A stretch of DNA of 64,000 nucleotides from Candidatus Coatesbacteria bacterium (lineage in GTDB: Bacteria > RBG-13-66-14 > B26-G2 > JAUVZD01). The position numbers and the translations under genes are program-made. Below the pieces are notes generated by a model that worked only from the letters and a program-made list of their open reading frames with translations, did not search any database and was not told the origin of the DNA. The number at the start of each line of letters is the position of its first letter. Within the stretch, counting starts at the first letter, position 1. The stretch lies in NCBI GenBank assembly GCA_030602715.1, contig JAUVZD010000001.1, positions 270,213 through 334,212 of the forward strand. Reading direction: 5' to 3'. Below are positions 1 to 64,000 of the stretch, piece by piece.

Positions 1-580
1 GGAGCTGAACAGCTATCTCGGAAAGGACGACATAGCCGGAGGCGTCTATGGCTGAGAAGTCAACCGCTTGCAGGGCGCATCTGCGAAAACAACGAAAACC
101 GTTAGTATAATCTTTGATGGGTATCCCCAACAGTGCCCGGGCGTAGAGGTTAGCCAGCTTGGAGAAGAGGCGGCGCAGGCAGGGCCAGTTGACGATACGA
201 GAGCTCGCCAGGTAGCGAGAGCCGATGACCATATCATACTCGGAGGTTTTCTCTATCAGCCTGGGGAGTTCGGCGGGGTGGTGGGAGAAGTCGGCGTCCA
301 TCTCGCAGATGAGCTCCGCACCGGCGGACAAAGCCCGCTTAAAACCCACAATGGTCGCCCCGCCCCGCCCCTCCTTCCCCCGACGGTGGATGACCTCCAG
401 ATGGGGATACTCTCCCCATAGATTATCAGCCAATCTGCCGGTTCCGTCCGGCGAGTTATCATCAACGATTATCAGGTGCAGATTGGGAACTGCCTCATAC
501 AACTCGGCGACCATTCGTTCAATATTATCCGCCTCGTTGTAGGTGGGGATTATGAGGGCTATTCTCTTAACACCTGCCAT
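1..580 (-). CDS. Glycosyltransferase family 2, polyprenyl-phosphate sugar transferase-like (ArnC/DPM1 type); 3' end lies beyond the window
   Basis: Absent from the ORF track because it is truncated by the window edge. Reverse-strand translation from ATG at 578-580 reads MAGVKRIALIIPTYNEADNIERMVAEL..IIVDDNSPDGTGRLA..GKEGRGGATIVGF..ICEMDADFSHHP, a GT-A/GT2 signature. Start is 27 nt downstream of the DegT-family stop, same strand. Confidence 0.75.
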   Translation of the reverse strand, partial: MAGVKRIALIIPTYNEADNIERMVAELYEAVPNLHLIIVDDNSPDGTGRLADNLWGEYPHLEVIHRRGKEGRGGATIVGFKRALSAGAELICEMDADFSHHPAELPRLIEKTSEYDMVIGSRYLASSRIVNWPCLRRLFSKLANLYARALLGIPIKDYTNGFRCFRRCALQAVDFSAIDASGYVVLSEIAVQL

Positions 581-606
581 TCCAACATCTTCTCCCCTGC
601 CCACCT

Positions 607-1815
607 TCACTCACCAAACTTTTTAAAGAATTCTGCAAAAGTAGCAACTATGTAATCCAGGTCCTCACCGCTGAGGTTTTGGTGAACGCCTATATACAAA
701 CCCCTGCGACCCACCGCCTCAGCGTTGGGGAACTCCCCTTTCTTATGACCCAGATACTCAAAAGCCGGCTGTTGGGTGGGGATGGAGCCGAATGCGGGAC
801 GAGTCTCTATTCGAGAGTGCTCAAGGTGTTTTACCAACTCCCTGCGGGTGAAGGGCGCTTCCTCCGACACCATAATTGGGTAGCAGAGGGGGCTTATCCA
901 CCCATCTTCACCTTCCTCAAATAGGTTTAGATAATCACAAAATTGCCCCAGCCCCTCATTGAGGAAGAAGAAGTTCTTACGTCTTGCCTGAACTATCTGG
1001 TCAAGTCGTTCTATCTGCTCCAGCCCGATAGCCGCCTCCAGATCGTTCATCTTGGCGGAGTAACCGATACGCAGGAAGCTGAAACGGGAATCCTCCAGGT
1101 CGCCACCTTGCTCAAAGCGAATTGAGCAGTAACCGCTGTCCACATTCAACTTGCAGACCGGGCAGGAGCAAGCCCGACCGTGAGCTCTGAGGGAACGGAG
1201 CACCTCAGCCTGCTTCTCATCTCCTGCCAGCACCGCCCCACCCTCGCCGGTGGTTATAATATGGGCGACATAGAAACTGAAAGCCCCCATATCCCCCATA
1301 GTCCCCACCAATTTGCCCTTATACCTGGCTCCATGGGCTTCTGCGGCGTCCTCCACCACGAACAGATTATGCTTCCGAGCCAACTCCAGAAGTGGGTCCA
1401 TATCACAGGGGCGCCCGAAAAGGTGCGTGGGAATCATACCCACAGTCTGGGGACCTATGGCCTGTGCCGCCGCCCGAGGGTCAATATTCCAGCTCTTTGG
1501 GTCCACATCCACAAATTCAGGCACATAACCTGCATGAATTATGGCATTGGCTACGGAGATAAAATTCAGCGCCGGGACCAACACCTCCCCCTGTGGTGGA
1601 TAGCCCAGTTGGCGAAAGGAGGCTAAGGCGATGGTATCTGCGTCGGTGCCGGTGGATACCGCCACGCAGTAGGGCATGCGGTGGTATTCGGCAAAAGCTT
1701 TCTCAAACCGGCGCACATTGACTCCACCGGATATTCTCCCACGTTTCAGGGCATCCACGACCATGTTGATACCCTTCTCCCCGATATCCACCGTACCGAC
1801 GGTTATCTTTCTCAT
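607..1815 (-). CDS. DegT/DnrJ/EryC1/StrS-family sugar-nucleotide PLP/PMP enzyme; His at the Schiff-base Lys position, so possibly a 3-dehydratase-like enzyme rather than an aminotransferase
   Basis: 402 aa ORF. VEDAAEAHGARYKGKLVGTMGDMGAFSFYVAHIITTGEGGAV aligns gap-free with the DegT/ArnB core (IEDAAHA..SFHAIKNITCAEGG), with His185 (codon 1261-1263) where the Lys is expected. CSCPVCKLNVDSGYC Cys cluster at 1126-1170. Confidence 0.8.
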   Translation of the reverse strand: MRKITVGTVDIGEKGINMVVDALKRGRISGGVNVRRFEKAFAEYHRMPYCVAVSTGTDADTIALASFRQLGYPPQGEVLVPALNFISVANAIIHAGYVPEFVDVDPKSWNIDPRAAAQAIGPQTVGMIPTHLFGRPCDMDPLLELARKHNLFVVEDAAEAHGARYKGKLVGTMGDMGAFSFYVAHIITTGEGGAVLAGDEKQAEVLRSLRAHGRACSCPVCKLNVDSGYCSIRFEQGGDLEDSRFSFLRIGYSAKMNDLEAAIGLEQIERLDQIVQARRKNFFFLNEGLGQFCDYLNLFEEGEDGWISPLCYPIMVSEEAPFTRRELVKHLEHSRIETRPAFGSIPTQQPAFEYLGHKKGEFPNAEAVGRRGLYIGVHQNLSGEDLDYIVATFAEFFKKFGE

Positions 1816-1919
1816 AACCCTTTTCTCTCCGCTTGAAGCAGCGACGATATTTAGGCAAAATTAGCATACATCACCGACACTATCAAGTGTGTAAAAATAA
1901 ATTCTAAAAAAGTTTGCAA

Positions 1920-1948
1920 TTGACTTATCTTCCACACTTTGATAGAAT
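1920..1948 (+). promoter_or_regulatory. Sigma-70-like promoter TTGACT-17-TAGAAT immediately upstream of folK; implies a leaderless or near-leaderless transcript
   Basis: TTGACT at 1920-1925, 17-nt spacer, TAGAAT at 1943-1948. folK ATG at 1955 is only 6 nt after the -10 and has no Shine-Dalgarno. Confidence 0.4.
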
Positions 1949-1954
1949 TCGCAG

Positions 1955-2512
1955 ATGGTTTACAACGACAGATTCAGTCACCGGGTATTTCTTGGGTTGG
2001 GTTCAAATCTAGGAGAGCGTGAGAAGAACCTACGGTCCGCCCTCGCCCTGCTGACCAAAGACGGACTGATAGACCTGGTCCACTGTTCAACGATTTACCG
2101 CACCGAAGGGGTTAATTCCGGGCGTGGTGAGCCGGAGTATCTCAACCAGGTCATTGAGGTGAACACCGGCCTCCCCCCGCACCATCTTCTTAAGGTATGC
2201 CGGCGAGTGGAGGAAAGATTAGGGCGTCCCTCCAGACGGAAACGGAGCGGTCCCAGGGTTCTGGACATTGATATACTTTTTTATGACGACATCATCGTAA
2301 ATAACGAGGAGCTGGTAATTCCCCATCCCCGGGCGGCAAGAAGGCGCTTCGTGCTAGAGCCCCTGGCCGAGATCGCTCCCGACCTCTTACACCCGGTAAT
2401 GCAGATGCCGATAAGCAAGCTCCTCAAATCCACCGACGACAACGGCTGGATTAAGGAGTATGAGCGGAAAGATAAGGGGAAGAGCCCGGTAAAACCGAAG
2501 GCGAAAAAATGA
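1955..2512 (+). CDS. folK: 2-amino-4-hydroxy-6-hydroxymethyldihydropteridine pyrophosphokinase (HPPK)
   Basis: VFLGLGSNLGERE..L, LDIDILFYDD, IPHPRAARRRFVLEPLAEIAP are HPPK hallmarks. Confidence 0.9.
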   Translation: MVYNDRFSHRVFLGLGSNLGEREKNLRSALALLTKDGLIDLVHCSTIYRTEGVNSGRGEPEYLNQVIEVNTGLPPHHLLKVCRRVEERLGRPSRRKRSGPRVLDIDILFYDDIIVNNEELVIPHPRAARRRFVLEPLAEIAPDLLHPVMQMPISKLLKSTDDNGWIKEYERKDKGKSPVKPKAKK

Positions 2513-3366
2513 CCGATTTTGACAATCTGCCCAAGATATTCAACCACCACTTCTCGGCGATGAAGGCTGAGAACCACCCCATCACCGCCCTGACCGCCTA
2601 CGATTATCCCACTGCGGAGCTTCTAGATGGCGTCGGTCTGGAGCTCATCCTGGTGGGGGATTCTCTGGGGATGGTGGTTCAGGGAAAGCCGACAACCATA
2701 GGGGTTACCCTGGAGGAGATGCTCTATCACTGTAATATGGTCAGTGGTGCGGTCAAGCGGGCGATGGTCTGCCTGGATATGCCCTTCATGAGCTACCAGG
2801 CAAACCAGGATGAGGCGCTTTATAATGCCGGTCGCTGTCTCGCCGAAGGGGGCGCCGGCTCGGTGAAGGTGGAAGGTGCACACATAGACCTCATCCGCAG
2901 GATGGTGGAGAACGGTATACCCGTCCTCGCCCACCTGGGCTGCACCCCGCAGAGTTACCACCAGCTCGGAGGTTACACTATAGTCGGAAAAGATGTCTCC
3001 CAGGCAAAACAGCTTCTATCCGATGGGTTGGCGGTGGAGGAAGCGGGGGCTTATGCGCTGGTCCTGGAGTGCGTCCCCACCGAAGTAGCCCAGACCATCA
3101 CCGGAAAGCTATCCATCCCCACCATCGGAATCGGTGCCGGTCCCCACTGCGACGGTCAGATTCTGGTGCTCCATGATATCCTCGGGCTCTACCACAAGAT
3201 ACCCAGACACGTAAAAGTCTATAAGGACCTGAATGCGGTAATCCGCCGGGCGATTTCAGAATACAAGCAAGATGTTCGCCGGGGCGATTTTCCCGGTGAG
3301 GATAACTACTACCGACTGGATAAAGCCACCCAAAAAGCGTGGCAGAAGGTTAAAAAGGCGAAGTGA
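2509..3366 (+). CDS. panB: 3-methyl-2-oxobutanoate hydroxymethyltransferase (ketopantoate hydroxymethyltransferase)
   Basis: ITALTAYDYPTAELLDGVGLELILVGDSLGMVVQG, GAGSVKVEG, PVLAHLGCTPQS. Overlaps the folK stop by 4 nt. Confidence 0.9.
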   Translation: MTDFDNLPKIFNHHFSAMKAENHPITALTAYDYPTAELLDGVGLELILVGDSLGMVVQGKPTTIGVTLEEMLYHCNMVSGAVKRAMVCLDMPFMSYQANQDEALYNAGRCLAEGGAGSVKVEGAHIDLIRRMVENGIPVLAHLGCTPQSYHQLGGYTIVGKDVSQAKQLLSDGLAVEEAGAYALVLECVPTEVAQTITGKLSIPTIGIGAGPHCDGQILVLHDILGLYHKIPRHVKVYKDLNAVIRRAISEYKQDVRRGDFPGEDNYYRLDKATQKAWQKVKKAK

Positions 3367-3378
3367 GGGAACAAATAG

Positions 3379-4257
3379 ATGGAGCTGGTAGTTGATGTAA
3401 CGGAGATGCAAGCCCTTGCCGACAAAGCTCGCCTGGAGGGAGAACGCATCGCCCTGGTTCCCACCATGGGCGCACTCCACCAGGGGCACATGTCGCTGGT
3501 GAAATTAGCCCGGGAACGGTGCGATTTCCTGGTGGTCTCCATCTATGTCAACCCCGCCCAGTTTGCTCCCGAAGAAGACCTGGACATCTATCCCCGCACC
3601 TTGGAGAAGGATGAGGAGAGCTGCCGTGGGGCAGGTGTGGATGTCATCTTCGCTCCCGAGGACAAGACGATGTATCCTGAGCGATACTCCACCTATGTCA
3701 ATGTTGAGGGTTTGAGCGAGGTTTTGTGCGGAGCCAGCCGACCGACCCACTTTCGGGGAGTAAGCACCATTGTCGCCAAGCTGTTTAACATCGTCAAACC
3801 GCATATAGCGGTCTTCGGTCAAAAGGATGCCCAGCAGGCTGTGGTCATCAAGCGGATGACCGCCGACTTGAACTGGGATATAGAGATAGCCGTTGCGCCC
3901 ATCTTGCGGGAGGAGGACGGCTTGGCGATGAGCTCCCGCAATCGCCACCTATCAGCACAGGAGCGAAAGGGAGCGGTCCTGCTCCATCAAGCGCTCAGCG
4001 AGGCAAAGGCTTTGCTGGGTGAGGGGGAACGGTCCGCTGAAAAGTTGAAGAAAAGGATGAAAGAGATAATCTCCGCAAAGACACTGAACCGCATTGATTA
4101 TATATCTGTGGTGGAGGCGGATAGCCTGAGGGATGTATCAGAGATAAAAGGCGAAACCCTGCTTGCCCTGGCGGTTTACGCCGGGGAGACGCGACTAATA
4201 GATAATATGCTCATCGGAGCTGACGATTTGAAATCCATTAATGAGGAAGGCAATTGA
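3379..4257 (+). CDS. panC: Pantoate--beta-alanine ligase
   Basis: ALVPTMGALHQGHMSLV, VSIYVNPAQF, VFGQKDAQQ motifs. Confidence 0.9.
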   Translation: MELVVDVTEMQALADKARLEGERIALVPTMGALHQGHMSLVKLARERCDFLVVSIYVNPAQFAPEEDLDIYPRTLEKDEESCRGAGVDVIFAPEDKTMYPERYSTYVNVEGLSEVLCGASRPTHFRGVSTIVAKLFNIVKPHIAVFGQKDAQQAVVIKRMTADLNWDIEIAVAPILREEDGLAMSSRNRHLSAQERKGAVLLHQALSEAKALLGEGERSAEKLKKRMKEIISAKTLNRIDYISVVEADSLRDVSEIKGETLLALAVYAGETRLIDNMLIGADDLKSINEEGN

Positions 4258-4258
4258 G

Positions 4259-4606
4259 ATGCTTAGGAAATTCTGCCGTTCCAAGATATACAACGCCAGG
4301 ATTACCTTCAAACAGTTGGAATATGAGGGTAGTATTACAATTGACGCCCAGCTTATGGAGCTGGCGGAAATTGCCGAGGGGGAGATAGTCGCAGTGCTCA
4401 ATATCAACAATGGGGCTCGCTTTGAGACCTATGTCATCAAAGGAGACAGGGGAAGCGGGGTTGTTGGACTAAACGGCGCCGCCGCCCGTCTCGGGGAGGT
4501 CGGCGATAAAGTGATCATATTCGCCTTCGGGTATCTTTCCCCTGAGGAGACCGAGGACTTCTCCATGCGCCGTCTCCATGTGGATGATAATAACCGTCCC
4601 CAATAA
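4259..4606 (+). CDS. panD: Aspartate 1-decarboxylase
   Basis: MLRKFCRSKIYNARITFKQLEYEGSITID resembles the PanD N-terminus incl. the G-S processing site context. Start chosen at ATG 4259 (1 nt after the panC stop, RBS gaggaagg upstream) rather than the ORF-track start at 4241. Confidence 0.85.
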   Translation: MLRKFCRSKIYNARITFKQLEYEGSITIDAQLMELAEIAEGEIVAVLNINNGARFETYVIKGDRGSGVVGLNGAAARLGEVGDKVIIFAFGYLSPEETEDFSMRRLHVDDNNRPQ

Positions 4607-4659
4607 AATAAACCCCTAAAAACAACCCATAAAATACCCCACCAAGGTCACCCCAGATT

Positions 4660-7242
4660 ATGTTTAATAGAACCATTATAACGATATTGATGATAATCAC
4701 CGCGATTGGGGCGCTGTCCACCTCCAGCCGTGCCGAACTAACCGACAAACTATCGCTGGGGATCGATATGTTCGATCACCAGCTTTTCAATTTAGCCGCT
4801 CATCAGTTCCGGGAATACATCCACCAGAATCCCACCGCATCCGACCTGGACCTGGCGCAGTTCTATTTAGCCCACTGCGACCAATCCCTGGGCAACTATC
4901 ACCAAGCCATTCAGGAATACCGTGACCTGCTCATCACCTACCCCGGCTCCTCCCTGGTTGATGCCGGCTGGCTGGAGCTCTCTCGTTGTTACATGAAGAA
5001 AGGCGATGAGGCAAGCGCCGAGGAGGCACTGCGAAAGGCGCTCAGCCTCCCGATGAAGAAAGAGGTCAACTTCGCCGCCCACTCCGAACTGGGCACTCTG
5101 CTATATAACCAGAATCAATTTGAGCAGGCGGTCTCCGTCTATCTCCAGCTCATGGAGGCCACCCCAGACCTGAACAAGACCGCCTGGGAGAGATACCGCC
5201 TGGCTCAGGTCTATATCACCATGGAAGACTACCAGAAGGCAATAGTCCAACTGGAGTTGATAGACTCAAGTGAACCTCACCCACTGCTCAAGGCTCTAAC
5301 CAACTATCATCTCGCCCACTGCCGGGCGGCTCTGGGGCAGTTGGAAGAAGCTTTAGGAATCCTTGATTACGACCAGCTTTTCCCGGAGGAGATGCTCTCT
5401 CATAAGCTATTCCTGCAAGCAAGCCTGCAGGTGGCGCTAAACGAATATCCGCAGGCTCTGGAGACCTTAAACGAGCTCATAGAGGCAGAGGATTCCATGC
5501 GGTCTCAGGTTCCCATCTTGCAAGACCCAACCATCACCACTGAGGACATCCGCATAATCTCCGCCTGGCTGGATTTTCAGCTGGGAGACCACATCAGTGC
5601 CGAAGGCAAGCTGGCGGAGGTCTATTCCCAGGCGAAGGACGCCGAAACCCAAGCCCAAACTTTGTTTCTGATAGGATACCTCAGCTACCAGAGGGAGAAC
5701 TACCCCTTCGCCCTGGAATATTTCGCCAAGTTCGCCTCCGACTTCCCCCACCATCCCTATCTGGTGCAAGCGATATACTACCAGGGCTGGTGCCACTACA
5801 AAATGGGAGATTATGAGCAGGCCAGGGACATATTCTCCACCCTTCTCGCTCAAAATCCCCAGATTGAGGAGAGCCCCTACTTTGCCTTTCTGGTGGGGGA
5901 GTGCGGCTATAAGACCGAGCACTACCAGCGGGCTATGGAGGATTTTGAGCTCTTCACCCGCAACTACCCCCAAAGCAGTTTGTATCTATACGGTTTTCTG
6001 CGCACCGCCGACTGCCTCTTTCAGCTGGGGGAGAACGAACAGGCGGTTGACCACTACCGTGACTTCATTGATAAATATCCCCAATCCGACATCACCCCCC
6101 TGGCTTACTGGAATCTTGGCAGGGCATATAGCAATCTCGGTCAAACGGAGGAGATGCGCGATGTCTATATTGAGTTTATCACCAACTTCCCGGACCATGA
6201 ACTTGCCGACGATTCCGCCCTGGCTATGGTGAGGTCGCTCTACCTGGAGGGAAAATACGAACTGTGCATCGGATGGGTTGACGACTTCACAGACAGACTT
6301 CCTAAAAGCGACTTTGCTCCCAAGATGCTCTGGTATAAGGGAAAATCGCTCTACGACCTCACCCGCTATGATAGCGCCATGAAGGTTTTTGCCTATATAC
6401 ATAAGAACTACTCCGCCACCATAGTGGGGCAGGATGCGCTCTATTACACCTACCTCACCGACCAGAAATTGGGTAAATACTCCAATCCACTTACCGCATC
6501 CGTTGCCTTCTTGAACGAACATCCCCAGAGCAGTCTGGCTCCAAAAGTCAAAATTTTAGTAGCCCAATACTACAGCGACGAACGAAACTTCAGCTACGCC
6601 ACCAAGTTGTTGAAGGAGATTCTCTCAGAGGAGGAGGATATTGGAATACTCTGTGAGGCTACCGAAAAACTGGCGGACATCTATAAACGCCAGGGGATGG
6701 ATATAGACGCAGCCGAGATTTACGTGTGGCTGGCGGAGCGCATGAAGAGATCGCCCTCCCGCTATGATTATCTGCTAAAGGCGGCGGGGCTCTATAACGA
6801 AGGTGGACTGGCGGAGGAAGCCATAGACATCTATCAGGTCTTTCTGGACGAAATACCCCACGATCCCCGAATAAGCACGGTCCTATACAATCTGGGGTTA
6901 ATTTATAAGGACCTGCGCATGTTTGAAAGCGCTCAGGTGATATTGGATAAGCTGGTGCGGGAGTGGCAAAGCAGTAAGGAGTATCTATTGGGTTGTTTTC
7001 AGCTGGCTTTCGTATATCAATATCTAGCCGACCTTCCCAAAGCCATCAAATATCATAAGATAGTCATATATAACGGCGGGGCAGATCTGGCGGTTCAGTC
7101 TATGTATTGGGTTGGAAAATGTTATTACGATCTGCGAGAGTTTTCGGCGGCGGAGGAATGGTTGAAAAGGCTGGTAAGGGAATATCCCACTCACACCGCT
7201 TGGGTGAATAAGGCAGATGCGCTACTGGAAAAAATGTACTGA
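4660..7242 (+). CDS. Large secreted tetratricopeptide-repeat (TPR) protein
   Basis: 860 aa; N-terminal signal peptide (MFNRTIITILMIITAIGALSTSSRA); repeated TPR-like helical units with W/Y-x-LG-x-Y spacing throughout (e.g. AYWNLGRAYSNLGQ, LYNLGLIYKDLRMF). Confidence 0.7.
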   Translation: MFNRTIITILMIITAIGALSTSSRAELTDKLSLGIDMFDHQLFNLAAHQFREYIHQNPTASDLDLAQFYLAHCDQSLGNYHQAIQEYRDLLITYPGSSLVDAGWLELSRCYMKKGDEASAEEALRKALSLPMKKEVNFAAHSELGTLLYNQNQFEQAVSVYLQLMEATPDLNKTAWERYRLAQVYITMEDYQKAIVQLELIDSSEPHPLLKALTNYHLAHCRAALGQLEEALGILDYDQLFPEEMLSHKLFLQASLQVALNEYPQALETLNELIEAEDSMRSQVPILQDPTITTEDIRIISAWLDFQLGDHISAEGKLAEVYSQAKDAETQAQTLFLIGYLSYQRENYPFALEYFAKFASDFPHHPYLVQAIYYQGWCHYKMGDYEQARDIFSTLLAQNPQIEESPYFAFLVGECGYKTEHYQRAMEDFELFTRNYPQSSLYLYGFLRTADCLFQLGENEQAVDHYRDFIDKYPQSDITPLAYWNLGRAYSNLGQTEEMRDVYIEFITNFPDHELADDSALAMVRSLYLEGKYELCIGWVDDFTDRLPKSDFAPKMLWYKGKSLYDLTRYDSAMKVFAYIHKNYSATIVGQDALYYTYLTDQKLGKYSNPLTASVAFLNEHPQSSLAPKVKILVAQYYSDERNFSYATKLLKEILSEEEDIGILCEATEKLADIYKRQGMDIDAAEIYVWLAERMKRSPSRYDYLLKAAGLYNEGGLAEEAIDIYQVFLDEIPHDPRISTVLYNLGLIYKDLRMFESAQVILDKLVREWQSSKEYLLGCFQLAFVYQYLADLPKAIKYHKIVIYNGGADLAVQSMYWVGKCYYDLREFSAAEEWLKRLVREYPTHTAWVNKADALLEKMY

Positions 7243-8821
7243 TAGGAATAAGCTGGCGCTTTATTCTATTTTCGTCCTCTGTGCAATCCTATGCCCCAGC
7301 GCACAAAGTTGCGCCGACGACGACATAGATAAGAAGGCTGAGGAATCCCTCTTTGCGCCGGATCCTTTCACCGATGTCTATGAATTTTTGCAAAAAGCCT
7401 CTCCCCATAAGTCCGCCTTCCGGGTGGATAGAGTGGAGGAGCTGACCCAGCCGCCAGACGAGCAAGGTGCCGAAAACCACGAACGGCGAGGTTTCTATCA
7501 CACCATAGAGGCTTGCGGGGGATTGGGGGAAAAGAATAGCCGTCAATTTGACGGCATCTACGGTATGGAGAGCAAAATACTCAACCAGGTCATCCTGGGG
7601 AAATATCTATCCCTAGGAAATAGTGGTGCGGAAGGATACCGAGAGAACATACATTTAAAATACGACCTGCTCTTTGACCTCACCTTCGGACGGCAGTTAA
7701 GCTGTGGCTTGGAGTATTTCCGCAACCGATACAGTTACCAATCACCCGAACACCCCGGCACCCCACCAGTTTATTTTTCAACACAAGCAACTGAACATAG
7801 ATATTTTGATATCGGCGCCTTTACCGACCTGGGGAAGTATATCAAAATCTATTTTGACGGCTTTGCCGAATCTGACCACCTGGAAGACGAGAGCTCCAGT
7901 TATAAACACCGCACCTTGGGCGGGGAGTTCTGCGGACAGTTCATCCTGCCAAATTGGGACTATCTAACCAAGGTGGAGTTGGATGTCTATAGAGACTGGA
8001 TGAGTGGAGCCGAAAGTAGGGCTACATTTATAAATATTTCTCTTGAAAACGAACTCCCCATAAAAGACCATCTCTTTCTCACCTTTGGAGGAAGGATTGA
8101 CAGCTACCGCAATCTCATCACCCGGTTCTATCCCACCGCCGGCATCCACCTGCGTATCAACCCCAAGACCGGCTTCTACCTATATTATCAGCCCCAACTG
8201 AGCCGACTTGATTTTCACCATCTCTTCATTGATGAGCGTTATTCCACGGTAAGCGAGCCGCTCAAGCCCACCCAGGAATACACCTCCATCACCGCCGGCT
8301 TCAACTACAACTTCTCCCAGTTGATAGAGAGCAAAGTAGAGTTATACCGCAAGGATGTTCTGGATTACATATACTACACTGATTATGATGGTCTCATCAC
8401 TCCCGCCAATCTCCACCAAGCCACCATCTACGGCATAAAGATAAGCTACTCCTTTAGAGCCAGCGAACGTTTTAATCATTACGCCTCTCTCAACATAGAG
8501 GATATAATTGATGACGAGAACGCTTTCCAGGTTATCCCTTACCACCCCCGCATCACCTTTGACGCCGGAATTGAACTCTCCCCCCTATCCTTATGGGAGT
8601 TGAGCATCGGGGGCAGATTTGTCGGTGACCGCCCCACCTCCTATCCGGAGACTACTCTGGACTCATATTTTATCCTCAACACCCAATCGGTTCTGTGGAT
8701 AACCCCCTATCTCGGTTTTGACCTGCACCTGGACAACCTGCTCAACTCCCAGTATGAGGAAATATCCAACCTCACCCATCCCGGTCGCTTCATCTCCGCC
8801 GGCTTGCGGCTGAAAATATAG
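7217..8821 (+). CDS. Hypothetical secreted protein, beta-rich, possibly outer-membrane associated
   Basis: 534 aa ORF overlapping the TPR gene end by 26 nt; hydrophobic N-terminus (LALYSIFVLCAILCPSAQSC); alternating aromatic/polar stretches typical of beta-strands. No recognisable catalytic motif. Confidence 0.4.
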   Translation: MRYWKKCTDRNKLALYSIFVLCAILCPSAQSCADDDIDKKAEESLFAPDPFTDVYEFLQKASPHKSAFRVDRVEELTQPPDEQGAENHERRGFYHTIEACGGLGEKNSRQFDGIYGMESKILNQVILGKYLSLGNSGAEGYRENIHLKYDLLFDLTFGRQLSCGLEYFRNRYSYQSPEHPGTPPVYFSTQATEHRYFDIGAFTDLGKYIKIYFDGFAESDHLEDESSSYKHRTLGGEFCGQFILPNWDYLTKVELDVYRDWMSGAESRATFINISLENELPIKDHLFLTFGGRIDSYRNLITRFYPTAGIHLRINPKTGFYLYYQPQLSRLDFHHLFIDERYSTVSEPLKPTQEYTSITAGFNYNFSQLIESKVELYRKDVLDYIYYTDYDGLITPANLHQATIYGIKISYSFRASERFNHYASLNIEDIIDDENAFQVIPYHPRITFDAGIELSPLSLWELSIGGRFVGDRPTSYPETTLDSYFILNTQSVLWITPYLGFDLHLDNLLNSQYEEISNLTHPGRFISAGLRLKI

Positions 8822-8838
8822 TTGTTTAAATACAACAT

Positions 8839-8860
8839 ATCTCTCGGCAAGCCGAGAGAT
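8839..8860. terminator. Inverted repeat between convergent genes (putative bidirectional terminator)
   Basis: atctctcggc / gccgagagat perfect inverted repeat 18 nt after the stop at 8821 and 32 nt from the asnB stop on the other strand. Confidence 0.45.
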
Positions 8861-8891
8861 TCAGGGCTCCTCCCAAGCAATCCGTTCGCGG

Positions 8892-10760
8892 TCAAACCAT
8901 ATATCTCTCCCGCCACATCTGGAGAAAGAGCAGAATCCACAGACGATGATAATGGTCCCTCTTCCCCGACCTGTGCTCGGCGACCAATCTTCGCACTCCC
9001 ACCGGTTTCAGAATATCATCCTCCGTAAGTCTTTGCTCGCCGAGATACCGCTCCAGGACGGGCGCCAGTTCCCCCCTAAACCAATCTCCCAGAGGAACCG
9101 CGAAGCCCCTCTTGGGGCGCTCAAAGAGCTCCCTGGGTAGATAGCGTTGGAGCAGACGGCGCAGAAGCAGCTTAGTTTTATTCCCCCTGACTTTCCATTT
9201 CAGCGGAAGCCGAAAAGCGCTCTCCACCACCCGATGGTCCAAGAGGGGAACCCGCACCTCAAGTGAATGAGCCATACTAGCCCTATCCACCTTGACCAGC
9301 AGGTCATCTACCAAATAACTGCTCAGGTCCAAAAGCATCGCCGCTTCCCGCGGGTCCCGTTCCTTCAGTGTGGCACGCATTCGCTCTTCATATTCCGCCC
9401 CGTTCCTCTCCCCCTCAACCAACCATTCCTCACGGAGTATGTCCCCCAAGAAGCGTCTGTCAAATATGGATATCGCTCGCAGGTAAGTCTCTGCCAGATC
9501 ATCCTCATCCTCCAGTCGGCGCAGGCTCTCCCCCCAGGAATCCCGCAAAAGCCCCAGAACCACCCGCAAAGAGCTCATCAGAGGTGACGGTAGGTTCCGA
9601 AATCTCGCCATCCTCCCCAGCCATCTGTAGCGGTCGTAGCCACAGAAGAGCTCGTCCCCTCCGTCGCCGGAGAGGGCAACGGTAACATACCCCCTGGTCA
9701 TCTTGGAGAGCAAGAAGGTGGGTATCGCCGAAGGGTCACCGAAAGGCTCATCATAATAATCCATAAGCAACGGTATCGCTGACAACAGGTCCCGGGGACC
9801 GACATACTGCTCGGTATGCTCACAGCCGAGATGGTGGGCTACCCTTTTAGCAAAGGGCGCCTCATTGTAGGCGGGGTCCTCAAAGCCGATGGTGAATGTC
9901 CTTGGAGGAGACCCTCCCTGCTCAGCCATCAGCGCCACCACCAGGCTGGAGTCTATCCCCCCGGAGAGGAAACTGCCCAGAGGGACATCGCTCACCAAGC
10001 GATCCCTGACCGCCTGACGCAGAATCCGCAGAAACTCCTCCTCAACATCTGCATCGCTCCCCTCCCCCCACTTCACACCGGCTTCACCGATATGCCAATA
10101 CCGCTCCTCCACCAACTCCTTTCCATCAAAGCGAAGGATGGAGCCGGGGGGAAGCTTGCGCACCGACTTGAAGATGGAATGCGGTGCGGGAACATACTGG
10201 AAACGAAGGTAAGCAAGCAGTGCCTGCGGTGAGAGTTCTTTGGAGAACCGGGGTAAGTCAATCAGGGATTTTATCTCCGAGCCGAAAGCTAGGAAACCGG
10301 GGTCGGACAGATAATATAACGGCTTTATTCCCAGCCGGTCTCGGACTAAGTATAACGACCCTTCATCCTCATCCCACAGGGCGAGGGCGAACATACCCAC
10401 AAAACGGTTCACACAACCAATCCCCCACTGCATATAGGCTTTCAGAGCCACCTCGGTATCCGACCGACTCCGAAAACTATGCCCCAACCCCTCAAGTTCC
10501 TCCCTGATCTCCCGGAAATTATAGACCTCGCCGTTATAAGTTATCGCCACACCACCGTCTGAGGAGAGCATGGGGGCGTTCCCGCTCGGTGATGTATCTA
10601 TGACCGCCAGCCGAGCTTGAGCCAAACCCACGGTATGGTCATCGTTTAACCACACGCCTTCGTGGTCCGGTCCCCGGTGGCGGAGGGTGGAGACCATTTT
10701 CTCCAGCGTCCGCAGATCAATCCCACCCGAGAGGGAGAACATCCCCGCTATTCCGCACAT
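8892..10760 (-). CDS. asnB: Asparagine synthase (glutamine-hydrolysing)
   Basis: N-terminal MCGIAGMFS (Ntn Cys2), GMFALALWDED, SGGIDSS PP-loop-type motif. Confidence 0.9.
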   Translation of the reverse strand: MCGIAGMFSLSGGIDLRTLEKMVSTLRHRGPDHEGVWLNDDHTVGLAQARLAVIDTSPSGNAPMLSSDGGVAITYNGEVYNFREIREELEGLGHSFRSRSDTEVALKAYMQWGIGCVNRFVGMFALALWDEDEGSLYLVRDRLGIKPLYYLSDPGFLAFGSEIKSLIDLPRFSKELSPQALLAYLRFQYVPAPHSIFKSVRKLPPGSILRFDGKELVEERYWHIGEAGVKWGEGSDADVEEEFLRILRQAVRDRLVSDVPLGSFLSGGIDSSLVVALMAEQGGSPPRTFTIGFEDPAYNEAPFAKRVAHHLGCEHTEQYVGPRDLLSAIPLLMDYYDEPFGDPSAIPTFLLSKMTRGYVTVALSGDGGDELFCGYDRYRWLGRMARFRNLPSPLMSSLRVVLGLLRDSWGESLRRLEDEDDLAETYLRAISIFDRRFLGDILREEWLVEGERNGAEYEERMRATLKERDPREAAMLLDLSSYLVDDLLVKVDRASMAHSLEVRVPLLDHRVVESAFRLPLKWKVRGNKTKLLLRRLLQRYLPRELFERPKRGFAVPLGDWFRGELAPVLERYLGEQRLTEDDILKPVGVRRLVAEHRSGKRDHYHRLWILLFLQMWRERYMV

Positions 10761-10775
10761 ACAATCACCCCATCC

Positions 10776-13340
10776 TCATTTTTTCTTTGGGGGCATGACC
10801 CCATCGGTGGGCTTCATTGGAATGCTATTGTTGTTGGTGGAGTTGGGTATAGTAATTTCCTCCTGTTCCAGCTCCTGCTCTTCCTCCTCCTTTGCCACCA
10901 GAAGCATGTAGAAAGTCTTGTTCTTGAATATCGCCTCCCGATCCCGCATCAGCCCGGGGAGATTGGCGGCGACATTGTGGCAGTAGCCGATGACTTCCCG
11001 GTCCAGCTTCATCAGCGCCGCCTCCTCCCAGCTTATCCCCTCCACCTTCTTGTGCCAATATGGTCCCAGCCACTTTATCAGCTTGTTAAAACGTTCCCTG
11101 CCCTCTACGGTTGACTCCAATGGAAATTTGTAATCCCCGATTATGTGAGCCACCAAATCCTCACGAAACTTTTTCAGATAGAGTTCCATATCTCCGTCGC
11201 ATTCGCCGAAGAACAGCTCCACAGACTCGTTTTCCTCCGTCTCGGGGTGGTCGTAGAGATAGATTATCATCACCCGGGTGGCTTCCGGACCGGCGTTGTA
11301 GGAAGAGCCGGCCAGCTTCGCCCGCCTTAAAAGCCCCTTCTTGCTGGTGGCATCCAGCATTCCCCCCAGCTTCATCTCCTGGCGAAATCGTTCATCAAAA
11401 CGAGAGCCCCCGCAGTTATCAAACATCTCCTTCAAAAACTGCGCCGCCATCTCTATGTTACAACGGTTTATGTTGCGTAAAAAGTAGCGCTCCTTAAAAG
11501 TCCAATCACCCAGCCGCCTGGATACCAGTTCCTCGCCGTCCCAGAAGGTCATCACATAGTGGGTTGCGCCTATCACATCCGCGGTCATCTGCATATAGCC
11601 GGTAGCCGAGCCCCGTCCCTTACCCGCCCGGTATATGCGCCCACTGCCGGAGATGTGTGCCAAGCCGGACTCCTGGTAGCCAACGGCTATCAGCAGGCTG
11701 ACGAAGGCGTCATCGGAGATATCGTAGATTACCCCCTCCTGCAGACCTCCGGATGAGGGCTGGGGGGTGTAGTTACGGCGGGAGTTGGCACGCCTGCCGA
11801 TCTCCTCAAAGAGATGATAGAGGCTGTAATGGGGATTCTCGGCGTCATAGGCGGGCAGATTGTCCAGGTCCTTGAGGGTGATGGGCACCGGCACCTTGGG
11901 CACATCAAAGGTGGTGTTGAGGATTGCCTCTAAGGTATCGCCGGCGATTATATAGGAGAGTTCTTCTTTCGTGGGCTCATAGTTATATTCCGGAGGAAGG
12001 TTGTCAAAGCGGAGGAGTATCTCCCGCTCCTTTTTCGCATCCACGGAGAAAGTGGACTGATACCACTCCACCATCTCCGCCATATCATCGTCATATACGC
12101 TGGTTATCTCCACCAGCTCCGGAAAATTCACTCCCTTACCCGCCTCATAAAACTCCCAGTAAGCCCCCCGGATTAAATTGAGTGTCCTCTGCAGGGAGCC
12201 GATGCAGGCGGGAGCCACCTCCCCGAAGGGCAACCAGGGACCACGAGTGCCGTAATATAGAAAGTCGTCGCCCTCACCCTTCTGCCGGGTGTAGATGCCG
12301 TCTATACCGTCGGGAAAGGACTGAATCTGCTTTATCCCCCGGCTGGTGTCATAGGGAAAGCCGACGCTGCCATCCCCGAGATGGCGACCTATCAGTTTGG
12401 GGAAGGTGCCGGACATAGCATGGGTTACCGCTATCTCCATCTCCTGTCTGTCGGGGTTGGGTGGAAATGCCAGAAACTCCTCCCCCTCCCGTTCAAAGAC
12501 CAGCAGCGCTGTATATTCCCCCGGCGGAAGAGGACGGGGCGAGCCGAATCTTCCCACATTGCCCCAGCCATACCAGACAAATTCACCCACCGCTTCCTTG
12601 GACAGAGCGTGCGGGTAACCCTCCCGATAACCTATCTCCCCCCGACTGCTCACCTCAAAGACCAGCTCGCCGTCTGAATCGTAGACGCGCAGGTGGATAT
12701 CATCCCTCCCGGCGGGCACCGGATCCAAGGTGTAGCCCACCACCACCTCCTGAGAGACATAGTCGGCATCCTGCACAATCCATGAGCGGAAATCAGCCTC
12801 CTCCAGGACGGCGTAGATTTTTCCGGAATTGTCCAGATACTGCACTCCCAATAGGGAGATAATTCCCCCTCCGTCCACCAGACTGACCTCCACGCTCTCC
12901 CCCCGACCGGGGATATAATAAATATATAGATGTTCCTGGGGATAAGCTATATCCGGCTCGTGAATCTCCCCCTGGATGGAGACGATGGGGTTCTTGATGT
13001 TGAACTGCTCCCCAAAGCCGGTGTATAGAGCATCGCTCTTTCCGTTCAAGGAGAAGGCTACTGTGCCCTTAACCACCAATTTGTAGAGATGACCGCTTGA
13101 CAAGGGGGAAGTGATCATCGGTAATCCGCTTCCCGGAACCGCCAGGTATCGCCCCGGCTCGCTTCCGACGGGGAGCAGAACCGCAAGAAAGATGACCAGC
13201 AAAGCGGAAATAAGACAGATCAGTGGTGGGAAGAAGGGGCGGCGGACATTGACAGCCTCCCGCAAGGAGGGGCGGGGAAGCGAGGGAGCGATCGGTGCGG
13301 AAAGCTCATTCCTTGCGTAAATCTCAGAGCTGATATTCAT
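10776..13340 (-). CDS. Membrane-anchored protein with C-terminal family-1 lytic transglycosylase (Slt-like) domain and a large N-terminal domain of unknown function
   Basis: All three Slt motifs are present: GYQESGLAHIS (E-S), GYMQM (GLMQ-like), SSYNAGPEA (AYNAG). Hydrophobic anchor LICLISALLVIFLAVLL. Acidic C-terminal tail (EEEEQELEQEE). Start set to ATG 13340 (MNISSEIY), 1 nt from the glgC stop; the ORF track extends to 13379. Confidence 0.65.
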   Translation of the reverse strand: MNISSEIYARNELSAPIAPSLPRPSLREAVNVRRPFFPPLICLISALLVIFLAVLLPVGSEPGRYLAVPGSGLPMITSPLSSGHLYKLVVKGTVAFSLNGKSDALYTGFGEQFNIKNPIVSIQGEIHEPDIAYPQEHLYIYYIPGRGESVEVSLVDGGGIISLLGVQYLDNSGKIYAVLEEADFRSWIVQDADYVSQEVVVGYTLDPVPAGRDDIHLRVYDSDGELVFEVSSRGEIGYREGYPHALSKEAVGEFVWYGWGNVGRFGSPRPLPPGEYTALLVFEREGEEFLAFPPNPDRQEMEIAVTHAMSGTFPKLIGRHLGDGSVGFPYDTSRGIKQIQSFPDGIDGIYTRQKGEGDDFLYYGTRGPWLPFGEVAPACIGSLQRTLNLIRGAYWEFYEAGKGVNFPELVEITSVYDDDMAEMVEWYQSTFSVDAKKEREILLRFDNLPPEYNYEPTKEELSYIIAGDTLEAILNTTFDVPKVPVPITLKDLDNLPAYDAENPHYSLYHLFEEIGRRANSRRNYTPQPSSGGLQEGVIYDISDDAFVSLLIAVGYQESGLAHISGSGRIYRAGKGRGSATGYMQMTADVIGATHYVMTFWDGEELVSRRLGDWTFKERYFLRNINRCNIEMAAQFLKEMFDNCGGSRFDERFRQEMKLGGMLDATSKKGLLRRAKLAGSSYNAGPEATRVMIIYLYDHPETEENESVELFFGECDGDMELYLKKFREDLVAHIIGDYKFPLESTVEGRERFNKLIKWLGPYWHKKVEGISWEEAALMKLDREVIGYCHNVAANLPGLMRDREAIFKNKTFYMLLVAKEEEEQELEQEEITIPNSTNNNSIPMKPTDGVMPPKKK

Positions 13341-13341
13341 A

Positions 13342-14679
13342 TCAGGGGTCTTCACCGGATACCGTCCTTTTGAGCACATTCTCCCCGCTTTTCAGAGTCC
13401 GCATCTGACCGTAATCCTCCTCGGCTATATCCGAGCCGATCAGACAGTTTCTCCCGATGACCATTTGGGGAGGAACCGCGCTGTTTTTGCCGATGACCGA
13501 GAGACCGGTGTTCAGCAGGTCGGGAAACTCCCTGTTGGGGATGTCGTCCGCCCCCAGCCCGATACGCACCCCCTCACCGAGGACCACCCTCTTGTCCATA
13601 ATAACCCGGTCCAGAATACAGTCTCTCTGCACCAGGCAGTCGTCCATTATAATGGATGAGATTACCACGCTGTTCTGGTGGACGATGGTGCCGGGGAAGA
13701 TGACCGAATCTACCACCCGCCCGTTGACGATACAGCCTGCGGACAACATACTGTTGTGAACGGAGGCATATTTCCCCAGTTTCACGGGCGGGGGTCCTGT
13801 GCTGGCGGTGAAGATGGGCCAATCCCTGTCGTAGAGGTTCAGCTTGGGCTCGGCGCCCAGGAGGTCCATATTAGCCTCCCAGTATGATTGCAGGGTACCC
13901 ACATCCCGCCAATACCCCTCGTAACGATAGGCATAGAGTTGAGCCCCCCTGCGCAACAGTATGGGGATAATATCTTTACCGAAGTCGTGGCTGGTTCGTT
14001 TTCGGCGGGCGTTTCGCTGTAGTGCATCCAGCAGGACTTTCTTCTTGAATAAATAGACCCCCATTGAAGCCAGGTTGCTCTCGGCTTTCCTGGGCTTCTC
14101 CTTAAAACCAGTTATCCGCCCCTTCTTATCGGTAAAAATTATTCCAAAACGGGAGACATCCTCCGGGGCAACCGGCAGAGCGGAGATGGTTAAGTCGGCA
14201 TCGGTCTTTTTTGCGAAATGGTATAATAAACGGTAGTCCATTTTGTATATGTGGTCGCCGGACAGGACTAGGATATAATTGAAATGACGGGTGGCGATGT
14301 AGCGCCGATTCTGGTAGATGGCGTCTGCGGTTCCCCGATACCAGCCACCGCCCTCGGACATCAACTGCGGCTGAAGGAGCTCCACGCCTCCGCGCCGGCG
14401 GTCCAGGTCCCAGGCTTTGCCGGTAGCGATGTGCTCCATAAGCGAGCGGGGGCGATACTGGGTGAGGACGGCGATGTTATCTATCTGGGAGTTTACGCAG
14501 TTGGACAGGCTGAAGTCAATTATGCGAAACTTCCCCCCAAATGGAACCGAGGGCTTTGCCCGCTTGTCGGATAGCACCGAAAGGCGCGCACCAACCCCTC
14601 CGGCAAGTATCACTGCCAGGACATCATCCACAGTTGAATACCTCATAGATACCTTCGGGAAAATAGTAACATAAGCCAA
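13342..14679 (-). CDS. glgC: Glucose-1-phosphate adenylyltransferase
   Basis: AVILAGGVGARLSVLSDKRAKPSVPFGGKFRIIDFSLSNCVNS, VLSGDHIYKMDY, LASMGVYLF are GlgC hallmarks. Alternative start MRYSTVDD at 14646. Confidence 0.9.
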   Translation of the reverse strand: MAYVTIFPKVSMRYSTVDDVLAVILAGGVGARLSVLSDKRAKPSVPFGGKFRIIDFSLSNCVNSQIDNIAVLTQYRPRSLMEHIATGKAWDLDRRRGGVELLQPQLMSEGGGWYRGTADAIYQNRRYIATRHFNYILVLSGDHIYKMDYRLLYHFAKKTDADLTISALPVAPEDVSRFGIIFTDKKGRITGFKEKPRKAESNLASMGVYLFKKKVLLDALQRNARRKRTSHDFGKDIIPILLRRGAQLYAYRYEGYWRDVGTLQSYWEANMDLLGAEPKLNLYDRDWPIFTASTGPPPVKLGKYASVHNSMLSAGCIVNGRVVDSVIFPGTIVHQNSVVISSIIMDDCLVQRDCILDRVIMDKRVVLGEGVRIGLGADDIPNREFPDLLNTGLSVIGKNSAVPPQMVIGRNCLIGSDIAEEDYGQMRTLKSGENVLKRTVSGEDP

Positions 14680-14770
14680 CCGGTTATAAAAGAGCTTCCC
14701 GGAAGATTCCAGCTCTCTTGGTTATATTCGCTTTTAACAAATGGGAAAGGGCTATCAACTATTTTTTTTC

Positions 14771-14799
14771 TTGATTTCTCGTATTTTGGAATATAAAAT
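14771..14799 (+). promoter_or_regulatory. Sigma-70-like promoter TTGATT-17-TAAAAT upstream of paralog 1
   Basis: TTGATT 14771-14776, 17-nt spacer, TAAAAT 14794-14799, in the AT-rich glgC/paralog-1 divergent intergenic region. Confidence 0.45.
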
Positions 14800-14874
14800 A
14801 TTGATACAGATTTCATTAATGAAACTGTGATTCGTTCACCAACTACTTAAATTTCTTCCACCAATTCCCAGGTT

Positions 14875-15393
14875 ATGTGCATACGGAGCCGCTGCCACCG
14901 CATCACAATAATGTTCGCTTTCCTGGTAATCCTCTCTACCTTCTCGGTCGGTTGCGATTTTTTCTACAGAAAACAGAAAGCCATTGACCACTATGACCGC
15001 ATAAGTGAGATAGTCAACCGAGTAAACCAGAAAGTGATGCGATTGTATGCGCTCCATGATGCCCTGACCCAGAATAGTATCTCCCTGCAGGACGCCCGCT
15101 ATGAGATAGCAAGCCTCCAGCAGGAATTCAGCGCCGACAAACAGGCATATCTGAACGAATCTCCACCCAAAGACCTTAGAGACGAATACGCCCTCCTCGG
15201 TCAGTGGTTTGATGCGGTGGAAATATCCTTTACCAACTTCATCTATGTCATTGATACCGCAGGAACACAATATGAGGATAAATACTACAACTACCTGATA
15301 GATGCCCTCAATCAACAGGAAGAACTCAACGTCCAATCATACAAAGCCTATCAAAACAAGCTGAGCGAGTTGGGCTTCTATGTTGATGACTAA
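14875..15393 (+). CDS. Paralogous secreted lipoprotein family, member 1 (unknown function)
   Basis: Lipobox FSVGC. Shares the family core with members 2-5: DHY..ISEIV, LYALHDAL, ISLQDAR, PPKDLRDEY, WFD...F..FIYVI, AYQNKLSELGFYV. Likely true start at ATG 14911 (MFAFLVIL). Confidence 0.6.
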   Translation: MCIRSRCHRITIMFAFLVILSTFSVGCDFFYRKQKAIDHYDRISEIVNRVNQKVMRLYALHDALTQNSISLQDARYEIASLQQEFSADKQAYLNESPPKDLRDEYALLGQWFDAVEISFTNFIYVIDTAGTQYEDKYYNYLIDALNQQEELNVQSYKAYQNKLSELGFYVDD

Positions 15394-15470
15394 TCCCCTT
15401 AAAAGGACCATTTCCAATCACTAGAGTTTAACAGTCCTCTACAACTTCATAAATTTAGAAAGGAGAAAAC

Positions 15471-15968
15471 TTGAAGAAGGCACTACTACTATGCACGGTG
15501 GCCGTCTCCATTCTGGCACTGATCGGTTGTTGGAAGAGCGCCTCCGACCAGGCGGAAGAACACTACGAGGCTCTGCGCCCCGTCATTGAAGGAGCCACCG
15601 AAGTTCTGGACGAGATGTATGCCATTGATGAGCAGTTGGGCACCGGCACAATCACCTCCCATGCCGCCCGCAATCGGGTCAACCAGCTGAAAGTAAAATT
15701 CCTATCCCTGAAGGGACAGCTCCCTTCAATCAAAGTGCCCAAGGACTTTGAGGATGAGTTCCAGCTGGTGAACAATTGGATGGACCAGGGCGAAAAGACC
15801 TTTGACTTTATGCTTGTGTCCATTGAGAAGGAGGCCGCCAGCATTGCGGAGTTTGACAGAGCCCTGAACGATTTCTATTCCGCTTGGGACAAAGAGACCA
15901 TGATGTATGATTTGATGGATGAAGCCTATAACAAGCAGATGACTGAGAAGGGCGTGGAACTCTACTAA
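15471..15968 (+). CDS. Paralogous secreted lipoprotein family, member 2 (unknown function)
   Basis: TTG start with RBS aaaggag; lipobox LIGC. EEHYEALRPVIEGATEVLDEMYAIDEQLGTGTIT, VPKDFEDEF, NWMDQGEKTFDFMLVSIEKE, FYSAWD, AYNKQM..GVELY. Confidence 0.7.
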   Translation: MKKALLLCTVAVSILALIGCWKSASDQAEEHYEALRPVIEGATEVLDEMYAIDEQLGTGTITSHAARNRVNQLKVKFLSLKGQLPSIKVPKDFEDEFQLVNNWMDQGEKTFDFMLVSIEKEAASIAEFDRALNDFYSAWDKETMMYDLMDEAYNKQMTEKGVELY

Positions 15969-15982
15969 TCTCAAAAAAGACC

Positions 15983-16010
15983 GAAAGCCCCCCTTCTTTG
16001 GGGGGCTTTC
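15983..16010 (+). terminator. Rho-independent terminator-like hairpin after paralog 2
   Basis: gaaagcccccc-ttcttt-ggggggctttc, a perfect 11-bp GC-rich stem 15 nt after the stop. Confidence 0.6.
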
Positions 16011-16036
16011 CATTAAAACCGAATAATATAAAAACA

Positions 16037-16065
16037 TTGATTTCATCACTTAATCATATTATTGT
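16037..16065 (+). promoter_or_regulatory. Sigma-70-like promoter TTGATT-17-TATTGT upstream of paralog 3
   Basis: TTGATT 16037-16042, 17-nt spacer, TATTGT 16060-16065. Confidence 0.4.
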
Positions 16066-16107
16066 GCTAAAGCAGGTCAAGAAAATTCCACTTTTAAAGG
16101 ATGGGAT

Positions 16108-16635
16108 ATGAACAAGCTCACAACCTTCATCTCCGCCCTGGTCTTAACCATTATGGTGATAGTCGCAAGCCCACTCAAGGCGTCGGGCGAGGATGGTGGC
16201 AAGAGTCCAGCAGACCAAGCCAGGGAGCATTATGAGGTTCTAACCTCCATCGTTGAAGGAGCCATCGCCGCTCTTGACGGCATGTATGCCCTTGACGAAA
16301 CGTTGGCTGATGGCACCGTTACTTTGGAATCAGCCAGATCCAAAACCATAGAGCTGAAGGAGGAGTTTCTGTCCCGGAGGGCGGAGCTTGATCACATTGA
16401 TGTGCCAGAGGACTTTGTGGAAGTGTTCAACATGTTGCTCAACTGGATGAATCAAGCCGAAAAGACCTTTGACCTTATGCTGGTAACCATTGAGAAAGAG
16501 ACCGCCGAAGCTGAGGAGTTTGATAAAGCCCTGGACGATTTCTACTCCGCCTGGGATTTGGAAATTCAGATGTATGATGAGATGACCGAAGCCTATGTCC
16601 AGCAGATGGTTGAGTTTGGCTTGGACCTCTACTGA
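16108..16635 (+). CDS. Paralogous secreted protein family, member 3 (unknown function)
   Basis: Signal peptide without Cys (SPase I type). REHYEVLTSIVEGAIAALDGMYALDETLADGTVT, VPEDFVEVF, NWMNQAEKTFDLMLVTIEKE, FYSAWD, AYVQQMVEFGLDLY. Closest to member 2. Confidence 0.7.
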   Translation: MNKLTTFISALVLTIMVIVASPLKASGEDGGKSPADQAREHYEVLTSIVEGAIAALDGMYALDETLADGTVTLESARSKTIELKEEFLSRRAELDHIDVPEDFVEVFNMLLNWMNQAEKTFDLMLVTIEKETAEAEEFDKALDDFYSAWDLEIQMYDEMTEAYVQQMVEFGLDLY

Positions 16636-16709
16636 TGACCTTAGTGGACCTCAGCAATGACCCCCCTGAATACAATCTGAAAAAGTATTTTGAAATATGC
16701 AAAAAAATA

Positions 16710-16738
16710 TTGATTAAGCTCCCGAATTGTAGTATTTT
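16710..16738 (+). promoter_or_regulatory. Sigma-70-like promoter TTGATT-17-TATTTT upstream of paralog 4
   Basis: TTGATT 16710-16715, spacer ending in GAATTGTAG, TATTTT 16733-16738. The spacer 3' half (GAATTGTAGTA) recurs in the paralog-5 promoter. Confidence 0.4.
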
Positions 16739-16783
16739 ATTTGCGATCTTTTCAAATTATCCTCATCACAGAAAGGATGCACT

Positions 16784-17371
16784 ATGAAGAAATTTATAAT
16801 TATCTTTTCCGTCCTGCTACTGCTGGTCTCTCTATCGGGCTGTGAGAGGGTCAAGCAGATTTTCGGCAAAGGAGAGATTGAACTTGACCCCGCCACTCAG
16901 GCAGAAGAACATTACAATCAGCTCAAACCACTGGTAGAGAACGCCGGTCAGTGCCTGGACTATCTCTATGAGCTTGACGAACAGCTGAGTGACGGCACAG
17001 TCGCTCTGGACTACGCCCTTCAGCGCACCAATGAGCTGAAACAGAACTACGCCATGCAGAGGGATACCCTCAAAACGGTCAAGGTGCCCGCCGATTTCCA
17101 GAACGAATGGAAGATGACTCAGCAGTGGTTTGACGAAGGATACAGACTATTTGACCTGATGGCAGACACAATCTATAAGGAAAAAGCCGGCGGGGGACCC
17201 CCCTTTGAGAAATCTATGGATGTCTTCTACGCCGCTCAGGACAGAGAGTTTCAATTCTACGAAAATATGACCGCCGCCTATGACGCCAAGATGGAATCGT
17301 ATGGCTTCACAATGGAAGATACACCAGGGGGCGGTGACTTCCCCAAAGCCATACCCAAAGGTGGAAAGTAG
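16784..17371 (+). CDS. Paralogous secreted lipoprotein family, member 4 (unknown function)
   Basis: Lipobox LSGC. EEHYNQLKPLVENAGQCLDYLYELDEQLSDGTVA, VPADFQNEW, QWFDEGYRLFDLMADTI, FYAAQD, AYDAKMESYGF. Gly-rich C-terminal extension. Confidence 0.7.
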   Translation: MKKFIIIFSVLLLLVSLSGCERVKQIFGKGEIELDPATQAEEHYNQLKPLVENAGQCLDYLYELDEQLSDGTVALDYALQRTNELKQNYAMQRDTLKTVKVPADFQNEWKMTQQWFDEGYRLFDLMADTIYKEKAGGGPPFEKSMDVFYAAQDREFQFYENMTAAYDAKMESYGFTMEDTPGGGDFPKAIPKGGK

Positions 17372-17405
17372 TAGAAGAGTAAAAGCGCCCATCAAAGCAA
17401 CCACG

Positions 17406-17428
17406 AGCCCCCTTTCTCGGGGGCTTTC
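17406..17428 (+). terminator. Rho-independent terminator-like hairpin after paralog 4
   Basis: agccccc-tttctc-gggggct followed by ttc; same stem style as the paralog-2 terminator. Confidence 0.55.
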
Positions 17429-17462
17429 TGCGAAGTTCTTCATCCCAATATCGCTAAAAGGA

Positions 17463-17491
17463 TTGATTGGGCGACTGAATTGTAGTAATCT
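17463..17491 (+). promoter_or_regulatory. Sigma-70-like promoter TTGATT-17-TAATCT upstream of paralog 5
   Basis: TTGATT 17463-17468, spacer ending in GAATTGTAG, TAATCT 17486-17491. Confidence 0.4.
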
Positions 17492-17536
17492 ATCTGCACT
17501 CGCTCTTCAGTTGAAAAATAAGGACCGAACGAGCCA

Positions 17537-18061
17537 ATGACGGTCAAAGGTAATAAAAGGAAATTTGTCATCTGCCTGATGTTCCTGGCAGTGGCTTGGG
17601 CTTCATCGGTAAAAGCCCAGGAAGATGATGCGGTGGAGCTGATGGAGCGGATTACCGCCATCGCCACCCACTACGACCAGGTAACCCCCCTGGTGATGGA
17701 CGCTGTGGAGTTGATGGCAGAGTTATATACATATGAGGAACTGCTCCACTCCGACCCTGCCATCGCCGGTCAATCGGTTAAAGAGATTAAGGACCGTTTG
17801 CAAACCCTGACCTCAGAGATTCATACTATAAGCCCGCCCCCGGAGGCTGAGGATACCTTCAACAAACTGCTCCTCTGGTTTGAGAACCTGGAGGAGGTTA
17901 TTGACCTCTTTCTGGTGACCGCCTCGCCAGACTATTCGTCACCTGTGGAGTATCGTCTCTCCGCCTACCGGGAGTCCAAAGCCTGCGAGGCGAAGCTCTT
18001 CACCGAGGCTAAAGATGCGTATATCCAGCTCCTCGGCGATTACGGCATACCACTGGAATAA
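17537..18061 (+). CDS. Paralogous secreted protein family, member 5 (unknown function, most diverged)
   Basis: Signal peptide (FVICLMFLAVAWASSVKA). Family core is recognisable but diverged: THYDQVTPLVMDAVELMAELY, PPEAEDTFNKLLLWFENLEEVIDLFLV, AYIQLLGDYGIPLE. Confidence 0.6.
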   Translation: MTVKGNKRKFVICLMFLAVAWASSVKAQEDDAVELMERITAIATHYDQVTPLVMDAVELMAELYTYEELLHSDPAIAGQSVKEIKDRLQTLTSEIHTISPPPEAEDTFNKLLLWFENLEEVIDLFLVTASPDYSSPVEYRLSAYRESKACEAKLFTEAKDAYIQLLGDYGIPLE

Positions 18062-18096
18062 TAAGCTCATCCGTTAAGATGTGGCAAAAAAGAAAA

Positions 18097-18118
18097 GGCT
18101 GGGGAGACCACCCCAGCC
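18097..18118. terminator. Bidirectional terminator-like hairpin between the convergent paralog array and nadK
   Basis: ggctgggg-agacca-ccccagcc, a perfect 8-bp stem flanked by an A-tract upstream and T-rich sequence downstream. Confidence 0.55.
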
Positions 18119-18143
18119 ATTTAATCAATCTATGGTTTTTCCC

Positions 18144-19010
18144 CTACACCTTATCCTCCCGCATATCCCTCCAGTCCATCCGTTCCCTGAGGATCTGGAA
18201 AATCTCCCAGCCCTTTACGCGCACCAGGGAGAAATCCACCTCGGCTCGCTTGACGGTCAGTTCCTCCTCCCAGGAAAAGGGCAGGCTGGTCTGTCCGTCC
18301 ACAAAAACCCCCACATCCCCGCCGGTCATTATCTTGGCTTTTACGGTCAGCTCCTCCTCCGCAGGCAGGATGAAGGAGCGCACAAAGCTCGCCTGGGGGC
18401 ATATGGGGGTGCAGAGAATGGCGGATACCGCCGGGTCCAGAATGGGACCCCCGGCGGAGAGCGAGTAGGCGGTGGAACCGGTGGGGGTGGCGATGATCAG
18501 TCCGTCTCCGGCAAAGGAGATGGGGCTCTTTCCCCGACGGCGGATGAGTATGTGAGCCGGTTGGGGGGTTCCCCCCCGGTGGATGACCACCTCGTTTAGT
18601 GCTAACTCGGTCCTGCCCCCAAGCTCCATCTCCAGCATCATCCGTGGTTCAACGGTAAATTTTTCCGCTAAAATCTCCTCCATCGCCGGATAAAGCCCCT
18701 CAATATCCACTTCGGTCAGGAAACCCATTCCGCCCACGTTCACCGGAAAGACGGCCTTTCCCGCAGGAGCCACCGCCCCGGCGACGGATAGCACGGTTCC
18801 ATCCCCGCCGAAAGCCACCACCAAATCCGTCTGCCGGGCAACCTCCAACAGCTCTGTGGTATCCTGCGGGGAGAGGTCCCGGTCAGCTTCGCCAGCACCG
18901 AGGGCGGGGATATGGCAATCCACTCCCCTCTCCGAAAGCCATTCACAGAGCTCCTGAGCCGCCTCTCTGGCCCGGGGCTTGGTCTGGTTGGCAACTATTC
19001 CTATGCGCAT
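18144..19010 (-). CDS. nadK: NAD+ kinase
   Basis: DLVVAFGGDGTVL (GGDG motif), GGMGFLTEV, conserved NadK C-terminal beta-sandwich region. Confidence 0.9.
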   Translation of the reverse strand: MRIGIVANQTKPRAREAAQELCEWLSERGVDCHIPALGAGEADRDLSPQDTTELLEVARQTDLVVAFGGDGTVLSVAGAVAPAGKAVFPVNVGGMGFLTEVDIEGLYPAMEEILAEKFTVEPRMMLEMELGGRTELALNEVVIHRGGTPQPAHILIRRRGKSPISFAGDGLIIATPTGSTAYSLSAGGPILDPAVSAILCTPICPQASFVRSFILPAEEELTVKAKIMTGGDVGVFVDGQTSLPFSWEEELTVKRAEVDFSLVRVKGWEIFQILRERMDWRDMREDKV

Positions 19011-19072
19011 AGACGAACCTCTGAGTTGACCTCATTATTCTACAATTATAGTATACTTCCCCGCCTCAAAAG

Positions 19073-19930
19073 TCAATGTGATTTTTTTCTCATACTCTCC
19101 CCCCAGACCTGCTCCGAAAAAGCCTCACTGACAACCTCCTCCACCGTTGAGGAAATCTCCTCTGCACTCATCCCCTCCCCCCCCACCTGCAATAGGGCAA
19201 AGAACTCCCGATTCCCCTTGGGACCGGGCAGGGGACAGGTGACCACAGCTTGAGGCGCCAGCCCCCGCTCGCAGGCAAAGCCCAGCACCAAAAGGAGCGC
19301 TTCGGCAACGAACTGCCCTTTGCGCACCACCCCGCCGTGGCTGACCTTCTTCCGCCCCACCTCAAACTGGGGCTTGATGAGCGCTAATACATGACCGCCC
19401 GGGGGGAGAATATCCACAAGCGGAGGCAGAATGAGGCGCAGGGAGATGAAGGAGACATCCACGGTGGCAAGCGAGGGCTTTTGTGGGAAATGCTCCGAAG
19501 TGAGGTAGCGGGCGTTTACCCCTTCCATCACCACCACCCTCTCATCTTCCCTCAGCTTCTCGTGGAGTAGTGCTCTGCCCACATCAACCGCATAGACCAG
19601 AGCCGCACCACGAGAGAGGAGCAGGTCGGTGAATCCCCCGGTTGAAGCTCCGATGTCCACACAGATGCGCCCCTCTATGGTAAGCGGGGGAAGTTTCTCC
19701 AGAGACCAGGCGAGCTTATCCCCTCCTCGGGATACATACAGAGAGGGGGGAGCTTTGATTTCTATATCGGCATCAACGGGAAAGGTGCTCCCCGCCTTAT
19801 CCGCACGCTTACCCTCCACCAGCACCTTCCCGGCCATAATCAGCGCCTGAGCCTTTGACCTGGTGGGGGCTAATCCCCGCTCAAGGAGCAGTCTATCCAA
19901 TCTCATTTTTTCGCCTGCTGACAAACCCAT
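19073..19930 (-). CDS. tlyA: TlyA-family rRNA 2'-O-methyltransferase (haemolysin A-like)
   Basis: N-terminal S4-like RLDRLLLERGLAPTRSKAQALIMAGKVLV; FtsJ-like MTase core VCVDIGASTGGFTDLLL, YAVDVG. Likely start at MRLDRLL (19906). Confidence 0.85.
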   Translation of the reverse strand: MGLSAGEKMRLDRLLLERGLAPTRSKAQALIMAGKVLVEGKRADKAGSTFPVDADIEIKAPPSLYVSRGGDKLAWSLEKLPPLTIEGRICVDIGASTGGFTDLLLSRGAALVYAVDVGRALLHEKLREDERVVVMEGVNARYLTSEHFPQKPSLATVDVSFISLRLILPPLVDILPPGGHVLALIKPQFEVGRKKVSHGGVVRKGQFVAEALLLVLGFACERGLAPQAVVTCPLPGPKGNREFFALLQVGGEGMSAEEISSTVEEVVSEAFSEQVWGESMRKKSH

Positions 19931-19952
19931 TCTCCCGATAAAAGGCTCTCTC

Positions 19953-21833
19953 CTAATCCATTATCTCCTTAATCCTGTCGGAGATGCCCACCGCATCAAG
20001 ACCCACCATTTTCAACAGCTCATCCACCTTTCCGTGAGGGATGAACTCATCGGGGATGCCGATGATGTGCACCCTGCATCTGTTCAGCAAGCCCCTCTCC
20101 GCCAGAAGCTCCAGCACCGCCGAGCCGAAACCGGCGGCGGATGTTCCTTCCTCCACGGTTACCAGATGCTCATACTTTCCGGCCAGGTCGGCAATCAGCT
20201 CCTCGTCCAGGGGTTTCACCCAGCGGGCGTTTACCACCGTGGGCTCTATCCCCTCGGAAGCCAACATCTCTACCGCTTCCAGCACAGCACCGACCATCCT
20301 GCCCAGGGCGAGTATGGCAACTCCGCTTCCCTCCCTCAGCACCTCACCTTTTCCTATTGGTGTCGGTTCAGCCTTCCAGTCCACCTCCACACCCTCGCCC
20401 AAGCCGCGGGGATAGCGGATGGCGAAGGGGGTCTTGAAATCGGCGCCGGCGTTGAGCATCGCCACCAGCTCGGCTTCATCCTTCGGCGCCCCCAAAACCA
20501 GATTGGGGATGTGGCGCAGATAGGCAAGGTCAAAAAGACCATGGTGGGTGGGTCCGTCCTCTCCGACCAGACCACCCCGGTCAACCGCCAGGAGCAGGGG
20601 CAGGTTCTGCAAACATATATCGTGGATGAGCATATCATAGGAACGTTGTAAGAAAGTGGAATAGACGGCAAATACGGGGTGATAACCGGCGGCGGACAGA
20701 CCGGCGGAAAAGGTGGTGGCATGCCCCTCGGAGATGCCCACATCGTAGAAGCGGTCGGGGAATCTCTCCCCGAACTGATATGTTCCGGTCCCGTCGGGCA
20801 TGGCTGCGGTTATGACCACCAGTTTGGGGTCCAGCTCCCCCCGCTCCTCCACCCAACGACCGAAAACACTGGTATAGGTCATCCCCTCTATCTTGGGGCA
20901 CTCGCCGGTATTTTGATTGAACTTGCCCAAGCCGTGGAACTTGGTGGCGTCCTGCTCAGCCGGGGTAAATCCCTTCCCCTTCTTGGTAACCACATGGAGC
21001 AAAACCGGACCCTTTAGACCCTTGATGCCCTCCAAAGTGTCCATTAACAAAGGGATATCGTGACCGTCAATGGGTCCCAGATAGCGGTAACCCAGCTCCT
21101 CAAAGAGCACCCCCCGCACCAGCATGTGCTTTAGCCCCTCCTCAAAGCGCCGAGCCAGGTTGAAGAGGGTTCCCCCGTAGGCAGGGATATTCTTGACCAG
21201 CTCCTGCATCTGGGAGCGGAAACGGTCGTAGCCGGGGGTGGTGATCAAACGACCGAGGTAGCGAGCCATTGCTCCGACATTGGGGGAGATAGCCATCTCG
21301 TTGTCGTTCAAGACGACCAGTATATCCTTTCCCAGCTCCCCGCCTCTATCCAGACCCTCCAGCGCTAATCCGCCGGTAAGCGAGCCGTCGCCGATGACCG
21401 CCACCACATGATAGTCCTCACCAGCCAAATCCCGGGCGCAGACACAGCCCAGAGCCGAGGAGATGGAGGTGGAGGCATGTCCCACCCCGAAGGCATCGTG
21501 GACGCTCTCCTCCATACGAGGAAAACCGGATATTCCGCCCAGTTGGCGCAGTGTTGAAAAGCTCTGGCGGCGCCCGGTCAGTATCTTATGGGTATAAGCT
21601 TGATGACCGACATCCCAGATGAGCTTGTCGGTGGGAGAATCAAAGACCCGGTGCAGGGCAATGCCCAGCTCCACAGCACCAAGGCTGGGGGCTAGATGAC
21701 CGCCGGTCTTTGCCACCGTGGTGATGATGAAAGAGCGAAGCTCGGCGGCAAGGCGGGGCAGGTCCTCCGTTTTCAGCGCCTTCAGGTCAGAAGGACCTTC
21801 AATCCGGCTCAACAGGGGGTATTCGCTTCTCAT
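19953..21833 (-). CDS. dxs: 1-deoxy-D-xylulose-5-phosphate synthase
   Basis: GGHLAPSLGAVELGIALH, WDVGHQAYTHKILTGRR, thiamine-diphosphate motif GDGSLTGGLALEGL, transketolase-like C-terminus. Confidence 0.95.
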   Translation of the reverse strand: MRSEYPLLSRIEGPSDLKALKTEDLPRLAAELRSFIITTVAKTGGHLAPSLGAVELGIALHRVFDSPTDKLIWDVGHQAYTHKILTGRRQSFSTLRQLGGISGFPRMEESVHDAFGVGHASTSISSALGCVCARDLAGEDYHVVAVIGDGSLTGGLALEGLDRGGELGKDILVVLNDNEMAISPNVGAMARYLGRLITTPGYDRFRSQMQELVKNIPAYGGTLFNLARRFEEGLKHMLVRGVLFEELGYRYLGPIDGHDIPLLMDTLEGIKGLKGPVLLHVVTKKGKGFTPAEQDATKFHGLGKFNQNTGECPKIEGMTYTSVFGRWVEERGELDPKLVVITAAMPDGTGTYQFGERFPDRFYDVGISEGHATTFSAGLSAAGYHPVFAVYSTFLQRSYDMLIHDICLQNLPLLLAVDRGGLVGEDGPTHHGLFDLAYLRHIPNLVLGAPKDEAELVAMLNAGADFKTPFAIRYPRGLGEGVEVDWKAEPTPIGKGEVLREGSGVAILALGRMVGAVLEAVEMLASEGIEPTVVNARWVKPLDEELIADLAGKYEHLVTVEEGTSAAGFGSAVLELLAERGLLNRCRVHIIGIPDEFIPHGKVDELLKMVGLDAVGISDRIKEIMD

Positions 21834-21960
21834 CGGTTACCTTCCTTAAACAATTGGGATTTCAGCAAGGATTTTTCACCACACGATTTAAATAGACCAA
21901 CCCCCCAAAATTATAGATGTAAATGGGGGGAGATTGGCGAACAAGCAGACATTCAAAAGA

Positions 21961-22827
21961 CTATTCTTCTTCCACCTCACCGCCTTCGGTCTCAATCGGG
22001 GTCTCATCCACGCTGACCTCGCCGCCCTCGGTCTCAATCGGAGTCTCATCCATGCTAAACTCGCCGTGGTAGGGGGTAATGGTATAGACGATGCCCGGCG
22101 TCTTTGCTCCGCCGAATCCGCTTCCCTTCGCCGCCCGCTCCACATGTTCCCGGTCCATTCCCTGCCAGGTCTCCTCGCTTACCCCCTCGGTCTTGCGGAT
22201 TAACATCTCCTGGATGGTGCTGTAGGTCAACTTGGTCCTGTGCGGACCGGTCCAGATTAAGGTGTAGATGGCCCTATGTGGGGTTTCCTCCATTACCCGC
22301 AAAAGCTCACCCGCCTGTTGAACTGAGTCAAATAGATGTCCCTTCTCGCCGAGATGGACCACATGCTCCTCGTTGATGATATAATCCTTGCCCTTATCCT
22401 CCGCCAGCCCGGCGATGTCAAAGATTATAGATTCTCGGAAGCCGGGCTTGGTGATGCGCAGGCGAGCCAGGAGGTGGGAGATGTCCACATCCATCTTTTT
22501 GGCAAACTTTATGTCATCAAAGACATCTATCTGCACCATATCGTATTCAGCATATTTGTCCTTCTCAAAGTAGTCCAGCAGTCGCTGTAGTTCCTCGGCT
22601 TTTGTCCCGGCGGGAACGGAGATGGCCATCCTGATATATCTTATGTCTTTTTTGGCGTCATCGGAGCCGTAGGGATTCTCGGTTTTTATCTGCCCGATGG
22701 CATACTCCACCGGCGGAGAGGTGCTGGTGGTGGTTACACTCCCCTGGTCCTCCCTCCGTCCACAGGACGAAAGCCCAAGTAGTGCGGAAATTATTAAAAT
22801 CACACTCAGACGCACCAACATCTCCAA
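21961..22827 (-). CDS. Hypothetical lipoprotein with C-terminal tandem peptide repeat
   Basis: Lipobox LSSC after a hydrophobic signal; C-terminus carries two copies of DETPIETEGGEV; no catalytic motif recognised. Confidence 0.5.
   Translation of the reverse strand: MEMLVRLSVILIISALLGLSSCGRREDQGSVTTTSTSPPVEYAIGQIKTENPYGSDDAKKDIRYIRMAISVPAGTKAEELQRLLDYFEKDKYAEYDMVQIDVFDDIKFAKKMDVDISHLLARLRITKPGFRESIIFDIAGLAEDKGKDYIINEEHVVHLGEKGHLFDSVQQAGELLRVMEETPHRAIYTLIWTGPHRTKLTYSTIQEMLIRKTEGVSEETWQGMDREHVERAAKGSGFGGAKTPGIVYTITPYHGEFSMDETPIETEGGEVSVDETPIETEGGEVEEE
21976..22059. repeat. Two-copy imperfect 42-bp tandem direct repeat inside the lipoprotein 3' end
   Basis: ..cggtctcaatcggggtctcatccacgctgac.. 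followed by ..cggtctcaatcggagtctcatccatgctaaa..; encodes the duplicated ETPIETEGGEV peptide. Confidence 0.6.
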
Positions 22828-22848
22828 ATCCTCATAGCCAAACCAAAC

Positions 22849-23229
22849 TCAGTTCTTTTTAGCTTGCTCCATAGCGACCAACTTCCTGAGTAGGTCCCTA
22901 TCCCTCTCGGAAACATCCAAGAAGTGGATAGCTATAGCGTATGGCATAGACGAGTCGTGTCCGTCTTCTGCACACCGCACCACTATCCCCTCGCAGATAA
23001 TCTCCTGTGTCTTCCCCTTGGAGGGTTTGGGGAAAGATACCAGCAAGCGCAACTGCACAATGGTAAATACTTCAAAAGGGACCTCACAGTCGCAATATAG
23101 TCCACTCTCGCTGATATTGCGGGTGATTATGGTGTTTTCGGGGACCTTTTTCAACGGCTCGTGCAGTCCCCCACCCAGGCGGGCATCTACTCTGGAAAAT
23201 CTCCTTCTCTCCTTCTGGTTATCACCCAC
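22849..23229 (-). CDS. PilZ-domain protein (putative c-di-GMP receptor)
   Basis: RRFSR (RxxxR) followed by NISESG ((D/N)xSxxG), the two c-di-GMP-binding PilZ motifs at the expected spacing. Start overlaps the upstream gene stop by 8 nt. Confidence 0.65.
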   Translation of the reverse strand: MGDNQKERRRFSRVDARLGGGLHEPLKKVPENTIITRNISESGLYCDCEVPFEVFTIVQLRLLVSFPKPSKGKTQEIICEGIVVRCAEDGHDSSMPYAIAIHFLDVSERDRDLLRKLVAMEQAKKN

Positions 23230-24277
23230 CTATCTTCACCTCCTTGCTAATATCATAATCTGTAATCCGTCCCTCCTCCACCTCTTTACGTTTGGTATAA
23301 TCACTCAGTCTGACATTCCCCACCCACAGGAATATCAACCCCACAAAAATTATAGGTAAAATCTGCATCAAATGCAATATCAAAGCGAAGGAGAGCGCTT
23401 CCCCCATGGTGATAGCCGGGTTGGCGATATTGAGTGAGAAATAGGTGGAAAGCTCAAAGGTTCCGATGTAGCCCGGTGAGGAAGGGATGGCGATGCCCAG
23501 ACAGACCAGAGCCACCAGAAGAAATGAGGTGTATGCGGGAAAGCCAACGGAGAAATTGAAGCCCTGCATCACCAGCCAGGTGGACGTCACCGAACACCCC
23601 CAGACCAACAGGGAGTAATAGACAGCCATTCCCAGATGCCTTCTGTTGCTGAAGACATTGAGCCCGTCGGCGAAGGATACCAAGATACGTCCCACCCGGA
23701 CTGCCAGGCGCATGTTGAAACGAGCCACCGCCCGCTTAATCCATCCGATAGTGCGGTCACTGAAGCGATAGAACATATAGATGAGAGAGGTGAGGACAAT
23801 ATAGCCGACAAAAAGCATAGCTATGACAATCACATTGCCGGATTTTTCCACCCCGATGGCTAACACGGTGCCCAGCCAGATGACCATCAGAGTAAAACCG
23901 TCAAGCAGGCGATTGATAACCGCGCTGGCAATCACCGAAGATTTTTTAATGCGCTCATCCCGAGCCAGCACCAGAGGTCCGATTATCTCCCCCACCCTCG
24001 CCGGCAGGATGCTGTTAGCCATAAAGCCGATCATGGTGGCTTTAAACAAAGGCATGAAGCGAATCCTCTTTATCCGCCTGAGCAGATAACCCCAGCGCTT
24101 TGCCCTGGCCAGAAATCCAGCCATAAAAACCACCACCGCCGGTAATATCCACCAGTAATTTGCGGTGGTGAAAGCCTCACCCGCATTCACCCAGTCCACA
24201 GTTACCACCAGCACCAGTATGGAACCGATGCTGATCAGTATGCCTAGGTAAAATTTTTTGGACCTGAGAAGGGGCAA
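23222..24277 (-). CDS. Flippase-like / lysylphosphatidylglycerol synthase TM-region family membrane protein (UPF0104-like)
   Basis: 351 aa polytopic membrane protein with the R/K-rich loop after TM1 (AKRWGYLLRRIKRIR) and a layout typical of the LPG_synthase_TM family. Family call made by resemblance, not search. Confidence 0.55.
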   Translation of the reverse strand: MPLLRSKKFYLGILISIGSILVLVVTVDWVNAGEAFTTANYWWILPAVVVFMAGFLARAKRWGYLLRRIKRIRFMPLFKATMIGFMANSILPARVGEIIGPLVLARDERIKKSSVIASAVINRLLDGFTLMVIWLGTVLAIGVEKSGNVIVIAMLFVGYIVLTSLIYMFYRFSDRTIGWIKRAVARFNMRLAVRVGRILVSFADGLNVFSNRRHLGMAVYYSLLVWGCSVTSTWLVMQGFNFSVGFPAYTSFLLVALVCLGIAIPSSPGYIGTFELSTYFSLNIANPAITMGEALSFALILHLMQILPIIFVGLIFLWVGNVRLSDYTKRKEVEEGRITDYDISKEVKIGG

Positions 24278-24360
24278 ACGAACCTCTCCGGGATTGCTCC
24301 GATTAATAAAGTATCATAACACAGAGCTACTCAAGATAAAAGTTTTTCCTTTCCAGGCGA

Positions 24361-25254
24361 CTAGTAAAGTATCCAAATGACCGCCAATATCCACAAAACT
24401 ATGGCCGCCATCAAGGGTTTGTCCTTGAGCAGGATACGGCTGGGGGCTCCCCCTTCTTGGCGCACGTAGAGAAGATAGAGATAGCGGAAGATGCCGAAGA
24501 CGACGAAGGGGATGGTATAGACCAGATTAGCGGTAGCCATCTTCTCTATAGTCCGCTCGGAGATGGTGTAGAGGGTATATGACATCACTGTGGATGCGGT
24601 AACCACCGCTATCATACCATCTATAAATTGGGTGGAGTATTCCTTCAGGGCTTTGCGGTGTCTGCCCGCTTTTCCCTCCAGAAGCACAAGCTCGTGCCGC
24701 CTTTTGGCGATTGCCAGGAACAGGGACAGGAAGAAGGTGCATACTAAAAGCCAGGTGGAAAGCTCTACCGTAGGCACCAGTGCCTCCACCCCGGCTATCG
24801 CCCGGAGCACAAAACTTATGGAGATGGTGATAACATCCAGGATGATGACCTTCTTGAGGACCAGCGAATAGGAGATATTGAGGACAAAATATATAACCGC
24901 TACCAACCCAAAGGCGGGGGGCAGAACCAGGAAGGAGGCGCTCAGGCTGACCAGGGTGAGGATAATAAAGACCACGAAAGCCACGACCAGCGGTATCCTC
25001 CCCGAGGGAATGGGACGATGTCTTTTTCGGGGATGCGCCTTATCTGAATCCCTGTCAATAATATCGTTGAAGGTATAGACCGCACCCGAGAGCAGGCAGA
25101 AGACGATGAATCCAAGCACGGCGCTTACCAGATAAGCCCAGTTGAAGATGTTTTTGGAGAAGATGAGTGCGGCGAAGACAACCGCATTCTTGGTCCACTG
25201 GGTAGGACGCACCAGCTCCACAATCCCCTTAACCATAGCCGCTCCGCCTATCAA
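24361..25254 (-). CDS. UbiA-family prenyltransferase, decaprenyl-phosphate phosphoribosyltransferase-like
   Basis: NDIIDRDSDKAHPRKRHRPIPSG is the Asp-rich motif of DPPR-synthase-type UbiA enzymes; about 8 TM helices. ATGA start/stop overlap with the upstream GHL10 gene. Confidence 0.7.
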   Translation of the reverse strand: MIGGAAMVKGIVELVRPTQWTKNAVVFAALIFSKNIFNWAYLVSAVLGFIVFCLLSGAVYTFNDIIDRDSDKAHPRKRHRPIPSGRIPLVVAFVVFIILTLVSLSASFLVLPPAFGLVAVIYFVLNISYSLVLKKVIILDVITISISFVLRAIAGVEALVPTVELSTWLLVCTFFLSLFLAIAKRRHELVLLEGKAGRHRKALKEYSTQFIDGMIAVVTASTVMSYTLYTISERTIEKMATANLVYTIPFVVFGIFRYLYLLYVRQEGGAPSRILLKDKPLMAAIVLWILAVIWILY

Positions 25255-26630
25255 CTCTGAGCCTCCTCCATCTCCTTGCGCAGTATGTTTATCCCCTCTA
25301 TACTGGTCTCTTTCCCGATAAAAACATCGTAACCGCCCTCATCTCCACCGATGAAGACCGGGGCATCGGTCAGCCCCACCATCATCTTGGCGACCATAAT
25401 GGCGTGACGATGGGGCACCGCCTCAACCGCCCGGAGGGAGTAAAGCTTTCCGGTGGAGGTGGAAAGCTCCACCACCGGATAGTAGTATTCTATCGGCACC
25501 TGATAGATGGGTGGGGGAAGGTAGCGGTCAAAGAATTCCTCTCTAAAAAGCTCAAATCGCTTTCCTCCTTCATCAGCCAGCCCACCGTAGGCGAAGACCA
25601 CCACCCCCGGGGATTCCAACTGAATACAGCGTTCCATTCTTTCCACCAACGACTGAGGCGTATCCCACCGCCCCCCACTCCGCTCCAGTATCCCCAACCC
25701 GACCACCACTCTGTTCTTGGGCGCTGCGGACAGGTCAACCTGGGCATATCCGCCCATCACATCTGCGGATTCAGCATAGCACATGGGGATGACAAAATCC
25801 ACCAACTCCTCATCTATCCACAGGGGCCAATCCTGAAAGACCTCCTCCCGTGATGTGCTCAGAGAGCCGAAGACCGCGACGGAGAGGGGAAGACCGGGGC
25901 TTGCCCAATCTATGCCCTGGCGAAGACGCTCTATCAGGTCGGTTATGCAGTCCTGCCGCCACTTGATGAAACCGTCGGGGTTATCCCCGGGACTTGTGTC
26001 GTAAATCTCCCTGAAGCGAGCCACCGAGATGGGACTGTAGCCGAAACCATGCTCATAGCGGATGTAGTCCAGATGGAAGCCGTCCAGGTCATAATTACTG
26101 ATTATGTCCAAAAAGACCCCCGCCAGATACTCATTTACCCCCGGCACCCCGGCATCAAGCCAGTATTGGGAACTCCCGTCCCGGTAGGTGCCGTCTTTTT
26201 TACAGCTCAGCCAATCGGCGGGGTAATGATAATCGTCAAGCGTATCCCCCCTGCCGGTAGCGATATAGACCGTCACCCAGGCGTGCAGGTCCATCCCCAG
26301 ACGATGAGCCTCACGGATAGCCAAATCCAGTGGGTCGTAGTCGTCTCCTCCGCCGGCGATGAAGGAGGAGCGTTTCTCCGGGTTGGTAAAGAGCTCATTG
26401 CTCTTGTTGGGGATGTAGAGGGCGTCGGAGCGATAGCGCACCTCAAGAAAGATGGTATTGAAGTTAGCCGCCCGAATCTGGTGGATGACCTCCACCAAAC
26501 GCTTTGGGGTGGGAAACTCCCAGGCGGGAAGCCAGACCCCGCGCATCTCCCCGATTATCTCCGAGCAAGGTGCCAAGGTAGGCCAGGCAAAAAACAGCAA
26601 TAAGAATACAACTCCTCTAAGTCTCTTCAC
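25251..26630 (-). CDS. Secreted glycoside-hydrolase-like protein (GHL10/YngK-like TIM-barrel), tentative
   Basis: Signal peptide; FNTIFLEVRYRSDALY, LHAWV, GFHLDYIRY resemble the GHL10 family. Call by resemblance only. Confidence 0.45.
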   Translation of the reverse strand: MKRLRGVVFLLLFFAWPTLAPCSEIIGEMRGVWLPAWEFPTPKRLVEVIHQIRAANFNTIFLEVRYRSDALYIPNKSNELFTNPEKRSSFIAGGGDDYDPLDLAIREAHRLGMDLHAWVTVYIATGRGDTLDDYHYPADWLSCKKDGTYRDGSSQYWLDAGVPGVNEYLAGVFLDIISNYDLDGFHLDYIRYEHGFGYSPISVARFREIYDTSPGDNPDGFIKWRQDCITDLIERLRQGIDWASPGLPLSVAVFGSLSTSREEVFQDWPLWIDEELVDFVIPMCYAESADVMGGYAQVDLSAAPKNRVVVGLGILERSGGRWDTPQSLVERMERCIQLESPGVVVFAYGGLADEGGKRFELFREEFFDRYLPPPIYQVPIEYYYPVVELSTSTGKLYSLRAVEAVPHRHAIMVAKMMVGLTDAPVFIGGDEGGYDVFIGKETSIEGINILRKEMEEAQS

Positions 26631-26641
26631 CCCATCCCCCC

Positions 26642-27655
26642 TCAGGTTCTCCTCTGGGGGTCAAATTCACCGTTCAACATCAAATGCCACACCTCATCCA
26701 CCTGTTTGGCAACATCCTGGGTGATAATATCCTTATTACTTTCGTCGCGCACAATGTTCACCCAGAAGCCGGCAAGCCCACATTCGTGAGGTCCACCGGG
26801 GAAGTTACCCTCAAGATAACCGCATAATGCTTCATAGGTTGCCCTGTCCAGCGCCCTGACCACGCTGGTCAGCACATAACCCACCTCCACCCAGTTCTGG
26901 TTGGAGTCGGCTCCCACAGCCACCAACCCGGTCTCCGCAGCCGCCGCCAAAACCCCCTGACTTGCCCCCCCGCAGGGAGCAAATATCACCTGACAGCCCC
27001 CTGCAAACATCTCCAAACCCAGCTCCTTTCCCGCATCCTCGTCTGCGCAGGCGCAGAAGCCGCCGGGAAGGACCTCCGCCCTTAGGGTTAACTCATCGTT
27101 GGAATATTGTAAGCCGTCTATAAAACCCCGCATTATATCCCGGCTGAAGTCGGTGTGGTCTGCGCCGATGAAGCCCACCTCTCCTTTCGCCAGCACATTG
27201 CCCACCACCACCCCACCCAGCACACCGGCGGCATAATTATCAAAGTTATAACTGGCTACATTGGGCAAATCCAGAAGGGAGTCAAAGACCACAAAATTGA
27301 CTTTGGGATGCTTAATTGCCGATTCGCCGACCTTCTGGTGGAGACCTCTGGGAGCTACTATTATCAGTTTTGCCCCCCTCTCAAGGCTAACAGTTATTGC
27401 TTCCTCGGCTTCCTTCCGGGTGGTCGGCTCCAACACATCTATGGTCAGGGCATACTCGTCTATCACCCTCTGGCACCCCACCCAGATGGCGGAGTTGTAG
27501 CTCTTGTCGTCCTTGCTTCCCGGCGCAAGGATTAACACTATCTCACTTTCACCCACCCCCCCCTTTAAGGGTTTTCCGCAGGAGACAAGGGCAGAGACTA
27601 TCGCAGAGGATAGAAGAAGCGTCAGTGCAAAGAGACCTATCCTTCCTTTACACAT
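26642..27655 (-). CDS. BMP-family (PnrA-like) substrate-binding lipoprotein, tentative
   Basis: Lipobox LVSCG. Start set to ATG 27655 (MCKGRIG), 1 nt after the NlpC/P60 stop; the ORF track extends to 27712. Periplasmic-binding-protein-like pattern (IVLILAPGS, GFIGADHTDFS). Confidence 0.45.
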   Translation of the reverse strand: MCKGRIGLFALTLLLSSAIVSALVSCGKPLKGGVGESEIVLILAPGSKDDKSYNSAIWVGCQRVIDEYALTIDVLEPTTRKEAEEAITVSLERGAKLIIVAPRGLHQKVGESAIKHPKVNFVVFDSLLDLPNVASYNFDNYAAGVLGGVVVGNVLAKGEVGFIGADHTDFSRDIMRGFIDGLQYSNDELTLRAEVLPGGFCACADEDAGKELGLEMFAGGCQVIFAPCGGASQGVLAAAAETGLVAVGADSNQNWVEVGYVLTSVVRALDRATYEALCGYLEGNFPGGPHECGLAGFWVNIVRDESNKDIITQDVAKQVDEVWHLMLNGEFDPQRRT

Positions 27656-27656
27656 C

Positions 27657-28640
27657 TTATTGTAAATAGGTTCCAAAGCCATATACCCTGTCTTTCCAGT
27701 AAGGAGCGTCAAATTTGGTGATGGTTACCCCGGCATCGGACGATTCCGCATGTATGAAGCTGTCCCCGCCGATGTAGATGCCCACATGGCTGGGACCGCT
27801 TGAGGTGGTGGAGAAGAAGACCAGATCCCCCGGTCTCAACAGGTCCCGGTTGATGTGGTTAGAGCCATCATACTGGTCATGACAACCCCGCAGAATGGAT
27901 ATTCCCACCTCACTGTAAACCTTCTGCACCAGCCCGGAGCAGTCCATCCCCTCCCGGCTCTGTCCACCATAAACATAGGGCACGCCCAGATAGCTTTTTG
28001 CCGATTCCACAATCTTCGCCCGAATTGTACCCGCAACCGCCCGGTCGTCCTTGACGGTTACATAAGAGGCGAGAATCCATCCCTCGGCGCCGTCGCTGGT
28101 GCGCACCGCAAGCCAGTCATCGGACGAGCCCAGAACCTGAATCTTGGTCCCCCGCTCAAGATAGGCGAGCGGAGCAGAATCCGCCGAGGGGTCGCCCATC
28201 AGGGGGAACTGACTCTGGGAATAATCCCCTTGGTCAGCGGGACTGTCCAGGGCTTCAATCTGCACCCTTATCTGTGAGGGGCTCCCGTCATATTTCTTGC
28301 GGTATATGCGATAGCGCACCTGACCTGAGCAGACCACAGCCAGCCGAGCCACCAGAGGGTTATACTTATACTGCCACAGGTTCAGCTCGGCGACCAGACC
28401 GCCCGACGCCAACTCCGTCACCTCGTCGGAAATAGTGGTGCCCAACATGTCAATATATATCGTGGGCGGGGATTCCTCGGTGCTAACCTTTATCCTCGGG
28501 GGATAAAGCTCGCTGGTGGAAATTACCAGCCAATCCCCCTCCAGGCTCACCCCGGTTATCTCTCCCCCTTCATCGCCTGCGGAGATGCCGACCCAAAGGT
28601 ATATAGAAAATAAAAAAATGGCTGTGAAAGAGATTCGCAA
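27657..28640 (-). CDS. NlpC/P60 (C40) cell-wall peptidase with N-terminal SH3-like domains
   Basis: GVPYVYGGQSREGMDCSGLVQKVY (catalytic Cys), GDLVFF, SHVGIYIGGDSFIHA (catalytic His); signal peptide. Confidence 0.85.
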   Translation of the reverse strand: MRISFTAIFLFSIYLWVGISAGDEGGEITGVSLEGDWLVISTSELYPPRIKVSTEESPPTIYIDMLGTTISDEVTELASGGLVAELNLWQYKYNPLVARLAVVCSGQVRYRIYRKKYDGSPSQIRVQIEALDSPADQGDYSQSQFPLMGDPSADSAPLAYLERGTKIQVLGSSDDWLAVRTSDGAEGWILASYVTVKDDRAVAGTIRAKIVESAKSYLGVPYVYGGQSREGMDCSGLVQKVYSEVGISILRGCHDQYDGSNHINRDLLRPGDLVFFSTTSSGPSHVGIYIGGDSFIHAESSDAGVTITKFDAPYWKDRVYGFGTYLQ

Positions 28641-28761
28641 CTTAAAGCTTTCCCCTCAGATATTTTAGCCATATTACGATTTTTCATATGGCAGGTCAAG
28701 GCTATATGATTTGGAGGTTCTACGCCAGACGGAGCCGATCATTGCGGATTATGTGATGACC

Positions 28762-28790
28762 TTGACACCCACTCAAGCATATGATACTCT
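28762..28790 (+). promoter_or_regulatory. Candidate promoter (TTGACA-17-TACTCT with extended-10 TG) for the 28.8-39.1 kb operon
   Basis: TTGACA 28762-28767; TGATACTCT 28782-28790; first gene starts at 28829 with RBS agaggagg. Confidence 0.35.
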
Positions 28791-28828
28791 TTTTATAAAC
28801 AGTTGAGCAAGAGGAGGAAAATCCGAAT

Positions 28829-30970
28829 ATGAGGCAAAGGTTAATCCCTTTTAAGGAAAAGGGACGTGTTCTCTTAATATCCGGCATAGCTATCATCATC
28901 CTGTTTACGATACTTGCCAACCGAACCTCATTCTGTGCCCAGATGCAAGGGGAACTCCTCTCCCACCTGCCGGACGGCGGATTTCTATACATTGACATCG
29001 TCTCCCTTCCTAAGATGATTATCACCACCCTGGAACAGCCCCACATGATAATACTGCAGGAGGAGAGCGGCGATGAGAGCATCACCGAGTTGATAGACGC
29101 CGCCCTGGACGAAGTCCTCCCCGGGCTTTCTCTGGAGAAGCTATTGCTCCTCTTCCCCGCTGAGTTCTCCTGTGGGGCTTACTACGAAGAAGAGGATTTC
29201 CAATTTATAGTTGCGGTAGATATTGTAAGTGGTGATGAATTCAACCCCCTCCTCAAGCGGTTTCTGGCACTTGGAGAAGAGAAGGGGGGTATCAAAGTAA
29301 AAGAGAAGACCAAAGGTGATTTCCTCTTCTATGAGCTGAAGGGAGATGCAAATGTGGTATATCTTGCCTTTGACGACTCCGTTCTGCTGGTAAGCACAAC
29401 CAAGGAGATGGTTGAAGGAGCGATGAAAAACTTCGCCGAAGCCAAGACCCCCCTAAACGACAATTCCGCCCTGACCAGCGCAAGAGAAAATCTCTCCGAT
29501 GGGGCTGACTATTATCTCCTCTGCGACGGGCAAAAGCTGAGTGAGCTGATATTGGGAAAATTCCCTTCCGAGGAGGAAGGGGGCGAGGTGGAAGAAGCCC
29601 TCCTGTCCGGCCTGACGGAATGGCTGAACACCTTCCTGCAAGACCTGAGATGTATCTCCCTGAGCTTCCGCTTCCCTCCCCAGGAAGCCTCCGCAGTTGA
29701 CCTGCTCACCCCCAGCGACGAGGTTTTCCTCCAGCTCCAGCCCGGCTCGGAAACCGCCGCCCAATTCGGAATGTTGCAGGGGAAAGACCGTCCCAAATGG
29801 ACGCCGCAAGTTGTCCCCGGCGAGACGGTGATGTTATCGTGCAGCACCGGCGAGGAGACTATCACCCCAAAATCCCAAAATTACCTCTCCTATCTCCTCT
29901 CCTTCCTCCCCTTCCCCCGAAGCGAAGCGGAGCTGATGAACGAGGTCCTTGAGCTGCTCCCCACCCCGCCGGAGCTCGCCTTTCTCTCGGATGAGGACCT
30001 GACCGCCGGTCTGGGGCAGGAGACAGCCACCGCCTATATGCCCGGTCCTGACCCATTAAGCTATCTGTTCTCGTTGACCGACAAAGCAGAAGCCAACAGG
30101 TTCTCCCTGCTCCTCTACTCGTTGAAGGAGCCGGGGGACTTTGAAGGGAAGTATCTTGCCCATCTGAACCAGTCGGAACTGGTGGAGGTGGAGACCGTCC
30201 CCTACCTGGGGAAAAATATCTACCACCTGACCCCCACCGAGTCGGCTTATAGGATAAACGAGGAGGCGGTTACCGACTGGATTAACAAGATAATGGGGGA
30301 GATGGGCACAGGCCTCTTTGAGAGGGACGAATGGGACGTGTCGGAGAAGGAGTTCGGCTGGAATATATATGGACAAATAAGTGAGCTGTTCCCCATCATG
30401 GAATCCTATGTCTTCTTCCTCTCGGACTTTATGGTTATAGCCTACGACCCCGATGTCGCCCAGAAGACCATCGCCCACTACATGGAAGGCGATGTCCTGG
30501 CTCAGAACCCCCAGTTTCAGAGATACCTGGCTCATGTTGATGAGGATAACTATTCCCTCTTCTATGTCTCCACCTTCTTCCCCCCAGAGCGCTACGACCT
30601 TCCCGACGACGAAGACCTGGAACAGATGACCACCATGAAAGAAAAACAGACCAAGCCGATAGATGACGACGGTGATGAGGCGCCCTTCACCGAAGGCTAT
30701 CAGTTTTCCTATCAACACCAGCCGACTGAGCTCACCGAAATATGGCAGATGTATTCCGGTGAAGGCTTCATCATCAGCACCACTCTGGGAGCAAACTCTC
30801 TAAAGATAGAGGGTTACCCCAAAGCCTTTGAGAAGCTCTTCATGTCCATCCTCCTCTCAGCCTTCTTCGCCGTCTCTGAGCTGGACGCTTTTGAGTTTGA
30901 CATTGAAGAGAGCGAGGAATATGTCATTGAAGATGAACTCCCTCCAACAAATCCCCTCCACGAAGAATAG
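28829..30970 (+). CDS. Hypothetical membrane-anchored acidic protein (first gene of operon)
   Basis: 713 aa; single N-terminal TM (VLLISGIAIIILFTILA); very acidic C-terminal third; no catalytic motif recognised. Confidence 0.5.
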   Translation: MRQRLIPFKEKGRVLLISGIAIIILFTILANRTSFCAQMQGELLSHLPDGGFLYIDIVSLPKMIITTLEQPHMIILQEESGDESITELIDAALDEVLPGLSLEKLLLLFPAEFSCGAYYEEEDFQFIVAVDIVSGDEFNPLLKRFLALGEEKGGIKVKEKTKGDFLFYELKGDANVVYLAFDDSVLLVSTTKEMVEGAMKNFAEAKTPLNDNSALTSARENLSDGADYYLLCDGQKLSELILGKFPSEEEGGEVEEALLSGLTEWLNTFLQDLRCISLSFRFPPQEASAVDLLTPSDEVFLQLQPGSETAAQFGMLQGKDRPKWTPQVVPGETVMLSCSTGEETITPKSQNYLSYLLSFLPFPRSEAELMNEVLELLPTPPELAFLSDEDLTAGLGQETATAYMPGPDPLSYLFSLTDKAEANRFSLLLYSLKEPGDFEGKYLAHLNQSELVEVETVPYLGKNIYHLTPTESAYRINEEAVTDWINKIMGEMGTGLFERDEWDVSEKEFGWNIYGQISELFPIMESYVFFLSDFMVIAYDPDVAQKTIAHYMEGDVLAQNPQFQRYLAHVDEDNYSLFYVSTFFPPERYDLPDDEDLEQMTTMKEKQTKPIDDDGDEAPFTEGYQFSYQHQPTELTEIWQMYSGEGFIISTTLGANSLKIEGYPKAFEKLFMSILLSAFFAVSELDAFEFDIEESEEYVIEDELPPTNPLHEE

Positions 30971-31381
30971 ATGAGAGGAATCGCTAAAAAGATGAAGAGT
31001 GCTATAATAATAATCTTCTCCCTCCTGCTGGTTCCCGCAACCATCTGGGGACAGGAGATGGTGATAGATACATTTTACGCTTATCCCAATCCCTTCTCCT
31101 GCGAAGACATCCTGAATATAGTGCTGAAATTCACCGGTCAGCCCCACACAGTTTCTGCAACCCTGCAGGTATTTGACCAGGTTGGTGACCTGGTAACCAC
31201 AATAGCCGAGGACCGGCAGGTTACTTCCAATACAAAAGTAAGAATCACCTGGGATGGATTGGACGAGAACGGCGAACGACCCAATCCGGGGGGCTACTTC
31301 ATCCGACTGCAAATGGAAGCTGACACCGGGGAGAGGATAAGTGAGATCTACAAGGTGGTATATTTAGAGGTCAGCAAATGA
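30971..31381 (+). CDS. Small secreted protein consisting only of a FlgD-Ig-like / T9SS C-terminal-sorting-domain-like module
   Basis: Signal peptide, then YAYPNPFS..VLKF.....VSATLQVFDQVGDLVTTI......VRITWDGLDENGERPNPGGYFIRL, matching the YPNPF...vyD..G..V...W.G.d..G....sGvYfyrL pattern of Por_Secre_tail/FlgD Ig-like domains. Starts 1 nt after the upstream stop. Confidence 0.65.
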   Translation: MRGIAKKMKSAIIIIFSLLLVPATIWGQEMVIDTFYAYPNPFSCEDILNIVLKFTGQPHTVSATLQVFDQVGDLVTTIAEDRQVTSNTKVRITWDGLDENGERPNPGGYFIRLQMEADTGERISEIYKVVYLEVSK

Positions 31382-33060
31382 AGCCCCAATCCACAATAAC
31401 CCTCCTCCTCCTGTGTATCAGCTTGGCGCTCCCCTCACAGTCATCCGCTTATGTGGGCGGGCAAAGCGACCTATTCTACGGCGCTAGTGGGGGGCGCCCC
31501 ACCGCCATGGGCGGTGCCTACATCGCCCTCTCCGACGACAGCGTGGGCTTCAATTATAATCCTGCGGGGATAGCCTTCATCACCCAACATCATATAAACT
31601 TTTCCTACTCACTGCGCTTCACGGAGGGAAGTGATTTTCAGGAGTTCTCCTATGCCGGACCGATACCACCCATAATCAACCTGGGCGCATCTCTGGAGAG
31701 GCTTTCCTTCGGGGAGGTGGAGTGGCGCAATCCCGGTGGTAAGCTGGTGGGAAGTTACACCAGCTCAAATATCCGTTTCTCCTTCGGCGGGGCAAGGGCG
31801 TTTTTTGGCATCTTCTCCCTGGGTGGAAAGGTCTCCTACGAGAAATTTAGTGCCGCAGATCAGGAAGATTCACACCCGGACATCAGTATAGGCTTCCAGT
31901 TGCGCCCCGGGGCAGACCCGGAGGAGGGCAGAAGGGGAAACTTCTGCCTGGCTGGCGTCCTTTACGGCACCAACCCCCTGCAGGGGAGCTTCGGCGCCTC
32001 CTTCACTTATGATATAGCAACCCTCAGCGGTCAGGTGGACGCCATCACCGAAGGAATTTATCACCTCCGCTTCGGCGGGGAGCTCTCACTCATAGATTCC
32101 TTTGCCATCCGTGCTGGGTTGGACGACTCAAGTCCCACCTTCGGTATAGGCGTGAAGGCAGGCGGTATCTCCATTGATTACTCCTACGCTTACAAGGAGC
32201 TGGGGACCATTCACACCGCAACGCTGGGTTTCGTCTTCGGTCCTGACCTAACCAGTATCGCCCTCAGGAAGAAACGGATTAAACTGTTGTTGCAGGAGGG
32301 GAAATACCATCTGCAAGTGAAAAATTATACCCTGGCAATAGAGCGCTTTGAGAACGTCCTCTCCTGGGATGAGGAGAACTACGAAGCCAGGGAGCTGTTG
32401 CAGAAAGCCCGTTTGGAGATGCTCCTTGAGGAGAGAGGGGGACTTCTGGAAGCCGGGGAGTATGAGCGGGCTCTGGAGCTCCTCCATCAGGCGAAAGACC
32501 TGGACCCGCAGAACAAGCGCATAGACGGTCACATTGAGGCAACGCTGGAGGCTATCCGCAAACGGGAGTGGGCATACATTGAGCAAGAACATATCTGGGA
32601 GCTTTACGCACAAGCCAGTGAACAGGTCAGAAAGCTCAACCTGTATAGAGCGGTTGGAATTTTAGAGGAGATACTTGAGCTTGACCCCGACAACTCATTC
32701 ATCAAAGACCGCTTAAAGGAAGTGCGGCTGAAGATTACGCCAGTCGCTGTAGTGCCCACGGTGGAGATTACCGCAGACATAATCTCCACCTATGAAGCGG
32801 GAGTGGCGGCGATAGACTCCGGTCGGCTGAACGAAGGCATAAGCCTTCTGGAGGGGGTATATTCCCAGGTGGGCGGATATGAGAGCACGGTCAGCAAACT
32901 CAACGACGGCTACTTCTATCTGGGCATGGACAGCTACAGCCGAGGTCGCCTGAGGGAGGCTATCGGCTACTGGCAGAGGATTCTGGCTCTGGACCCGGGG
33001 GACGCCCAGGCAACTAAACTGATAGACAAAGCCCAGAAGGAATTAGCGGGGATGGAATAG
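31378..33060 (+). CDS. Putative outer-membrane beta-barrel-like protein (FadL/PorV-like N-terminal motif) fused to C-terminal TPR-like repeats
   Basis: Signal peptide; N-terminal half Gly/aromatic-rich with GGRPTAMGGAYIALSDDSVGFNYNPAGIAF (FadL/OMPP1-type motif); C-terminal ~250 aa helical repeats (LDPQN, LDPDN, LDPGD periodicity). ATGA overlap with the upstream gene. Confidence 0.45.
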   Translation: MKPQSTITLLLLCISLALPSQSSAYVGGQSDLFYGASGGRPTAMGGAYIALSDDSVGFNYNPAGIAFITQHHINFSYSLRFTEGSDFQEFSYAGPIPPIINLGASLERLSFGEVEWRNPGGKLVGSYTSSNIRFSFGGARAFFGIFSLGGKVSYEKFSAADQEDSHPDISIGFQLRPGADPEEGRRGNFCLAGVLYGTNPLQGSFGASFTYDIATLSGQVDAITEGIYHLRFGGELSLIDSFAIRAGLDDSSPTFGIGVKAGGISIDYSYAYKELGTIHTATLGFVFGPDLTSIALRKKRIKLLLQEGKYHLQVKNYTLAIERFENVLSWDEENYEARELLQKARLEMLLEERGGLLEAGEYERALELLHQAKDLDPQNKRIDGHIEATLEAIRKREWAYIEQEHIWELYAQASEQVRKLNLYRAVGILEEILELDPDNSFIKDRLKEVRLKITPVAVVPTVEITADIISTYEAGVAAIDSGRLNEGISLLEGVYSQVGGYESTVSKLNDGYFYLGMDSYSRGRLREAIGYWQRILALDPGDAQATKLIDKAQKELAGME

Positions 33061-33063
33061 AAG

Positions 33064-34656
33064 ATGGCGGAGCCGAAAAATACAATCGCTTTGGTGAACG
33101 AGAAAGATAAGCCCAAAGAACGCTATATTTCTCTACGCTTACAGATTGCCGCCGCAACCGTCTTGCTAATAGTGGCGACAACCATCACTCTGGGCACTTT
33201 CTCCCTGCGCCATGAACGCCAAGCACTCCACCGCGAGTTCATCGCCCGCATTCTTGCCCAGACCCGCTCAGTGGCGGGGACCAGCTCCGGCTCCATTCTG
33301 CTGGATATAGCGGAAACATATACCCAGCCCCTTGCCCTCAGTACTCTGGAGGAGAACGAGGATTGCATTGATATCACCATCGTGAACAAGGAGAATATTA
33401 TCTACGGGGCAAAAGAGACTTTTCTTCTGGGCAAACCCTACCAACCGGAGCAGGACCTGGCTGCTATTGGGGGGGATTTCGGACAACTCAGCGGTGAGAC
33501 CGTCGCCGAGAAAGGAGACCTGATATATATCAGTGTCCCCATAAGAAAGGGGGAGATGGGAACGATAGGTTACGTCTATGCTTCCTACAGCAGTGCCAAC
33601 CTAACCCATATGCTCACCCTGGCCCGAAACAACCTGATAATTATCTCCCTGATCGTCCTGGTGGTGGGAATATTCGCCGCTTATTTTGTCTCCATGATGC
33701 TGGTAAGTCCGGTGCGCAAGCTGGCAAATGCCGCCCGCCAGGTGGGGATGGGAAACTTTGATGTTACCGTGGAGGCAAAAACACGCAACGAACTGGGGCA
33801 GTTAGCGAACACCTTCAACCGTATGGCAGAGAGTCTGAAAGAAGCCCAGAAGATGATTTTGGAGAAGAACCGCATGGAGCAGGAGCTGACCATCGCCCGC
33901 CAACTGCAGAAGAGCTTCCTGCCCAGCATATTCCCCCACTTGCAGGGGGTGGATATCTATGCCCGTTGCCGCACCGCTCAGGCGGTAGGCGGAGACTACT
34001 ACGATTTCCTGGAGCTGGATGAGGACAACATCGGGCTATTGATAGCGGATATCTCCGGCAAGGGTTTATCCGGTCTCATAATCATGAGCATGGTGCGCAA
34101 TGTTCTCCGCTCGCAAGCCCGCAGGTATCAGTCGCCACGTCGGGCGTTGATAGAGACCAACACCCTGCTCACCCCGGACTTTCAAAAGGGGCGCTTCGTC
34201 ACCGCCTTCCTGGGGACCTACCACCGCCCCACCCGACTGCTCACCTACGCCAATGCCGGACACACTCCCCTGCTCTACTACCGTGCCGATGACAACATCG
34301 TTGCCATGCTGGAGAAATCGGGGCGACCTATAGGTCTCTTCTCCAGCGAGGTCTTTGAAGAGCGCCTGGAGGAAGGACAGCTGGAGCTTTCGGAGAACGA
34401 CCTCATCTTACTCTTCACCGACGGGATAACCGAGGCGATTAACAACGCCGGTCAACTATACGGCGAAAGCCGTCTATTGAAGCTCATCCCCCACCTCAAG
34501 GACCTTGATGCAAAAAGCATAGTGGAGGAGGTCTTCAACAATGTACACCGCTTCCGGGGCAAAGGCGGCACCTTAAGCGACGACATAACTATTATGGTTA
34601 TGAGAACCACAGCCCAAAGTGAGCTGGAAAAGCTCTATACAGCCCAGGAGATATAA
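33064..34656 (+). CDS. Membrane sensor PP2C phosphatase (two TM + periplasmic domain + HAMP + SpoIIE/RsbU-type PP2C)
   Basis: TM1 AAATVLLIVATTITLGTF, TM2 LIIISLIVLVVGIFAAYFV; HAMP (SPVRKLANAARQVGMGNFDVTVEAKTRNELGQLANTFNRMAESL); PP2C motifs VGGDYYDF, LLIADISGKGLSG, FTDGITEA. Confidence 0.85.
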   Translation: MAEPKNTIALVNEKDKPKERYISLRLQIAAATVLLIVATTITLGTFSLRHERQALHREFIARILAQTRSVAGTSSGSILLDIAETYTQPLALSTLEENEDCIDITIVNKENIIYGAKETFLLGKPYQPEQDLAAIGGDFGQLSGETVAEKGDLIYISVPIRKGEMGTIGYVYASYSSANLTHMLTLARNNLIIISLIVLVVGIFAAYFVSMMLVSPVRKLANAARQVGMGNFDVTVEAKTRNELGQLANTFNRMAESLKEAQKMILEKNRMEQELTIARQLQKSFLPSIFPHLQGVDIYARCRTAQAVGGDYYDFLELDEDNIGLLIADISGKGLSGLIIMSMVRNVLRSQARRYQSPRRALIETNTLLTPDFQKGRFVTAFLGTYHRPTRLLTYANAGHTPLLYYRADDNIVAMLEKSGRPIGLFSSEVFEERLEEGQLELSENDLILLFTDGITEAINNAGQLYGESRLLKLIPHLKDLDAKSIVEEVFNNVHRFRGKGGTLSDDITIMVMRTTAQSELEKLYTAQEI

Positions 34657-34680
34657 AAGCATATGCGGAGGATATAGTAA

Positions 34681-35148
34681 ATGCCAAGGGACAATAAGAA
34701 TATTCAGGAATACTCAATTCGGATAGGAAGCAACCCCAAATCGCTGGGACATGCCCGAGACTTCGTGATTCAATTGCTAAAAGAAAGCGGTTTTTCCAAC
34801 GACGAGATAAGCATTCTGGAGCTGGTGACCTATGAGGCTTGTGCCAACTCCATAGAACACGCTTACAGCAATCAACCGGATTTCTATGTAGATTTGAATA
34901 TCCAGATTCGCGGGCGGGAGGTGTTCATCAAAATTGAGGATAGCGGTCAGGAATTCCAACCCGGGGATATCCACCCGCTGGACATCGGCGATCGCATAGA
35001 CCGCCGTGCCAGCAGGGGTATGGGCTTGCCGTTGATGAAGACTTTGATGGATGAGGTGACAATTGAACGCACATTTGACAACCATAATCGCATTACCATG
35101 AGAAAGGATTTCTCCAAAAAAAAGAAAGCGCCTAAAGGAAAAACTTAG
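34681..35148 (+). CDS. RsbW/SpoIIAB-like anti-sigma regulatory factor (GHKL serine kinase)
   Basis: N-box LVTYEACANSIEHAY, G-box RGMGLPLMKTLMDEV; 155 aa; 24 nt after the phosphatase gene. Confidence 0.85.
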   Translation: MPRDNKNIQEYSIRIGSNPKSLGHARDFVIQLLKESGFSNDEISILELVTYEACANSIEHAYSNQPDFYVDLNIQIRGREVFIKIEDSGQEFQPGDIHPLDIGDRIDRRASRGMGLPLMKTLMDEVTIERTFDNHNRITMRKDFSKKKKAPKGKT

Positions 35149-35156
35149 GAGGAATA

Positions 35157-37160
35157 GTGAGAGAGCTGGATATATCTCTGAGTAAAAAAACGGAAGAGGG
35201 AATCTACACCTTTAAGCTGGCCGGGAGTTTGGGGGTAGAGGGCTCCCGGGGACTGACGAAATTGTTTGACGCCTGCCTTAAGGAGAAAGTCTATAGCATT
35301 ATCATTGACCTCTCCCAGGTTGATTTCATCTCCAGCGCCGGGATGGGGGTATTCCTCTCCGTTGTCGGTGAACTGAGAGAACACAATGGGGATATTATCT
35401 TCATGGCTATGCCCGATAAAATCAGAAAGATATTCTCCTCCCTGGATGTTCTGGACTACTTTGAAAACTATAAGAGCGAGGATAAAGCCAGAACCGCTCT
35501 AAGGAAGAAGGGGAAAAAGACAACCGGGGAGTTAGCAAAAACAAAGAAAGCTTTAAGCAAATTAGACCATTTGCAGTTCATCTCCGAATCTACCAAAAGT
35601 ATCTCCCTGGAGAAGAAAAGCGTTCTGGTCATCCCCTCCATCATGGAATCGCTGATGAGCCACCTGGATGTGGAAGATTTACTCTTTGTACCCATCTCCA
35701 TACCACTGCGCCAGGAGTTTGACTTCATCAGTCTGGGCCGGGGCAATCTGCGGGAGATAACCGTGGAGGAGACCCAGCAGTTAAGCTCTCTTTTAAAAAA
35801 CTACCAGGCGCCGGTTCAGCTGTCCGAACTACCCGATGTCTATGAGGATATCTATGTAAAGCTGGCTCGTACCGGCTGTGAATTGGTAGTGCCCATCTTC
35901 TCCGAGGAGATCCTCTCCTCCCTGCTCTTTTTAGGGCAAAGGGGGTTGGGAGCCCGCTATCAAAAAGAAGACATGCTCATGCTCCAAACCATAGCCGGAA
36001 TGCTCGGCTCCGCCATTCAAAACCATCGTCTGCAGAAGCGCCTGGATGATGCAGTCTCCTCCGAAGAGCTGGAGAACGCCCATGTTCGCCTGGAGAGGAA
36101 GGTGCAAGAACTGGAGACCTTGTTCATCGTCAGCCAACAACTGGGCAGTTCCATGGAAGTTGATGAACTGCTCAACAACTTCCTGGTGGTAACTGTGGGG
36201 CAGATGGGCACCAACAAAGGGCTTATCTTCCTCACCGACGAGGGGGATTACAATCTGACCTGCAAAGCCTTCAAGGGTCAATTCGCCCGCATTCCCTTGG
36301 ATGTCACCCTCCCCATAGACGGCAAGCTGGTCCAGTTGGTATCAAGCGCAAATCACCCCATTAAGGCGCACGACAAAGATGTCTTCAACAAGTTGAGTTC
36401 CGACGAGCGTAAGTTCATCACCGACAACGACATCTCCCTTCTGGGAGCCATCAAATATAAAGGCGAGCTTCGGGGCTTGAACGCTGTAGGTTCCAAGGTG
36501 AGCAAGAAGGAGTATACTACCGAGGATTTTGACCTCTTCTCCATCCTCAATTTCCAGGCAGCCACCGCCCTGGAGAATGTCAAACTCTTTGACAAGCTGA
36601 AAAATGTTTACAGCGGGGTGATGAGGGCTCTGGTGACCGCACTGGAAGCGAAAGACCCCCACTACAAGGGACATACCGAACGGGTCACCCGCCTATCCGC
36701 CCAGATGGGGGAAAAGTTGGGTTTCAATAATGAGAGACTGCGCAACCTCATCTTCGGCGCTGTATTGCACGATATCGGTAGAGTGGGGGTGCGGGAGTCC
36801 ATCCTCAATAAGGTTGAACCCCTGACCGAAGAGGAGAAGGAGGAACTCATGCGCCATCCGGTCATCGGCACGGAGATACTCAAGGAGGTTGAATTCTTCA
36901 AGGGTTCATTGGCTATAGTCCGCAACCATCACGAGAACTACGACGGTAGCGGCTATCCCGATGGTCTCGCCGGTGAATCCATCCCCATTGAAGTGCGCAT
37001 CGTGACCCTAGCCAACGCCTACGAGGCGATGACCTCCACCCGCCGTTATCGGGGCGCATTGACCAATAAAGAGGCTATAGAGGAGATCCGCAGAAATGCA
37101 GGCACCCAGTTTGACCCCAACCTGGCAAAAATCTTCATCAACCTGATATCCAGCAAGTAA
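35157..37160 (+). CDS. STAS (anti-sigma-antagonist-like) - GAF - HD-GYP fusion protein (putative phosphorylation-controlled c-di-GMP phosphodiesterase)
   Basis: N-terminal STAS with phospho-acceptor context IIIDLSQVDFISSAGMGVF; central GAF-like region; C-terminal HD-GYP with KDPHYKGHTERV, LHDIGRVGV (HD) and HHENYDGSGYPDGL (GYP). Confidence 0.85.
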   Translation: MRELDISLSKKTEEGIYTFKLAGSLGVEGSRGLTKLFDACLKEKVYSIIIDLSQVDFISSAGMGVFLSVVGELREHNGDIIFMAMPDKIRKIFSSLDVLDYFENYKSEDKARTALRKKGKKTTGELAKTKKALSKLDHLQFISESTKSISLEKKSVLVIPSIMESLMSHLDVEDLLFVPISIPLRQEFDFISLGRGNLREITVEETQQLSSLLKNYQAPVQLSELPDVYEDIYVKLARTGCELVVPIFSEEILSSLLFLGQRGLGARYQKEDMLMLQTIAGMLGSAIQNHRLQKRLDDAVSSEELENAHVRLERKVQELETLFIVSQQLGSSMEVDELLNNFLVVTVGQMGTNKGLIFLTDEGDYNLTCKAFKGQFARIPLDVTLPIDGKLVQLVSSANHPIKAHDKDVFNKLSSDERKFITDNDISLLGAIKYKGELRGLNAVGSKVSKKEYTTEDFDLFSILNFQAATALENVKLFDKLKNVYSGVMRALVTALEAKDPHYKGHTERVTRLSAQMGEKLGFNNERLRNLIFGAVLHDIGRVGVRESILNKVEPLTEEEKEELMRHPVIGTEILKEVEFFKGSLAIVRNHHENYDGSGYPDGLAGESIPIEVRIVTLANAYEAMTSTRRYRGALTNKEAIEEIRRNAGTQFDPNLAKIFINLISSK

Positions 37161-37228
37161 TCCATCAATTCAGAGTATTGTTGGATAAAAGATAAATCTC
37201 ACCTCAATTCTTTTAAAGGGAGAAATAG

Positions 37229-37819
37229 ATGGGCACTCACAGATACTCCTGGATAGTAAAACTCTCGCTAGTAGTACTTATCGCAACGCTCACCTTCTGG
37301 GTGGGGGCATCGTTCAGCAAAGACGACGGACAAATATCCGACAAGACCAAGACCCGCATTCAGGAATTGCTGGAGGAGGGAAATCGTTTTGTCTTGGAGG
37401 GGGAATACCGTAAAGCGGAGGAGAAGTTCAAGAAGATTTTAGAGATAGACCCCGACAATCCCATGGCTCACAACAATCTGGGATTGATGTATAAGGAGAA
37501 GGAACTTTACCACTCCGCCAAGGCGGAGTTTGAGCTGGCACTTGAGGTAATGCCAAACTATTATAAAGCGCTGAACAACCTGGGCAACACCTATTTCGCC
37601 ATGGGACGCTACGGTTCAGCAAGGGATGCCTACCTCAAAGCCCTGGAGGTAAAACCCGATTTCTCCGAGGCTCACTGGAACCTTGCCCTCACCTACGAAA
37701 AGCTGGACAACAATCTTCTGGCATTGAAGGAGTGGCGCAGTTTCATCGCCAACAGCGACGGTTCAGCCAATGTTTCTCTGGCAAAAGACCACATTGATAG
37801 AATACTTGAGGAGATGTAG
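37229..37819 (+). CDS. Membrane-anchored TPR-repeat protein
   Basis: N-terminal anchor LSLVVLIATLTFWVGA; three to four canonical TPRs (AHNNLGLMYKEKELYHSAKAEFELALEV, YKALNNLGNTYFAMGRYGSARDAYLKALEV). Confidence 0.8.
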   Translation: MGTHRYSWIVKLSLVVLIATLTFWVGASFSKDDGQISDKTKTRIQELLEEGNRFVLEGEYRKAEEKFKKILEIDPDNPMAHNNLGLMYKEKELYHSAKAEFELALEVMPNYYKALNNLGNTYFAMGRYGSARDAYLKALEVKPDFSEAHWNLALTYEKLDNNLLALKEWRSFIANSDGSANVSLAKDHIDRILEEM

Positions 37820-39067
37820 ATGCGCCGTTCTCTCATCACAACCGCCCTCCTGCTCCTCTCCCTGACCGCAGTAAGTGCGGGTCAGACTATTGACACCATG
37901 GATGTCCTCTCCACAGCCGAGGAAGTGGTTGGATATGAGAAAATCTCCGACAGGTCTCCACGAGATGTCTTCGCCACCGCCGATGACGTGGCGGTCTTCT
38001 ATAGCAACCCAGATGCGGTCATGGATACTATCGGCGTCTATGAGGATTTCATATACCGGAAATATGGTGTTGTTTCTGGAGATGAGGTAATCTACTCCCT
38101 GGGCGAGAAGGATGACCTTATGGAGGTCTATATCGCAGAGCTGAAAAACGCCGAGTCAGAGGAGCACCGCTGTGTCATCCTCACATATCACCGTTTTGAG
38201 CCCTTCCCCCGAAACGCCTACGAGGTCTCCCCGGCGGTCTTTGACCAGCAGATGGCATACATCGCCGAGAACGGCTACACAGTAATATCATTGGACCAAC
38301 TCCTGGAGGCAATCTATCTTCAGGACCCTGACCTGCTACCGGAAAATTCGGTGGTCATCACCGTGGACGACGGCTTCCGTTGTTTCCTGACCCGGGCGGT
38401 GCCCATCCTTCAAAAATACGGCTTCACCGCCACCCTCTTCGTCTATACCGCATACGTCAATGCCGGTGGTCGCTCCCTCACCTGGGACGAACTGCGCCTG
38501 GTAGAGAGTATGGGCTTCTCCGTTGAGTGCCACTCCTATACCCATCCCAACTTCAACAACTTTAAAAAATACGGCTCCATCAAAGGCTCCTACAACCAGT
38601 TCGCCTACCACGAACTGCTGGACTCAAAGAAGTTGATTGAGAAGAACCTGGAGAAAGAGGTCAAGTTCTTCTGCTGGCCCTATGGGGAGTTAAACGACTA
38701 CGCCATGCACCTGGCAATCAAGTGCGGTTATGAGAGCACGGTGACGGTCAAGGGGGGAGCAGTGGGGCTCAAATCCAACCCCCTATACCTCAATCGCTTC
38801 GGTGTCTATTCCAAGACTACTATGGAGACCTTTAAAAAGCGCCTGGAGGGAAAGATAGTCTATCAGTATGAAGAGGACAAAGGAACCTACTTCAGTGATA
38901 AATATTACGGCATCACCACCCACTTCTACAAGTTCCCCGAAGAGCTACCACCAGCGGCGGACATAGACGCCTTGTGGGACGCCATCTTTGAGGAGGAAGA
39001 GATTGACCTATCGCCTGCGGAAGGGGAGGTGCCGCCGGGTTTTGAGGGTGAACTCATCCTTGAATAA
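37820..39067 (+). CDS. Secreted polysaccharide deacetylase (CE4/NodB-homology) family protein
   Basis: Signal peptide; VVITVDDGF (NodB motif 1), ECHSYTHPN (His-His metal motif), FFCWPYGE. Confidence 0.8.
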   Translation: MRRSLITTALLLLSLTAVSAGQTIDTMDVLSTAEEVVGYEKISDRSPRDVFATADDVAVFYSNPDAVMDTIGVYEDFIYRKYGVVSGDEVIYSLGEKDDLMEVYIAELKNAESEEHRCVILTYHRFEPFPRNAYEVSPAVFDQQMAYIAENGYTVISLDQLLEAIYLQDPDLLPENSVVITVDDGFRCFLTRAVPILQKYGFTATLFVYTAYVNAGGRSLTWDELRLVESMGFSVECHSYTHPNFNNFKKYGSIKGSYNQFAYHELLDSKKLIEKNLEKEVKFFCWPYGELNDYAMHLAIKCGYESTVTVKGGAVGLKSNPLYLNRFGVYSKTTMETFKKRLEGKIVYQYEEDKGTYFSDKYYGITTHFYKFPEELPPAADIDALWDAIFEEEEIDLSPAEGEVPPGFEGELILE

Positions 39068-39094
39068 AAAGTGAGAATAGAATCCTCACAGCAA

Positions 39095-39131
39095 AAAAGC
39101 CGGCGCCCCGAACTTCCGGGGCGCCTTGTTG
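39095..39131. terminator. Bidirectional rho-independent terminator between convergent operons
   Basis: aaaaaagcc-GGCGCCCCG-aacttc-CGGGGCGCC-ttgttgtat: A-tract, perfect 9-bp GC stem, T-rich tail. Confidence 0.65.
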
Positions 39132-39155
39132 TATAAATTCAATGACCTCTCTTGC

Positions 39156-39806
39156 TTACTCCTCTTCCTTCTTCTCCGTCTTCTTGAAGGGCTCATAAAC
39201 ACCGCCTTCCCTCGGCGGCTGCAACATGTGCTTCAACATGGTATTGCCGGCGCGGATATCCTGGATAACGCTCAGGATTTCCCGCTGAAAGGTCTCCTCA
39301 AAGATCAGGAACCTGCCCAGCTGGATATCATCCAGCACCTCCCCCATTGAAACGAATATATCAGCTTCCTGCCCCACCAGACTGGCTTTGGTCGCCAGAA
39401 GCTCCTCCGTCTTGTCCTTCACTTCATCCACATCCGGTTCGGCGTTGTTCAATAAGTCCAGCAACTCCCTTATCGTACCCTCCCGCTCAATGAAATGCTC
39501 CTGGCGTACATCCTCCAATTGTCTGTATAATGGGAAGAATGTGGTTGACTGCTCCACGGAGAGCCCCAGCACTTCTGTCATACGCCAGATCTTTATCGCC
39601 TCCAGCCGCTCCTCGGCATCCCTGACCTTCTCCTCAAATTCCGCCCCAAATCCAAGGTCATAGGCGCCCTCTGAAGCGCCCCAATAGCCCCAGTAAAACT
39701 CCTGGATGAAGGTGTCCTCCTGGGCAAATCCCACGGAGGCGATTAAGACCATAAAGGAAAGGGTGAGGAATGCAACCACAATCCGAGGGCGATTATCCAT
39801 AGCCAA
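39156..39806 (-). CDS. Periplasmic CpxP/Spy-like (LTXXQ-motif) protein, tentative
   Basis: Signal peptide; helical and acidic; LSVEQSTTFFPLYRQLEDVRQ resembles the LTXXQ motif. Last gene of the ECF sigma/anti-sigma operon. Confidence 0.45.
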   Translation of the reverse strand: MAMDNRPRIVVAFLTLSFMVLIASVGFAQEDTFIQEFYWGYWGASEGAYDLGFGAEFEEKVRDAEERLEAIKIWRMTEVLGLSVEQSTTFFPLYRQLEDVRQEHFIEREGTIRELLDLLNNAEPDVDEVKDKTEELLATKASLVGQEADIFVSMGEVLDDIQLGRFLIFEETFQREILSVIQDIRAGNTMLKHMLQPPREGGVYEPFKKTEKKEEE

Positions 39807-39886
39807 CCTCCTGGAATTCCCGTTGTAAATCTACACAAATCAGGTACAATCTATGGGAAGAATAAAAGCTGGAATTTAATTTTTGC

Positions 39887-40978
39887 CTACTCTCCCAAAA
39901 TGGCAAATACTTTGGTTCTCTCCTCATGGCTCAGGCTGCCTATCACCACATATATTGACGAACCATTCCTTCTGTTGGTGAACTCCTCCAGGAGCACGTT
40001 CTCCAGATAGACCGCATCCTCAGGGGAGATTGATGAGGAGAAGGTAACATAGGTCCCTTCACCGCTGATCTCTGTGCCGGAAGTGACCACATAGGGTAAA
40101 CCGCTACGCACCACCATCTCATCAACCACCAAAGGCAACATCGTGCCCGATATCATCCTCGCAGTAACCGGCATAACCGGGTCCTTTACCGCATAAAAAT
40201 CGGTGATATCCCCATCGGATACCCGGAAGAACCCACCGGAAGAGGAGACGCTGTCCATCAGGTCCCTATCAAATGTTATCACGGGGGAGACATCCGTCTC
40301 CGGGACAGCCATCTCTGTGAAGGGAACCTCCTCCCGGGAATAACGCCCAAAAGTATACTCTAGCTCGTCAGAGACAACCCCTTCTGCGGGAGCGTGGTAA
40401 ATATCAGCACCGCTCAATGCCCCAAGGGTTGTAGATACCGCCTCCTTCTCAGCGGTTAAAGTATGCGGCGGCTTAACGTGCACAAGGGTGGGAACCGGCG
40501 CCTCTTCCTCGGTAACCAGGCCGGGAGCCTCCTCCGTCTTGGGCTTTAACCCTTCAAAATCCCTCGTCTCCAGGGATGAAATATCAAGACCCTCAGGCTC
40601 CTGCGTGTAAGAAAGAACATAGGGAAGAATGTAGAAGCCGGCAAGTCCCACCAGGATAATACCGGCTATTGTTGCCGCTGCAAGGAGCGTCCTGGGCTTC
40701 AAGAGGGGCTTCATTGACAGCACCCTGCCGGCACCCCTCCCCTCAGCTTTAGCCCTCTCTCTCACCCGGATGGCTAGAGTGGACATAAACAGCACCCCGG
40801 CGGAAGCGACTTCCATATCGCCCACCATAGAGAGAAGCTCTCTACCCTGCCTCAAGTAATCACGGCAGAGGGGACATTCCCTCAGATGCTCCTGGACCGA
40901 AAGGGGAAGCTCCTCCTCACTGGTGAGGGTCTCGTCTATAAGATACTGTATTTTTTCACACTTCATATCACTCACCAA
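39887..40978 (-). CDS. Membrane-spanning anti-sigma factor with N-terminal zinc-finger motif
   Basis: CEKIQ..(x)..HLRECPLCRDY (H-x3-C-x2-C), single TM (LLAAATIAGIILVGLAGFYIL), periplasmic C-terminal domain; immediately follows and overlaps the ECF sigma gene. Alternative start MKCEKI at 40966. Confidence 0.6.
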   Translation of the reverse strand: MVSDMKCEKIQYLIDETLTSEEELPLSVQEHLRECPLCRDYLRQGRELLSMVGDMEVASAGVLFMSTLAIRVRERAKAEGRGAGRVLSMKPLLKPRTLLAAATIAGIILVGLAGFYILPYVLSYTQEPEGLDISSLETRDFEGLKPKTEEAPGLVTEEEAPVPTLVHVKPPHTLTAEKEAVSTTLGALSGADIYHAPAEGVVSDELEYTFGRYSREEVPFTEMAVPETDVSPVITFDRDLMDSVSSSGGFFRVSDGDITDFYAVKDPVMPVTARMISGTMLPLVVDEMVVRSGLPYVVTSGTEISGEGTYVTFSSSISPEDAVYLENVLLEEFTNRRNGSSIYVVIGSLSHEERTKVFAILGE

Positions 40979-41556
40979 TCTGTTTCACCCAAAGCGGCGA
41001 CCGAGTCGCCCAGAATCTTGCGCAGTTTGCCCAAGGCAAATGCTCCACTGGCCTTCACCGAGCCTTCACTTATCCCCAGAGTTGAAGCGACCTCGGCGAC
41101 GGAGAGCCCGTTAAGATGGCGCATTTGAAACACCTCTCGTTGCCTGCTGGGCAGGGAATCTATCGCCCGGCACAGTCGCTCATACACCTGCCTCGCCACC
41201 GCCCTCCTGAAAGGATTATCTATACTCTGGTGGAAATTGATGACCACTTCCAGGGAGACCTCCTGTTCCCGACGAATCACCTTACGCAATCGATTCTTGG
41301 CGGTGTTGACCGCGATGCGTAGAAGCCAGGTCTTGAAACTGGATAATCCCTTGAAGGTATGGGCTTTGCGGTAAAGTTTGAAGAAGACATCCTCGGTAAC
41401 TTCCTCGGCGGCTTCACGATTGCGCAGGATGGATATCACTGTGGCAAAGACCGCCTCCCTGTACTTTGCTACCAGTGCCTCAAAGGCGGTCTCATCACCA
41501 CCTAAGAACTCCACAAGAAGTCTGTCATCGCCGACCCCGGGCGTGCGCCCCGCCAT
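40972..41556 (-). CDS. ECF-type RNA polymerase sigma-70 family sigma factor
   Basis: Region 2 (FEALVAKYREAVFATVISILRNREAAEEVTEDVFFKLYRKAHTF) and region 4 HTH (QREVFQMRHLNGLSVAEVASTLGISEGSVKA). Confidence 0.9.
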   Translation of the reverse strand: MAGRTPGVGDDRLLVEFLGGDETAFEALVAKYREAVFATVISILRNREAAEEVTEDVFFKLYRKAHTFKGLSSFKTWLLRIAVNTAKNRLRKVIRREQEVSLEVVINFHQSIDNPFRRAVARQVYERLCRAIDSLPSRQREVFQMRHLNGLSVAEVASTLGISEGSVKASGAFALGKLRKILGDSVAALGETDW

Positions 41557-41652
41557 GAGGCCATCCTCTCGTTTAATTAGACCAAACTGCTATAGTCGGG
41601 GTTTAATCCCCCTACCCAAAAGAACCGCCTTGCTCTATCCCTGCCTTGACCG

Positions 41653-41994
41653 CTATCCCTGGTCCCCTTCTTCCCTTTCTTTGGACATTTTTACCTTCTC
41701 AATCTCTTCTTCGGTATCTTTTATCTCCTTCTCCAGAGCCTTCACCTCGTCAAGCAGGCGAGACACCTCCGGGTCGGCTAAAACCCCCTTCTTTTTCCTG
41801 CTGACCAGGTCATATATCCGCCCACCCAACTCAAAGAAGTTATCGTGAATCTTGCGATGAACTCCAATTATGCGGATGCGCAATCTGGCAATCTGGGTCA
41901 GTTCTCCGGTCTTCTCCAGAAGGGTGGAGATGCCCTCCCGGGTAGCTGTATAACCCTCATCCAGCGTCTTGCTAATCCTCTCCCACAGCGTCAT
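41653..41994 (-). CDS. Hypothetical small coiled-coil protein
   Basis: 113 aa, K/E-rich C-terminal helix; no motif recognised; co-directional with flanking genes. Confidence 0.35.
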   Translation of the reverse strand: MTLWERISKTLDEGYTATREGISTLLEKTGELTQIARLRIRIIGVHRKIHDNFFELGGRIYDLVSRKKKGVLADPEVSRLLDEVKALEKEIKDTEEEIEKVKMSKEREEGDQG

Positions 41995-42072
41995 CTGTCC
42001 CCTCCTTGTGTTAAAAAACCAAGTATCCTCATCAAAGCATCAATCCAGAACTGGTGGTATCCTCCGTGTCAC

Positions 42073-42447
42073 CTACTTGCTCTCATCCAGGAGAGTTTTA
42101 ATCTCCCGCACCGCCCGGTTTATGGTACTGCGACATCTCATATGCGGGTCAGCCAGAACCACCAATGTAAGCACGGTATCGTTCAGGGGGATATAACGGC
42201 AGACTAGAGAATAACCCTCCTCAAGACGGATCACCGTCTCCAGGGCTTCCAGGTCAAAAAGCTTCTTACTCACAGTGCGAATATTCTTTAAACTGGGGGA
42301 AAGGACCACAGCGGTGGGCAGAGGTCCAGCCCCGATGCGGTGGGCTACCTCAAATCCCTCAAAATCTATCAACTCGGCAAGCCCCATTCCCTGCTGCACC
42401 AGATTGAGCATAACCCCGTCAAGTTTAGCGATTATACTGGTCTTCAT
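42073..42447 (-). CDS. Roadblock/LC7-like domain protein, tentative
   Basis: 124 aa; size and pattern (GVMLNLVQQGMGLAELIDFEGFEVA .. LTLVVLADPHMRCRSTINRAVREIKTLL) resemble MglB/roadblock fold proteins; by resemblance only. Confidence 0.4.
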   Translation of the reverse strand: MKTSIIAKLDGVMLNLVQQGMGLAELIDFEGFEVAHRIGAGPLPTAVVLSPSLKNIRTVSKKLFDLEALETVIRLEEGYSLVCRYIPLNDTVLTLVVLADPHMRCRSTINRAVREIKTLLDESK

Positions 42448-42550
42448 AGCCAGAAAGGTCCCCCTGAAAGATACCCACGCCCTCCATCTTATTCATCTCC
42501 CGACCCGAGGCGAAATCCTCAGCCCTCAGGGAGGCACGGGAAAACTTTTT

Positions 42551-43621
42551 TTACTGAAGGATTGAGTAGATATCGTCCTCGCTTTTCTTAAAATGCATAT
42601 AACCCGTATCTTCCAAAGGGCGCCGACTTCCAGCATGTATCAGGGAAAGCCCCCTATCCTCCTCCACAACCCTGCCGATTACGGAAAAATGCAGGTCGGC
42701 GGGGAGGCGTATGTCCTCTATCTTGGCATCAGGCTTCAAGGTAACCAGAAGCTCAAAGTCCTCGCCGGCACCAAGGGCTACCCGCAGGGGCTCAACACCC
42801 AGAAAATCGGCGGCGGTTTTTGCACCCTCACACAAAGGTAACGACTCCTGCTCAATCTCCACACCGACACCGCTCGCCCTGCACAGATGATAGAGTTGAG
42901 TGGAGAGGCTGTCGCTGGTATCCGCCATTGAGGTCACCAGTCCGGTCTGTGCCAGTCGGCGGGCTTCTTCCAACCTCGGTTTGGGGTGCAGATGACGCTC
43001 CACAGACGATTCAAAGGAGAGCCCACCCTGCACTCCCTCCAACCTCCCCCGCAGATAAGCCAGCCCACTCCAGGAAGCCCCCAGACCGCCGGTGAGGGCG
43101 ATAATGTCGCCGGGGTTAGCCCCCTTGCGCCGACAGAGTTGCTTGCTCTCCACCCGACCGCGGATGAAGGCGGTGAGAACCATTGTGCCTTCGGTGGCAA
43201 CAGTGTCCCCGCCCACCAGGCTGATGTTCAGTTCCCCACAAGCCTCACCTATCCCCCCGGCAATTCCGGCAATTACCTCCCTTTCTGTATTTTTAGGAAC
43301 CGCCCAGGAGACCAGCGCATAATCGGGTGTGCCAGCCATAGCGGCAATATCGCTGGCGCAGGCGTATATCAGCTTTATTCCCACATCCCCGGGGGAGAAT
43401 ATGTCCCAACTGAAGTGAATCCCTTCAACCAGAGTATCGTCGGTGGCAAGTTCCACCATACCATCGGCATCCGGCGGTCCTGCCCAGGCATCATCCCCGG
43501 GCCAGAGGGGACCCGAAGCGTTATCGGGATAGATTCTTTCGGCTATCTGCCGAATTATCCCCAGCTCATTCAGCGATTCGGCTGAGGATGAGCGCTCTTT
43601 TTTCCCCTTTTCCATAGGCAA
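42551..43621 (-). CDS. thiL: Thiamine-monophosphate kinase (AIR synthase-related family)
   Basis: DDTLVEGIHF, IYACASDIAAMAGTP, GGDTVATEG, ALTGGLGAS are ThiL/PurM-superfamily motifs. Confidence 0.8.
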   Translation of the reverse strand: MPMEKGKKERSSSAESLNELGIIRQIAERIYPDNASGPLWPGDDAWAGPPDADGMVELATDDTLVEGIHFSWDIFSPGDVGIKLIYACASDIAAMAGTPDYALVSWAVPKNTEREVIAGIAGGIGEACGELNISLVGGDTVATEGTMVLTAFIRGRVESKQLCRRKGANPGDIIALTGGLGASWSGLAYLRGRLEGVQGGLSFESSVERHLHPKPRLEEARRLAQTGLVTSMADTSDSLSTQLYHLCRASGVGVEIEQESLPLCEGAKTAADFLGVEPLRVALGAGEDFELLVTLKPDAKIEDIRLPADLHFSVIGRVVEEDRGLSLIHAGSRRPLEDTGYMHFKKSEDDIYSILQ

Positions 43622-43673
43622 TTATATTTCAAGCCTGCAGTTTTTACAAGCGCTTAATTGCATAAGAGCTGAC

Positions 43674-44753
43674 CTACAGGAAAAAGAAGGCTACCGCTAA
43701 AACCAGATACAGCCCCAGCAGTTGGAGTCCCTCAAGCCAGTTGGAACGACCGTCGTTGGACATAAGCACCGTGCTTACCACGGCAAAAGCGATGGCTACC
43801 AGCTCCAGAGGTTCAAAGACCAAATCCATGGGACTGCCCAGAGCGAGACTGATGAGCACTAAAAATGGCGCCACCAAGAGGGCAATCTGCTGTGCGGAGG
43901 AGGAGCAGATGGCAAAGGACAGGTCCATATTGTTCTTATAGGCGAAAAGGACCGCGCTGGAGTGTTCTGCGGCGTTGGCGATGATAGCCACTATCACCAC
44001 CCCCATAAATATCTCCCCCCAACCAAGGGCTACGATGGTCGGCTCTATTGCCCCCACCAACACCTCGGCGGCGAAAAACAGCCCCACACCGCTGAATATC
44101 AAGGTGAGCACAGAGCGAGGCAGACTCCAGCCGAAAGGAGATTCGTGCTTGGGGGTCATCCTCTCCTCCACCCCAATCTTTTTGAGGAGGAAGTGATGGC
44201 GATGGGTGCGGAAGATAAACAGGAGGCTTGCCAGATATATGATGATAAGCACGATGGAGATGACTATGCTCATCTCCATCAGGTCAACTTTGAGGTGGGC
44301 TGAGGAGACGGTCATGAAGAAAATGGAGGGGATGACCAGCGCCGCCACCGCCAGAGCCATCATATTACTGTTCATGGATGCCATCTTAATACTGAAATGC
44401 TGGACTTTATGGGAGATTCCCCCCACCAGGGCGGACAATCCCCAAACCAGAAGCAGGTTGCCTATGATGGAGCCGGTGATGGATGCTTTTACCACCACGG
44501 AAAGCCCCGCCTTCAGCCCCACTATCCCCACGATGATCTCCGCTCCGTTGCCCATGGTGGCGTTCAGGAGACCGCCGGAGACCGGACCGATTCGGCTGGA
44601 GAGCTCCTCGGTTGACCAGCCAAGCATTATCGCCAGAAGGACAATCCCCACCGCGGAGACGACAAACTCCACAAGCGGATTGATGGATGCAAACATCAAG
44701 ACCGCTGAAAACAGGGTAAAGACTACGCATATGATTATGACCACCCGTACCAT
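43674..44753 (-). CDS. Ca2+/H+ antiporter (CaCA family)
   Basis: Two alpha-repeat signatures (GNGAEIIVGIVG..; GIAIPSS.. NAAEHSSAVLFAYK), about 11 TM helices. Start set to ATG 44753 (MVRVVIII), 4 nt after the galT stop; the ORF-track extension overlaps galT. Confidence 0.8.
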   Translation of the reverse strand: MVRVVIIICVVFTLFSAVLMFASINPLVEFVVSAVGIVLLAIMLGWSTEELSSRIGPVSGGLLNATMGNGAEIIVGIVGLKAGLSVVVKASITGSIIGNLLLVWGLSALVGGISHKVQHFSIKMASMNSNMMALAVAALVIPSIFFMTVSSAHLKVDLMEMSIVISIVLIIIYLASLLFIFRTHRHHFLLKKIGVEERMTPKHESPFGWSLPRSVLTLIFSGVGLFFAAEVLVGAIEPTIVALGWGEIFMGVVIVAIIANAAEHSSAVLFAYKNNMDLSFAICSSSAQQIALLVAPFLVLISLALGSPMDLVFEPLELVAIAFAVVSTVLMSNDGRSNWLEGLQLLGLYLVLAVAFFFL

Positions 44754-44757
44754 AGTC

Positions 44758-45780
44758 TCACTCACCCATAAGAAACTCCCGCACCCTCTCCGGAGGGGTG
44801 GGGTTGATGTAAAAGCCGGTGCCCCACTCAAAGCCCGCCACCCGGGTAAGGCGGGGGAATATCTCAAAATGCCAGTGGTAGTCCACCTCTATGGTAGTCC
44901 AATAGCCGGAGCGGGGGGTGCGCAAGGGGGCGGTGTGCAGGAGCATGTTGTAGTCCGGATTTTCCAGATTTTCCCGCAACTTTATCAATATCATTTTGAG
45001 AATCTTAGAGAGGGAGGTCAACTCCTGCGGGCTAATTTTATGGTAATCGGATTGATGCTTCTTGGGAATAACCCACATCTCAAAGGGGAAGCGAGAGGCG
45101 AAGGGGGCGATGACCGCAAAATGCTCATCATCCATCACCAGACGCTCCCCGGCTTTCATCTCCTGCTTCAGGTAGTCGCAGAAGATACAGCGCTCCTTCT
45201 CCTGATAATACTTCTTGGAGCTTTGGAGCTCCTCCTTCACCGTGATGGGGGTAACCGGGGTGGCTATCAGCTGGGAGTGGGCATGGGGCAGGCTGGCTCC
45301 GGCCCGAATCCCCTGATTCTTGAATACCATTGCGTAGCGCAGGCGGTCATCTCTGTCCAGTTCTATAATCCGCTCCCTGAAAGCCCCCAGAACAAGCTCA
45401 ATATGCTCCTCCGGTAGGTCCGATAACCTCTGGTCATGACGGGGGGTCTCCACGATCACCTCGTGCGCTCCCACTCCCTCAGCCATGTCGCACATCCCTA
45501 TCCCCCGCCGGGCGACATCCCCTTCAATGCGCAGGACGGGATACTTGTTGGGAATTACTCGCACCAGCCAGCCGGGCCCGTTCGCCTTTCCCCCACCGGG
45601 ACGGACCGCATATATCTCCGGCGGGGTCATATGCTCGTTTCCCTCGCAGAAGGGACAGCCCTCGCTCTTTGTATCCGACGGCGTTTCAGCGCTACTTTTG
45701 AAATGGTGCGGTCTAGCATCCCTTTCGGTGGCAATTATCACCCAACGGGAAACTATGGGGTCCTTTCGCAACTCGGACAT
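44758..45780 (-). CDS. galT: Galactose-1-phosphate uridylyltransferase
   Basis: CPFCEGNE zinc knuckle, HEVIVETPRH, LPHAHSQL (HxH active site), FEMWVIPKKH. Confidence 0.9.
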   Translation of the reverse strand: MSELRKDPIVSRWVIIATERDARPHHFKSSAETPSDTKSEGCPFCEGNEHMTPPEIYAVRPGGGKANGPGWLVRVIPNKYPVLRIEGDVARRGIGMCDMAEGVGAHEVIVETPRHDQRLSDLPEEHIELVLGAFRERIIELDRDDRLRYAMVFKNQGIRAGASLPHAHSQLIATPVTPITVKEELQSSKKYYQEKERCIFCDYLKQEMKAGERLVMDDEHFAVIAPFASRFPFEMWVIPKKHQSDYHKISPQELTSLSKILKMILIKLRENLENPDYNMLLHTAPLRTPRSGYWTTIEVDYHWHFEIFPRLTRVAGFEWGTGFYINPTPPERVREFLMGE

Positions 45781-45809
45781 CGTTCCTCCTGCACTCTATC
45801 AGTAAAGGT

Positions 45810-46364
45810 TCATATCTTGAGGGAGATGTATTCTGCGGGAATATACTGGCAGAGATAATCCCTCTCGCTTCTGAAAAACTTCACCCCAGCCTGGTGAGCT
45901 CTCTTTGCGGAGACTGCGATAATTACCGGGCTGGGGGAGACCTTTCCTCCCTGATACCAGGCTTCGTCAACGGTCTCAGCCAGGAAGATGAAGCGCCTTC
46001 CCAGGGGCTTCAGCCCATATTTGGTGACCGAGGAGACCATAAGCTGAGGCAGACCGTGATAGAGGATTTCAGGGGGGATGACCTCCTCCGGTTCGGGGCG
46101 AATCATATATCGGTGACCGCTCACCGCCTTGACCCGCTCCTGCCACCGCTCAAAATGTGACCCGTCGCCGATAACTTCCTCAATCTGCCGGGGGGTAGCC
46201 CAGTTGGAGACCGTCCTTACCACCAGCTTCAACTGCTCCAAGCTCACAAAGCCCCATTCATCTACCTTAATCCCAAACTGCTCGGGGTCCTCCCGAAGAA
46301 TCCTCAACAGTAAATCTCGCAGTTCCTCCCTCTGCTTGCGGGATGCAAAGAGACTTTCACCCAT
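45810..46364 (-). CDS. kptA: KptA/Tpt1-family RNA 2'-phosphotransferase homologue
   Basis: LLRILREDPEQFGIKVDEWGFVSLEQL and ILYHGLPQLMVSSV..GLKP..RRFIFL align with E. coli KptA ([38 protein letters not shown]..GL); but LRE replaces LRH. Confidence 0.7.
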   Translation of the reverse strand: MGESLFASRKQREELRDLLLRILREDPEQFGIKVDEWGFVSLEQLKLVVRTVSNWATPRQIEEVIGDGSHFERWQERVKAVSGHRYMIRPEPEEVIPPEILYHGLPQLMVSSVTKYGLKPLGRRFIFLAETVDEAWYQGGKVSPSPVIIAVSAKRAHQAGVKFFRSERDYLCQYIPAEYISLKI

Positions 46365-46434
46365 ATTTGAATTCTATTAAAGGGCGCAGGTCATGTCAAC
46401 TATATTATATTTTCCGCAAAGATGCCCACAGTTG

Positions 46435-46464
46435 TTGACTTAACCGACCCCGCTGTGCTATCAT
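46435..46464 (+). promoter_or_regulatory. Sigma-70-like promoter TTGACT-18-TATCAT upstream of murA
   Basis: TTGACT 46435-46440, 18-nt spacer, TATCAT 46459-46464; murA TTG start at 46495 with RBS aaaaggag. Confidence 0.4.
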
Positions 46465-46494
46465 TTTCCACCAACCCGAAAAAAGGAGCAGAGT

Positions 46495-47763
46495 TTGGAG
46501 AAGATAATAATCGTGGGCGGAAGTGTCCTGAGGGGCAAGGTTAGACCCTCGGGCTCTAAAAATTCCGCCCTGCCGATAATGGCCGCCTCCCTGCTCAGCA
46601 CTGAACCCATCATCCTGCACCATGTCCCACGCCTGGTGGATATTGAGACCATGGCTCAGGTTATGGACGTGTTAGGGGCGAAGGTGGAGTGGACAGGCGA
46701 CCACGACCTGCGCATAGACCCCGTAGGGCTCTCCTCCTATGAAGCGCCCTACGACCTGGTGCGGCGCATGCGAGCCTCCATCTATGTGTTGGGTCCGCTC
46801 GTCGCCCGCCTGAAAAAAGCCAAGGTGAGCCTGCCCGGCGGATGTTCCTTCGGTCCCCGACCGGTGGACCTTCATCTCAAGGGCATAGAGGCTCTGGGAG
46901 GAAAGGTCAGTTTGGAGCATGGTTATATTATGGTGAATGCGGATGAACTGGTGGGTGCAAAGATGAATCTTGCCGGCGCCTCCGGACCCAGTCGTGGGGC
47001 AAGCTCCAATGTAATGATGGCCGCCTCACTTGCCGAAGGAGTTACGGTTATAAACGGCGCCGCCCAGGAGCCGGAGCTTGTCCAACTGCAGGAATTCATC
47101 AATTCCATGGGCGGAAAGGTGAGCGGTGCGGGTAGCGACAAGCTCACCGTAGAGGGGGTATCCCAGTTAAAAGGCAGCGAATTTGAGATAATGGACGACT
47201 ACATAGAGGCGGGCACCTATCTGGTGGCTGGGGCTATGGCCGGGGAAATGGTGGCTGTGGAGGGCGATTTTTCCGCCAACCTCAAGCCGGTCCTTGCCTC
47301 CCTGGAGGAGACCGGCGCCCGTTTGGAGGTCGGTGAGGGGAAAGTGACCGTCCACGGCAACCCCCGACCGACCGCTGTCAACATAACCACCGCCCCCTAT
47401 CCCGGTTTCCCCACCGATATGCAGGCACAGATGATGGCTTACCTCTGTCGTGGGCGGGGAAGCTCGGTCATACGGGACACCATCTACCCCGACCGCTTCA
47501 ACCACGCCCAGGAGCTTCTTCGTCTGGGTGCGGACATCGTGAGGGAGGACGGAAGTGCCATCATAAACGGCGTGGAGGAGCTGTCCGGAGCCTACCTCAT
47601 GGCTAGCGACCTGCGCGCCTCGGCCGCCCTGATCCTCGCCGGTCTGGTAGCCAGAGGGGAGACGCATGTGCGCCGAATCTATCACATTGACCGGGGCTAT
47701 GAGCGCATTGAGGAGAAATTGGGACAGTTGGGGGCTGAAATCCGGCGGGTGGAGGAGGAGTGA
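46495..47763 (+). CDS. murA: UDP-N-acetylglucosamine 1-carboxyvinyltransferase
   Basis: IIVGGSVLRGKVRPSGSKNSALPIMAASLL, LPGGCSFGPRPVDLH (catalytic Cys), HIDRGYERIEEKL. Confidence 0.95.
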   Translation: MEKIIIVGGSVLRGKVRPSGSKNSALPIMAASLLSTEPIILHHVPRLVDIETMAQVMDVLGAKVEWTGDHDLRIDPVGLSSYEAPYDLVRRMRASIYVLGPLVARLKKAKVSLPGGCSFGPRPVDLHLKGIEALGGKVSLEHGYIMVNADELVGAKMNLAGASGPSRGASSNVMMAASLAEGVTVINGAAQEPELVQLQEFINSMGGKVSGAGSDKLTVEGVSQLKGSEFEIMDDYIEAGTYLVAGAMAGEMVAVEGDFSANLKPVLASLEETGARLEVGEGKVTVHGNPRPTAVNITTAPYPGFPTDMQAQMMAYLCRGRGSSVIRDTIYPDRFNHAQELLRLGADIVREDGSAIINGVEELSGAYLMASDLRASAALILAGLVARGETHVRRIYHIDRGYERIEEKLGQLGAEIRRVEEE

Positions 47764-47785
47764 GGTTGTGCTATAACTAGAAAGT

Positions 47786-47819
47786 AAAAAACCGGCGCAG
47801 TGTGCCGGTTCTTGTTTTT
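47786..47819. terminator. Bidirectional rho-independent terminator after murA
   Basis: aaaaa-AACCGGC-gcagtgt-GCCGGTT-cttgttttt: A-tract, 7-bp stem, T-tract. Confidence 0.65.
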
Positions 47820-47837
47820 AACCTTGGTCTGCAATTA

Positions 47838-48314
47838 TCATATCCGCTTCGTCAACTCCAAAGGATAATCAATAGTCCCAATCCAGGTCTTTACATGGAC
47901 CGTGCCCTTCAATGTCAAATCCACCCCTCCGGAAAGGATCGTCGCCAGCAGGGCTCTGCCCACCTCCTTGCTGTTTATGGTCAGGCTCAAATTGAGCCCA
48001 CCCTCCTGCTCCGGCTCAATCTCCAACTTCTCAGTATGAACGCCGGTGGATACCAATATATCCTCCTGAACATATATCTGATATTCAAAGCTGTCAACCA
48101 CCACTTTGATGTCGTTGGGGTTGGTCACCGATAACTTCACCCTGAGCTGGATACCCTCCAGGGAGATGCTCTCCACTACCACATCATCCAGCCTGAACTT
48201 ACAGTCCTTTATCGCCTTGCGCTGGGTTATGGTCTTGCAGGAGACCTGAGCGAGGACCAGGACGATGAGGATTAGATAGATAACCGGCGAACATCTCACT
48301 TCTTCTGGCAACAT
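47838..48314 (-). CDS. LEA_2/WHy-like (late-embryogenesis-abundant type 2) lipoprotein, tentative
   Basis: Lipobox LAQVSC; FRLDDVVVESISLEGIQLRVKLSVTNPND..VVVDSFEYQIYV matches the LEA14/WHy beta-sandwich pattern; by resemblance. Confidence 0.45.
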   Translation of the reverse strand: MLPEEVRCSPVIYLILIVLVLAQVSCKTITQRKAIKDCKFRLDDVVVESISLEGIQLRVKLSVTNPNDIKVVVDSFEYQIYVQEDILVSTGVHTEKLEIEPEQEGGLNLSLTINSKEVGRALLATILSGGVDLTLKGTVHVKTWIGTIDYPLELTKRI

Positions 48315-48413
48315 CTCCTAAAACCATCCCTCCATTTACCCAAGCGCTTATGAAAAAGGCTCCTGGCAAAAAGAGCCCCCTCTCGCCCTCTCAAAACCTG
48401 AAAACGACCTCTC

Positions 48414-48740
48414 TCACTTCTCCAGACCGGGGGGGTTGTATATCTTCTCCACAAACTCCATAACCCGCCCGAATTCGTCGGGGTCTATCCTCTCCAGGAC
48501 GATACGCCCGTCGCAGAAGAGGGTCACCTCCACCTCGCCTATTTTGAAAAGACAGGTCTCGCTGTCCATGCCATTCAGGTCGTAGCCACAGCTCCGATAA
48601 CAGGAGGAGAACCTATCCAGGTCCAACTTCAGATTCTTGAATGGCGCCACCTCAAAGTCCCCGATGTTTTTGGCACTGCAGAGTCTGGTAATCTCCAGGA
48701 CAATGGGTCCATTAGTAATGGTATCTATCTCCTCACGCAT
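48414..48740 (-). CDS. Hypothetical small Cys-containing protein translationally coupled to the cysteine desulfurase
   Basis: 108 aa; start overlaps the desulfurase stop by 8 nt; five Cys incl. CYRSC; no family assigned. Confidence 0.4.
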   Translation of the reverse strand: MREEIDTITNGPIVLEITRLCSAKNIGDFEVAPFKNLKLDLDRFSSCYRSCGYDLNGMDSETCLFKIGEVEVTLFCDGRIVLERIDPDEFGRVMEFVEKIYNPPGLEK

Positions 48741-49986
48741 CTCCCACCAGCTCCAATATCCTCTCGGTAACTTCCATAAATTTATCTATCTCCTCAACCG
48801 TGTTGTAGAATGCCATTGACGCCCGCACGGTTCCCCGCTCTACCCCCAGCACCTCCTGGTGCAGGGGGATGGCGCAGTGGTGACCACTGCGCAGGACGAT
48901 ATTGCCAAACTGGTCGTATAGAGAAGCGACCCTGTGTACCCCCAGGTCCGCAATATGGAAGGCGAAGATTCCCAGCCGCTTGTCGGTCCCCTCTGCCCCG
49001 AAGACCCGCAGTCGGTCATAGGAACGGATTTTGTGGTCAAACTCCCCGGTCAAGTGCTTACATCGCTTCTCTATGTTATCAAATCCAACCTCGCCTATGA
49101 AATCAACCGCCCGGGCAAAACCCGCAACCGCCGCTATCGGCTGGGTCCCGGCTTCAAAGCCCGTCGGCGTCTCCGCAACCCGGAATCCATCCAGCATAAC
49201 ATCGGTGACCATCCCCCCACCGACCAACAGGGGCTGGGGCTGGGGCGCATCCTTGCTGATATACAACGCTCCTATCCCGGTGGGTCCATACATTTTGTGC
49301 GCCGATATGGCCAGATAGTCAACCCCCAACTCCTTCACATTGATGGGAAAGTGAGGCGCCGCCTGAGCGGCATCCACCATGGTCAGTGTCCCCCGCTCCT
49401 TCGCCATCCGCACTACCTCCGCCACCGGTAGCCTCACGCCCAGCACATTGGAGACATAGACCATTGAGACCAATCGGGGCTTACTCTCCAGCGCTTTGTT
49501 ATAGGGCTCAAGGTCACCTAGATCATTGAGGTCGGGAATGACATACTCCAGTTTAAGACCGTTTCTTTTGGCGGTCACCTGCCAGGGGAGTAAGTTGGAA
49601 TGGTGTTCCGCCAGGGTGGTCACCACCCGGTCGCCCTTCTTCCAGGGCAGTCCGCAAGCGATGATGTTTATGGCTTCGGTGGTGTTGCGCACAAAGACTA
49701 TCTCCCGGGGTTCCGCCCCCAAAAAGTCGGCCACCTTCTCCCGACCCTCCTCAAAGACCCCGGTTGTCCTCTTGGTGTGGCGGGAGAGTCCCCGCCCCAC
49801 ATTGGCGCGGTAATAGAGGTCGCTCTCCATCATCGCCTCGGCAACCTGCCGGGGCATCAAGGAGGTGGCGGCGTTATCAAAATAGATTATGCCGCCCTCG
49901 GCTAGAATGGGAAACTGGTGGCGAATTGACTCAATGTCCATTGTCAACTCTACCTCTGGGGGGGATTTTGATTCTGGGTTGGTCAA
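48733..49986 (-). CDS. sufS: Cysteine desulfurase, SufS/CsdA-type (aminotransferase class V)
   Basis: FDNAATSL, PLP-Lys context AISAHKMYGPTGIGALY, group-II signature RSGHHCAIP. Possible start MDIESIRHQF at 49941. Confidence 0.85.
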   Translation of the reverse strand: MTNPESKSPPEVELTMDIESIRHQFPILAEGGIIYFDNAATSLMPRQVAEAMMESDLYYRANVGRGLSRHTKRTTGVFEEGREKVADFLGAEPREIVFVRNTTEAINIIACGLPWKKGDRVVTTLAEHHSNLLPWQVTAKRNGLKLEYVIPDLNDLGDLEPYNKALESKPRLVSMVYVSNVLGVRLPVAEVVRMAKERGTLTMVDAAQAAPHFPINVKELGVDYLAISAHKMYGPTGIGALYISKDAPQPQPLLVGGGMVTDVMLDGFRVAETPTGFEAGTQPIAAVAGFARAVDFIGEVGFDNIEKRCKHLTGEFDHKIRSYDRLRVFGAEGTDKRLGIFAFHIADLGVHRVASLYDQFGNIVLRSGHHCAIPLHQEVLGVERGTVRASMAFYNTVEEIDKFMEVTERILELVGDA

Positions 49987-50387
49987 GGGTTATTCCGCCA
50001 GTCGTTTGTTGGATTATGCAAAAACGGGGTAAAGGTGTTTCTACGATTTTACCCTAATCGGGAAAAATGTCAAGGAAAGAGGTTCAAAAAAATACCCCAA
50101 AAATATGTTGCTGGAGTTACAATTATTCTGCCGATATCAGTATTGCCCCGGATCAACCAGATTCATACAACTTCCTGATATAGTTCTCCTTTCATCATCT
50201 AGATTTTTGCTCACTTTCAAAAGTCAAGCCAACTTTTGAGTAAAAAAACCGAGTGCCTTGGCACCCATTTTGAGACACTCATGGCGTCAACAAAGCGGTT
50301 ATCTGCCCACTTCCCGATACTACCAGCATCGGTGGCATTTTCCATAAGATACTTTTCCGTCTTTTTCTTGCTTTTATCATCGCATTA

Positions 50388-50416
50388 TGATATATTTCTT
50401 GAGGAGAAGTTAACAC
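50388..50416 (+). promoter_or_regulatory. Candidate promoter TTGCTT-17-TATATT upstream of the 537-aa secreted protein gene
   Basis: TTGCTT 50388-50393, 17-nt spacer, TATATT 50411-50416, in a ~450-bp AT-richer divergent intergenic region. Confidence 0.3.
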
Positions 50417-50442
50417 TAACCATCCCACGGGGGGTGATTTGA

Positions 50443-52056
50443 GTGAGTAGATATTTGGTGATGGCAACCGTTCTACTAATGACATCTGTCCCCGCTGCCA
50501 TTCATTCGGGGCTCACCCAGCAGGGCAGTTCGCTCATATCGGGTGGGGTCCCCAGCCTCATTGGCTCCACCGACACGCATTTCCTGCCCACTCCCGGCTC
50601 CGAGACCCAGCTCATAGAAGCCACCAACTGTTACCTGAACGCCACCTATTACGGCACCTTTGGTGAAACCTGGAACACAGACCAGGGTTTCTACTACAAC
50701 ACCACGGAGATGTTTAACCCGGACCATTACAGCAACCCCTTTGCTTTCACCGAGAGTCCAGCAGGTCCTTACGGCAACTATAAGGACATCACCGCCGGGA
50801 TGAGCCAGGACCTGGCCATCTCCCCATCATACAGTTCCGCCACCCTCTCCTTCTACGCCCATTGGGACATTGAGGTTGATTTTGACGGCATGGAACTGGA
50901 GGTCTCACCCAACGGTGGATTCAACTGGTATAACCTGCAGGCAACCTACACCGTCCTGGGTTGTAACCCCCCTTCCATCGGTCAGCCGAACCCCTCCCAC
51001 TATTACTTTGAGGGTAATGAAGGAGAATATGGTGATTTCGTGCTGGTAACCGCAAACCTCAACCCCTACATCGGCGTTAGCCAACTGCGCATCCGCTTCC
51101 ATTTCCGCACCGATGGATACAATGAGTATCCCTACGACGGCTTCTTCTTAGACAACTTCAAAATTGTGGGTGACACCACTACCCTCTTCTTCCTGGACTT
51201 TGACAATGGTTTTCAAGCTGTCTGGGAATATCAATCCCCCTGGGGAAAGACCCAATCCATCAGCCGTATCTGCAATGGGTTGGACTTCGGTCAGGTGCTG
51301 GCAGGAATAAGCAATGAATATGTGGCTTATGGAGGTTATATTGGAAGTTACGACGACTGGTATCCGCTGGGCCCCTGGACCACAGACCCCTACTATTGCA
51401 AGTTTGAAAACACTCAGGAACCCCCCTACGGACCCCACCTGGAGGTGCACGAATTCATCTATGGAATAGACATGAGTTACGACGACTACATCATCATTGA
51501 CTCCTACTATCACAATGTCGGGGTGGAATACATCAACGACATTTATCTGGGTCCCCAGATGGACATGCGGGTGGCACATACCGGGAACGAGGAAATATGG
51601 GGTCCCTGGTATGACATAGCCCGCTACGACAGCTACCAGCATCTCGCATATCTCTACGACTACGAAGAGGAAGATAATATCTGCTTCGGATTGGCGCTCT
51701 TCACCGATAACCCCTACTCGGTGAACTTCTTTGAGCCCTCCACCTACGCAGTGTTCACCGACCCCAATCTACTCTTCCCACAACTCTCCAATGGACAGAA
51801 GGACTGGGAATCGGGACCCAGCCCGCCCCCGGGCAACAACTGGGCGGTCACCATGGGAGTGGGACCCATAGACCTATCCCCCAACGATGTCTATCGTGTC
51901 TGCTTTGCGATTATCGGTGGGGATTCGGTGGACGACCTGAAGAACAACACCACCCGTGCCTACAATAGTTATACCCAGCTTCCCGATATGTCCGGCTTCA
52001 TAGTTTTAATACAGCCATGTAGTCTTGGGCGTCTGAAGGCTATGTTCGCCGAATAA
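50443..52056 (+). CDS. Hypothetical secreted aromatic-rich protein
   Basis: 537 aa; GTG at 50443 or ATG at 50461 (MATVLLMTSVPAAIHS signal); very Tyr/Trp/Phe/Asn/Pro/Gly-rich; segment AHWDIEVDFDGMELEVSPNGGFNWYNL..LRIRFHFRTDGYNEYPYDGFFLDNFKIVG has the look of a beta-sandwich domain. No catalytic motif. Confidence 0.5.
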   Translation: MSRYLVMATVLLMTSVPAAIHSGLTQQGSSLISGGVPSLIGSTDTHFLPTPGSETQLIEATNCYLNATYYGTFGETWNTDQGFYYNTTEMFNPDHYSNPFAFTESPAGPYGNYKDITAGMSQDLAISPSYSSATLSFYAHWDIEVDFDGMELEVSPNGGFNWYNLQATYTVLGCNPPSIGQPNPSHYYFEGNEGEYGDFVLVTANLNPYIGVSQLRIRFHFRTDGYNEYPYDGFFLDNFKIVGDTTTLFFLDFDNGFQAVWEYQSPWGKTQSISRICNGLDFGQVLAGISNEYVAYGGYIGSYDDWYPLGPWTTDPYYCKFENTQEPPYGPHLEVHEFIYGIDMSYDDYIIIDSYYHNVGVEYINDIYLGPQMDMRVAHTGNEEIWGPWYDIARYDSYQHLAYLYDYEEEDNICFGLALFTDNPYSVNFFEPSTYAVFTDPNLLFPQLSNGQKDWESGPSPPPGNNWAVTMGVGPIDLSPNDVYRVCFAIIGGDSVDDLKNNTTRAYNSYTQLPDMSGFIVLIQPCSLGRLKAMFAE

Positions 52057-52160
52057 CAGCTCCGCCTTCAGAGCCCGACAGCTTAGCAAAGACCCTTGCC
52101 AAAGGGTCTTTGCTATATTATCATTTCGCCATCGGCAAAAATTTGGAACGGAGCAGAAAG

Positions 52161-53567
52161 ATGATACGCTTTTACAACACCATGAGCAGAAGGATTGAGG
52201 AGTTCAAGCCCCTGGTAGCCGGTCAGGTGGGTATGTATAACTGCGGACCGACGGTCTATGGCTACACCCACATAGGCAATCTGCGCACTTTTATGTTTGA
52301 GGACCTACTGCGCCGAACCCTCAAGCACTTCGGATATAAGGTGACCCAGGTGATGAACATAACCGACATTGACGACAAGACCATAAAGGGGGCAAACGAA
52401 AAGGGCATCTCCTTGAGCGAATATACCGAGCCTTACACCCAAGCCTTCTTTGAGGACATCGGCACCCTGAACATTGAACCGGCAGAGATCTACCCCCGAG
52501 CCACCGAACATATCCCGGATATGGTCAAGCTGGTTGAACGGCTTGCGAAAGCGGGGCTGACCTACGACGCCGAGGACGGCATCTACTTCCCCATCGCCAA
52601 GTTTCCCGCTTATGGACGCCTCTCCGGTTTTGACATCAGCCAGGTCAAGGTGGGAGCGCGCATCTCTCAGGATGAATACGACAAGGAGGACGCCCGGGAC
52701 TTCGCCCTGTGGAAGAAGGAGTCACCGAACGAGCCGGCATGGGACGCCCCCTTCGGGCGGGGCCGTCCCGGCTGGCACATTGAGTGCTCGGCGATGTCAA
52801 TGAAATATCTCGGAGAAACCTTTGACATCCATACCGGCGGGGTGGACAACATCTTCCCCCACCACGAAAACGAGATCGCCCAGAGCGAGGGAGCCAGCGG
52901 CGAAACCTTCGTCCACTACTGGCTGCACAGCGAACATCTCATCGTGGAAGGGCAGAGGATGGCTAAGTCCCTGGGCAATTTCTACATCCTGCGCCAGCTC
53001 CTGGACAAGGGACATCACCCCATGGCAATCCGCTACCTGTTACTCTCCACCCACTACCGCAAACGGCTCAACTTCACCTTTGAGGGCTTGGAGGGAGCCA
53101 AAACCTCCGTTCGCCGAATGCAGGACCTGAAGCTCAGACTGGGTGATGTTGCGCAGGCTGGTGTGAAGAAAGATATGGCGGGACCGCTCCCGGCGGTGTT
53201 GCAGGCACAAACAGAGAAATTCAATTCCGCTCTAGCCGATGACCTCTCCATCTCCCCCGCTCTAGCCGCCGTCTTTGAGGTCGTCCGGGTGGCAAACATC
53301 AGCCTGGAGGAGGCTTCTCTCTCCTCCACCGAGGCGCAAGAGGCTCTGGAGTTTTTCTCCCGGGTGGATAAAGTGCTGGGCGTATTGGGCAACGAGGGTG
53401 ATGAGGGGGAGGTTCCAGAAGAGGTGCTGGAGCTCTCAAAGAGGAGAGAGCTGGCTCGCCAGGAGAAGAACTTCACCCTGGCTGACGAACTCCGCTCCAA
53501 GATAGAGGCTTTAGGGTATGAGGTGAAGGACACACCCCGGGGAAGCAGACTGAAGCGGAAAACATAA
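52161..53567 (+). CDS. cysS: Cysteine--tRNA ligase
   Basis: MIRFYNTMSRRIEEFKP..MYNCGPTVYGYTHIGN (HIGH), WHIECSAM (zinc site), RMAKSLGN (KMSKS). Start chosen at ATG 52161 (RBS ggagcagaaag) rather than the ORF-track 52110. Confidence 0.95.
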   Translation: MIRFYNTMSRRIEEFKPLVAGQVGMYNCGPTVYGYTHIGNLRTFMFEDLLRRTLKHFGYKVTQVMNITDIDDKTIKGANEKGISLSEYTEPYTQAFFEDIGTLNIEPAEIYPRATEHIPDMVKLVERLAKAGLTYDAEDGIYFPIAKFPAYGRLSGFDISQVKVGARISQDEYDKEDARDFALWKKESPNEPAWDAPFGRGRPGWHIECSAMSMKYLGETFDIHTGGVDNIFPHHENEIAQSEGASGETFVHYWLHSEHLIVEGQRMAKSLGNFYILRQLLDKGHHPMAIRYLLLSTHYRKRLNFTFEGLEGAKTSVRRMQDLKLRLGDVAQAGVKKDMAGPLPAVLQAQTEKFNSALADDLSISPALAAVFEVVRVANISLEEASLSSTEAQEALEFFSRVDKVLGVLGNEGDEGEVPEEVLELSKRRELARQEKNFTLADELRSKIEALGYEVKDTPRGSRLKRKT

Positions 53568-53571
53568 CTGA

Positions 53572-53600
53572 GGACGGAAATTTGCTCCCCGTCCCTTTTC
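53572..53600 (+). terminator. Weak terminator-like hairpin after cysS
   Basis: ggacgg-aaatttgctcc-ccgtcc followed by cttttc; 6-bp stem only. Confidence 0.3.
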
Positions 53601-53714
53601 ATCAATTGCGTCTATTGCACTCCCGCACCGCCCTCGTTCAATCACAAAATCTCTACATAAGCTGAATCCTCGTTCTGTGGGGGGAAATTATGCTTGGAAA
53701 ATCCAGCCCCCCCC

Positions 53715-54443
53715 CTACCTATTGAATATCTCCTGCACAAAGTATATCAAGAAGCGCGCAGTGTCCATAACCACATTTATCTTGCTCTGCTCCTCACCGG
53801 TATATACCGTTTCTATCGGAGTGTTGCCGATGCGGTAACCGAGGCGGGAGGCTTTGAAGAGTAGTTCTGCCTCCAGCTCAAAGCCTCGCTTGGTGAAGGT
53901 CATCCCGTTCACCACCCGGGTGGCTATCCCCCGATAGCCGTTCTGGCTGTCCGGGATATACTGCCCGGCGATCAGAGAGATGACCAGGGAGGTGCTCAGG
54001 TTGCTGAAGCGCCTTTCCAGGGGCATCCCGCTCAGGTCAGCCATGCGGTTTCCCAGCACCACATCGTAGCCACGCTCCAGCTGGGCGACGAACTGGGGGA
54101 TATGCTTGGGCGGGTGCTGACCGTCGCCATCCAGGGTGATAATATATTCCACCCCGCACTCCTGCGCCCAGCGGAAACCCCGTTCCAGCGCCGCTCCCTT
54201 GCCCATATTTCTCGACTGGGAGAGGACCACCGCCCCCGCTTGTCGTGCTTTCCGGGCGGTCCCATCCACAGAGCCGTCGTCTACCACAACCACATAGTCC
54301 ACCAGCGGAAGGCACTGCGCAACCACATCCGCCACCTTCCGCTCCTCGTTGTAGGCGGGAATAAGAGCCATCACAACGGGTCTGGAAACGCTTTCTTGCA
54401 GGAGCATGGTCCTAATTTTAGCCTCCATTTTTCGCAATGTCAA
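53715..54443 (-). CDS. Glycosyltransferase family 2 (DPM1/GtrB-like)
   Basis: MALIPAYNEE, VVVDDGSVDGT, IITLDGDGQHPP (DxD region) are the GT-A fold signature. Confidence 0.85.
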   Translation of the reverse strand: MTLRKMEAKIRTMLLQESVSRPVVMALIPAYNEERKVADVVAQCLPLVDYVVVVDDGSVDGTARKARQAGAVVLSQSRNMGKGAALERGFRWAQECGVEYIITLDGDGQHPPKHIPQFVAQLERGYDVVLGNRMADLSGMPLERRFSNLSTSLVISLIAGQYIPDSQNGYRGIATRVVNGMTFTKRGFELEAELLFKASRLGYRIGNTPIETVYTGEEQSKINVVMDTARFLIYFVQEIFNR

Positions 54444-54543
54444 GGACTGTAACCTTTAGCAACCAGTAATAACTTGATTTTTTCACCGCACTGTGGTAAG
54501 ATATTGAGTTGAAAAATAGATTTCAGTTGGAGGTTTCTGAGGA

Positions 54544-55194
54544 GTGTTCAACCGATTCATCTTGGCAATTGTTCTGACGGGTGTTTTTTTTGTAACTCCC
54601 GCCCAGGCCAGGTATGTCATCGGTGTGGATGATATACTTTATATACAGCTCTATGGTGACCCCTCCATGACCGGTCACTGGGAGGTGCGGGAGGACGGCA
54701 ACATCAAATATCCCCTGCTGGGTGAGGTAAAATCCGCCGGCTACACCCTAAGCGAATTCAACGACTCGCTCACCGAAAAACTAAAAAAATACTATCAGGA
54801 CCCCCAGGTAACCGTAACCGTTGGCACCTACGGTAGCTGTAAGGTCTTCGTCCTCGGTCAGGTTGCCCGACCGGGTGTATATTACTACAAGCGGGAGGCT
54901 TCGGTCCTTGAGATTTTACTCCTCGCCGGAGGAGCGCTGGATTCCGGCAAGAAGAGTTCGGTGGTGGTGATCCGCCAGTTGGAATCCACCCCACAAATTA
55001 TGCGGGTCAATATTGATAAGGTGATAGACGAGGGGCTGGTCGCGCTAAACATACCGGTTAGACCACATGATATCGTCTTTGTGCCCAAGACATTCATAAC
55101 CAACTTAAATGATTTCCTGAACAAGATATATCCCTCCTTACGCACTTTTATGACCATAAACAGCATCTATCGCATGGAATGGACCCGTCCGTAA
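54544..55194 (+). CDS. Polysaccharide export protein (Wza/OPX family, short form)
   Basis: Signal peptide; Poly_export motif YVIGVDDILYIQLYGDP..YPLLGEVKSAGYTLSEF; SLBB-like VFVLGQVARPGVYYY. GTG start with RBS ggagg. Confidence 0.8.
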   Translation: MFNRFILAIVLTGVFFVTPAQARYVIGVDDILYIQLYGDPSMTGHWEVREDGNIKYPLLGEVKSAGYTLSEFNDSLTEKLKKYYQDPQVTVTVGTYGSCKVFVLGQVARPGVYYYKREASVLEILLLAGGALDSGKKSSVVVIRQLESTPQIMRVNIDKVIDEGLVALNIPVRPHDIVFVPKTFITNLNDFLNKIYPSLRTFMTINSIYRMEWTRP

Positions 55195-55209
55195 CACCTT
55201 CATTCTACC

Positions 55210-57573
55210 ATGAATAAAATTCTTGACAAGCATACCACCTTTCAGGATTATATCCAGATCTTCGTTAAGCGGCGCTGGTTGCTACTGGCTATCTTTCTGG
55301 GGGTTACCGCCATCGGGGCTTTCCTCAGCCTGCGAATGACCTCCATCTACAGCGCCACCACCACCATCCGGGTGGAGAAGAAACCCAGCATAATCTCAGC
55401 GTTAATGTATTATTACATGTGGGACCCCAATTTCTTTGACACCGAAGTCGCCTTCATCAAAAGCCGAAGCCTCTCAATGCGGGTGGTCAACCACCTGAAA
55501 TCAGCATACCAGACCGACCCACCCGTATGGAAGAAGAGCTACCTTGCCGATTTCACCCTGGAATTGTCCGTCCTCCCCGGGCAGTATACTTTACTAGTGG
55601 AGGATGAGGAGGGAAACTTCGTTGTCAAGGATTCCAGCGGTGCCACTATAGGAAGTGGAAAAAACTACGAGGAGTTTTCCCGTATGGGAATCTCCTTCAC
55701 CCTGAAACACCCCGAACCCCGCAAGGGTCTTTCCTGCAAGATAAATATAGACAACTTCGCCGCAAAGGTTGACGGCCTGCGAGCCAGTATTACCGCAAAA
55801 CCGATGAGGAATGTGAATATTATTGAGGTGCAGGTGTTGGGCAACAACCCCATTAAAGTGGCTAATCTAGCCAATGTCGTCGCAGAACAATACATCATTG
55901 AAAGCCAGCAAGCCAAGACCCAGCAGGTTACCGCCACCCGTCTGTTCATTGAGGAACAAATGAACATAATAAACACCCAGCTGGTGGAGCTGGAGGATGC
56001 CATCAGGGACTATAAGGAGAAGGAGGGGGTGGTTGACATATCGCAAAAGGCAAATTTCCTCATCCAGGAAATCGGCGACTATGAAAGACTGAAGGCGTCA
56101 AGCGAGATAGACCTGTTTATCGCCGAATCTGAACTAAACCGCATTCATTCCGCTTTGAGTAGTGATGGCGGTTCTCTAGAATCTTATATGGATGTATATT
56201 CCTCCCCCTATCTTTTGCAAAGCAGTAGGTATATCAACTTCTACGCTAATATGCAGGCTCTATACGAGGAGCGGAAGAGACTGCTTGAATTCTACACCGA
56301 AGAACATCCCCAGGTCAAGGAGTTGGACGCTCAGATAAAATCTATTGAAGACGCCTTCATGGACAGCATTCAGGACACACTCATATACGGCGACCTGGGC
56401 ACCAAGAAGGTGGAGCTCACTAATTACATCACTATGCTCAACAAGAAGATTGCCATACTGGATGAAGAGCTCTCCTATATGCCGGAGAAACAACTTATGC
56501 TCCTGCGCCTGGAGCGGGAAGCCAACGCCCAAGCGGAGATTTACAACATGCTCCTCTCCAAATATCAGGAGGCAAAGATAAGCGAAGCGATGAAGGAGAC
56601 CGAAATCCAAATTATGGACCCAGCCACCCCTGCGATGCGCCCCATAAGACCCAATCACTTCACAAATATCGGCTTGGCTGCCGCTCTGGGCTTGATACTC
56701 GCTATCATCACTATCTTAATACTGGAGATTCTGGACAACACCCTCAACACCGCCGAAGAGGTGAAGCGCTTCACCGGTTTACCTCTTGTGGGTCTGATTC
56801 CCAAAGCCCGACAGGGACCCATCCCCAAGATAACCGCCATAAGACGCAGAGACCTCTTGGGACGACGAAGACCCATCTCCATAGATCGGGACAAATATTT
56901 GATGGTTCATCTTGAGCCGAAATCGCCGGAAGCTGAGGCATACCGTTCTCTGCGCACCAACCTGGCAGCGGTCAAAGTTGACGGCATCCTCCAGAGTATC
57001 CTGATCACCAGCTCGGTCCTCTCCGAAGGAAAGACCTCCATAGCTACCAATCTAGCGACAATCTTTGCCATGGCTGGGCGAAAGACCGTATTGGTGGATA
57101 CCGACCTGCGCCGTTCCATCATCCATCACATATTCAGGCAAAAACGTTCCCCGGGACTGACCGAGGTCTGTGTGGAAAAGAAACCTTTGTCCAAAGTGCT
57201 GCGCAAGACCGATATCCCCAATCTCCACATCCTCACCAGCGGATTCCGCCCCCCCAATCCGGCGGAGATACTTGACTCCAAGACAATGGATGACCTTATC
57301 ACCAACCTGCGAAAAAGCTACGAGACGATCATCTTTGACTCCCCACCAATCCTGGCGGTGACCGACCCAATAATCCTGGCAAAGAAAGTGGACGCTACAT
57401 TTATCGTCATCCTCTCCCAATCCACCACATATCATTCCATAAAAATGGCTCACCAGTTCCTCACCAATGCCGGGGTGGAGCCAAACGGCACCATCCTGAA
57501 CGGCATAGACTTCGCCAGAAGCTACGGTCCCTACGGTTACAAATACTACCACTACTACTCCGAGGAAGATTAG
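55210..57573 (+). CDS. Polysaccharide co-polymerase / BY-kinase (Wzc-like chain-length determinant with C-terminal tyrosine autokinase)
   Basis: N-terminal TM + Wzz-like periplasmic coiled-coil region + second TM; C-terminal Walker A (SEGKTSIATNLA), Walker A' (VLVDTDLRR), Walker B (IIFDSPP) and Tyr-rich tail YGPYGYKYYHYY. Confidence 0.85.
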   Translation: MNKILDKHTTFQDYIQIFVKRRWLLLAIFLGVTAIGAFLSLRMTSIYSATTTIRVEKKPSIISALMYYYMWDPNFFDTEVAFIKSRSLSMRVVNHLKSAYQTDPPVWKKSYLADFTLELSVLPGQYTLLVEDEEGNFVVKDSSGATIGSGKNYEEFSRMGISFTLKHPEPRKGLSCKINIDNFAAKVDGLRASITAKPMRNVNIIEVQVLGNNPIKVANLANVVAEQYIIESQQAKTQQVTATRLFIEEQMNIINTQLVELEDAIRDYKEKEGVVDISQKANFLIQEIGDYERLKASSEIDLFIAESELNRIHSALSSDGGSLESYMDVYSSPYLLQSSRYINFYANMQALYEERKRLLEFYTEEHPQVKELDAQIKSIEDAFMDSIQDTLIYGDLGTKKVELTNYITMLNKKIAILDEELSYMPEKQLMLLRLEREANAQAEIYNMLLSKYQEAKISEAMKETEIQIMDPATPAMRPIRPNHFTNIGLAAALGLILAIITILILEILDNTLNTAEEVKRFTGLPLVGLIPKARQGPIPKITAIRRRDLLGRRRPISIDRDKYLMVHLEPKSPEAEAYRSLRTNLAAVKVDGILQSILITSSVLSEGKTSIATNLATIFAMAGRKTVLVDTDLRRSIIHHIFRQKRSPGLTEVCVEKKPLSKVLRKTDIPNLHILTSGFRPPNPAEILDSKTMDDLITNLRKSYETIIFDSPPILAVTDPIILAKKVDATFIVILSQSTTYHSIKMAHQFLTNAGVEPNGTILNGIDFARSYGPYGYKYYHYYSEED

Positions 57574-57578
57574 TAGAA

Positions 57579-58547
57579 GTGAGCCCAGAAAAACCCCCCC
57601 CATTCCCCTTCCAGAACTGTCTGGTGACCGGCGGTGCCGGTTTCATCGGCTCCCATGTCGTTGAACGGTTGCTTGCGCTGGGCTGTGCGGTGCGGGTGAT
57701 AGACGACCTCTCCACCGGGCGGAAGGAGAACCTCGCCCATCTCAAGGGATATGAGTTCATCCAGGGCAGGATTCAAGACAGGGCAACAATGCGTGAGTGT
57801 CTTGCCGACATCCAGGTGGTCTTCCATCTAGCCGCACGCACCTCCGTTCCCCGCTCCTTTGAGGACCCCCAGAAGACCCATCTGGTGAACTCAGGCGCAA
57901 GCCTGCTCATCGCAAAACTTTCTGCGGAGATGGGTGTAAAGGTGCTGGTCTATTCCTCCTCATCATCCATATACGGGGACAAACAAAACCCAGTGAAATC
58001 CGAGCGCATGCGACCGGAACCGAAATCGCCTTACGCCATCTCCAAGCTGGCCGGCGAGCGATACTGCCTCCTTTACGGTGGCGTCTCCCCCCTGAAAGCG
58101 GTCTCCCTGCGCTACTTCAATGTATTCGGTCCCCGCCAGGACCCCTCCTCACCTTACTCTGCGGTGATTCCTCGCTTCATAGAGGCACAGCTTAAGGCAG
58201 AACCCCCGGTCATTTTCGGCGACGGCACCCAGACCCGGGACTTCACCTTCGTGGATAATGTCGTCTCCGCCAATCTGCTTGCTGCTTCCGCTTCCCCTAC
58301 AAAACCACAGGCTTTTAACATAGGCACCGGGGAAAGAACCTCAATCAACCAACTGCTGGGCATCATCCAGTCCCACATTAAATCTCCTCCACCAATGAAG
58401 CCAGAATACCAACCCCCTCGCAAAGGCGATGTCCTCCACTCCCAGGCGAACATCCGCAAGGCAGAACACCTGTTAGGCTACAATCCCCGAGTCTCCTTGA
58501 AGGAAGGCTTGGTGCGAACCATCCGATGGTTTCAGACGCACAGATAG
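57579..58547 (+). CDS. NAD-dependent nucleotide-sugar epimerase/dehydratase (UDP-hexose 4-epimerase-like SDR)
   Basis: Rossmann motif VTGGAGFIGSH; catalytic YxxxK (SPYAISK); extended-SDR layout. Confidence 0.85.
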   Translation: MSPEKPPPFPFQNCLVTGGAGFIGSHVVERLLALGCAVRVIDDLSTGRKENLAHLKGYEFIQGRIQDRATMRECLADIQVVFHLAARTSVPRSFEDPQKTHLVNSGASLLIAKLSAEMGVKVLVYSSSSSIYGDKQNPVKSERMRPEPKSPYAISKLAGERYCLLYGGVSPLKAVSLRYFNVFGPRQDPSSPYSAVIPRFIEAQLKAEPPVIFGDGTQTRDFTFVDNVVSANLLAASASPTKPQAFNIGTGERTSINQLLGIIQSHIKSPPPMKPEYQPPRKGDVLHSQANIRKAEHLLGYNPRVSLKEGLVRTIRWFQTHR

Positions 58548-59609
58548 ATGAACCTGCCGGCAAAAAAATACCAGGAGCATAACACCTCGCCCTCGCCTAT
58601 AAAATTAGGGCAGATAATCTTAAGCTCAGCCCTAAAAAGAACCCCGGCGACGAATATCCCCTGCAACTGGACCGCCGAGCGTCTTGGTGAGGAGAGGGTG
58701 CTATATCTTGCCCTCCGGGCGGATAAAGACGGACACCTCTCCCTGGATACAGCGATCATCTCCAGGCGCAGTGAGTGCGAAAACGAAGCCCTGACCGGAC
58801 TGATGCAGTCTGAGGTGGCAGTCAGGCGCCTGACGAAGCTCCTTTCCGGCAGAGTGGAGTTTATCCTTTTTAAGGGGCTGGCGCTGGCAGATTCGGTCTA
58901 TCCTGCACCCCACCTCCGTCCCTGTGCAGATGCGGACATACTCGCCCATCCCCAAAAGGCGACCGTCCTGGACCGTATTCTACTGGACGCGGGATACAGA
59001 AAATTGCTAAGCTCACTCAGGGGAGGGACTCTTTTCAAGAGTTCCTATCTTGACCCGGATGACTATTATGTAGAGGTCCACTTCCACATCTCCCCGCCCG
59101 ACCGGCGCAAGCCACAAAGTGCTCTGGCGTTTGAAGAGAGCAGATATGAGGGGGGAATCAGGGTATTTTCGGCGGAGATGCATCTTGTTGCCCTCACCCT
59201 CCACGCCGAGAGCCACCATTTTTCCCTGCCCCTGCTCAACTATCTTGATGTGGCTCTCATGGCTATATTCAAACCCTGGGAGCCTGAAAAGCTATACCAA
59301 CTGGTATCCCGCCACCAATGCCTGCGAAGTCTTGCCGTCCTCCTTAGCCGGGCGGAGGAACTGATACCTGAGGATGTGTGGGATGATGAGCTGCGGAGGC
59401 TCTTCGCCATACCCGGCAGACTGAATACCAACCTCATCCGCAGGGTCAGTTCCCGAATATCCACCACCAGGTTCCATCCCCTATTCCCCATCCTGCGTGG
59501 TGCGGTGCTGTTTCTATCCCTCCCTTCGTTCCCCTCATTTTTCAGGTCGCTGGTTACCCGCCTCAGAGGGCAGGATAAGATTCCGACCAATCCTATAATT
59601 AAAGATTGA
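58548..59609 (+). CDS. Hypothetical protein, possibly the uncharacterised nucleotidyltransferase family often found in polysaccharide loci
   Basis: 353 aa; starts 1 nt after the epimerase stop; GLALADSVYPAPHLRPCADADILAHP resembles a pol-beta-type NTase Asp pair context; by resemblance only. Confidence 0.4.
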   Translation: MNLPAKKYQEHNTSPSPIKLGQIILSSALKRTPATNIPCNWTAERLGEERVLYLALRADKDGHLSLDTAIISRRSECENEALTGLMQSEVAVRRLTKLLSGRVEFILFKGLALADSVYPAPHLRPCADADILAHPQKATVLDRILLDAGYRKLLSSLRGGTLFKSSYLDPDDYYVEVHFHISPPDRRKPQSALAFEESRYEGGIRVFSAEMHLVALTLHAESHHFSLPLLNYLDVALMAIFKPWEPEKLYQLVSRHQCLRSLAVLLSRAEELIPEDVWDDELRRLFAIPGRLNTNLIRRVSSRISTTRFHPLFPILRGAVLFLSLPSFPSFFRSLVTRLRGQDKIPTNPIIKD

Positions 59610-59616
59610 GCCTTGA

Positions 59617-59639
59617 CTTACCATACTTTTTATGGTAAG
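59617..59639 (+). promoter_or_regulatory. Perfect 9-bp inverted repeat upstream of rplU (terminator of upstream operon and/or ribosomal-protein leader element)
   Basis: cttaccata-ctttt-tatggtaag, overlapping a TTGACT hexamer at 59613-59618; 42 nt upstream of the rplU ATG. Confidence 0.4.
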
Positions 59640-59680
59640 TTTAACAGCTAATCTTGATTGCCACTTGTGGAGGAGTGAAT

Positions 59681-60001
59681 ATGCAGGCACTGGTCAAGCT
59701 AAGCGGGTCACAATATCTGGTAAACGAGGGCGACAAACTGACCGTCAACCTACTTGACTTCCCCGAGGGCGATAAGTTCGCCATCAAAGAGGTACTTTTG
59801 GTCGTAGATGGGAAAAAAACTCACATCGGCTCCCCACTGGTCAAAGGAGCCAAGGTGGAATGCGAGGTTATGCGCCACTATCTGGGCAAAAAAGTGGTGG
59901 CTTTCAAGCACAAAAGGCGCAAAGACTACAGTCGCACCAGAGGGCATCGTCAGAGGTTGAGCGATATTCGGGTCAAATCCATCACTATTGGCAGTCAATA
60001 G
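59681..60001 (+). CDS. rplU: 50S ribosomal protein L21
   Basis: MQALVKLSGSQYLVNEGDKL...KRRKDYSRTRGHRQ matches bL21. Start at ATG 59681 (RBS ggagg 9 nt upstream); the ORF track starts at a TTG at 59654. Confidence 0.9.
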   Translation: MQALVKLSGSQYLVNEGDKLTVNLLDFPEGDKFAIKEVLLVVDGKKTHIGSPLVKGAKVECEVMRHYLGKKVVAFKHKRRKDYSRTRGHRQRLSDIRVKSITIGSQ

Positions 60002-60035
60002 CTTGACATGGTAATTTTTTATGGAGGAATAGATA

Positions 60036-60290
60036 ATGGCTCACAAAAAATCCGGCGGCTCAAGCAGAAACGGTAGAGACAGTGCCGGCCGGCGTTTGGG
60101 AATAAAATCTTCCGGCGGTCAGCTGGTGAGCGGGGGTAGTATCATCGTGCGCCAGCGAGGAACTCGCTTCAAGCCGGGAAACAACTGCGGATTGGGCAGT
60201 GACGATACCGTATTCGCCAAGGTGACCGGTCGGGTGATCTTCTCCAGCCTGAAGGGCGGGCGTAAGCTGGTCTCCGTCATCCCCGTCTGA
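60036..60290 (+). CDS. rpmA: 50S ribosomal protein L27
   Basis: [39 protein letters not shown] is the near-invariant bL27 N-terminus. Confidence 0.95.
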
Positions 60291-60300
60291 TTGCAAAATC

Positions 60301-61329
60301 ATGTTCGTAGATGAGGTAACCATCACCCTCAAAGCCGGAGACGGAGGACGGGGGACGGTCAGCTTCCGGCGGGAGAAATTCATCCCCCGGGGTGGTCCCG
60401 ACGGCGGCGACGGCGGCCATGGTGGGAGTATCTACCTCGCTGTGGACGCTAATCTGAGCACCTTGAGCCACCTGCGAGGACAGCACCATTTCCACGCCCA
60501 GGACGGCAAGCCCGGCGGGCGAAATAAACGTCGGGGCAAATCGGGTCAGGATGCGACTATTCTCGTGCCTGCAGGGACCCGGGTAAGGCGCAGCGTTGAC
60601 GGACCCATCTTCTGCGAGCTGAATCAGGTCGGCGAGCGGGTGCTGGCGGCGAAGGGTGGAAGTGGAGGCAGGGGAAACTCTCGCTTCGCCACTTCAACCA
60701 ATAGAGCACCCCGCACCTACGAGGATGGAGAAGAGGGAGAGAAGTTCACCTTCTTTCTAGAACTTCGCCTGTTGGCTCAGGTGGCATTGATCGGTCCGCC
60801 CAATGCCGGAAAATCTACCATTCTCAGAGCCATAACCAACGCCACCCCCAAGGTCAGCGGTTATCCCTTCACCACTCTCACCCCCAATCTGGGGGTGGTG
60901 GATGTTGATGAACTTAATAGCTTCGTCATCTCCGACCTGCCCGGCATAATAAACGGCGCCCACCTGGGGGTGGGGCTGGGCGACCGCTTTCTGCGCCACA
61001 TAGAACGTTCGGCGGTCCTCTGTGCGGTCATTGATGTAGGCGGGGAGGTCCCCTCCGACCCGGCGGAGGATCTGGAGACCATTATAAAAGAGCTTCACTT
61101 GCGCAACGCCCGCCTGGCGGAGCGGTTGGCTCTGGTGATTGCCAACAAGATGGACCTGCCCAACGCAGCACAACAGTTGGAGATGCTGAAGCGGAAATGT
61201 CACCTGCCGATAGTAGCGGTAAGTGCGCTCAAGCGCCGGGAGCTTAATCGGCTGGTGGGGGAGCTCTTCTCCCTGGTTTTAGAGCGAAAACAACCGACCG
61301 AGGTGTCCATAGGTGATTCAGGGCTTTAA
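60301..61329 (+). CDS. obg: GTPase Obg
   Basis: Obg fold MFVDEV.I.LKAGDGGRG..SFRREKFIPRGGPDGGDGGHGGSIYL; G-domain GPPNAGKST, DLPGII. Confidence 0.95.
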   Translation: MFVDEVTITLKAGDGGRGTVSFRREKFIPRGGPDGGDGGHGGSIYLAVDANLSTLSHLRGQHHFHAQDGKPGGRNKRRGKSGQDATILVPAGTRVRRSVDGPIFCELNQVGERVLAAKGGSGGRGNSRFATSTNRAPRTYEDGEEGEKFTFFLELRLLAQVALIGPPNAGKSTILRAITNATPKVSGYPFTTLTPNLGVVDVDELNSFVISDLPGIINGAHLGVGLGDRFLRHIERSAVLCAVIDVGGEVPSDPAEDLETIIKELHLRNARLAERLALVIANKMDLPNAAQQLEMLKRKCHLPIVAVSALKRRELNRLVGELFSLVLERKQPTEVSIGDSGL

Positions 61330-61639
61330 CACCGAAATCACTCTGAAAGACAGCACCTACCACATCCAGACCGAACTGGTGGGCTCACGTATCGTAAGCC
61401 TCATCTTCCTGAACGGTGCGGTCATCGCCGACAAACAGACCAAGATAGAGGAGCCCTATCATACCGAATCCCTCTCAAAAGAGGAACTGAAGGTTCTAAG
61501 GAAATCCATGCGGGAACAGCACATGAACATGATTGAACAGCTCAAGGGAGGAGAGGAACTGCCCAGAGATGCGAAACGACCGATTGATGAGGATAAGGAC
61601 CTTATCAGCAAATTTCTGGATGAGTGGGCGCAGGAATAG
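61313..61639 (+). CDS. Hypothetical small protein overlapping the obg 3' end
   Basis: 108 aa ORF overlapping obg by 17 nt in another frame; helical K/E-rich C-terminus; no motif. Could be spurious. Confidence 0.3.
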   Translation: MIQGFNTEITLKDSTYHIQTELVGSRIVSLIFLNGAVIADKQTKIEEPYHTESLSKEELKVLRKSMREQHMNMIEQLKGGEELPRDAKRPIDEDKDLISKFLDEWAQE

Positions 61640-61775
61640 AACAGTTTACAGCTGCATCCGTGGGGAACGAGAACCACACTAAAAGCAAAGCCCTGTGAAC
61701 GATTTCGTCAAGCTACTTAATGTTTAAGCCCGCCCAAAGTGGTCGGCGCTTTTTTAAACCAAGATAGATAGCTAT

Positions 61776-63119
61776 ATGCCCCTCCGCACAATCGTCATCA
61801 CAGTTTTTTTCCTCTTTTTCATATCCACAGCCCGGGGAGATGAACCGAACCCACCCCCAACACAGGCTGAGGGTGAGGAGACCCTCACCACCTATCCCCA
61901 ACCCCCTGACGATTACGCCGGCTCCATCACCGTCAAAGAGATACGGGTGCGGGGGAACACCTACAGCGACACCTCCACCATAATCAATTACATGACCATA
62001 GATGTGGGCGAGGTATTCGCAGACCAGGGTGGGCTGGAATCGGCTGTGGACAAGAGCCTGCGACGGCTGATGGACACTCAGTTGTTCTCCCTGATTCAAG
62101 TATATGACCTTCCCCGCAGCGACCCCTCGCAGGCGGTCATCTATGTCCTCATCCGGGAGGGCGAGCACTGGTCAATCGGTGGGGACTTCTGGTATGGCAC
62201 CCTGGGACGAAAGAATCTGTTCGGAACCGGCAAGGAGGTGGGCATCACCCTGGGGTTCAACCGTCTCGGCGCATACTATCACGACCCCTATCTGTTCAAC
62301 ACCCCCCTCACCTACAGTCTCTCCCTCCATCACTACCGGGGAAGCAGATACAGCCTGGAGCCCGACGACGGCGAGAATGTGGTGGAGGGCGCATCCTTCT
62401 CCCTCAACCGCACCATTGCCAGATTTGATTTCGGACTCCATCTCTCCGATGACCTCACCCTCGTCGCCAGGTTCAGTGCCGAACATTACTACCCCTATAA
62501 TCAGAGCGAGGGCTTTGACTTCGCCCCTTTCTCCGCCGACACGGTGCACAACAACAACACCCTGGGCGCCTCCCTAACCCTGGACCTGCGGGACACCAAC
62601 TGGAACCCCAATTCGGGTGCTCTCCTCCTTGCCAACTACGAGCGGGGCTTTCCCCGCTTGGGCGGAGACTTCTCCTACGAAAAATACGGCCTGGACGCCC
62701 GCTTCTACCTCCCCATCCCGGTAAGCAGACACACAATCATCGCCTCCCGTCTCTATATACAGAGAGCGGAAGGGGAGACGCCCTACTTCCTCCTTCCCAA
62801 CATCGGCGGGCTGGGCGGCTTGCGAGCCCCCAACTACGGTCATTACACCGCTCCCACCGCACTGCTTGCCTCCCTGGAGCTACGACAACGCCTATTCTCC
62901 CTGCCCCTCTTCGGGGTCTGGTTTGAAGGGGCTTTTTTTGTGGATGTGGGGCGAGCCTTTGAGGAGGGAGAAAAGTTTGAGGTCTCCGAACTGTTGTGGG
63001 CGGTGGGACCCAGCCTGCGCCTGCACATGTTCGCATTCGGCAGGCACAGTGCCCGTCTGGATGTGGGCTTCGGCAGGGAAGGCTACGAGCTATATCTGAC
63101 CTGGGACCATGCTTTTTGA
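61776..63119 (+). CDS. Omp85/BamA-TamA-like outer-membrane protein (single POTRA-like region + beta-barrel)
   Basis: Signal peptide; POTRA-like ITVKEIRVRGNTYSDTSTIINYMTIDVGEVF; barrel region with alternating aromatics and C-terminal aromatic (..YLTWDHAF). Confidence 0.6.
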   Translation: MPLRTIVITVFFLFFISTARGDEPNPPPTQAEGEETLTTYPQPPDDYAGSITVKEIRVRGNTYSDTSTIINYMTIDVGEVFADQGGLESAVDKSLRRLMDTQLFSLIQVYDLPRSDPSQAVIYVLIREGEHWSIGGDFWYGTLGRKNLFGTGKEVGITLGFNRLGAYYHDPYLFNTPLTYSLSLHHYRGSRYSLEPDDGENVVEGASFSLNRTIARFDFGLHLSDDLTLVARFSAEHYYPYNQSEGFDFAPFSADTVHNNNTLGASLTLDLRDTNWNPNSGALLLANYERGFPRLGGDFSYEKYGLDARFYLPIPVSRHTIIASRLYIQRAEGETPYFLLPNIGGLGGLRAPNYGHYTAPTALLASLELRQRLFSLPLFGVWFEGAFFVDVGRAFEEGEKFEVSELLWAVGPSLRLHMFAFGRHSARLDVGFGREGYELYLTWDHAF

Positions 63120-63122
63120 GCT

Positions 63123-63863
63123 ATGAGAATAGACCGCAGACATATACTGCTCCCCTGGATTTTAGTTACCATGTTGGTAATCTTTTTGCCGACTCCGTCC
63201 GGGCTGTATGCCGACGAAGAACCACAAGGCGACGACGACAGCCCCGCTTCAGTGGAGGATGATTCAAGGAATCAGTTCTACCAGCAGGAAGCCTCCGTAA
63301 AGACCAGGCATCCTGAACACCTGCTGGAGGGTATCTTGCTTATGGAGCAAGGAAAAACCGAGGGGAACTGTGAACTGTTGAAAAAGGCGGAGGAGCTGTT
63401 CAAGTCGGCGCTTGAGGAGGACCCGGAGGACGCTTACGCAATGGCATATCTGGGCAACAGCGAGGTGCTTAGAGGGATGTTGGGCGGATTTCTGTCCACC
63501 AAGATTCTGACCATATCCAGAGGATTCAAGCATCTGGATGAGGCAAATAAACTCTGGCCGATGAACCCCCGGATAATGCTCATGACCGCATGGCGGGGTC
63601 TGGAGGCGGACATACTCTACGGTCGCCTGTGGCAATCGGCTGACTACTTCTCTATTTTGGCGGAGGGCTTTGAGGGGGGAAGCGACGCCGGTTGGGTGAG
63701 CGCGGACATCGCTCAACAGGCATATCTGGGGCTGGGCGAGTGTCTATTGCTGTTGGGCGACCTCTACGGGGCACGCTCCTGCTTTATTATCGCCCTGACC
63801 ATAAATCCCGCCACCGAGTGGGGCGGGCGGGCTGAGGAGCTATTGGAGGATACGGAGGGGTAG
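63123..63863 (+). CDS. Hypothetical secreted helical (TPR-like) protein
   Basis: Hydrophobic N-terminus (LPWILVTMLVIFL); acidic linker; helical repeats (AYAMAYLGNSEVL; YLGLGECLLLLGDLYGARSCF). Confidence 0.4.
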   Translation: MRIDRRHILLPWILVTMLVIFLPTPSGLYADEEPQGDDDSPASVEDDSRNQFYQQEASVKTRHPEHLLEGILLMEQGKTEGNCELLKKAEELFKSALEEDPEDAYAMAYLGNSEVLRGMLGGFLSTKILTISRGFKHLDEANKLWPMNPRIMLMTAWRGLEADILYGRLWQSADYFSILAEGFEGGSDAGWVSADIAQQAYLGLGECLLLLGDLYGARSCFIIALTINPATEWGGRAEELLEDTEG

Positions 63864-64000
63864 AGGGGGGGGATTTATATTTAGGGAACTATGCCTTTGC
63901 CAAAACCATGGCTCGGTTTCACGGCTTTGGGTTTCTCTGTAAGCACGGCCTTTAACGCCTTTTCCAAAGGTAATAGATAAAGCGAGAGGGGCGGCGTGGA

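Follow-up and report, generated by a model that had tools for sequence, protein, structure and literature searches.

Seven consecutive genes, g2 to g8, in the 64 kb stretch of DNA analysed here (the window) form by sequence comparison one conserved unit, because their order, strand and tight spacing persist across three clades with different flanking genes. On balance, we lean towards reading the operon as encoding a partner-switching pathway that spans the envelope and governs the breakdown of c-di-GMP, expressed together with a glycan-deacetylating pair in the periplasm. The preliminary description of this locus did not recognise the combination as a described system, and we likewise found no description of it in the literature. 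The combination joins a T9SS-like outer-membrane pair to a sugar deacetylase and to a phosphatase/kinase pair that would switch an enzyme predicted to degrade c-di-GMP.

Eight tightly spaced, co-directional genes had been reported at this locus. We confirmed the open reading frames, which all lie on the plus strand between 28829 and 39067 with gaps of 0-68 nt, and profile matches bore out the domain calls made for all eight. The features are as follows:

Weak sigma-70-like promoter candidate 5' of g1, 28756 to 28785, plus strand: consensus match only
g1, 28829 to 30970, plus strand: 713-aa acidic protein, divergent DUF3352-like near-orphan
g2, 30971 to 31381, plus strand: signal peptide and T9SS type-A-like CTD, 136 aa (or 129 aa)
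g3, 31378 to 33060, plus strand: PorV/FadL-class barrel with C-terminal TPR
g4, 33064 to 34656, plus strand: sCache-HAMP-SpoIIE protein with two TM segments
g5, 34681 to 35148, plus strand: RsbW/SpoIIAB-type kinase, HATPase_c_2
g6, 35157 to 37160, plus strand: STAS, linker, GAF and HD-GYP (HD_5)
g7, 37229 to 37819, plus strand: 196-aa TPR protein with hydrophobic N-terminus (signal peptide or anchor)
g8, 37820 to 39067, plus strand: signal peptide and CE4 de-N-acetylase of the PgaB/IcaB/PplD type
Terminator hairpin, 39102 to 39125, both strands: GC-rich, 9-10 G-C pairs

The junctions from g1 to g8 measure, in order, 0, -4 (an ATGA overlap), 3, 24, 8, 68 and 0 nt, and a Shine-Dalgarno-like sequence lies 5' of every gene. 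The strong bidirectional terminator proposed earlier holds up: the hairpin has an A6 run upstream and a T-rich tail downstream, reads on both strands, is common to the operon and a convergent minus-strand gene (39156-39806), and is the sole strong terminator across 27.5-40.5 kb. Terminator-like matches inside the operon stay at chance level (19 versus 14.7 ± 3.8 in shuffles). The extended -10 promoter placed at 28762-28790 was not upheld, as TTGACA (28762-28767) lies just 12 nt from TATGAT (28780-28785) and TG is absent before the -10. Our scan instead gave the weak candidate listed above, with 9/12 consensus matches (ATGACC-18-TATGAT); promoter-like matches are barely more frequent than in shuffles (15 versus 9.8 ± 3.1).

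Synteny in relatives, proposed earlier as a check, is clear for g2-g8, counted over the whole block or whatever part of it each contig covers. Order and strand are kept in three deep clades, A (the window, L019 and L033+L012), B (L010, L013, L015, L022, L023, L028 and L032) and C (L030 and L016), and no gap exceeds 77 nt; the flanks are unrelated and include an ECF-sigma unit, a glycosyltransferase cluster and CBM96/ThiI. Identity between clades is 25-45% (26-45% for A versus B), and the three may be one larger lineage. Among clade-A members, the cytoplasmic parts are 64-73% identical versus 36-56% for g1-g3, which fits surface exposure of the latter.

The first gene does not belong to this block, so that the eight-gene unit of the preliminary description is reduced to seven genes. 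g1 encodes a protein of pI 4.2 with a hydrophobic N-terminal anchor (residues 12-30) and a conserved hydrophobic helix near the C-terminus (670-688). Its AF2 model is unusable (pLDDT 31.6), and its relatives number two among 1.84 billion cluster representatives. It is kept at 36% identity in the clade-A relative L033+L012 and absent from the equally distant clade-A relative L019/L001; in clade B its position is taken by an unrelated protein with a T9SS sorting domain (CTD), and in clade C the position is empty. By these comparisons, g1 is a fast-evolving, lineage-restricted and evidently dispensable near-orphan outside the conserved core, and we infer that it is an accessory, lineage-specific envelope protein.

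Part of the arrangement extends beyond the three clades. In two far more distant lineages (L002 and L007; g3 23-24% identical), a large CTD-ending protein and a PorV-TPR protein are followed by a single fused protein comprising an RsbW-type kinase, a TM segment, a periplasmic stretch, a second TM segment, HAMP and PP2C, with a STAS protein next to it in L002. Neither lineage has g7-g8 (CE4) or the HD-GYP output, and the link of g7-g8 to the switch is confined to clades A-C. In a further clade, D, g6 homologues stand without PP2C, kinase, PorV-TPR or CE4 genes, so this domain architecture can function in other surroundings as well. These partial sets, together with a g6-g7 spacer of 52-77 nt in clades A and C, are what one would expect if three independent modules (the g2-g3 pair, the g4-g6 switch and the g7-g8 deacetylase) merely travelled together with no joint mechanism. 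We consider this distinctly unlikely: at 25-45% identity, order, strand and tight spacing persist while the flanks are fully replaced, the g6-g7 gap is only 2-3 nt in clade B, and the spacer contains neither a terminator nor stable structure. Moreover, PorV-TPR genes with context lie between a CTD-ending protein and a membrane PP2C/RsbW-type kinase module in 5/5 lineages, including those with kinase-phosphatase fusions.

The part of the operon previously called secretion-like can be named more closely, and consists of a CTD-only mini-protein and a PorV-family barrel. g2 comprises a signal peptide and a T9SS type-A-like CTD (a FlgD_ig-type beta-sandwich) with no further domain. It matches FlgD_ig, Por_Secre_tail and the PorU C-terminal domain (E 7.7e-13), and falls narrowly under both CTD-model cutoffs (TIGR04183, 18.7 bits, cutoff 23; FlgD_ig, 26.9, cutoff 27); the clade-C orthologue clears the TIGR04183 cutoff at 24.1 bits. 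The motifs YPNPF, WDG.D..G and G.Y are conserved in eight g2 orthologues. Another annotation, of a near-identical contig, gives g2 129 aa, and its start may lie 21 nt downstream. The g3 protein combines an N-terminal hatch, a 14-strand barrel (residues about 30-290) and a C-terminal TPR domain of ~270 aa that is presumed to be periplasmic. It matches PorV_fam (E 1.2e-19, 71 bits, under the NCBIfam cutoff of 90) and passes the cutoff of Pfam UPF0164 (29 bits versus 21.4), and its family profile matches PorV in the PDB (6h3i_F, E 7.6e-25). The AF2 model (pLDDT 83.7) has 14 strands followed by helices at 291-559, with PorV (8gl6_F/6h3i_F) and then FadL as top Foldseek matches. A PorV-like barrel fused to a FlgD_ig domain also exists (P0007). 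Within the 64 kb window we found no T9SS core genes and no CTD proteins other than g2.

The next three genes have the parts of a partner switch. g4, a predicted inner-membrane sensor phosphatase, runs from TM1 (28-46) through a periplasmic sCache-like domain, TM2 (191-209) and HAMP to a PP2C/SpoIIE domain, whose catalytic motifs GGDYYD, ADISGKG, TDGI and DDIT do not vary between clades. g5 is a predicted cytoplasmic RsbW/SpoIIAB-type serine protein kinase, with an N-box (YEACAN.IEHA) and G1/G2 boxes that are equally invariant. g6 is a predicted c-di-GMP phosphodiesterase (HD_5, 131 bits; STAS, 49; GAF_3, 34) with the conserved phosphorylatable serine, S60, on its N-terminal STAS domain. All 13 orthologues compared retain S59/S60, H538-D539, H591-H592-E593 and G599-Y600-P601, and a word-indexed search of 5.8 billion clusters returned only 13 full-length proteins of this architecture.

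g7 lies directly 5' of g8 in all clades (junctions of 0, -14, -8 or 12 nt). The N-termini of g7 orthologues resemble cleavable signal peptides, and g7 is presumed to be a periplasmic scaffold. g8 matches Polysacc_deac_1 (88 bits) and the PgaB N-terminal domain (E 1.1e-27), and in the PDB 6dq3, PgaB (3vus/4f9d/4u10) and IcaB (4wcj). Its motifs TVDDG, HS.TH and WPYG are invariant across clades, and in clade A it has an acidic C-terminal tail.

A possible but unlikely alternative is a synthase-dependent exopolysaccharide system of the Pga or Pel type, of which the block would supply the half that lies in the periplasm and outer membrane. In this case g3 would be an export porin whose TPR domain serves as a scaffold, g7 a PelE/PilF-like TPR adaptor and g8 a polymer de-N-acetylase, while g4-g6 would merely adjust local c-di-GMP to suit a synthase whose gene lies elsewhere. 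PgaB, IcaB and PplD are indeed nearest to g8, and barrel plus TPR recalls PgaA, PelB and BcsC. The surroundings also offer some support: a clade-D g6 homologue adjoins a PgaC/NodC-like GT2 and a discoidin-domain protein, a divergent cluster neighbouring the clade-A block has a PilZ gene, and Wza/Wzc-type export genes lie ~15 kb downstream. However, the g3 barrel is of the PorV/FadL class, with 14 strands and an N-terminal hatch, and not one of the 16-18-strand porins PgaA/PelB/BcsC/AlgE; the protein also has its TPR at the C-terminus, not at the N-terminus. The conserved block lacks a glycosyltransferase in every clade, the T9SS-type CTD always encoded before g3 is something a polysaccharide porin does not need, and the two distant lineages retain CTD protein, PorV-TPR and partner switch without CE4.

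It is highly improbable that the cluster serves T9SS cargo anchoring, with a VimE-like g8 acting in a Wbp/Vim linking-sugar pathway and g2-g3 being attachment-complex-like. VimE belongs to the CE4 family and, like the FemAB-like VimA and the DegT-type PorR, is required for the linking sugar of A-LPS (PMC7468200). Directly after g8 in clade B lie convergent genes for a DegT aminotransferase, an Acetyltransf_6 (FemAB-like) protein and glycosyltransferases, and g2, h1 and g3 are T9SS-like. Yet these DegT/FemAB neighbours are confined to the closely related clade B; in clades A and C they do not adjoin the block. The g8 N-terminus is hydrophobic and signal-peptide-like in every clade, whereas the Vim pathway deals with cytoplasmic, nucleotide-linked or lipid-linked sugars; and the family matches of g8 are PgaB, IcaB and sporulation-type CE4, with no PEP-CTERM/Vim-type CE4 model at E < 0.01.

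For the trans-envelope pathway that we favour, every step of signal flow is inferred from gene adjacency and homology. By predicted topology, g5 and g6 are cytoplasmic, whereas g2, g3, g7, g8 and the sensor domain of g4 are extracytoplasmic. By analogy with PorV and PorQ, which bind the CTDs of cargo, PorU and PorZ, the g3 barrel would hold the CTD of g2; in other lineages, the g3-type barrel would hold at the cell surface the large CTD-bearing protein encoded just upstream. The TPR arm of g3 could then relay the state of the outer-membrane complex through the periplasm to the Cache-like domain of g4, directly or via g7. S60 of the g6 STAS domain would be phosphorylated by g5 and dephosphorylated by g4, and STAS phosphorylation, binding of g5 to unphosphorylated STAS, or both would turn GAF-HD-GYP on or off and set local c-di-GMP. 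g7 and g8, made in fixed proportion to the switch, may partially de-N-acetylate a GlcNAc-containing envelope polymer.

Compared with T9SS PorV/PorQ (SprA-PorV-cargo CTD; the PorV-PorU, PorQ-PorZ attachment complex), g3 is of the same 14-strand PorV class by profile and fold, and the gene before it always ends in a type-A-like CTD. However, neither PorV nor PorQ has the TPR domain, g2 is a CTD without cargo, and g2-g3 are tied to a signalling cascade rather than to translocon or sortase genes. The barrel plus C-terminal TPR layout resembles Treponema pallidum TP0548, TP0859 and TP0865, UPF0164 relatives with a 14-strand FadL-class barrel and a C-terminal alpha-helical, TPR-containing periplasmic extension (PMC8407342). 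Those are proposed nutrient importers with short helical bundles, for which PMC8407342 reports neither a CTD partner nor partner-switch neighbours. Rcs, where RcsF is threaded through an OMP, offers an analogy only: a small exported protein seated in an outer-membrane barrel informs a signalling protein of the inner membrane about the condition of the envelope, but Rcs components have no homologues here, and Ser phosphorylation of STAS with c-di-GMP hydrolysis is unrelated chemistry. Like PgaB/IcaB with TPR partners (PgaA-PgaB, PelA-PelB), g8 is a secreted CE4 protein with intact metal and catalytic motifs, always paired with a TPR protein; it differs in lacking the PgaB C-terminal glycoside-hydrolase-like domain, in scoring far under the equivalog cutoffs (96.6 versus 321.9 bits) and in belonging to a block without a PgaC/IcaA or other polysaccharide synthase. 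g6 has the full HD...HHE..DG.GYP signature of RpfG, PmGH and PA4781, with STAS and GAF in place of the usual receiver domain. SiaABCD, SypE/SypA and HenR are established non-sigma partner switches controlling c-di-GMP or polysaccharide. Operon proteins fall below the SiaA, RsbW and SpoIIAA equivalog cutoffs, but the set shares with SiaABCD (P. aeruginosa), SypE/SypA (V. fischeri), HsbR/HsbA/HsbD and the HenR module (Anabaena) a membrane HAMP-PP2C protein, an RsbW-type kinase, a phosphorylatable STAS-type target and an output in c-di-GMP level or polysaccharide production. In contrast to these systems, the g6 STAS is fused in cis to GAF-HD-GYP, so that the switch would act on the phosphodiesterase within one polypeptide rather than on a separate diguanylate cyclase, glycosyltransferase or sigma factor, and its input would be the outer-membrane PorV-TPR/CTD pair.

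The eight plus-strand genes of the envelope/c-di-GMP operon are co-directional and tightly spaced, in agreement with the preliminary description, and Pfam and NCBIfam matches together with topology bear out the domain identities given there to all of their products:

28829-30970, plus strand: g1, acidic protein, 713 aa
30971-31381, plus strand: g2, mini-protein with a probable type IX secretion system (T9SS) C-terminal sorting domain (CTD), 136 aa
31378-33060, plus strand: g3, PorV-TPR barrel, 560 aa
33064-34656, plus strand: g4, PP2C sensor, 530 aa
34681-35148, plus strand: g5, RsbW-like kinase, 155 aa
35157-37160, plus strand: g6, STAS-GAF-HD-GYP protein, 667 aa, GTG start
37229-37819, plus strand: g7, TPR protein, 196 aa
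37820-39067, plus strand: g8, CE4 enzyme, 415 aa

The junctions from g1 to g8 measure 0, -4, 3, 24, 8, 68 and 0 nt, and a Shine-Dalgarno-like sequence lies upstream of every start. A hairpin of 9-10 G-C pairs (39102-39125), with an A-run on its 5' side and a T-rich tail on its 3' side, is the sole strong terminator-like site across 27.5-40.5 kb. It is common to the operon and a convergent minus-strand gene and serves both strands, as had been proposed for the operon end. Internal terminators were also sought, and the 19 candidate sites are not above chance (14.7 +/- 3.8 in shuffles). The extended -10 promoter placed at 28762-28790 is not borne out: TTGACA (28762-28767) lies only 12 nt from TATGAT (28780-28785), the TG is absent, and the scan gives only 9 of 12 matches. 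No tRNA was found in the window, nor any Rfam match, including rRNA markers and c-di-GMP riboswitches.

Conserved synteny in relatives had been set beforehand as a test of the operon. We collected locus contexts by exact-protein look-ups and by scanning metagenomes with the STAS region as the query, and mapped genes by tblastn. Homologues are rare; a word-indexed search of 5.8 billion clusters returned 13 full-length matches to g6 and 10 matches to g3, and no relative of g3 was found in 185,579 species-representative genomes with either g3 alone or an alignment of g3 and P0002 as the query. The g2-g8 order is kept in three deep groups. Clade A comprises the window with its near-identical contigs (L005, L006, L017, L018), a relative covered by two overlapping contigs (L033 and L012) with the full set of eight genes, at 36, 44, 54, 70, 64, 69, 70 and 61% identity from g1 to g8, and a locus (L019/L001) equally distant from the window that has g2-g8. 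Clade B (L010, L011, L013, L015, L022-L029, L031, L032) has a first gene termed h1 followed by g2-g8, which are 26-45% identical to those of the window, and g2-g8 are likewise present in clade C (L016 and L030, a 437 kb contig). Gaps inside g2-g8 do not exceed 77 nt in any clade, whereas the flanks are wholly different: an ECF-sigma unit in clade A, a convergent glycosyltransferase/DegT/FemAB-like cluster in clade B, and CBM96/ThiI genes in clade C. Because g2-g8 are kept in clades A-C while the first gene differs, the conserved block consists of seven genes preceded by a variable one. Order and spacing hold across clades for g2-g8, which form the conserved core, and g1 is accessory. With these corrections and that of a weak promoter, the observation is real and has stronger support than a reading of the sequence alone could give.

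These data bear on the possibility that the block is a set of independent modules travelling together, which is hard to square with an order and spacing that have outlasted both divergence to 25-45% identity and replacement of the flanks. A regulatory RNA or attenuator in the g6-g7 spacer was also considered and rejected (folding z-score -0.33; spacer not kept between clade-A members); a spacer with neither structure nor conservation likewise speaks against independent modules. In the clade-A comparison, envelope-exposed parts are 36-56% identical versus 64-73% for cytoplasmic parts, a faster divergence that would be as expected for surface proteins.

The first gene is variable and lies outside the conserved core. 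g1 encodes a protein of pI 4.2 with a hydrophobic anchor at the N-terminus and, toward the C-terminus, a hydrophobic helix that is conserved. The sole family match of g1 is to DUF3352 (PF11832), at 24.4 bits, below the 26.8-bit gathering cutoff, and over residues 521-584 only; P0041, a homologue at 36-39% identity, likewise gives only a weak DUF3352 match. The word-indexed search found one relative of g1, 92% identical, and an exhaustive HMMER search found two proteins among 1.84 billion representatives. An AF2 model from a 3-sequence alignment gave no usable structure (pLDDT 31.6). The GC and GC3 of g1 are ordinary, so its composition gives no hint of a recent insertion. In L019/L001 g1 is absent, with only ~490 nt between the divergent NlpC/P60 gene and g2, and in clade C no large gene lies ahead of g2. 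The clade-B gene h1 encodes a non-homologous protein of 839 aa with an MXAN_6640-like HExxH region, in which no similarity to g1 was found and which carries a genuine T9SS type-A CTD (38 bits versus a cutoff of 23).

The constant part of the block begins with a putative outer-membrane pair. g2 consists of a signal peptide and one beta-sandwich domain similar to the C-terminal domain of PorU, the T9SS sortase (E 7.7e-13). The window protein scores 18.7 bits against TIGR04183 (cutoff 23), 20.2 against PF18962 (Por_Secre_tail; Pfam cutoff 27) and 26.9 against FlgD_ig (cutoff 27), and its clade-C orthologue exceeds the TIGR04183 cutoff with 24.1 bits. The type-A CTD hallmarks YPNPF, WDG.D..G and G.Y are present in g2 in an alignment of eight orthologues, as is a basic C-terminal end. 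Further CTD proteins were sought in the window, and the motif occurs in g2 alone; it is absent from a 537-aa protein (50443-52056) that has an InhA-like MAM domain and weakly matches myxosortase-dependent M36 metallopeptidases.

The N-terminal half of g3 is of the PorV/PorQ/UPF0164 type and the C-terminal half consists of TPRs. g3 matches the PorV/PorQ family NF033709 over model positions 12-147 with 71.1 bits (E 1.2e-19), below the 90-bit curated cutoff, and its clade-B orthologue spans positions 12-324 yet scores 34.9 bits, while the g3 family profile matches solved PorV at E 7.6e-25. In the AF2 model of g3 (pLDDT 83.7), a hatch at the N-terminus precedes 14 strands, and helices occupy 291-559. 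In Foldseek, the first two matches of this model are PorV in SprA translocon complexes (8gl6_F and 6h3i_F; E 6.5e-10, TM to target 0.57), and FadL comes next; 8gl6 is the PorV/RemA-CTD complex. Together, profile and model place g3 as a predicted 14-stranded FadL-class barrel with an N-terminal hatch whose fold is nearest solved PorV. T9SS core genes (SprA/Sov translocon, PorU sortase) were found neither in the window nor in the related loci examined, and the tie to T9SS consists in adjacency to CTD-encoding genes. As to the source lineage, CTDs of the T9SS type may point to the FCB superphylum. P0007 (415 aa, from a JGI contig of 2.2 kb) joins a PorV-like barrel and a C-terminal FlgD_ig domain in one protein, a natural fusion of g3-type and g2-type parts.

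Two far more distant PorV-TPR proteins (L002-L004 and L007; 23-24% identity) follow a similar gene logic with different parts. The protein encoded upstream (3393 aa in L002, at least 553 aa in L007) ends in a clear type-A CTD with YPNPF or APNPF, GVYL and K(I/V)AVV(R/K). In L002 (1-10000; also in L003 and L004), the gene for this protein directly precedes the PorV-TPR gene, and the protein has a faint CARDB match and is mostly without family match. The gene downstream in L002-L004 and L007 encodes a single polypeptide with an RsbW-type kinase, a transmembrane (TM) helix, a ~165-aa periplasmic stretch, a second TM helix, HAMP and PP2C. In L002 this fusion extends into TPR repeats and is followed by a 219-aa STAS protein, whose motif VDYVSSAGWG is akin to that of g6. 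In all five lineages with context, the PorV-TPR gene is thus preceded by a CTD-ending gene and followed by a PP2C/kinase module.

We examined the cytoplasmic side of the block through the motifs of g4-g6. g4 has two TM helices around a ~145-aa Cache-like domain, followed by HAMP and a PP2C domain (SpoIIE, 160 bits). Its motifs GGDY(Y/F)D, AD(I/V)SGKG, (T/S)DGI and DD(I/M)T are invariant across clades in six orthologues, and with its metal-binding Asp set intact g4 is a predicted PPM/PP2C enzyme. g5 is an RsbW/SpoIIAB-type kinase (HATPase_c_2, 84.8 bits) with invariant N, G1 and G2 boxes that falls below the RsbW equivalog cutoff (64.4 versus 145 bits). In g6, a STAS domain (49.4 bits) is followed by a linker, GAF and HD-GYP. 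S59 and S60 of the STAS motif DFISSAGMG are invariant in 13 orthologues, and S60 presumably corresponds to S58 of SpoIIAA. The HD_5 match reaches 131.2 bits (cutoff 27.2), and with H538-D539, H591-H592-E593 and G599-Y600-P601 all invariant, domain and motifs fit a predicted HD-GYP c-di-GMP phosphodiesterase. In the classical partner switch, the kinase sequesters a sigma factor that is released by the unphosphorylated STAS protein; inside the g1-g8 block we found no sigma factor. A convergent three-gene unit (39156-41556, minus strand), conserved in clade A only (L012, L019), encodes one:

40972-41556, minus strand: ECF sigma factor
39887-40978, minus strand: 363-aa protein, probable anti-sigma, with N-terminal H-x3-C-x2-C and one TM helix
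39156-39806, minus strand: acidic 216-aa secreted protein

The ECF sigma factor was rejected as the switch partner, being encoded in a convergent, separate unit beside the anti-sigma-like gene and in clade A only. Its 363-aa neighbor is probably an anti-sigma factor as read from its own sequence, with no Pfam or NCBIfam match; the acidic protein has no family match. A stand-alone 132-aa STAS protein in L020 (8671-10399), 75% identical to the STAS domain of g6, follows a 436-aa protein with a g5-kinase-like C-terminal part. We considered L020 a member of the cluster and rejected it, as this STAS protein is a paralogue beside a different kinase fusion, in another partner-switch layout. The g6 homologues of a fourth group, clade D (L008, L009, L021; 39-40% identity), lack PP2C, kinase and other block neighbors. 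There the STAS-GAF-HD-GYP gene comes after a PgaC/NodC-like GT2 gene (L008 8715-17615, L009, L021), and on its 3' side lie genes for a discoidin (F5/8 type C) protein, an F420-ligase-like protein and two ~680-aa TPR proteins.

The block closes with a deacetylase pair, in which g7 combines TPRs with a signal peptide or anchor and g8 is a secreted CE4 enzyme with PgaB, IcaB and PplD as its best family and PDB matches. g8 scores 88.4 bits for Polysacc_deac_1 (cutoff 23.1), and (I)T(V/I)DDG, HS.(T/S)H and WPYG are invariant across clades; these Asp-Asp and His-x3-His metal/catalytic motifs place it in carbohydrate esterase family 4. g8 stays far under the equivalog cutoffs of PgaB (TIGR03938, 96.6 versus 321.9 bits) and IcaB (TIGR03933, 54 versus 248), and it matches PgaB in the deacetylase domain only. 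Read together, the CE4 type of g8, the barrel-plus-TPR appearance of g3, the GT2 neighbor of the g6 homologue in clade D and a PilZ gene nearby would suit a Pga/Pel-like export and modification apparatus. This reading is weakened by the barrel class of g3, with 14 strands, a hatch and the TPR region C-terminal, by a CTD partner that is constant, and by the block itself, in which no GT2/PgaC/IcaA-type synthase was found.

Other gene groups occur in the window. A divergent minus-strand cluster (21961-28640), kept throughout clade A (L001, L019, L033), encodes an NlpC/P60 protein with SH3, a Bmp-type lipoprotein, a GHL10/DUF4015 (glycoside-hydrolase-like) protein, a UbiA prenyltransferase, LPG_synthase_TM, the PilZ protein and an unassigned ~290-aa protein; a c-di-GMP receptor domain thereby adjoins the HD-GYP operon. 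A polysaccharide export locus (53715-58547) lies ~15 kb downstream of the operon, and an asparagine synthase (glutamine-dependent, AsnB/WbpS-like), an 867-aa protein (10776-13379; no Pfam or NCBIfam match) and a GlmU-like nucleotidyltransferase are encoded in a row at 8892-14679 (minus strand). The latter genes and a DegT gene may serve sugar modification.

607-1815, minus strand: DegT aminotransferase
~22849-23229, minus strand: PilZ-domain protein, 126 aa, in the divergent cluster
53715-54443, minus strand: GT2
54544-55194: Wza-like Poly_export/SLBB gene
55210-57573: Wzc-like Wzz/GNVR/AAA_31 gene
57579-58547: NAD-dependent epimerase

Two more outer-membrane barrel/TPR pairs occur in the window, one in which an 860-aa TPR protein gene overlaps a TonB-dependent-receptor-like barrel gene (4660-8821; barrel gene 7217-8821) and one in which an Omp85-family gene (61776-63119) precedes a TPR protein gene (63123-63863). 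In clade B, a convergent glycan cluster directly follows the CE4 gene (L010 13890-19647; L013 8741-14496; L015 8579-14342). It encodes GT1_4-like, GT2, DegT aminotransferase, unassigned 509-532-aa and Acetyltransf_6 (FemAB-like) proteins and is reminiscent of PorR/VimA/VimE, the linking-sugar pathway in T9SS cargo anchoring (PMC7468200). Prompted by the same paper, we considered g8 as a VimE equivalent and rejected it; a role in Vim-like cargo anchoring is unlikely, given its signal-peptide-like N-terminus and its matches to PgaB/IcaB-type, not PEP-CTERM/Vim-type, models.

The conserved block, the protein topologies, the intact active sites and the PorV-class identity of g3 are demonstrated by these data, g2 is a probable CTD, and for the whole we lean, with modest confidence, towards a trans-envelope partner switch acting on the HD-GYP protein, with a co-encoded deacetylase pair. 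PorV and PorQ bind cargo, PorU and PorZ through the CTDs of these proteins; by analogy, the g3 barrel would hold g2 at the outer membrane, and the TPR arm of g3 would touch either the g4 periplasmic domain or g7 and g8. g5 would phosphorylate S60 in the STAS domain of g6 and g4 would remove the phosphate. Phosphorylation would then switch the HD-GYP phosphodiesterase, intramolecularly or via g5 binding, and g7 and g8 would remove N-acetyl groups from an envelope polymer that contains GlcNAc. A sensor role of the PorV-TPR/CTD pair in the switch is a tentative proposal, and we hold it to be rather unlikely. We are similarly doubtful about its general form, in which PorV-family barrels with a periplasmic TPR arm might be outer-membrane sensors of an unrecognised trans-envelope route. 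Such a barrel would bind a surface CTD, carried here by a free mini-protein and elsewhere by giant proteins resembling adhesins or proteases. The TPR arm would relay the occupancy or mechanical state of the barrel to the inner-membrane PP2C/kinase switch, which in this operon would gate the HD-GYP protein directly, such that the status of surface proteins sets c-di-GMP and envelope glycan deacetylation.

The extracytoplasmic signal input to partner-switching cascades is poorly understood, as is the regulation of HD-GYP enzymes without receiver domains. The block is a candidate with defined genes and with both of its ends in view, having a PorV-class barrel, TPR arm and CTD ligand as the putative input and a phosphodiesterase with a cis-fused STAS domain as the putative output. 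If the proposed wiring is true, PorV-family barrels have been recruited for signalling, beyond the shuttling and anchoring of cargo, and stand-alone CTDs have a function of their own. For biofilm biology, the block would tie a PgaB-like deacetylase to a c-di-GMP sink at a fixed ratio. Small size and intact catalytic motifs make the proteins amenable to in vitro assays of kinase, phosphatase, phosphodiesterase and deacetylase activity, although the hosts are uncultured.

A full-text literature search found no published link of PorV or type IX secretion to c-di-GMP, HD-GYP or partner switching. The block resembles SiaABCD, SypE/SypA and related systems in combining a partner switch with a non-sigma output but differs from them by the fusion of STAS to a GAF-HD-GYP phosphodiesterase, and no equivalog cutoff is reached. 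Likewise, the g2-g3 outer-membrane module resembles PorV/PorQ and their CTD partners, whereas g3 lies under the PorV-family score cutoff and has an added TPR domain. The nearest described architecture to g3 is that of the T. pallidum FadL-like proteins, which have C-terminal TPR-containing extensions (PMC8407342). The parts are thus all of known kinds, while their wiring appears to be undescribed.

Follow-up and report, generated by a model that had tools for sequence, protein, structure and literature searches.

The operon and its genes

The 64-kb window analyzed here (64,000 nucleotides) comes from an uncultured sediment bacterium, Ca. Coatesbacteria. It contains a module of three translationally coupled genes, all on the plus strand, that encode a PP2C phosphatase, a GHKL kinase and a STAS-HD-GYP fusion protein. 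The module is centrally placed in an operon of eight envelope/polysaccharide genes (28829-39067), which has the following features:

28829-30970, plus strand: opening gene of the operon, for a 713-aa protein with a hydrophobic N-terminal anchor or signal (open reading frame; weak DUF3352 match)
30971-31381, plus strand: 136-aa secreted protein with a FlgD_ig/T9SS-CTD-like domain (Pfam FlgD_ig, 4.8e-6; Por_Secre_tail and CHU_C, weak)
31378-33060, plus strand: 560-aa outer-membrane-type protein (OM-TPR) with an N-terminal UPF0164-like beta-barrel region and C-terminal TPR repeats (Pfam UPF0164, 5.9e-7; TPR_2, 1.9e-11)
33064-34656, plus strand: input phosphatase, TM-sCache-HAMP-PP2C (Pfam, PDB neighbours, motifs)
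34681-35148, plus strand: RsbW/SpoIIAB-like GHKL serine kinase, 155 aa (Pfam, NCBIfam, PDB)
35157-37160, plus strand: STAS-tether-GAF-GAF-HD-GYP fusion protein, 667 aa (Pfam, PDB, AF2 model)
37229-37819, plus strand: TPR protein of 196 aa that starts with an anchor or signal (TPR_11, 1.4e-22)
37820-39067, plus strand: 415-aa secreted polysaccharide deacetylase of the CE4 family (Polysacc_deac_1, 4.7e-25)
39102-39125, no strand assigned: bidirectional intrinsic-terminator-like hairpin at the operon end (stem of 9-10 bp, 9 G-C pairs, both strands)

Promoter-like sites (28681-28785) precede the gene for the 713-aa protein, and the single terminator hairpin follows the eighth gene, between convergent genes. 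The stop codon of the first gene abuts the next start, the genes for the 136-aa and OM-TPR proteins overlap by 4 nt, and the deacetylase start abuts the stop of the 196-aa TPR gene. The phosphatase gene begins 3 nt past the OM-TPR stop, and gaps of 24 nt and 8 nt separate the phosphatase from the kinase and the kinase from the fusion gene, respectively. Shine-Dalgarno sites are present: GGAGGA lies 7 nt ahead of the kinase ATG, and the AGGAGG of the fusion gene, which has a GTG start, overlaps the kinase stop.

The genes around the module are shared to different extents. The position of the 713-aa protein gene is occupied in relatives by a gene for a large FlgD_ig/Por_Secre_tail surface protein. 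The 136-aa gene is syntenic in loci L003-L005, where the product is also 136 aa long, and has matches in L012 and L020; the OM-TPR gene is syntenic in L003-6, L011, L012, L018 and L020. Both the 196-aa TPR gene (43-70% identity) and the deacetylase gene (37-63% identity) are syntenic in L003-8 and L010-13. The complete Coatesbacteria chromosome CP070633 has the same operon.

Domain architecture of the three proteins

The first gene of the module encodes a membrane sensor with a periplasmic domain, HAMP and a SpoIIE/RsbU-type PP2C phosphatase, in agreement with the original prediction. The PP2C (residues 320-515, 8e-47) and HAMP (208-260, 5e-16) domains gave strong Pfam matches. They are preceded by TM1 (~26-48), a periplasmic sCache-like domain (51-183) and TM2 (~186-212). 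The sCache_3_2 match, located between the two hydrophobic segments, is sub-threshold (4e-5, 24.2 bits versus a cut-off of 28.4), and the Cache call in orthologues carries no such mark (E<=1e-5). The PDB neighbours of the phosphatase are RssB PA2798, Rv1364c and SpoIIE, and the PP2C metal motifs GDYYD (residues 310-314), DISGKG, AGHxP, TDG and DD.T are invariant among seven orthologues.

The second protein proved to be the predicted RsbW/SpoIIAB-like GHKL serine kinase, with a Pfam match to HATPase_c_2 (6.5e-24) and best PDB matches to RsbW (6m36, 2e-12) and SpoIIAB (1l0o, 9e-9). Its top NCBIfam family is RsbW, at 64 bits versus an equivalog cut-off of 145 bits. Thirteen orthologues retain the N box (E52..N55), G1 (D87-x-G89) and G2 (G113-x-G115).

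The fusion protein can be divided into the following parts:

35157-35501, plus strand: STAS domain, residues 1-115 (Pfam STAS over 9-111; SpoIIAA 1auz, 8e-5)
35334-35336, plus strand: codon of the predicted phospho-acceptor S60 (aligned with SpoIIAA S58)
35511-35567, plus strand: flexible tether from STAS to GAF-A, residues 119-137 (pLDDT <50 for 119-135)
35568-36608, plus strand: tandem GAF domains, namely GAF-A (~138-300), a long connecting helix (270-331) and GAF-B (335-484) (Pfam, AF2, Foldseek)
36615-37160, plus strand: HD-GYP domain, residues 487-665, with a non-canonical active site (HD_5 over 492-656; PmGH 4mcw, 1.2e-34)

Pfam searches confirmed both STAS (4e-13) and HD_5 (4e-38). The predicted order of STAS, GAF and HD-GYP was correct, but the protein contains two GAF domains rather than one. 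GAF-B was detected by Pfam (GAF_3, 3.5e-8, residues 335-474); GAF-A of the window protein has diverged too far to match Pfam, and was recognized from relatives, which give GAF matches over 160-290, and from its GAF fold in the AF2 model. Foldseek matches of the GAF region are to the tandem GAF domains of PDE2A/PDE5/PDE6 and CyaB2. With a pTM of 0.47, the placement of the domains relative to one another in the AF2 model cannot be relied on, so we claim no STAS-GAF contact.

The conserved context of a phosphorylatable serine, also part of the prediction, is the motif F57-x-S59-S60-A61-G62-x-G64, which is invariant among 13 sequences; the acceptor position corresponds to S60, the second serine of FISSAGMG. 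The STAS domain matches SpoIIAA of the SpoIIAB complex (1th8_B; Foldseek TM 0.87, rmsd 1.8 A), and in the AF2 model S59/S60 lie at the N-terminus of helix 2 (residues 60-75), as does S58 of SpoIIAA. Between subclades, identity is highest in STAS (55%), followed by HD-GYP (51%), the GAF domains (20-29%) and the tether (12%), the length of which varies among relatives. The pre-eminent conservation of STAS fits recognition by two partner enzymes.

The HD-GYP domain had been described as complete, which holds for its motifs but not for the entire active site. In a residue-by-residue alignment to PmGH, with the ligand list and mutant data taken from PMC4159591, the HD, HHE..DG.GYP and RxYR motifs are intact (H506, H538-D539, H567, H591-H592-E593, D596, G599-Y600-P601 and R629..R632), but the metal ligand D305 is replaced with N620, K225 with R542, D308 with E623, E185 with H502, and KPG with KVE (552-554). 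All nine canonical residues are present in none of the 19 fusion-family members, versus 126 of 185 other HD-GYP domains. Each family member departs at D305 or K225 and is without KPG; the clade that retains D305 carries Tyr or Met at K225. Lineages with only 34-40% identity all keep six of the seven binuclear ligands, D183, HHE, GYP and RxYR unchanged, which points to retained metal chemistry. In PmGH, K225A abolished activity, and D305A reduced it but c-di-GMP was still hydrolysed (PMC4159591). Hydrolysis of c-di-GMP by the fusion protein is accordingly predicted rather than established.

The departure from the canonical active site in all family members is compatible with a reversed flow of information, which we consider unlikely. 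The GAF-GAF-HD-GYP part would then be the sensor, with bound c-di-GMP or another nucleotide and/or a GAF ligand setting the capture of the kinase by STAS; the real output would be the other partner of the kinase, and the PP2C would provide a second, envelope-derived input. RsbR-type proteins typically carry a sensor domain joined to STAS, HD-GYP domains can be pure c-di-GMP receptors, such as DvhD, and the variable STAS partners in related loci (histidine kinase, TIR; see below) suggest that the kinase may have other clients. However, the HD and HH of DvhD have given way entirely to SQ and MN, respectively, whereas the fusion family keeps the residues listed above, the PmGH mutant lacking D305 remains active, and the conserved operon offers the kinase no alternative candidate partner.

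Conservation, split genes and sigma factors

The STAS-GAF-HD-GYP architecture, originally judged to be at least uncommon, is represented by 7 clusters at 50% identity among 1.84 billion (1.84e9) representatives, and a survey of HD-GYP architectures makes no mention of STAS in its main text. The members of the family come from Ca. Coatesbacteria, Zixiibacteriota and relatives, all of them uncultured organisms. Co-occurrence with RsbW-like and PP2C neighbours is the rule: the kinase gene is directly upstream of the fusion gene in all subclades but one, and a PP2C is encoded in most fusion loci (L014 and L016 have the kinase and no adjacent PP2C). In the exceptional subclade, P0005/P0006, neither is adjacent and S59/S60 are kept. 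The acceptor serine and the full ATP-binding motifs of the kinase are invariant in all fusion loci.

Some lineages carry split versions of these genes. L018 (Calditrichaeota) and L020 (a second Zixiibacteriota genome) have the same upstream context and a stand-alone STAS with FISSAGVG. In L018 and in L017 and L021 (Krumholzibacteriota), a histidine kinase comes next after STAS, and the N-terminal GAF of the L018 histidine kinase is homologous to GAF-B (BLASTP, 3e-11). The kinase (61.5% identity) and STAS (75% identity) were also co-duplicated as a cassette into a TIR locus.

Adjacency of the three genes by chance or through operon hitch-hiking would accommodate the P0005/P0006 subclade, but is hardly credible. 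Zixiibacteriota and Coatesbacteria share the gene order OM-TPR, PP2C, kinase, fusion, TPR, deacetylase although the proteins are only 34-40% identical, and such retention in several phylum-level lineages implies that the arrangement is not due to chance. Translational coupling, the co-duplication of kinase and STAS, and the intact kinase-substrate motif in STAS also argue against it.

In L023, the co-duplicated pair was retained despite the loss of the acceptor serine (FVSGDG); in this family, then, binding can serve a function even when no phosphate is transferred. This would suit a stoichiometric switch, in which docking of the kinase on unphosphorylated STAS itself blocks or activates the GAF/HD-GYP dimer and phosphorylation merely releases the kinase. 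RsbW and SpoIIAB, the closest PDB relatives of the kinase, are binding proteins as well as kinases, and the flexible tether (119-137) would let the STAS-kinase complex reach the catalytic part. Nevertheless, such a switch appears quite unlikely given the invariance of the acceptor serine and ATP-binding motifs in fusion loci and the co-conservation of a dedicated PP2C in most of them, which is sensible only if phosphate turnover matters.

As originally stated, no sigma factor gene adjoins the module. No group-3 (σB/σF-type) sigma gene was detected in the window or in about 20 related loci with up to 10 kb of flanking sequence. The only sigma gene nearby, of the ECF type (40972-41556), lies on the opposite strand, 3.8 kb further downstream; it has a cotranscribed downstream partner of its own, and its conservation extends only to the closest relative. 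A canonical anti-sigma role, with the kinase holding a σB/σF-type sigma encoded elsewhere and the fusion serving as an anti-anti-sigma factor whose enzymatic tail is a parallel output, is thus unlikely, although RsbW and SpoIIAB, to which the kinase is best matched, are anti-sigma factors, the 64-kb search window belongs to a contig that spans at least 439 kb, and JGI labels relatives 'anti-anti-sigma factor'. The RsbW score falls well short of the equivalog cut-off, and the rest of the operon encodes envelope proteins. Together, the synteny, the stand-alone STAS genes and the co-duplication bear out the predicted coupling of a partner-switching set to an HD-GYP protein: a PP2C/GHKL-kinase/STAS switch wired to a GAF-HD-GYP protein, and not to an adjacent sigma factor, is well supported.

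Proposed mechanism and related systems

The best explanation, in which we have moderate confidence, is a partner-switching-type phospho-switch in which a tether covalently links the antagonist STAS and the output, a tandem-GAF HD-GYP phosphodiesterase. The STAS domain would be bound by the GHKL kinase and phosphorylated on S60. The phosphate would be removed by the membrane PP2C, the activity of which would be set by the periplasmic Cache-like domain via HAMP. The phosphorylation state of STAS may alter its packing against, or dimerization with, the GAF-GAF stalk, and occupancy of STAS by the kinase may contribute. The HD-GYP domain would then be toggled between low and high activity, with phosphorylation either activating or inhibiting, on c-di-GMP or a close relative as the putative substrate. 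An envelope signal could thereby be converted into a local change in second messenger that would control surface and exopolysaccharide functions encoded nearby, the probable physiological target.

A partner switch acting on a c-di-GMP enzyme is less unprecedented than the original prediction implied. In Campylobacterota, a periplasmic-domain PP2C, a STAS kinase and STAS have been predicted from gene neighbourhoods to act on a c-di-GMP turnover enzyme (PMC9239204). In Anabaena, the PP2C HenR and kinases have been shown to control All4160, a STAS-glycosyltransferase fusion; in the Coatesbacteria protein, STAS is instead fused to GAF-GAF-HD-GYP. The Hsb and Sia systems follow a similar partner-switch logic, shown for cyclases, whereas the output here is an HD-GYP phosphodiesterase-type protein. 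GAF-regulated HD-GYP enzymes, such as Tlr0485 and PmGH, also exist. With its target STAS joined to a phosphodiesterase-type domain, the active site of which is not fully canonical, rather than freeing a sigma factor, the module is a rare but conserved version of a familiar signalling scheme that lends itself to testing.

Operon context and the three signaling proteins

The partner-switch genes belong to a run of eight + strand genes (28829-39067) spaced by -4 to 68 nt, and beyond the last gene of this operon lies a bidirectional hairpin (39102-39125) with a G-C-rich stem of 9-10 bp. Three genes in tandem had been proposed, and all three open reading frames were recovered with exactly the predicted boundaries:

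33064-34656, + strand: protein 1, sensor phosphatase, 530 aa (open reading frame and Pfam)
34681-35148, + strand: protein 2, GHKL serine kinase, 155 aa (HATPase_c_2, 6.5e-24)
35157-37160, + strand: protein 3, fusion protein, 667 aa (Pfam STAS, 4e-13; GAF_3, 3.5e-8; HD_5, 4e-38)

The PP2C gene starts 3 nt beyond the preceding stop codon, the kinase ATG has GGAGGA upstream, and the GTG start of the fusion gene has an upstream AGGAGG that overlaps the kinase stop codon.

The five non-signaling products of the operon are a 713-aa protein with no function assigned, a 136-aa FlgD_ig/T9SS-CTD-like protein, a UPF0164-like barrel with TPR, a TPR protein, and a CE4 polysaccharide deacetylase. Because all five carry N-terminal signal or anchor sequences, as read from the open reading frames, and include the deacetylase, the partner-switch genes are placed in the middle of an envelope/polysaccharide operon. 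No GGDEF or DUF1987 gene was identified in the operon with Pfam, so that the SiaA/SiaB/SiaC/SiaD gene set is absent. Some 15 kb downstream of the operon (53715-58547) is a locus for exopolysaccharide export and synthesis that c-di-GMP might control; it encodes a GT2 glycosyltransferase, a Wza-like Poly_export/SLBB protein, a Wzc-like Wzz-GNVR-AAA_31 protein, and an NAD-dependent epimerase, with the Wza/Wzc export part at 54.5-57.6 kb. Polysaccharide genes recur around the family of fusion proteins: glycosyltransferase and DegT genes are located downstream in two related loci (L003 and L006), and a GT2 gene upstream in another (L001). Elsewhere in the window, five tandem paralogous open reading frames (14875-18061, + strand; 165-195 aa; pairwise identity 20-56%) have signal- or lipoprotein-like N-termini and match no Pfam family, and an 867-aa open reading frame without a Pfam match (10776-13379, - strand) lies between genes for an asparagine synthase and a GlmU-like nucleotidyltransferase.

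Protein 1 conforms to the predicted membrane sensor with HAMP and SpoIIE/RsbU-type PP2C domains. Two hydrophobic segments (approximately residues 26-48 and 186-212) bracket a loop of about 135 residues that matches sCache_3_2 below threshold in the window (4e-5, Pfam) and gives an unmarked match in orthologs; the loop is followed by HAMP (5e-16) and a SpoIIE-type PP2C domain (8e-47). The metal-binding Asp motifs are present, and GDYYD, DISGKG, AGHxP, TDG, and DD.T are invariant across seven orthologs. The nearest solved structures are those of Pseudomonas aeruginosa RssB (PA2798), Rv1364c, and SpoIIE. The NCBIfam match to SiaA (59.7 bits against a cut-off of 700) covers the HAMP region only, and orthology was rejected; orthology to WalK-type families was likewise rejected, as these matches reflect HAMP/TM-level likeness far under the cut-offs. 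The window belongs to a 439-kb MAG contig at NCBI, and a fragment of this PP2C is contained in a marine sediment metagenome record.

Protein 2, which had been described as an RsbW/SpoIIAB-like GHKL kinase, indeed has RsbW and SpoIIAB as its closest NCBIfam and PDB matches, at scores under the equivalog cut-offs of both. The ATP-binding boxes of HATPase_c_2 serine kinases, N (E52..N55), G1 (D87xG89), and G2 (G113xG115), are kept in 13 orthologs. PADLOC matched none of the three window proteins, and a defense-system reading was therefore rejected.

In the AlphaFold2 model of protein 3 (pLDDT 76.5, pTM 0.47), the STAS domain (1-119) is followed by a disordered tether (119-137), GAF-A (approximately 138-300), a long helical connector, GAF-B (335-484), and HD-GYP (487-665). 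The individual domains are modeled well but, at this pTM, the model was not used for contacts of STAS with the GAF or HD-GYP domains. All three domain types of the proposed STAS-GAF-HD-GYP architecture are thus present, but with two GAF domains rather than one, the GAF-A region giving Pfam GAF matches in relatives. The top Foldseek match is PmGH (PDB 4MCW), followed by the GAF-A/GAF-B/catalytic layout of PDE2A, PDE5, and PDE6. The N-terminus matches SpoIIAA in its complex with SpoIIAB (1th8_B; TM 0.87, rmsd 1.8 A), and SpoIIAA S58 aligns with S60, the second serine of F57-I-S59-S60-A-G-M-G64, at the start of helix 60-75 in the model. Both the motif and the fold are those of STAS antagonists with Ser/Thr at the N-terminus of helix 2 (D/S-S-x-G-L/M-G), and the predicted acceptor within the originally noted phosphorylatable-serine context can be specified as S60. 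No variation in the FISSAGMG-type motif was seen across 13 family members or additional genomic copies. STAS is the most conserved domain between subclades (55% identity, compared with 51% for HD-GYP, 29% for GAF-B, 20% for GAF-A, and 12% for the tether), which fits a surface recognized by both the kinase and the phosphatase.

The HD-GYP active site

The HD-GYP domain was aligned residue by residue to PmGH, with the ligand list and mutant data taken from Bellini et al. (PMC4159591) and the codons verified.

Active-site positions of PmGH and their equivalents in protein 3
D183: D500, kept
H189: H506, kept
H221/D222: H538/D539, kept
H250: H567, kept
H276/H277: H591/H592, kept
HHE..DG.GYP: 591-601 (H591-H592-E593..D596-G597-x-G599-Y600-P601), kept
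R314..K317: R629..R632, kept
E185: H502, changed; Y or F in relatives
K225: R542 (codon 36780-36782), changed, conservative; K in close relatives
KPG: KVE (552-554), changed
D305: N620 (codon 37014-37016), changed
D308: E623, changed

The HD dyad and the histidine ligands (H506, H538, D539, H567, H591, and H592), as well as the HHExxDGxGYP motif, are invariant family-wide, and protein 3 contains the substrate motif R629-R-Y-R632, of the RxY[K/R] form assigned to the c-di-GMP type in a survey of HD-GYP proteins. The catalytic HD and GYP residues are therefore not lost on proper alignment. The domain had, however, been called complete, and this holds for the HD dyad, HHE..DG.GYP, and RxYR, but not for the positions equivalent to D305, K225, D308, E185, and KPG. 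The final aspartate metal ligand, D305 of PmGH, is Asn in the window protein and in relatives P0002-6, P0031, and P0034; Asp occupies this column in 178 of the 204 aligned HD-GYP domains among the matches of this analysis. Of 185 non-family domains, 168 have Lys at the K225 position. KPG is conserved in no family member; in the background set of 185 domains, an exact KPG occurs in 72 and K-x-G in most. All nine canonical residues are found in none of 19 family members, compared with 126 of the 185 background domains. Within the family there is a dichotomy: either Asn at the D305 position is combined with Lys or Arg at that of K225, or Asp is kept and accompanied by Tyr or Met. The third-metal ligand of the trinuclear E/D-T-G subfamily, E185, is replaced by H502 in the window and by Tyr or Phe in relatives, which places protein 3 in the Y/F, presumably binuclear, subfamily of PMC4159591.

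In PmGH, D305A reduced activity, and K225A and D308A abolished it (PMC4159591). The alignment suggests that protein 3 probably retains the metal centre, and catalysis, perhaps slow or altered, is plausible; a receptor role of the domain is a live alternative. A fully degenerate receptor of the DvhD kind, in which HD and HH are wholly lost, was rejected as the main reading, because both are intact in protein 3. Among the rivals to a phosphorylation-controlled enzyme, the weightiest is a reversed signal flow, with protein 3 serving as an antagonist gated by a nucleotide or a GAF ligand; the non-canonical active site speaks for it, and the retained HD and HH residues against it. Substrate specificity may also vary within the family, as judged from a divergent Coatesbacteria member (L014:10001-12043) that has RRYQ in place of RxY[K/R]; the RxxQ change has been tied to a shift towards cGAMP in the HD-GYP survey.

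Evidence for pairing of the kinase with the STAS domain

Partner switching classically frees sigma factors. No sigma-B/F/28-type gene, the classical second partner of the kinase, was found in the 64-kb window or the related loci, consistent with the prediction that no sigma gene is adjacent. The nearest sigma gene (40972-41556, on the other strand) is of the ECF type, and three features led to its rejection as the kinase partner: it is encoded on the opposite strand past the terminator, the gene following it overlaps it, and its synteny is confined to the closest relative (L010), where the ECF sigma trio adjoins the operon. This trio (39156-41556, - strand) comprises the 194-aa sigma factor, an overlapping gene for a 363-aa protein with a Cys-rich N-terminus and no Pfam match, which is a putative anti-sigma factor, and a gene for a 216-aa secreted protein. 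That the kinase has a sigma partner elsewhere in the genome ranks third among the rivals, and is to be weighed against the following evidence for its pairing with the window STAS.

The order of outer-membrane TPR, PP2C, kinase, fusion, TPR, and deacetylase genes is kept in L003-6, L008, and L011-13 (fusion identity 34-40%), and in L010 and L014-16 the kinase gene is directly upstream of the fusion gene. The anticipated co-occurrence of the fusion with an RsbW-like neighbor is thus borne out in L003-6, L008, and L010-16, but fails in the P0005/P0006 subclade, where a GT2 gene is upstream, neither kinase nor PP2C is nearby, and S59/S60 are retained. L014 and L016 have no adjoining PP2C. Chance adjacency of the three genes, to which we give the least weight of all rivals, has to be set beside both these exceptions and the kept gene order.

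Split versions of the fusion were identified at L018:8249-11020, L020:9213-10381, L017:7-1933, and L021:9242-11843. In L018 (Calditrichaeota) and L020 (a second Zixiibacteriota genome), genes for a giant surface protein, a barrel-TPR protein, and an sCache-HAMP-PP2C protein, an upstream context shared with the fusion loci, are followed by those for a STAS-HATPase_c_2 kinase (257-263 aa) and a separate 118-126-aa STAS protein with FISSAGVG. The gene after the separate STAS encodes a HisKA-HATPase histidine kinase in L018 and in L017 and L021 (Krumholzibacteriota); that of L018 has an N-terminal GAF domain homologous to window GAF-B (3e-11), and the L017 match is weaker (5e-4). Fusion has thus joined two proteins that are adjacent elsewhere, and these loci suggest partner-switch control of a two-component kinase in Calditrichaeota and Krumholzibacteriota. 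A related separate STAS in an Ignavibacteria MAG (L019:6206-11953) is followed by a 1764-aa Pkinase-AAA_16(STAND)-GAF-SpoIIE protein, a very large multi-domain PP2C input.

The kinase and STAS have also been duplicated together: a separate STAS with 75% identity to the window STAS adjoins a kinase fused to TIR, and the kinase domain of this protein shares 61.5% identity with protein 2. Given the synteny, the split versions, this co-duplication, and the lack of a sigma-B/F-type gene in the window and related loci, pairing of the kinase with the window STAS is well supported by comparative genomics. Of the proposed wiring of a partner switch to a c-di-GMP-hydrolyzing HD-GYP, the wiring accordingly has good support, but the active site is not canonical. 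The TIR cassette itself (L023:8671-11643, also L024 and L025) encodes a 436-aa TIR-HATPase_c_2 protein, a 132-aa STAS with the acceptor motif altered to FVSGDG (S60 to G, A61 to D), and a 379-aa TIR protein, of which PADLOC matched the TIR parts only; TIR effectors may here be under the control of a module resembling a partner switch.

In a broader reading, one STAS lineage, together with a small GHKL kinase and a PP2C that has a periplasmic sensor, may form a plug-in module, hitherto unrecognized, that is read out via a family-specific GAF. Its effectors may be HD-GYP in Coatesbacteria and Zixiibacteriota (by fusion), a histidine kinase in Calditrichaeota and Krumholzibacteriota (from the adjoining downstream gene), and TIR, after recent duplication. 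D305N or K225Y/M, along with the loss of KPG, could then denote a phospho-gated enzyme or receptor with another nucleotide specificity or metal centre. Taken as a whole, i.e., a general module of FCB-related candidate phyla together with something other than a plain c-di-GMP hydrolase, this reading appears rather unlikely to us.

Proposed mechanism, precedents, and distribution

The best-supported model for the module is a phospho-switch, for which the parts list, motifs, and comparative genomics are observed, whereas STAS phosphorylation and its sign, the HD-GYP substrate, and the target are inferred. The kinase would phosphorylate S60, and the Cache/HAMP-controlled PP2C would remove the phosphate; the GAF-GAF stalk would read the state of the tethered STAS and set HD-GYP activity, and hence local c-di-GMP around the envelope/polysaccharide apparatus. 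The second rival by weight, after reversed signal flow, is a stoichiometric rather than phospho-allosteric switch; the invariant acceptor motif speaks against this rival.

The module resembles RsbU-RsbV-RsbW-sigmaB and SpoIIE-SpoIIAA-SpoIIAB-sigmaF of Bacillus subtilis in combining a PP2C, a HATPase_c_2 kinase, and a STAS with a helix-2 serine, and the closest solved structures are RsbW/SpoIIAB for the kinase and SpoIIAA for the STAS. Unlike these systems, it has no sigma gene in the operon or nearby, its PP2C is part of a membrane sensor that also comprises a periplasmic Cache-like domain and HAMP, its operon encodes envelope proteins, and, instead of being a free 110-aa protein, its STAS forms the N-terminus of a 667-aa enzyme.

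Partner switches are known to act on c-di-GMP synthesis in HptB-HsbR-HsbA-HsbD of P. aeruginosa (PMC5085249) and SiaABCD (PMC7647112, PMC8457831). In both, a c-di-GMP enzyme is the target of a STAS protein (HsbA) or a STAS-like one (SiaC) that is itself under PP2C/kinase control, and enzyme control replaces or supplements sigma control. SiaA, like the window PP2C, combines HAMP and PP2C, but a 60-bit match indicates that the two are not orthologs. The Hsb and Sia output is a GGDEF diguanylate cyclase bound in trans, whereas that of the window is an HD-GYP in cis behind two GAF domains. All4160/HenR of Anabaena PCC 7120 (bioRxiv 10.64898/2026.04.08.717354) has been described as resembling partner switching, with direct action on an enzyme: STAS is N-terminal to the enzyme, HATPase-type kinases phosphorylate and a PP2C dephosphorylates it, and an exopolysaccharide layer is controlled, but the output is a glycosyltransferase, the kinases are encoded elsewhere, and there are no GAF domains. 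GAF control of HD-GYP activity has been demonstrated in Tlr0485. Window GAF-B and HD-GYP align with PmGH over 318 residues (1.2e-34), to which protein 3 adds the STAS, tether, and second GAF, and from which it differs in belonging to the Y/F (non-E185) subfamily and in D305N, K225R, and KPG loss. Identical logic, a periplasmic-sensor PP2C and a STAS kinase regulating an unspecified c-di-GMP turnover enzyme via STAS, has been predicted from gene neighborhoods in Campylobacterota (PP2C, stas_STYK, and STAS; PMC9239204), where, in other phyla than here, STAS is a separate protein. In view of HsbA-HsbD, SiaC-SiaD, All4160, and the Campylobacterota prediction, the STAS-HD-GYP concept is anticipated.

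The fusion itself is truly rare and seems to have gone undescribed. Among 5.8 billion clusters, a word-indexed search recovered 13 full-length relatives of protein 3, all metagenomic. In an exhaustive profile search, run against 1.84 billion representatives at 50% identity, of which the best 150 matches were listed and in which shorter STAS-HD-GYP proteins without GAF domains could be missed, seven representatives with the full STAS-GAF-HD-GYP architecture were found among the matches listed, and the listed matches ranked below them lacked STAS, in line with the prediction that such an output is at least uncommon. A STAS-only word-index search returned 21 candidates with one match, which gives no basis for counting independent STAS-HD-GYP fusions. 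When GTDB species representatives were scanned with a STAS-only alignment, the fusion was assigned to Ca. Zixiibacteriota and Ca. Coatesbacteria; its hosts are uncultured sediment bacteria. The DXS encoded in the window has its nearest match, at 63%, in Coatesbacteria. No described STAS-HD-GYP protein was found in the literature, and STAS is never mentioned in the main text of the HD-GYP architecture survey, whose partner domains include REC, GAF, PAS, GGDEF, Cache, PBPb, CHASE2, and DUF3391, among others.

A few cases are known of partner switching onto diguanylate cyclases or a glycosyltransferase. An antagonist-HD-GYP fusion would be the first link of a partner switch to the degradative side of c-di-GMP signaling. 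The covalent connection of STAS to the enzyme removes the usual doubt as to which partners communicate; as direct Rosetta-stone evidence for a STAS-enzyme link, it supplies the physical evidence that the neighborhood-only predictions in Campylobacterota lack. The three proteins constitute a compact system that could be reconstituted in vitro to follow the route from STAS serine phosphorylation via the GAF domains to the catalytic centre, and to ask about the role of Asn at the last HD metal-ligand position; the N/K versus D/Y dichotomy of the active site also merits testing. The likely target of the module is the surface or exopolysaccharide apparatus, and as evidence that a partner switch acts on c-di-GMP degradation, a concept that has precedents, the fusion is unusually direct.

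Follow-up and report, generated by a model that had tools for sequence, protein, structure and literature searches.

Introduction

ECF281, a group derived from the original ECF20/ECF113, is described as having a ZAS anti-sigma factor encoded at position +1 and a PF13801 protein at position +2, and ECF281, ECF290 and ECF291 are suggested to relate to heavy-metal stress (Casas-Pastor et al. 2021, NAR, PMC7826278). In Phocaeicola vulgatus, deletion of the anti-sigma gene cirZ induces cirY together with the co-transcribed spy, and the CirY regulon also takes in two downstream peptidoglycan-related genes (PMC13114119). Literature cited in that paper presents Spy as a pure chaperone and CpxP as an inhibitor and adaptor. 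An operon of the order RpoE8-hypothetical-periplasmic heavy metal sensor has been described in A. brasilense (PMC12826043). RpoE-RseA-RseB of E. coli and AlgU-MucA-MucB of Pseudomonas are autoregulated systems in which a single-pass anti-sigma factor is accompanied by a modulating periplasmic third protein, whereas CpxP, Spy and ZraP of E. coli are placed under the two-component systems CpxAR, BaeSR and ZraSR, respectively.

Here we analyze a minus-strand locus within a 64-kb stretch of DNA (the window) from an uncultured Coatesbacteria-related lineage. We regard it as probable that it is an autoregulated ECF sigma/membrane anti-sigma envelope-stress operon, the third gene of which would encode a co-transcribed periplasmic protein of the CpxP/Spy family, a core reading backed by profile matches, by remote homology, by structure and by comparison of genomic contexts. 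On the basis of the published description of its genomic context, ECF281 shares gene order and domain types with this operon, which differs by a +2 protein too divergent to match PF13801 and by an additional conserved 113-aa gene upstream; its anti-sigma factor is also about twice as long as those of the Bacteroidota, Ignavibacteriales and Acidobacteriota loci. CirY/CirZ-Spy, likewise compared by description, belongs to another phylum and is similarly an autoregulated sigma/anti-sigma pair co-transcribed with a Spy-like periplasmic protein. The locus would share with the RpoE and AlgU systems its autoregulation, its single-pass anti-sigma factor and its modulating third protein, although RseA falls outside the ZAS class and RseB bears no resemblance to CpxP.

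Organization of the operon

The positions of the features are gathered in Table 1. The boundaries of the three minus-strand ORFs were those given by an earlier sequence-only reading, which had proposed an ECF sigma/anti-sigma/CpxP-like operon lying about 2 kb from an HD-GYP operon, a distance which agrees with the end of the HD-GYP gene at position 37160.

Table 1. Features of the operon and its surroundings in the window
Feature	Position	Strand	Description or basis
GC-rich hairpin terminator common to convergent operons	39102..39125	both	10-bp stem (9 G-C), loop 4
Very divergent CpxP/Spy/ZraP-superfamily protein, 214 aa	39156..39800	-	Remote homology, structure model
Gene 2/gene 3 spacer	39807..39886	-	80 nt; AGGAGG ribosome-binding site
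Single-pass membrane anti-sigma factor	39887..40978	-	ZAS-like N-terminal domain, TM helix, linker, C-terminal domain
ECF (group IV) sigma factor, 194 aa	40972..41556	-	Pfam and NCBIfam profiles
Candidate ECF-type promoter	41578..41606	-	TTAAAC (-35), 18-nt spacer, GTCTA (-10)
Cytoplasmic coiled-coil protein of 113 aa (ORF113)	41653..41994	-	Conserved, directly upstream of promoter

The overlap claimed between the first two genes depends on which start codon of the anti-sigma gene is used. Three are possible: GTG at 40975 (362 aa), the form carried by public gene calls, TTG at 40978 (363 aa) and ATG at 40966 (359 aa), which agrees with the N-terminal M-[KD]-C conserved among the orthologs. The claim holds with the GTG, which creates a 4-nt GTGA overlap, and gives way to a 5-nt gap with the ATG.

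Genes 1 to 3 are tightly coupled, and a single terminator follows gene 3. A search for terminator-like sites in the spacer between genes 2 and 3 found none, and the RNA fold of this spacer was no better than that of shuffled sequences (z -0.62), so that co-transcription of both genes can be proposed. When the spacer was compared with those of the orthologs, only the ribosome-binding site appeared conserved, the window version having a 33-nt insertion. Rfam searches and RNA folding of the intergenic regions of the operon gave nothing significant; a match to the sX6 RNA was dismissed (19 bits, for a gathering score of 40). Regarding the bidirectional terminator proposed for the convergent operons, the hairpin located between the two gene ends was flagged on both strands, but a clean T-run, GGCTTTTTTG, follows it on the minus strand only, the plus-strand tail being weaker (TTGTTGTATA).

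The same order of sigma, ZAS and CpxP-like genes recurs at loci of Ca. Coatesbacteria, Bacteroidota, Ignavibacteriales, Thermodesulfobacteriota and Acidobacteriota, with proteins that are only 21-48% identical.

The sigma factor and its anti-sigma factor

The product of the first gene is a member of the ECF (group IV) sigma-70 family, scoring above curated thresholds with Sigma70_r2 (PF04542; 52.7 bits, cutoff 24), Sigma70_r4_2 (PF08281; 56.3 bits, cutoff 25.7) and TIGR02937 (106.8 bits, cutoff 42.9). The two Pfam profiles were those put forward for its confirmation in the sequence-only reading, whose assignment is borne out. Its length leaves no room for sigma1.1 or sigma3. The nearest solved structures are those of AlgU/RpoE (6in7, 1or7; E about 1e-20), followed by CnrH (7e-9), and the orthologs share 77, 78, 48, 45 and 35% identity with it.

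As had been noticed from the letters, the second ORF encodes an H-x3-C-x2-C motif (HLRECPLC); it also encodes one strong hydrophobic segment. A further Cys, 24 residues upstream, extends the motif to C-x23-H-x3-C-x2-C, and the predicted ZAS ligands all lie within the N-terminal ~50 residues. The four positions (C7/H31/C35/C38) are invariant in six lineages, in which the proteins are 21-39% identical overall. Confirmation by the proposed zf-HC2 profile (PF13490) was indirect: the window protein gave no Pfam match even at E<=1, while three of the six orthologs matched this family, with a best E-value of 1.5e-4. NCBIfam anti-sigma models matched the window protein weakly (E 1e-3; 19 bits for NF052375, cutoff 100), and sequence searches of Pfam, NCBIfam and PDB returned nothing usable. 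Inhibition of the sigma factor by this protein is predicted from the conserved adjacency and coupling of the two genes, a pairing which is maintained across phyla, as would be expected of a sigma factor controlled by the adjacent anti-sigma.

Hydropathy analysis and inspection, on which all signal peptide and TM calls in this work are based, placed the TM helix at about residues 91-124, the sole strong hydrophobic segment of the protein. It is followed by a variable low-complexity linker and by a ~110-aa C-terminal periplasmic domain, conserved in alignments A6/A9. This long periplasmic region, with its terminal domain, is a lineage-specific feature: the long form measures 363-414 aa, as compared to 146-256 aa at the Bacteroidota, Ignavibacteriales and Acidobacteriota loci. 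The C-terminal domain found no match in sequence databases or PDB, and its single-sequence AF2 model was unusable (pLDDT 41). In an indexed homolog search the full-length anti-sigma returned only itself and the alignment of the C-terminal domain returned nothing.

The third gene encodes a very divergent CpxP/Spy relative

The third protein is 214 aa long when translated from the ATG, with an alternative TTG start at 39806. Its N-terminus resembles a signal peptide, in which two Arg precede a hydrophobic segment (KD19 of 2.55) and a cleavage-type site VGFA|QE, replaced by AFA|QDD in the orthologs; the protein is accordingly predicted to reach the periplasm by means of a Sec signal peptide.

Direct searches of Pfam, NCBIfam and PDB with the protein sequence gave no match, nor did a comparison of the protein and its close orthologs with Pfam at gathering score, and a scan of the genome collection with the close family recovered no relatives. 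An exhaustive profile search, on the other hand, yielded 789 relatives; among 62 relatives, PF13801 was matched by 27 and PF07813 by 14. The connection with these families is made by three bridging sequences (P0016, P0017 and P0019), which are found by the A1 profile with E-values of 1e-15 to 1e-14 and pass the gathering scores of PF07813 or PF13801. In agreement with this, hhalign aligned A1 with A12, built from bona fide members, over 138 columns (99.8%, E 1.4e-27). Searching PDB with the A4 profile retrieved 5ihf at 2e-4, then Spy, CpxP and ZraP; 5ihf was named 'VirG-like protein' by its depositor, and we take it to be CpxP-like.

The AF2 model shows a core of four long helices (pLDDT 80-90). 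Foldseek searches with this model gave ZraP as the best match (probability 1.0, TM-target 0.73), then CpxP and CnrX, with weak E-values of 0.1-0.9. A helical-hairpin fold like that of CpxP, Spy, ZraP and CnrX may be proposed for the gene 3 product, which retains two L-x3-Q motifs. These putative equivalents of LTXXQ, LSVEQ (aa 80-84) and LDDIQ (aa 156-160), occupy equivalent positions and have not kept the Thr; L78, L80, L156 and Q160 hardly vary across a 65-sequence alignment. Neither the close family nor the wider alignment showed a conserved His or Cys column. Besides lacking conserved metal ligands, the protein differs from CpxP, Spy, ZraP and CnrX by lineage-specific N- and C-terminal motifs, YWGYWG and GGVYxPFKK, which occur in the same lineages as the long periplasmic region of the anti-sigma factor, these lineages being few. 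Unlike the E. coli proteins, which answer to two-component systems, it is encoded in an ECF sigma operon.

Taken together, these results indicate that the third gene product is a very divergent member of the CpxP/Spy/'Metal_resist' superfamily, with demonstrable homology. The periplasmic LTXXQ-type protein of the sequence-only reading is therefore retained as a secreted-type member of the CpxP superfamily, and loses its literal LTXXQ label, since its motifs are LSVEQ/LDDIQ and it matches neither PF07813 nor PF13801. The PF07813 test proposed there fails on the window protein itself and succeeds through the bridging sequences.

A putative autoregulatory promoter upstream of the sigma gene

The absence of a canonical autoregulatory promoter had been remarked on as atypical. 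GGAAC-N17-TCTAA is indeed absent upstream of sigma, and its one match in the rest of the window is below chance expectation. A candidate variant nevertheless lies 21 nt ahead of the ATG of the sigma gene: TTAAAC at 41606-41601 and GTCTA at 41582-41578, where the next base is A (GTCTAA). TTAAAC-N18-GTCTA has a single exact match within the window, and no further copy was found there when one mismatch was allowed. Across the aligned intergenic regions of the orthologs, neither ATTAAAC nor GTCTAATTAAACGAGAGGA varies, and the spacer between them is unconserved. The motif stands with the identical 18-nt spacing upstream of the orthologous sigma gene in eight lineages; it was located there in L001, L004, L009/L014/L096, L011, L013, L015 and L023.

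This phylogenetic footprint points to a putative autoregulatory ECF promoter of variant form, in which TTAAAC takes the place of GGAAC; the predicted site combines an AAC-containing -35 with a -10 of the GTC/TCTAA type. The -10 element TCTAA is common to the E. coli RpoE and Pseudomonas AlgU systems, while the -35 departs from the RpoE-type GGAACTT. AAC and TCTAA are 19 nt apart here, against 18 nt at the rpoE P2 promoter of E. coli.

Upstream of this site, ORF113 is conserved at 51-68% identity in four lineages, always immediately upstream of sigma. Pfam, NCBIfam and PDB gave no assignment for it, and profile searches against PDB and Pfam produced coiled-coil noise; a metagenome scan recovered the lineages already seen and no others. 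ORF113 is a possible fourth component of the module, of uncertain membership. We also noticed that the SpoIIE/HATPase/STAS-HD-GYP partner-switching cluster remains adjacent to the operon despite inversion.

Discussion

According to the model that we favor, the zinc-finger-type cytoplasmic domain of the anti-sigma factor would retain sigma at the membrane in unstressed cells, as suggested by family knowledge and by the conserved C...HxxxCxxC motif. An envelope or periplasmic signal, perceived through the ~240-aa extracytoplasmic part, would lead to inactivation of the anti-sigma factor, most likely by regulated proteolysis of the RseA type. The released sigma factor would then transcribe its own operon from TTAAAC-N18-GTCTA, a role to which the motif and its conservation point. 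Activation of the operon would increase the amount of the secreted CpxP-like protein, which may function in the periplasm as an ATP-independent chaperone or adaptor, and may also bind the periplasmic domain of the anti-sigma factor as a feedback modulator, by analogy with CpxP-CpxA, RseB-RseA and CnrX-CnrY. As the CpxP-like protein has no conserved His or Cys, a metal signal is less likely than protein-folding or envelope damage. In contrast to the CirY regulon, no peptidoglycan-related genes follow the operon, as gene 3 runs straight into the terminator.

A metal sensor of the CnrYXH/ZraP type, in which the CpxP-like protein would bind metal and relay the signal to the anti-sigma factor for the activation of metal resistance by sigma, is suggested by the Pfam name 'Heavy-metal resistance' (PF13801) borne by relatives of the third protein, by the heavy-metal stress proposed for ECF281, ECF290 and ECF291 (PMC7826278) and by the presence of CnrX and ZraP among the best Foldseek matches. 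We nevertheless consider it quite improbable. It is disfavored by the want of conserved His/Cys columns in the close family and in the wider alignment, CnrX and ZraP having His-rich metal sites, and by the absence of metal efflux or resistance genes near the operon. In addition, sigma is closer to RpoE/AlgU than to CnrH, and the anti-sigma factor is of the ZAS type at +1 rather than CnrY-like at -2. A formal assignment to the CnrYXH type (ECF291) was rejected on the type and position of the anti-sigma factor, no conserved His or Cys column and no nearby efflux genes being found. For want of conserved metal ligands, 'heavy-metal resistance' is probably a misleading label in this case.

The zinc ligands could alternatively be the sensor, as in RsrA, with thiol stress oxidizing the zinc-binding Cys of the anti-sigma factor to release sigma, and with the periplasmic parts as accessories. 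The invariance of C-x23-H-x3-C-x2-C in six lineages and the zf-HC2 matches of the orthologs are compatible with such a cytoplasmic redox switch, but in membrane ZAS proteins the zinc site generally has a structural role and is not a redox sensor, and this anti-sigma factor is anchored in the membrane and carries a conserved periplasmic domain. Since the co-transcribed product is also of the periplasmic chaperone type and not a thiol-repair protein, the redox switch seems very improbable to us. Within the favored envelope-stress reading, the CpxP-like protein could be restricted to one role, either output chaperone only or, conversely, signaling adaptor only. The contrast between Spy as a pure chaperone and CpxP as an inhibitor and adaptor, drawn in the literature cited in PMC13114119, and the occurrence of YWGYWG and GGVYxPFKK alongside the long anti-sigma periplasmic region would fit such sub-variants, although this co-occurrence is based on few lineages; we give either of them hardly any weight.

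A four-component variant can also be imagined for the window lineage along with its Coatesbacteria-like relatives. ORF113 would be an extra regulator of the sigma/anti-sigma pair, the C-terminal domain of the anti-sigma factor a new domain for sensing or docking, to which the YWGYWG and GGVYxPFKK extensions of the CpxP-like protein would bind, and the module might be functionally coupled to the partner-switching cluster. We put this forward as a speculative and rather unlikely elaboration of the envelope-stress operon.

The locus is a real but ordinary, divergent example of a published architecture, and in itself it changes little. It extends the widespread sigma/ZAS/CpxP-Spy-like arrangement to an uncultured Coatesbacteria-related lineage, and provides in TTAAAC-N18-GTCTA a clean cross-phylum motif which may be used for genome-wide regulon prediction. 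As CpxP/Spy proteins linked to ECF sigma factors diverge far below the reach of the Pfam LTXXQ and Metal_resist models, modules of this kind are under-annotated in candidate phyla.

Results

The three genes of the operon proposed by the sequence-only reading were found precisely between 41556 and 39156, as minus-strand ORFs encoding an ECF sigma factor, an anti-sigma factor and a CpxP-like protein (gene 3). The overlap claimed between the first two genes depends on the start codon: it exists if the anti-sigma gene starts at GTG 40975 (GTGA overlap), giving the 362-aa product of public gene calls, but becomes a 5-nt gap with ATG 40966, a start which agrees with the M-[KD]-C that orthologs conserve at their N-terminus. 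Since the spacer between the anti-sigma gene and gene 3 yielded no terminator, no conserved element and no stable RNA fold, co-transcription of both genes is the simplest reading of the sequence. Compared with the related loci L001 and L004, this spacer carries a 33-nt insertion holding inverted-repeat fragments (AAATTCC...GGAATTCC); the RNA fold there does not reach significance (z -0.62). Beyond gene 3, a 10-bp hairpin containing 9 G-C pairs divides the operon from convergent TPR/polysaccharide-deacetylase genes, which follow a STAS-GAF-HD-GYP gene on the plus strand. The hairpin thought to be a bidirectional terminator does lie between the convergent genes, but a clean T-run is present on the minus-strand side only.

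Coordinates of the operon, its candidate regulatory elements and neighbouring features.
Feature	Window	Strand	Product or start	Related loci
ECF sigma	40972-41556	-	194 aa
Anti-sigma	39887-40978	-	363 aa with TTG start
Gene 3, CpxP-like	39156-39806	-	216 aa from TTG; 214 aa from ATG 39800, preceded by AGGAGG
Anti-sigma/gene 3 spacer	39807-39886	-
Hairpin	39102-39125
TTAAAC-N18-GTCNA motif	41606-41578
ORF113	41653-41994	-	113 aa	L001 5733-6068; L004 2201-2539; L009 1805-2131; L013 39-389
ORF between ThiL and ORF113	42073-42447	-	124 aa	L001 5321-5656; L004 1740-2123
Partner-switching cluster	31378-37160	+		L009 5056-8516 (+)

The first gene encodes an ECF sigma factor, matching Pfam Sigma70_r2 and Sigma70_r4_2 as well as TIGR02937 (106.8 bits, cutoff 42.9). 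Its closest solved structures are AlgU/RpoE (E about 1e-20), CnrH being farther (7e-9), and its best named relative belongs to the Ca. Coatesbacteria MAG QMNJ01000015 (48% identity).

Alignment of the sigma upstream region with orthologous regions revealed an invariant ATTAAAC, an 18-nt unconserved spacer, then GTCTAATTAAACGAGAGGA, invariant as far as the RBS. The strict motif TTAAAC-N18-GTCNA occurs once in the window (chance expectation about 0.2 exact, 0.47 with one mismatch) and once each, with the same spacing and directly upstream of sigma, in L001, L004, L009/L014/L096, L011, L013, L015 (a Bacteroidota MAG) and L023 (Ignavibacteriales). L017 (Thermodesulfovibrionia) has a variant with a shorter spacer, and the truncated same-species copies L005-L008 contain the motif, their sequence stopping before gene 3. 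None of the screened sigma loci without a CpxP-like gene carried the strict motif. The canonical GGAAC-N16-TCtaA is literally missing, as had been noticed, but the inference that the operon has no autoregulatory promoter is not supported, since the footprinted motif shows the features typical of ECF promoters, AAC at -35 and GTC/TCTAA at -10. We consider this conserved TTAAAC-N18-GTCTA a candidate autoregulatory ECF promoter.

The H-x3-C-x2-C motif expected of a membrane anti-sigma is present as HLRECPLC, with an extra Cys 24 residues upstream and one strong TM segment at about aa 91-124. The protein matched no Pfam model, NCBIfam anti-sigma models matched weakly (19 bits vs cutoff 100), and an indexed homolog search returned nothing beyond the query itself. 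Orthologs were gathered by synteny, via the neighbouring gene. Despite identities of 21-39%, they all retained the TM helix and C7, H31, C35 and C38 (363-aa TTG numbering; C6/H30/C34/C37 in the 362-aa GTG form, alignment A8), and 3 of 6 matched Pfam zf-HC2 (best E 1.5e-4). Past the membrane, a variable P/E/S/T-rich linker leads to a conserved C-terminal domain of ~110 aa, for which database searches detected no relatives and single-sequence AF2 gave a pLDDT of 41. Anti-sigma length is 363-414 aa in the window clade vs 146-256 aa in other phyla.

The gene 3 protein had no direct match in Pfam, NCBIfam or PDB, and none of its eight homologs from an indexed database (5.8-billion clusters) had a Pfam domain. 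An exhaustive HMMER search with the alignment of these eight recovered 789 relatives at E<=1e-3 (69 at <=1e-10), 160-200 aa long and matched over residues ~60-185. Among 62 relatives checked, 27 contained PF13801 (Metal_resist) and 14 PF07813 (LTXXQ). Three of the relatives are explicit bridges, matching the close-family profile A1 and scoring above Pfam gathering scores: P0016 (E 1.7e-15; LTXXQ 26.5 bits, cutoff 24.3), P0017 (E 4.3e-15; Metal_resist 31.0 bits, cutoff 29.2) and P0019 (E 1.4e-14; LTXXQ 26.2 bits, cutoff 24.3). With hhalign, the close family aligned to bona fide members over 138 columns (99.8% probability, E 1.4e-27). A wider profile retrieved from PDB 5ihf (E 2e-4), deposited only as "VirG-like protein" and which we take to be CpxP-like, then Spy, CpxP and ZraP. 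The AF2 model includes four long helices (core pLDDT 80-90), with ZraP, CpxP and CnrX as best Foldseek matches at weak E-values (0.1-0.9). LSVEQ and LDDIQ occupy the positions equivalent to LTXXQ, though neither retains the Thr; L78, L80, L156 and Q160 are near-invariant in a 65-sequence alignment, and the N-terminus resembles a Sec signal peptide. Assignment to LTXXQ-type periplasmic proteins thus holds at superfamily level, although the profiles suggested for its confirmation did not detect the protein. Two lineage-specific invariant motifs, YWGYWGA[ST]EG (~35-44, close to the N-terminus of the mature protein) and GGVY[EN]PFKK (~199-206, near the C-terminus), are missing in distant relatives and found in the same lineages as the long anti-sigma periplasmic region.

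The sigma/ZAS anti-sigma/CpxP-like order recurs in close relatives (L001-L004), a Ca. Coatesbacteria MAG (L014, layout as in L009; sigma identity 48%), metagenomic lineages (L011, L013), Bacteroidota (L015), Ignavibacteriales and Ignavibacteria (L023, L051), Thermodesulfobacteriota (L041) and Acidobacteriota (L044, L048, L065, L074). Also in Acidobacteriota, the HMM match is a long ORF right after sigma in L079 and lies upstream of sigma in L089. In Acidobacteriota the +2 proteins clearly belong to PF13801/PF07813 (57-59 bits); they are borderline in Bacteroidota (28.6 vs 29.2) and below Pfam detection in Coatesbacteria-like and window lineages. CpxP-like and sigma queries found no match to the window species or the L001/L004 sister lineage in GTDB r232 representative genomes. 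The presence of Omp85- and BamD/YbgF-like genes shows that the organism is a diderm, and Wzc-like and XrtA/PEP-CTERM-type amidotransferase-like proteins show that it has exopolysaccharide machinery.

ORF113, a cytoplasmic protein whose C-terminal half is coiled-coil, is encoded immediately upstream of the sigma promoter in all four lineages compared. Its conservation (51-68% identity) equals that of sigma and is far above that of the anti-sigma or CpxP-like protein. No family match was found in Pfam, NCBIfam or PDB, and ORF113 may belong to the module as a fourth component. The adjacent 124-aa ORF, syntenic in close relatives, had no family match either. The partner-switching cluster (TPR, HAMP-SpoIIE (PP2C), HATPase_c_2 and STAS-GAF-HD-GYP genes) adjoins the ECF module convergently. 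In L009, a Coatesbacteria-type locus which stops inside the HATPase_c_2 gene, the first three cluster genes adjoin the module downstream on the same strand, so the adjacency survived an inversion; it may reflect a functional link or only residual synteny.

Discussion

Very probably, these genes form an autoregulated ECF sigma/ZAS anti-sigma envelope-stress operon with a CpxP/Spy-type third product. Sigma would be sequestered by the membrane ZAS-type anti-sigma until an envelope signal acting on the periplasmic part of the latter led to its inactivation, presumably by proteolysis. Sigma would then transcribe its own operon from TTAAAC-N18-GTCTA, so that more of a CpxP/Spy-type periplasmic chaperone or adaptor would be made; this protein may also exert feedback on the anti-sigma. 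Of this model, the analysis establishes domain identities, topology signals, motif conservation and a conserved gene order; binding, proteolysis, promoter activity, chaperone function and feedback are inferred.

Metal sensing of the CnrX or ZraP kind, two proteins among the best, though weak, structural matches of the gene 3 model, is disfavoured because the gene 3 family has no conserved His or Cys column, no efflux genes lie near the operon and the anti-sigma is of a type other than CnrY. For a membrane ZAS protein whose periplasmic domain is conserved, a redox role like that of RsrA is unlikely. The long anti-sigma, the CpxP-like additions, ORF113 and the partner-switching neighbour could also mark a lineage-specific elaboration, which we regard as improbable; they provide no evidence that the system is of a new kind.

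The probable envelope-stress operon has an architecture of a known kind, given its precedents. ECF281 (ZAS anti-sigma at +1, PF13801 protein at +2) is alike in gene order and domain types, and ECF290 is similar to ECF281 but with an RskA-like anti-sigma (Casas-Pastor et al., PMC7826278). Phocaeicola vulgatus co-transcribes its ECF pair CirY/CirZ with a Spy-like gene, and there cirZ deletion induces cirY and spy (PMC13114119). An Azospirillum brasilense operon encodes RpoE8, a hypothetical protein plus a "periplasmic heavy metal sensor" (PMC12826043). The operon, recognised correctly in outline from sequence, is a divergent new member of this published architecture, and its sole supposedly atypical aspect, the missing promoter, is explained away.
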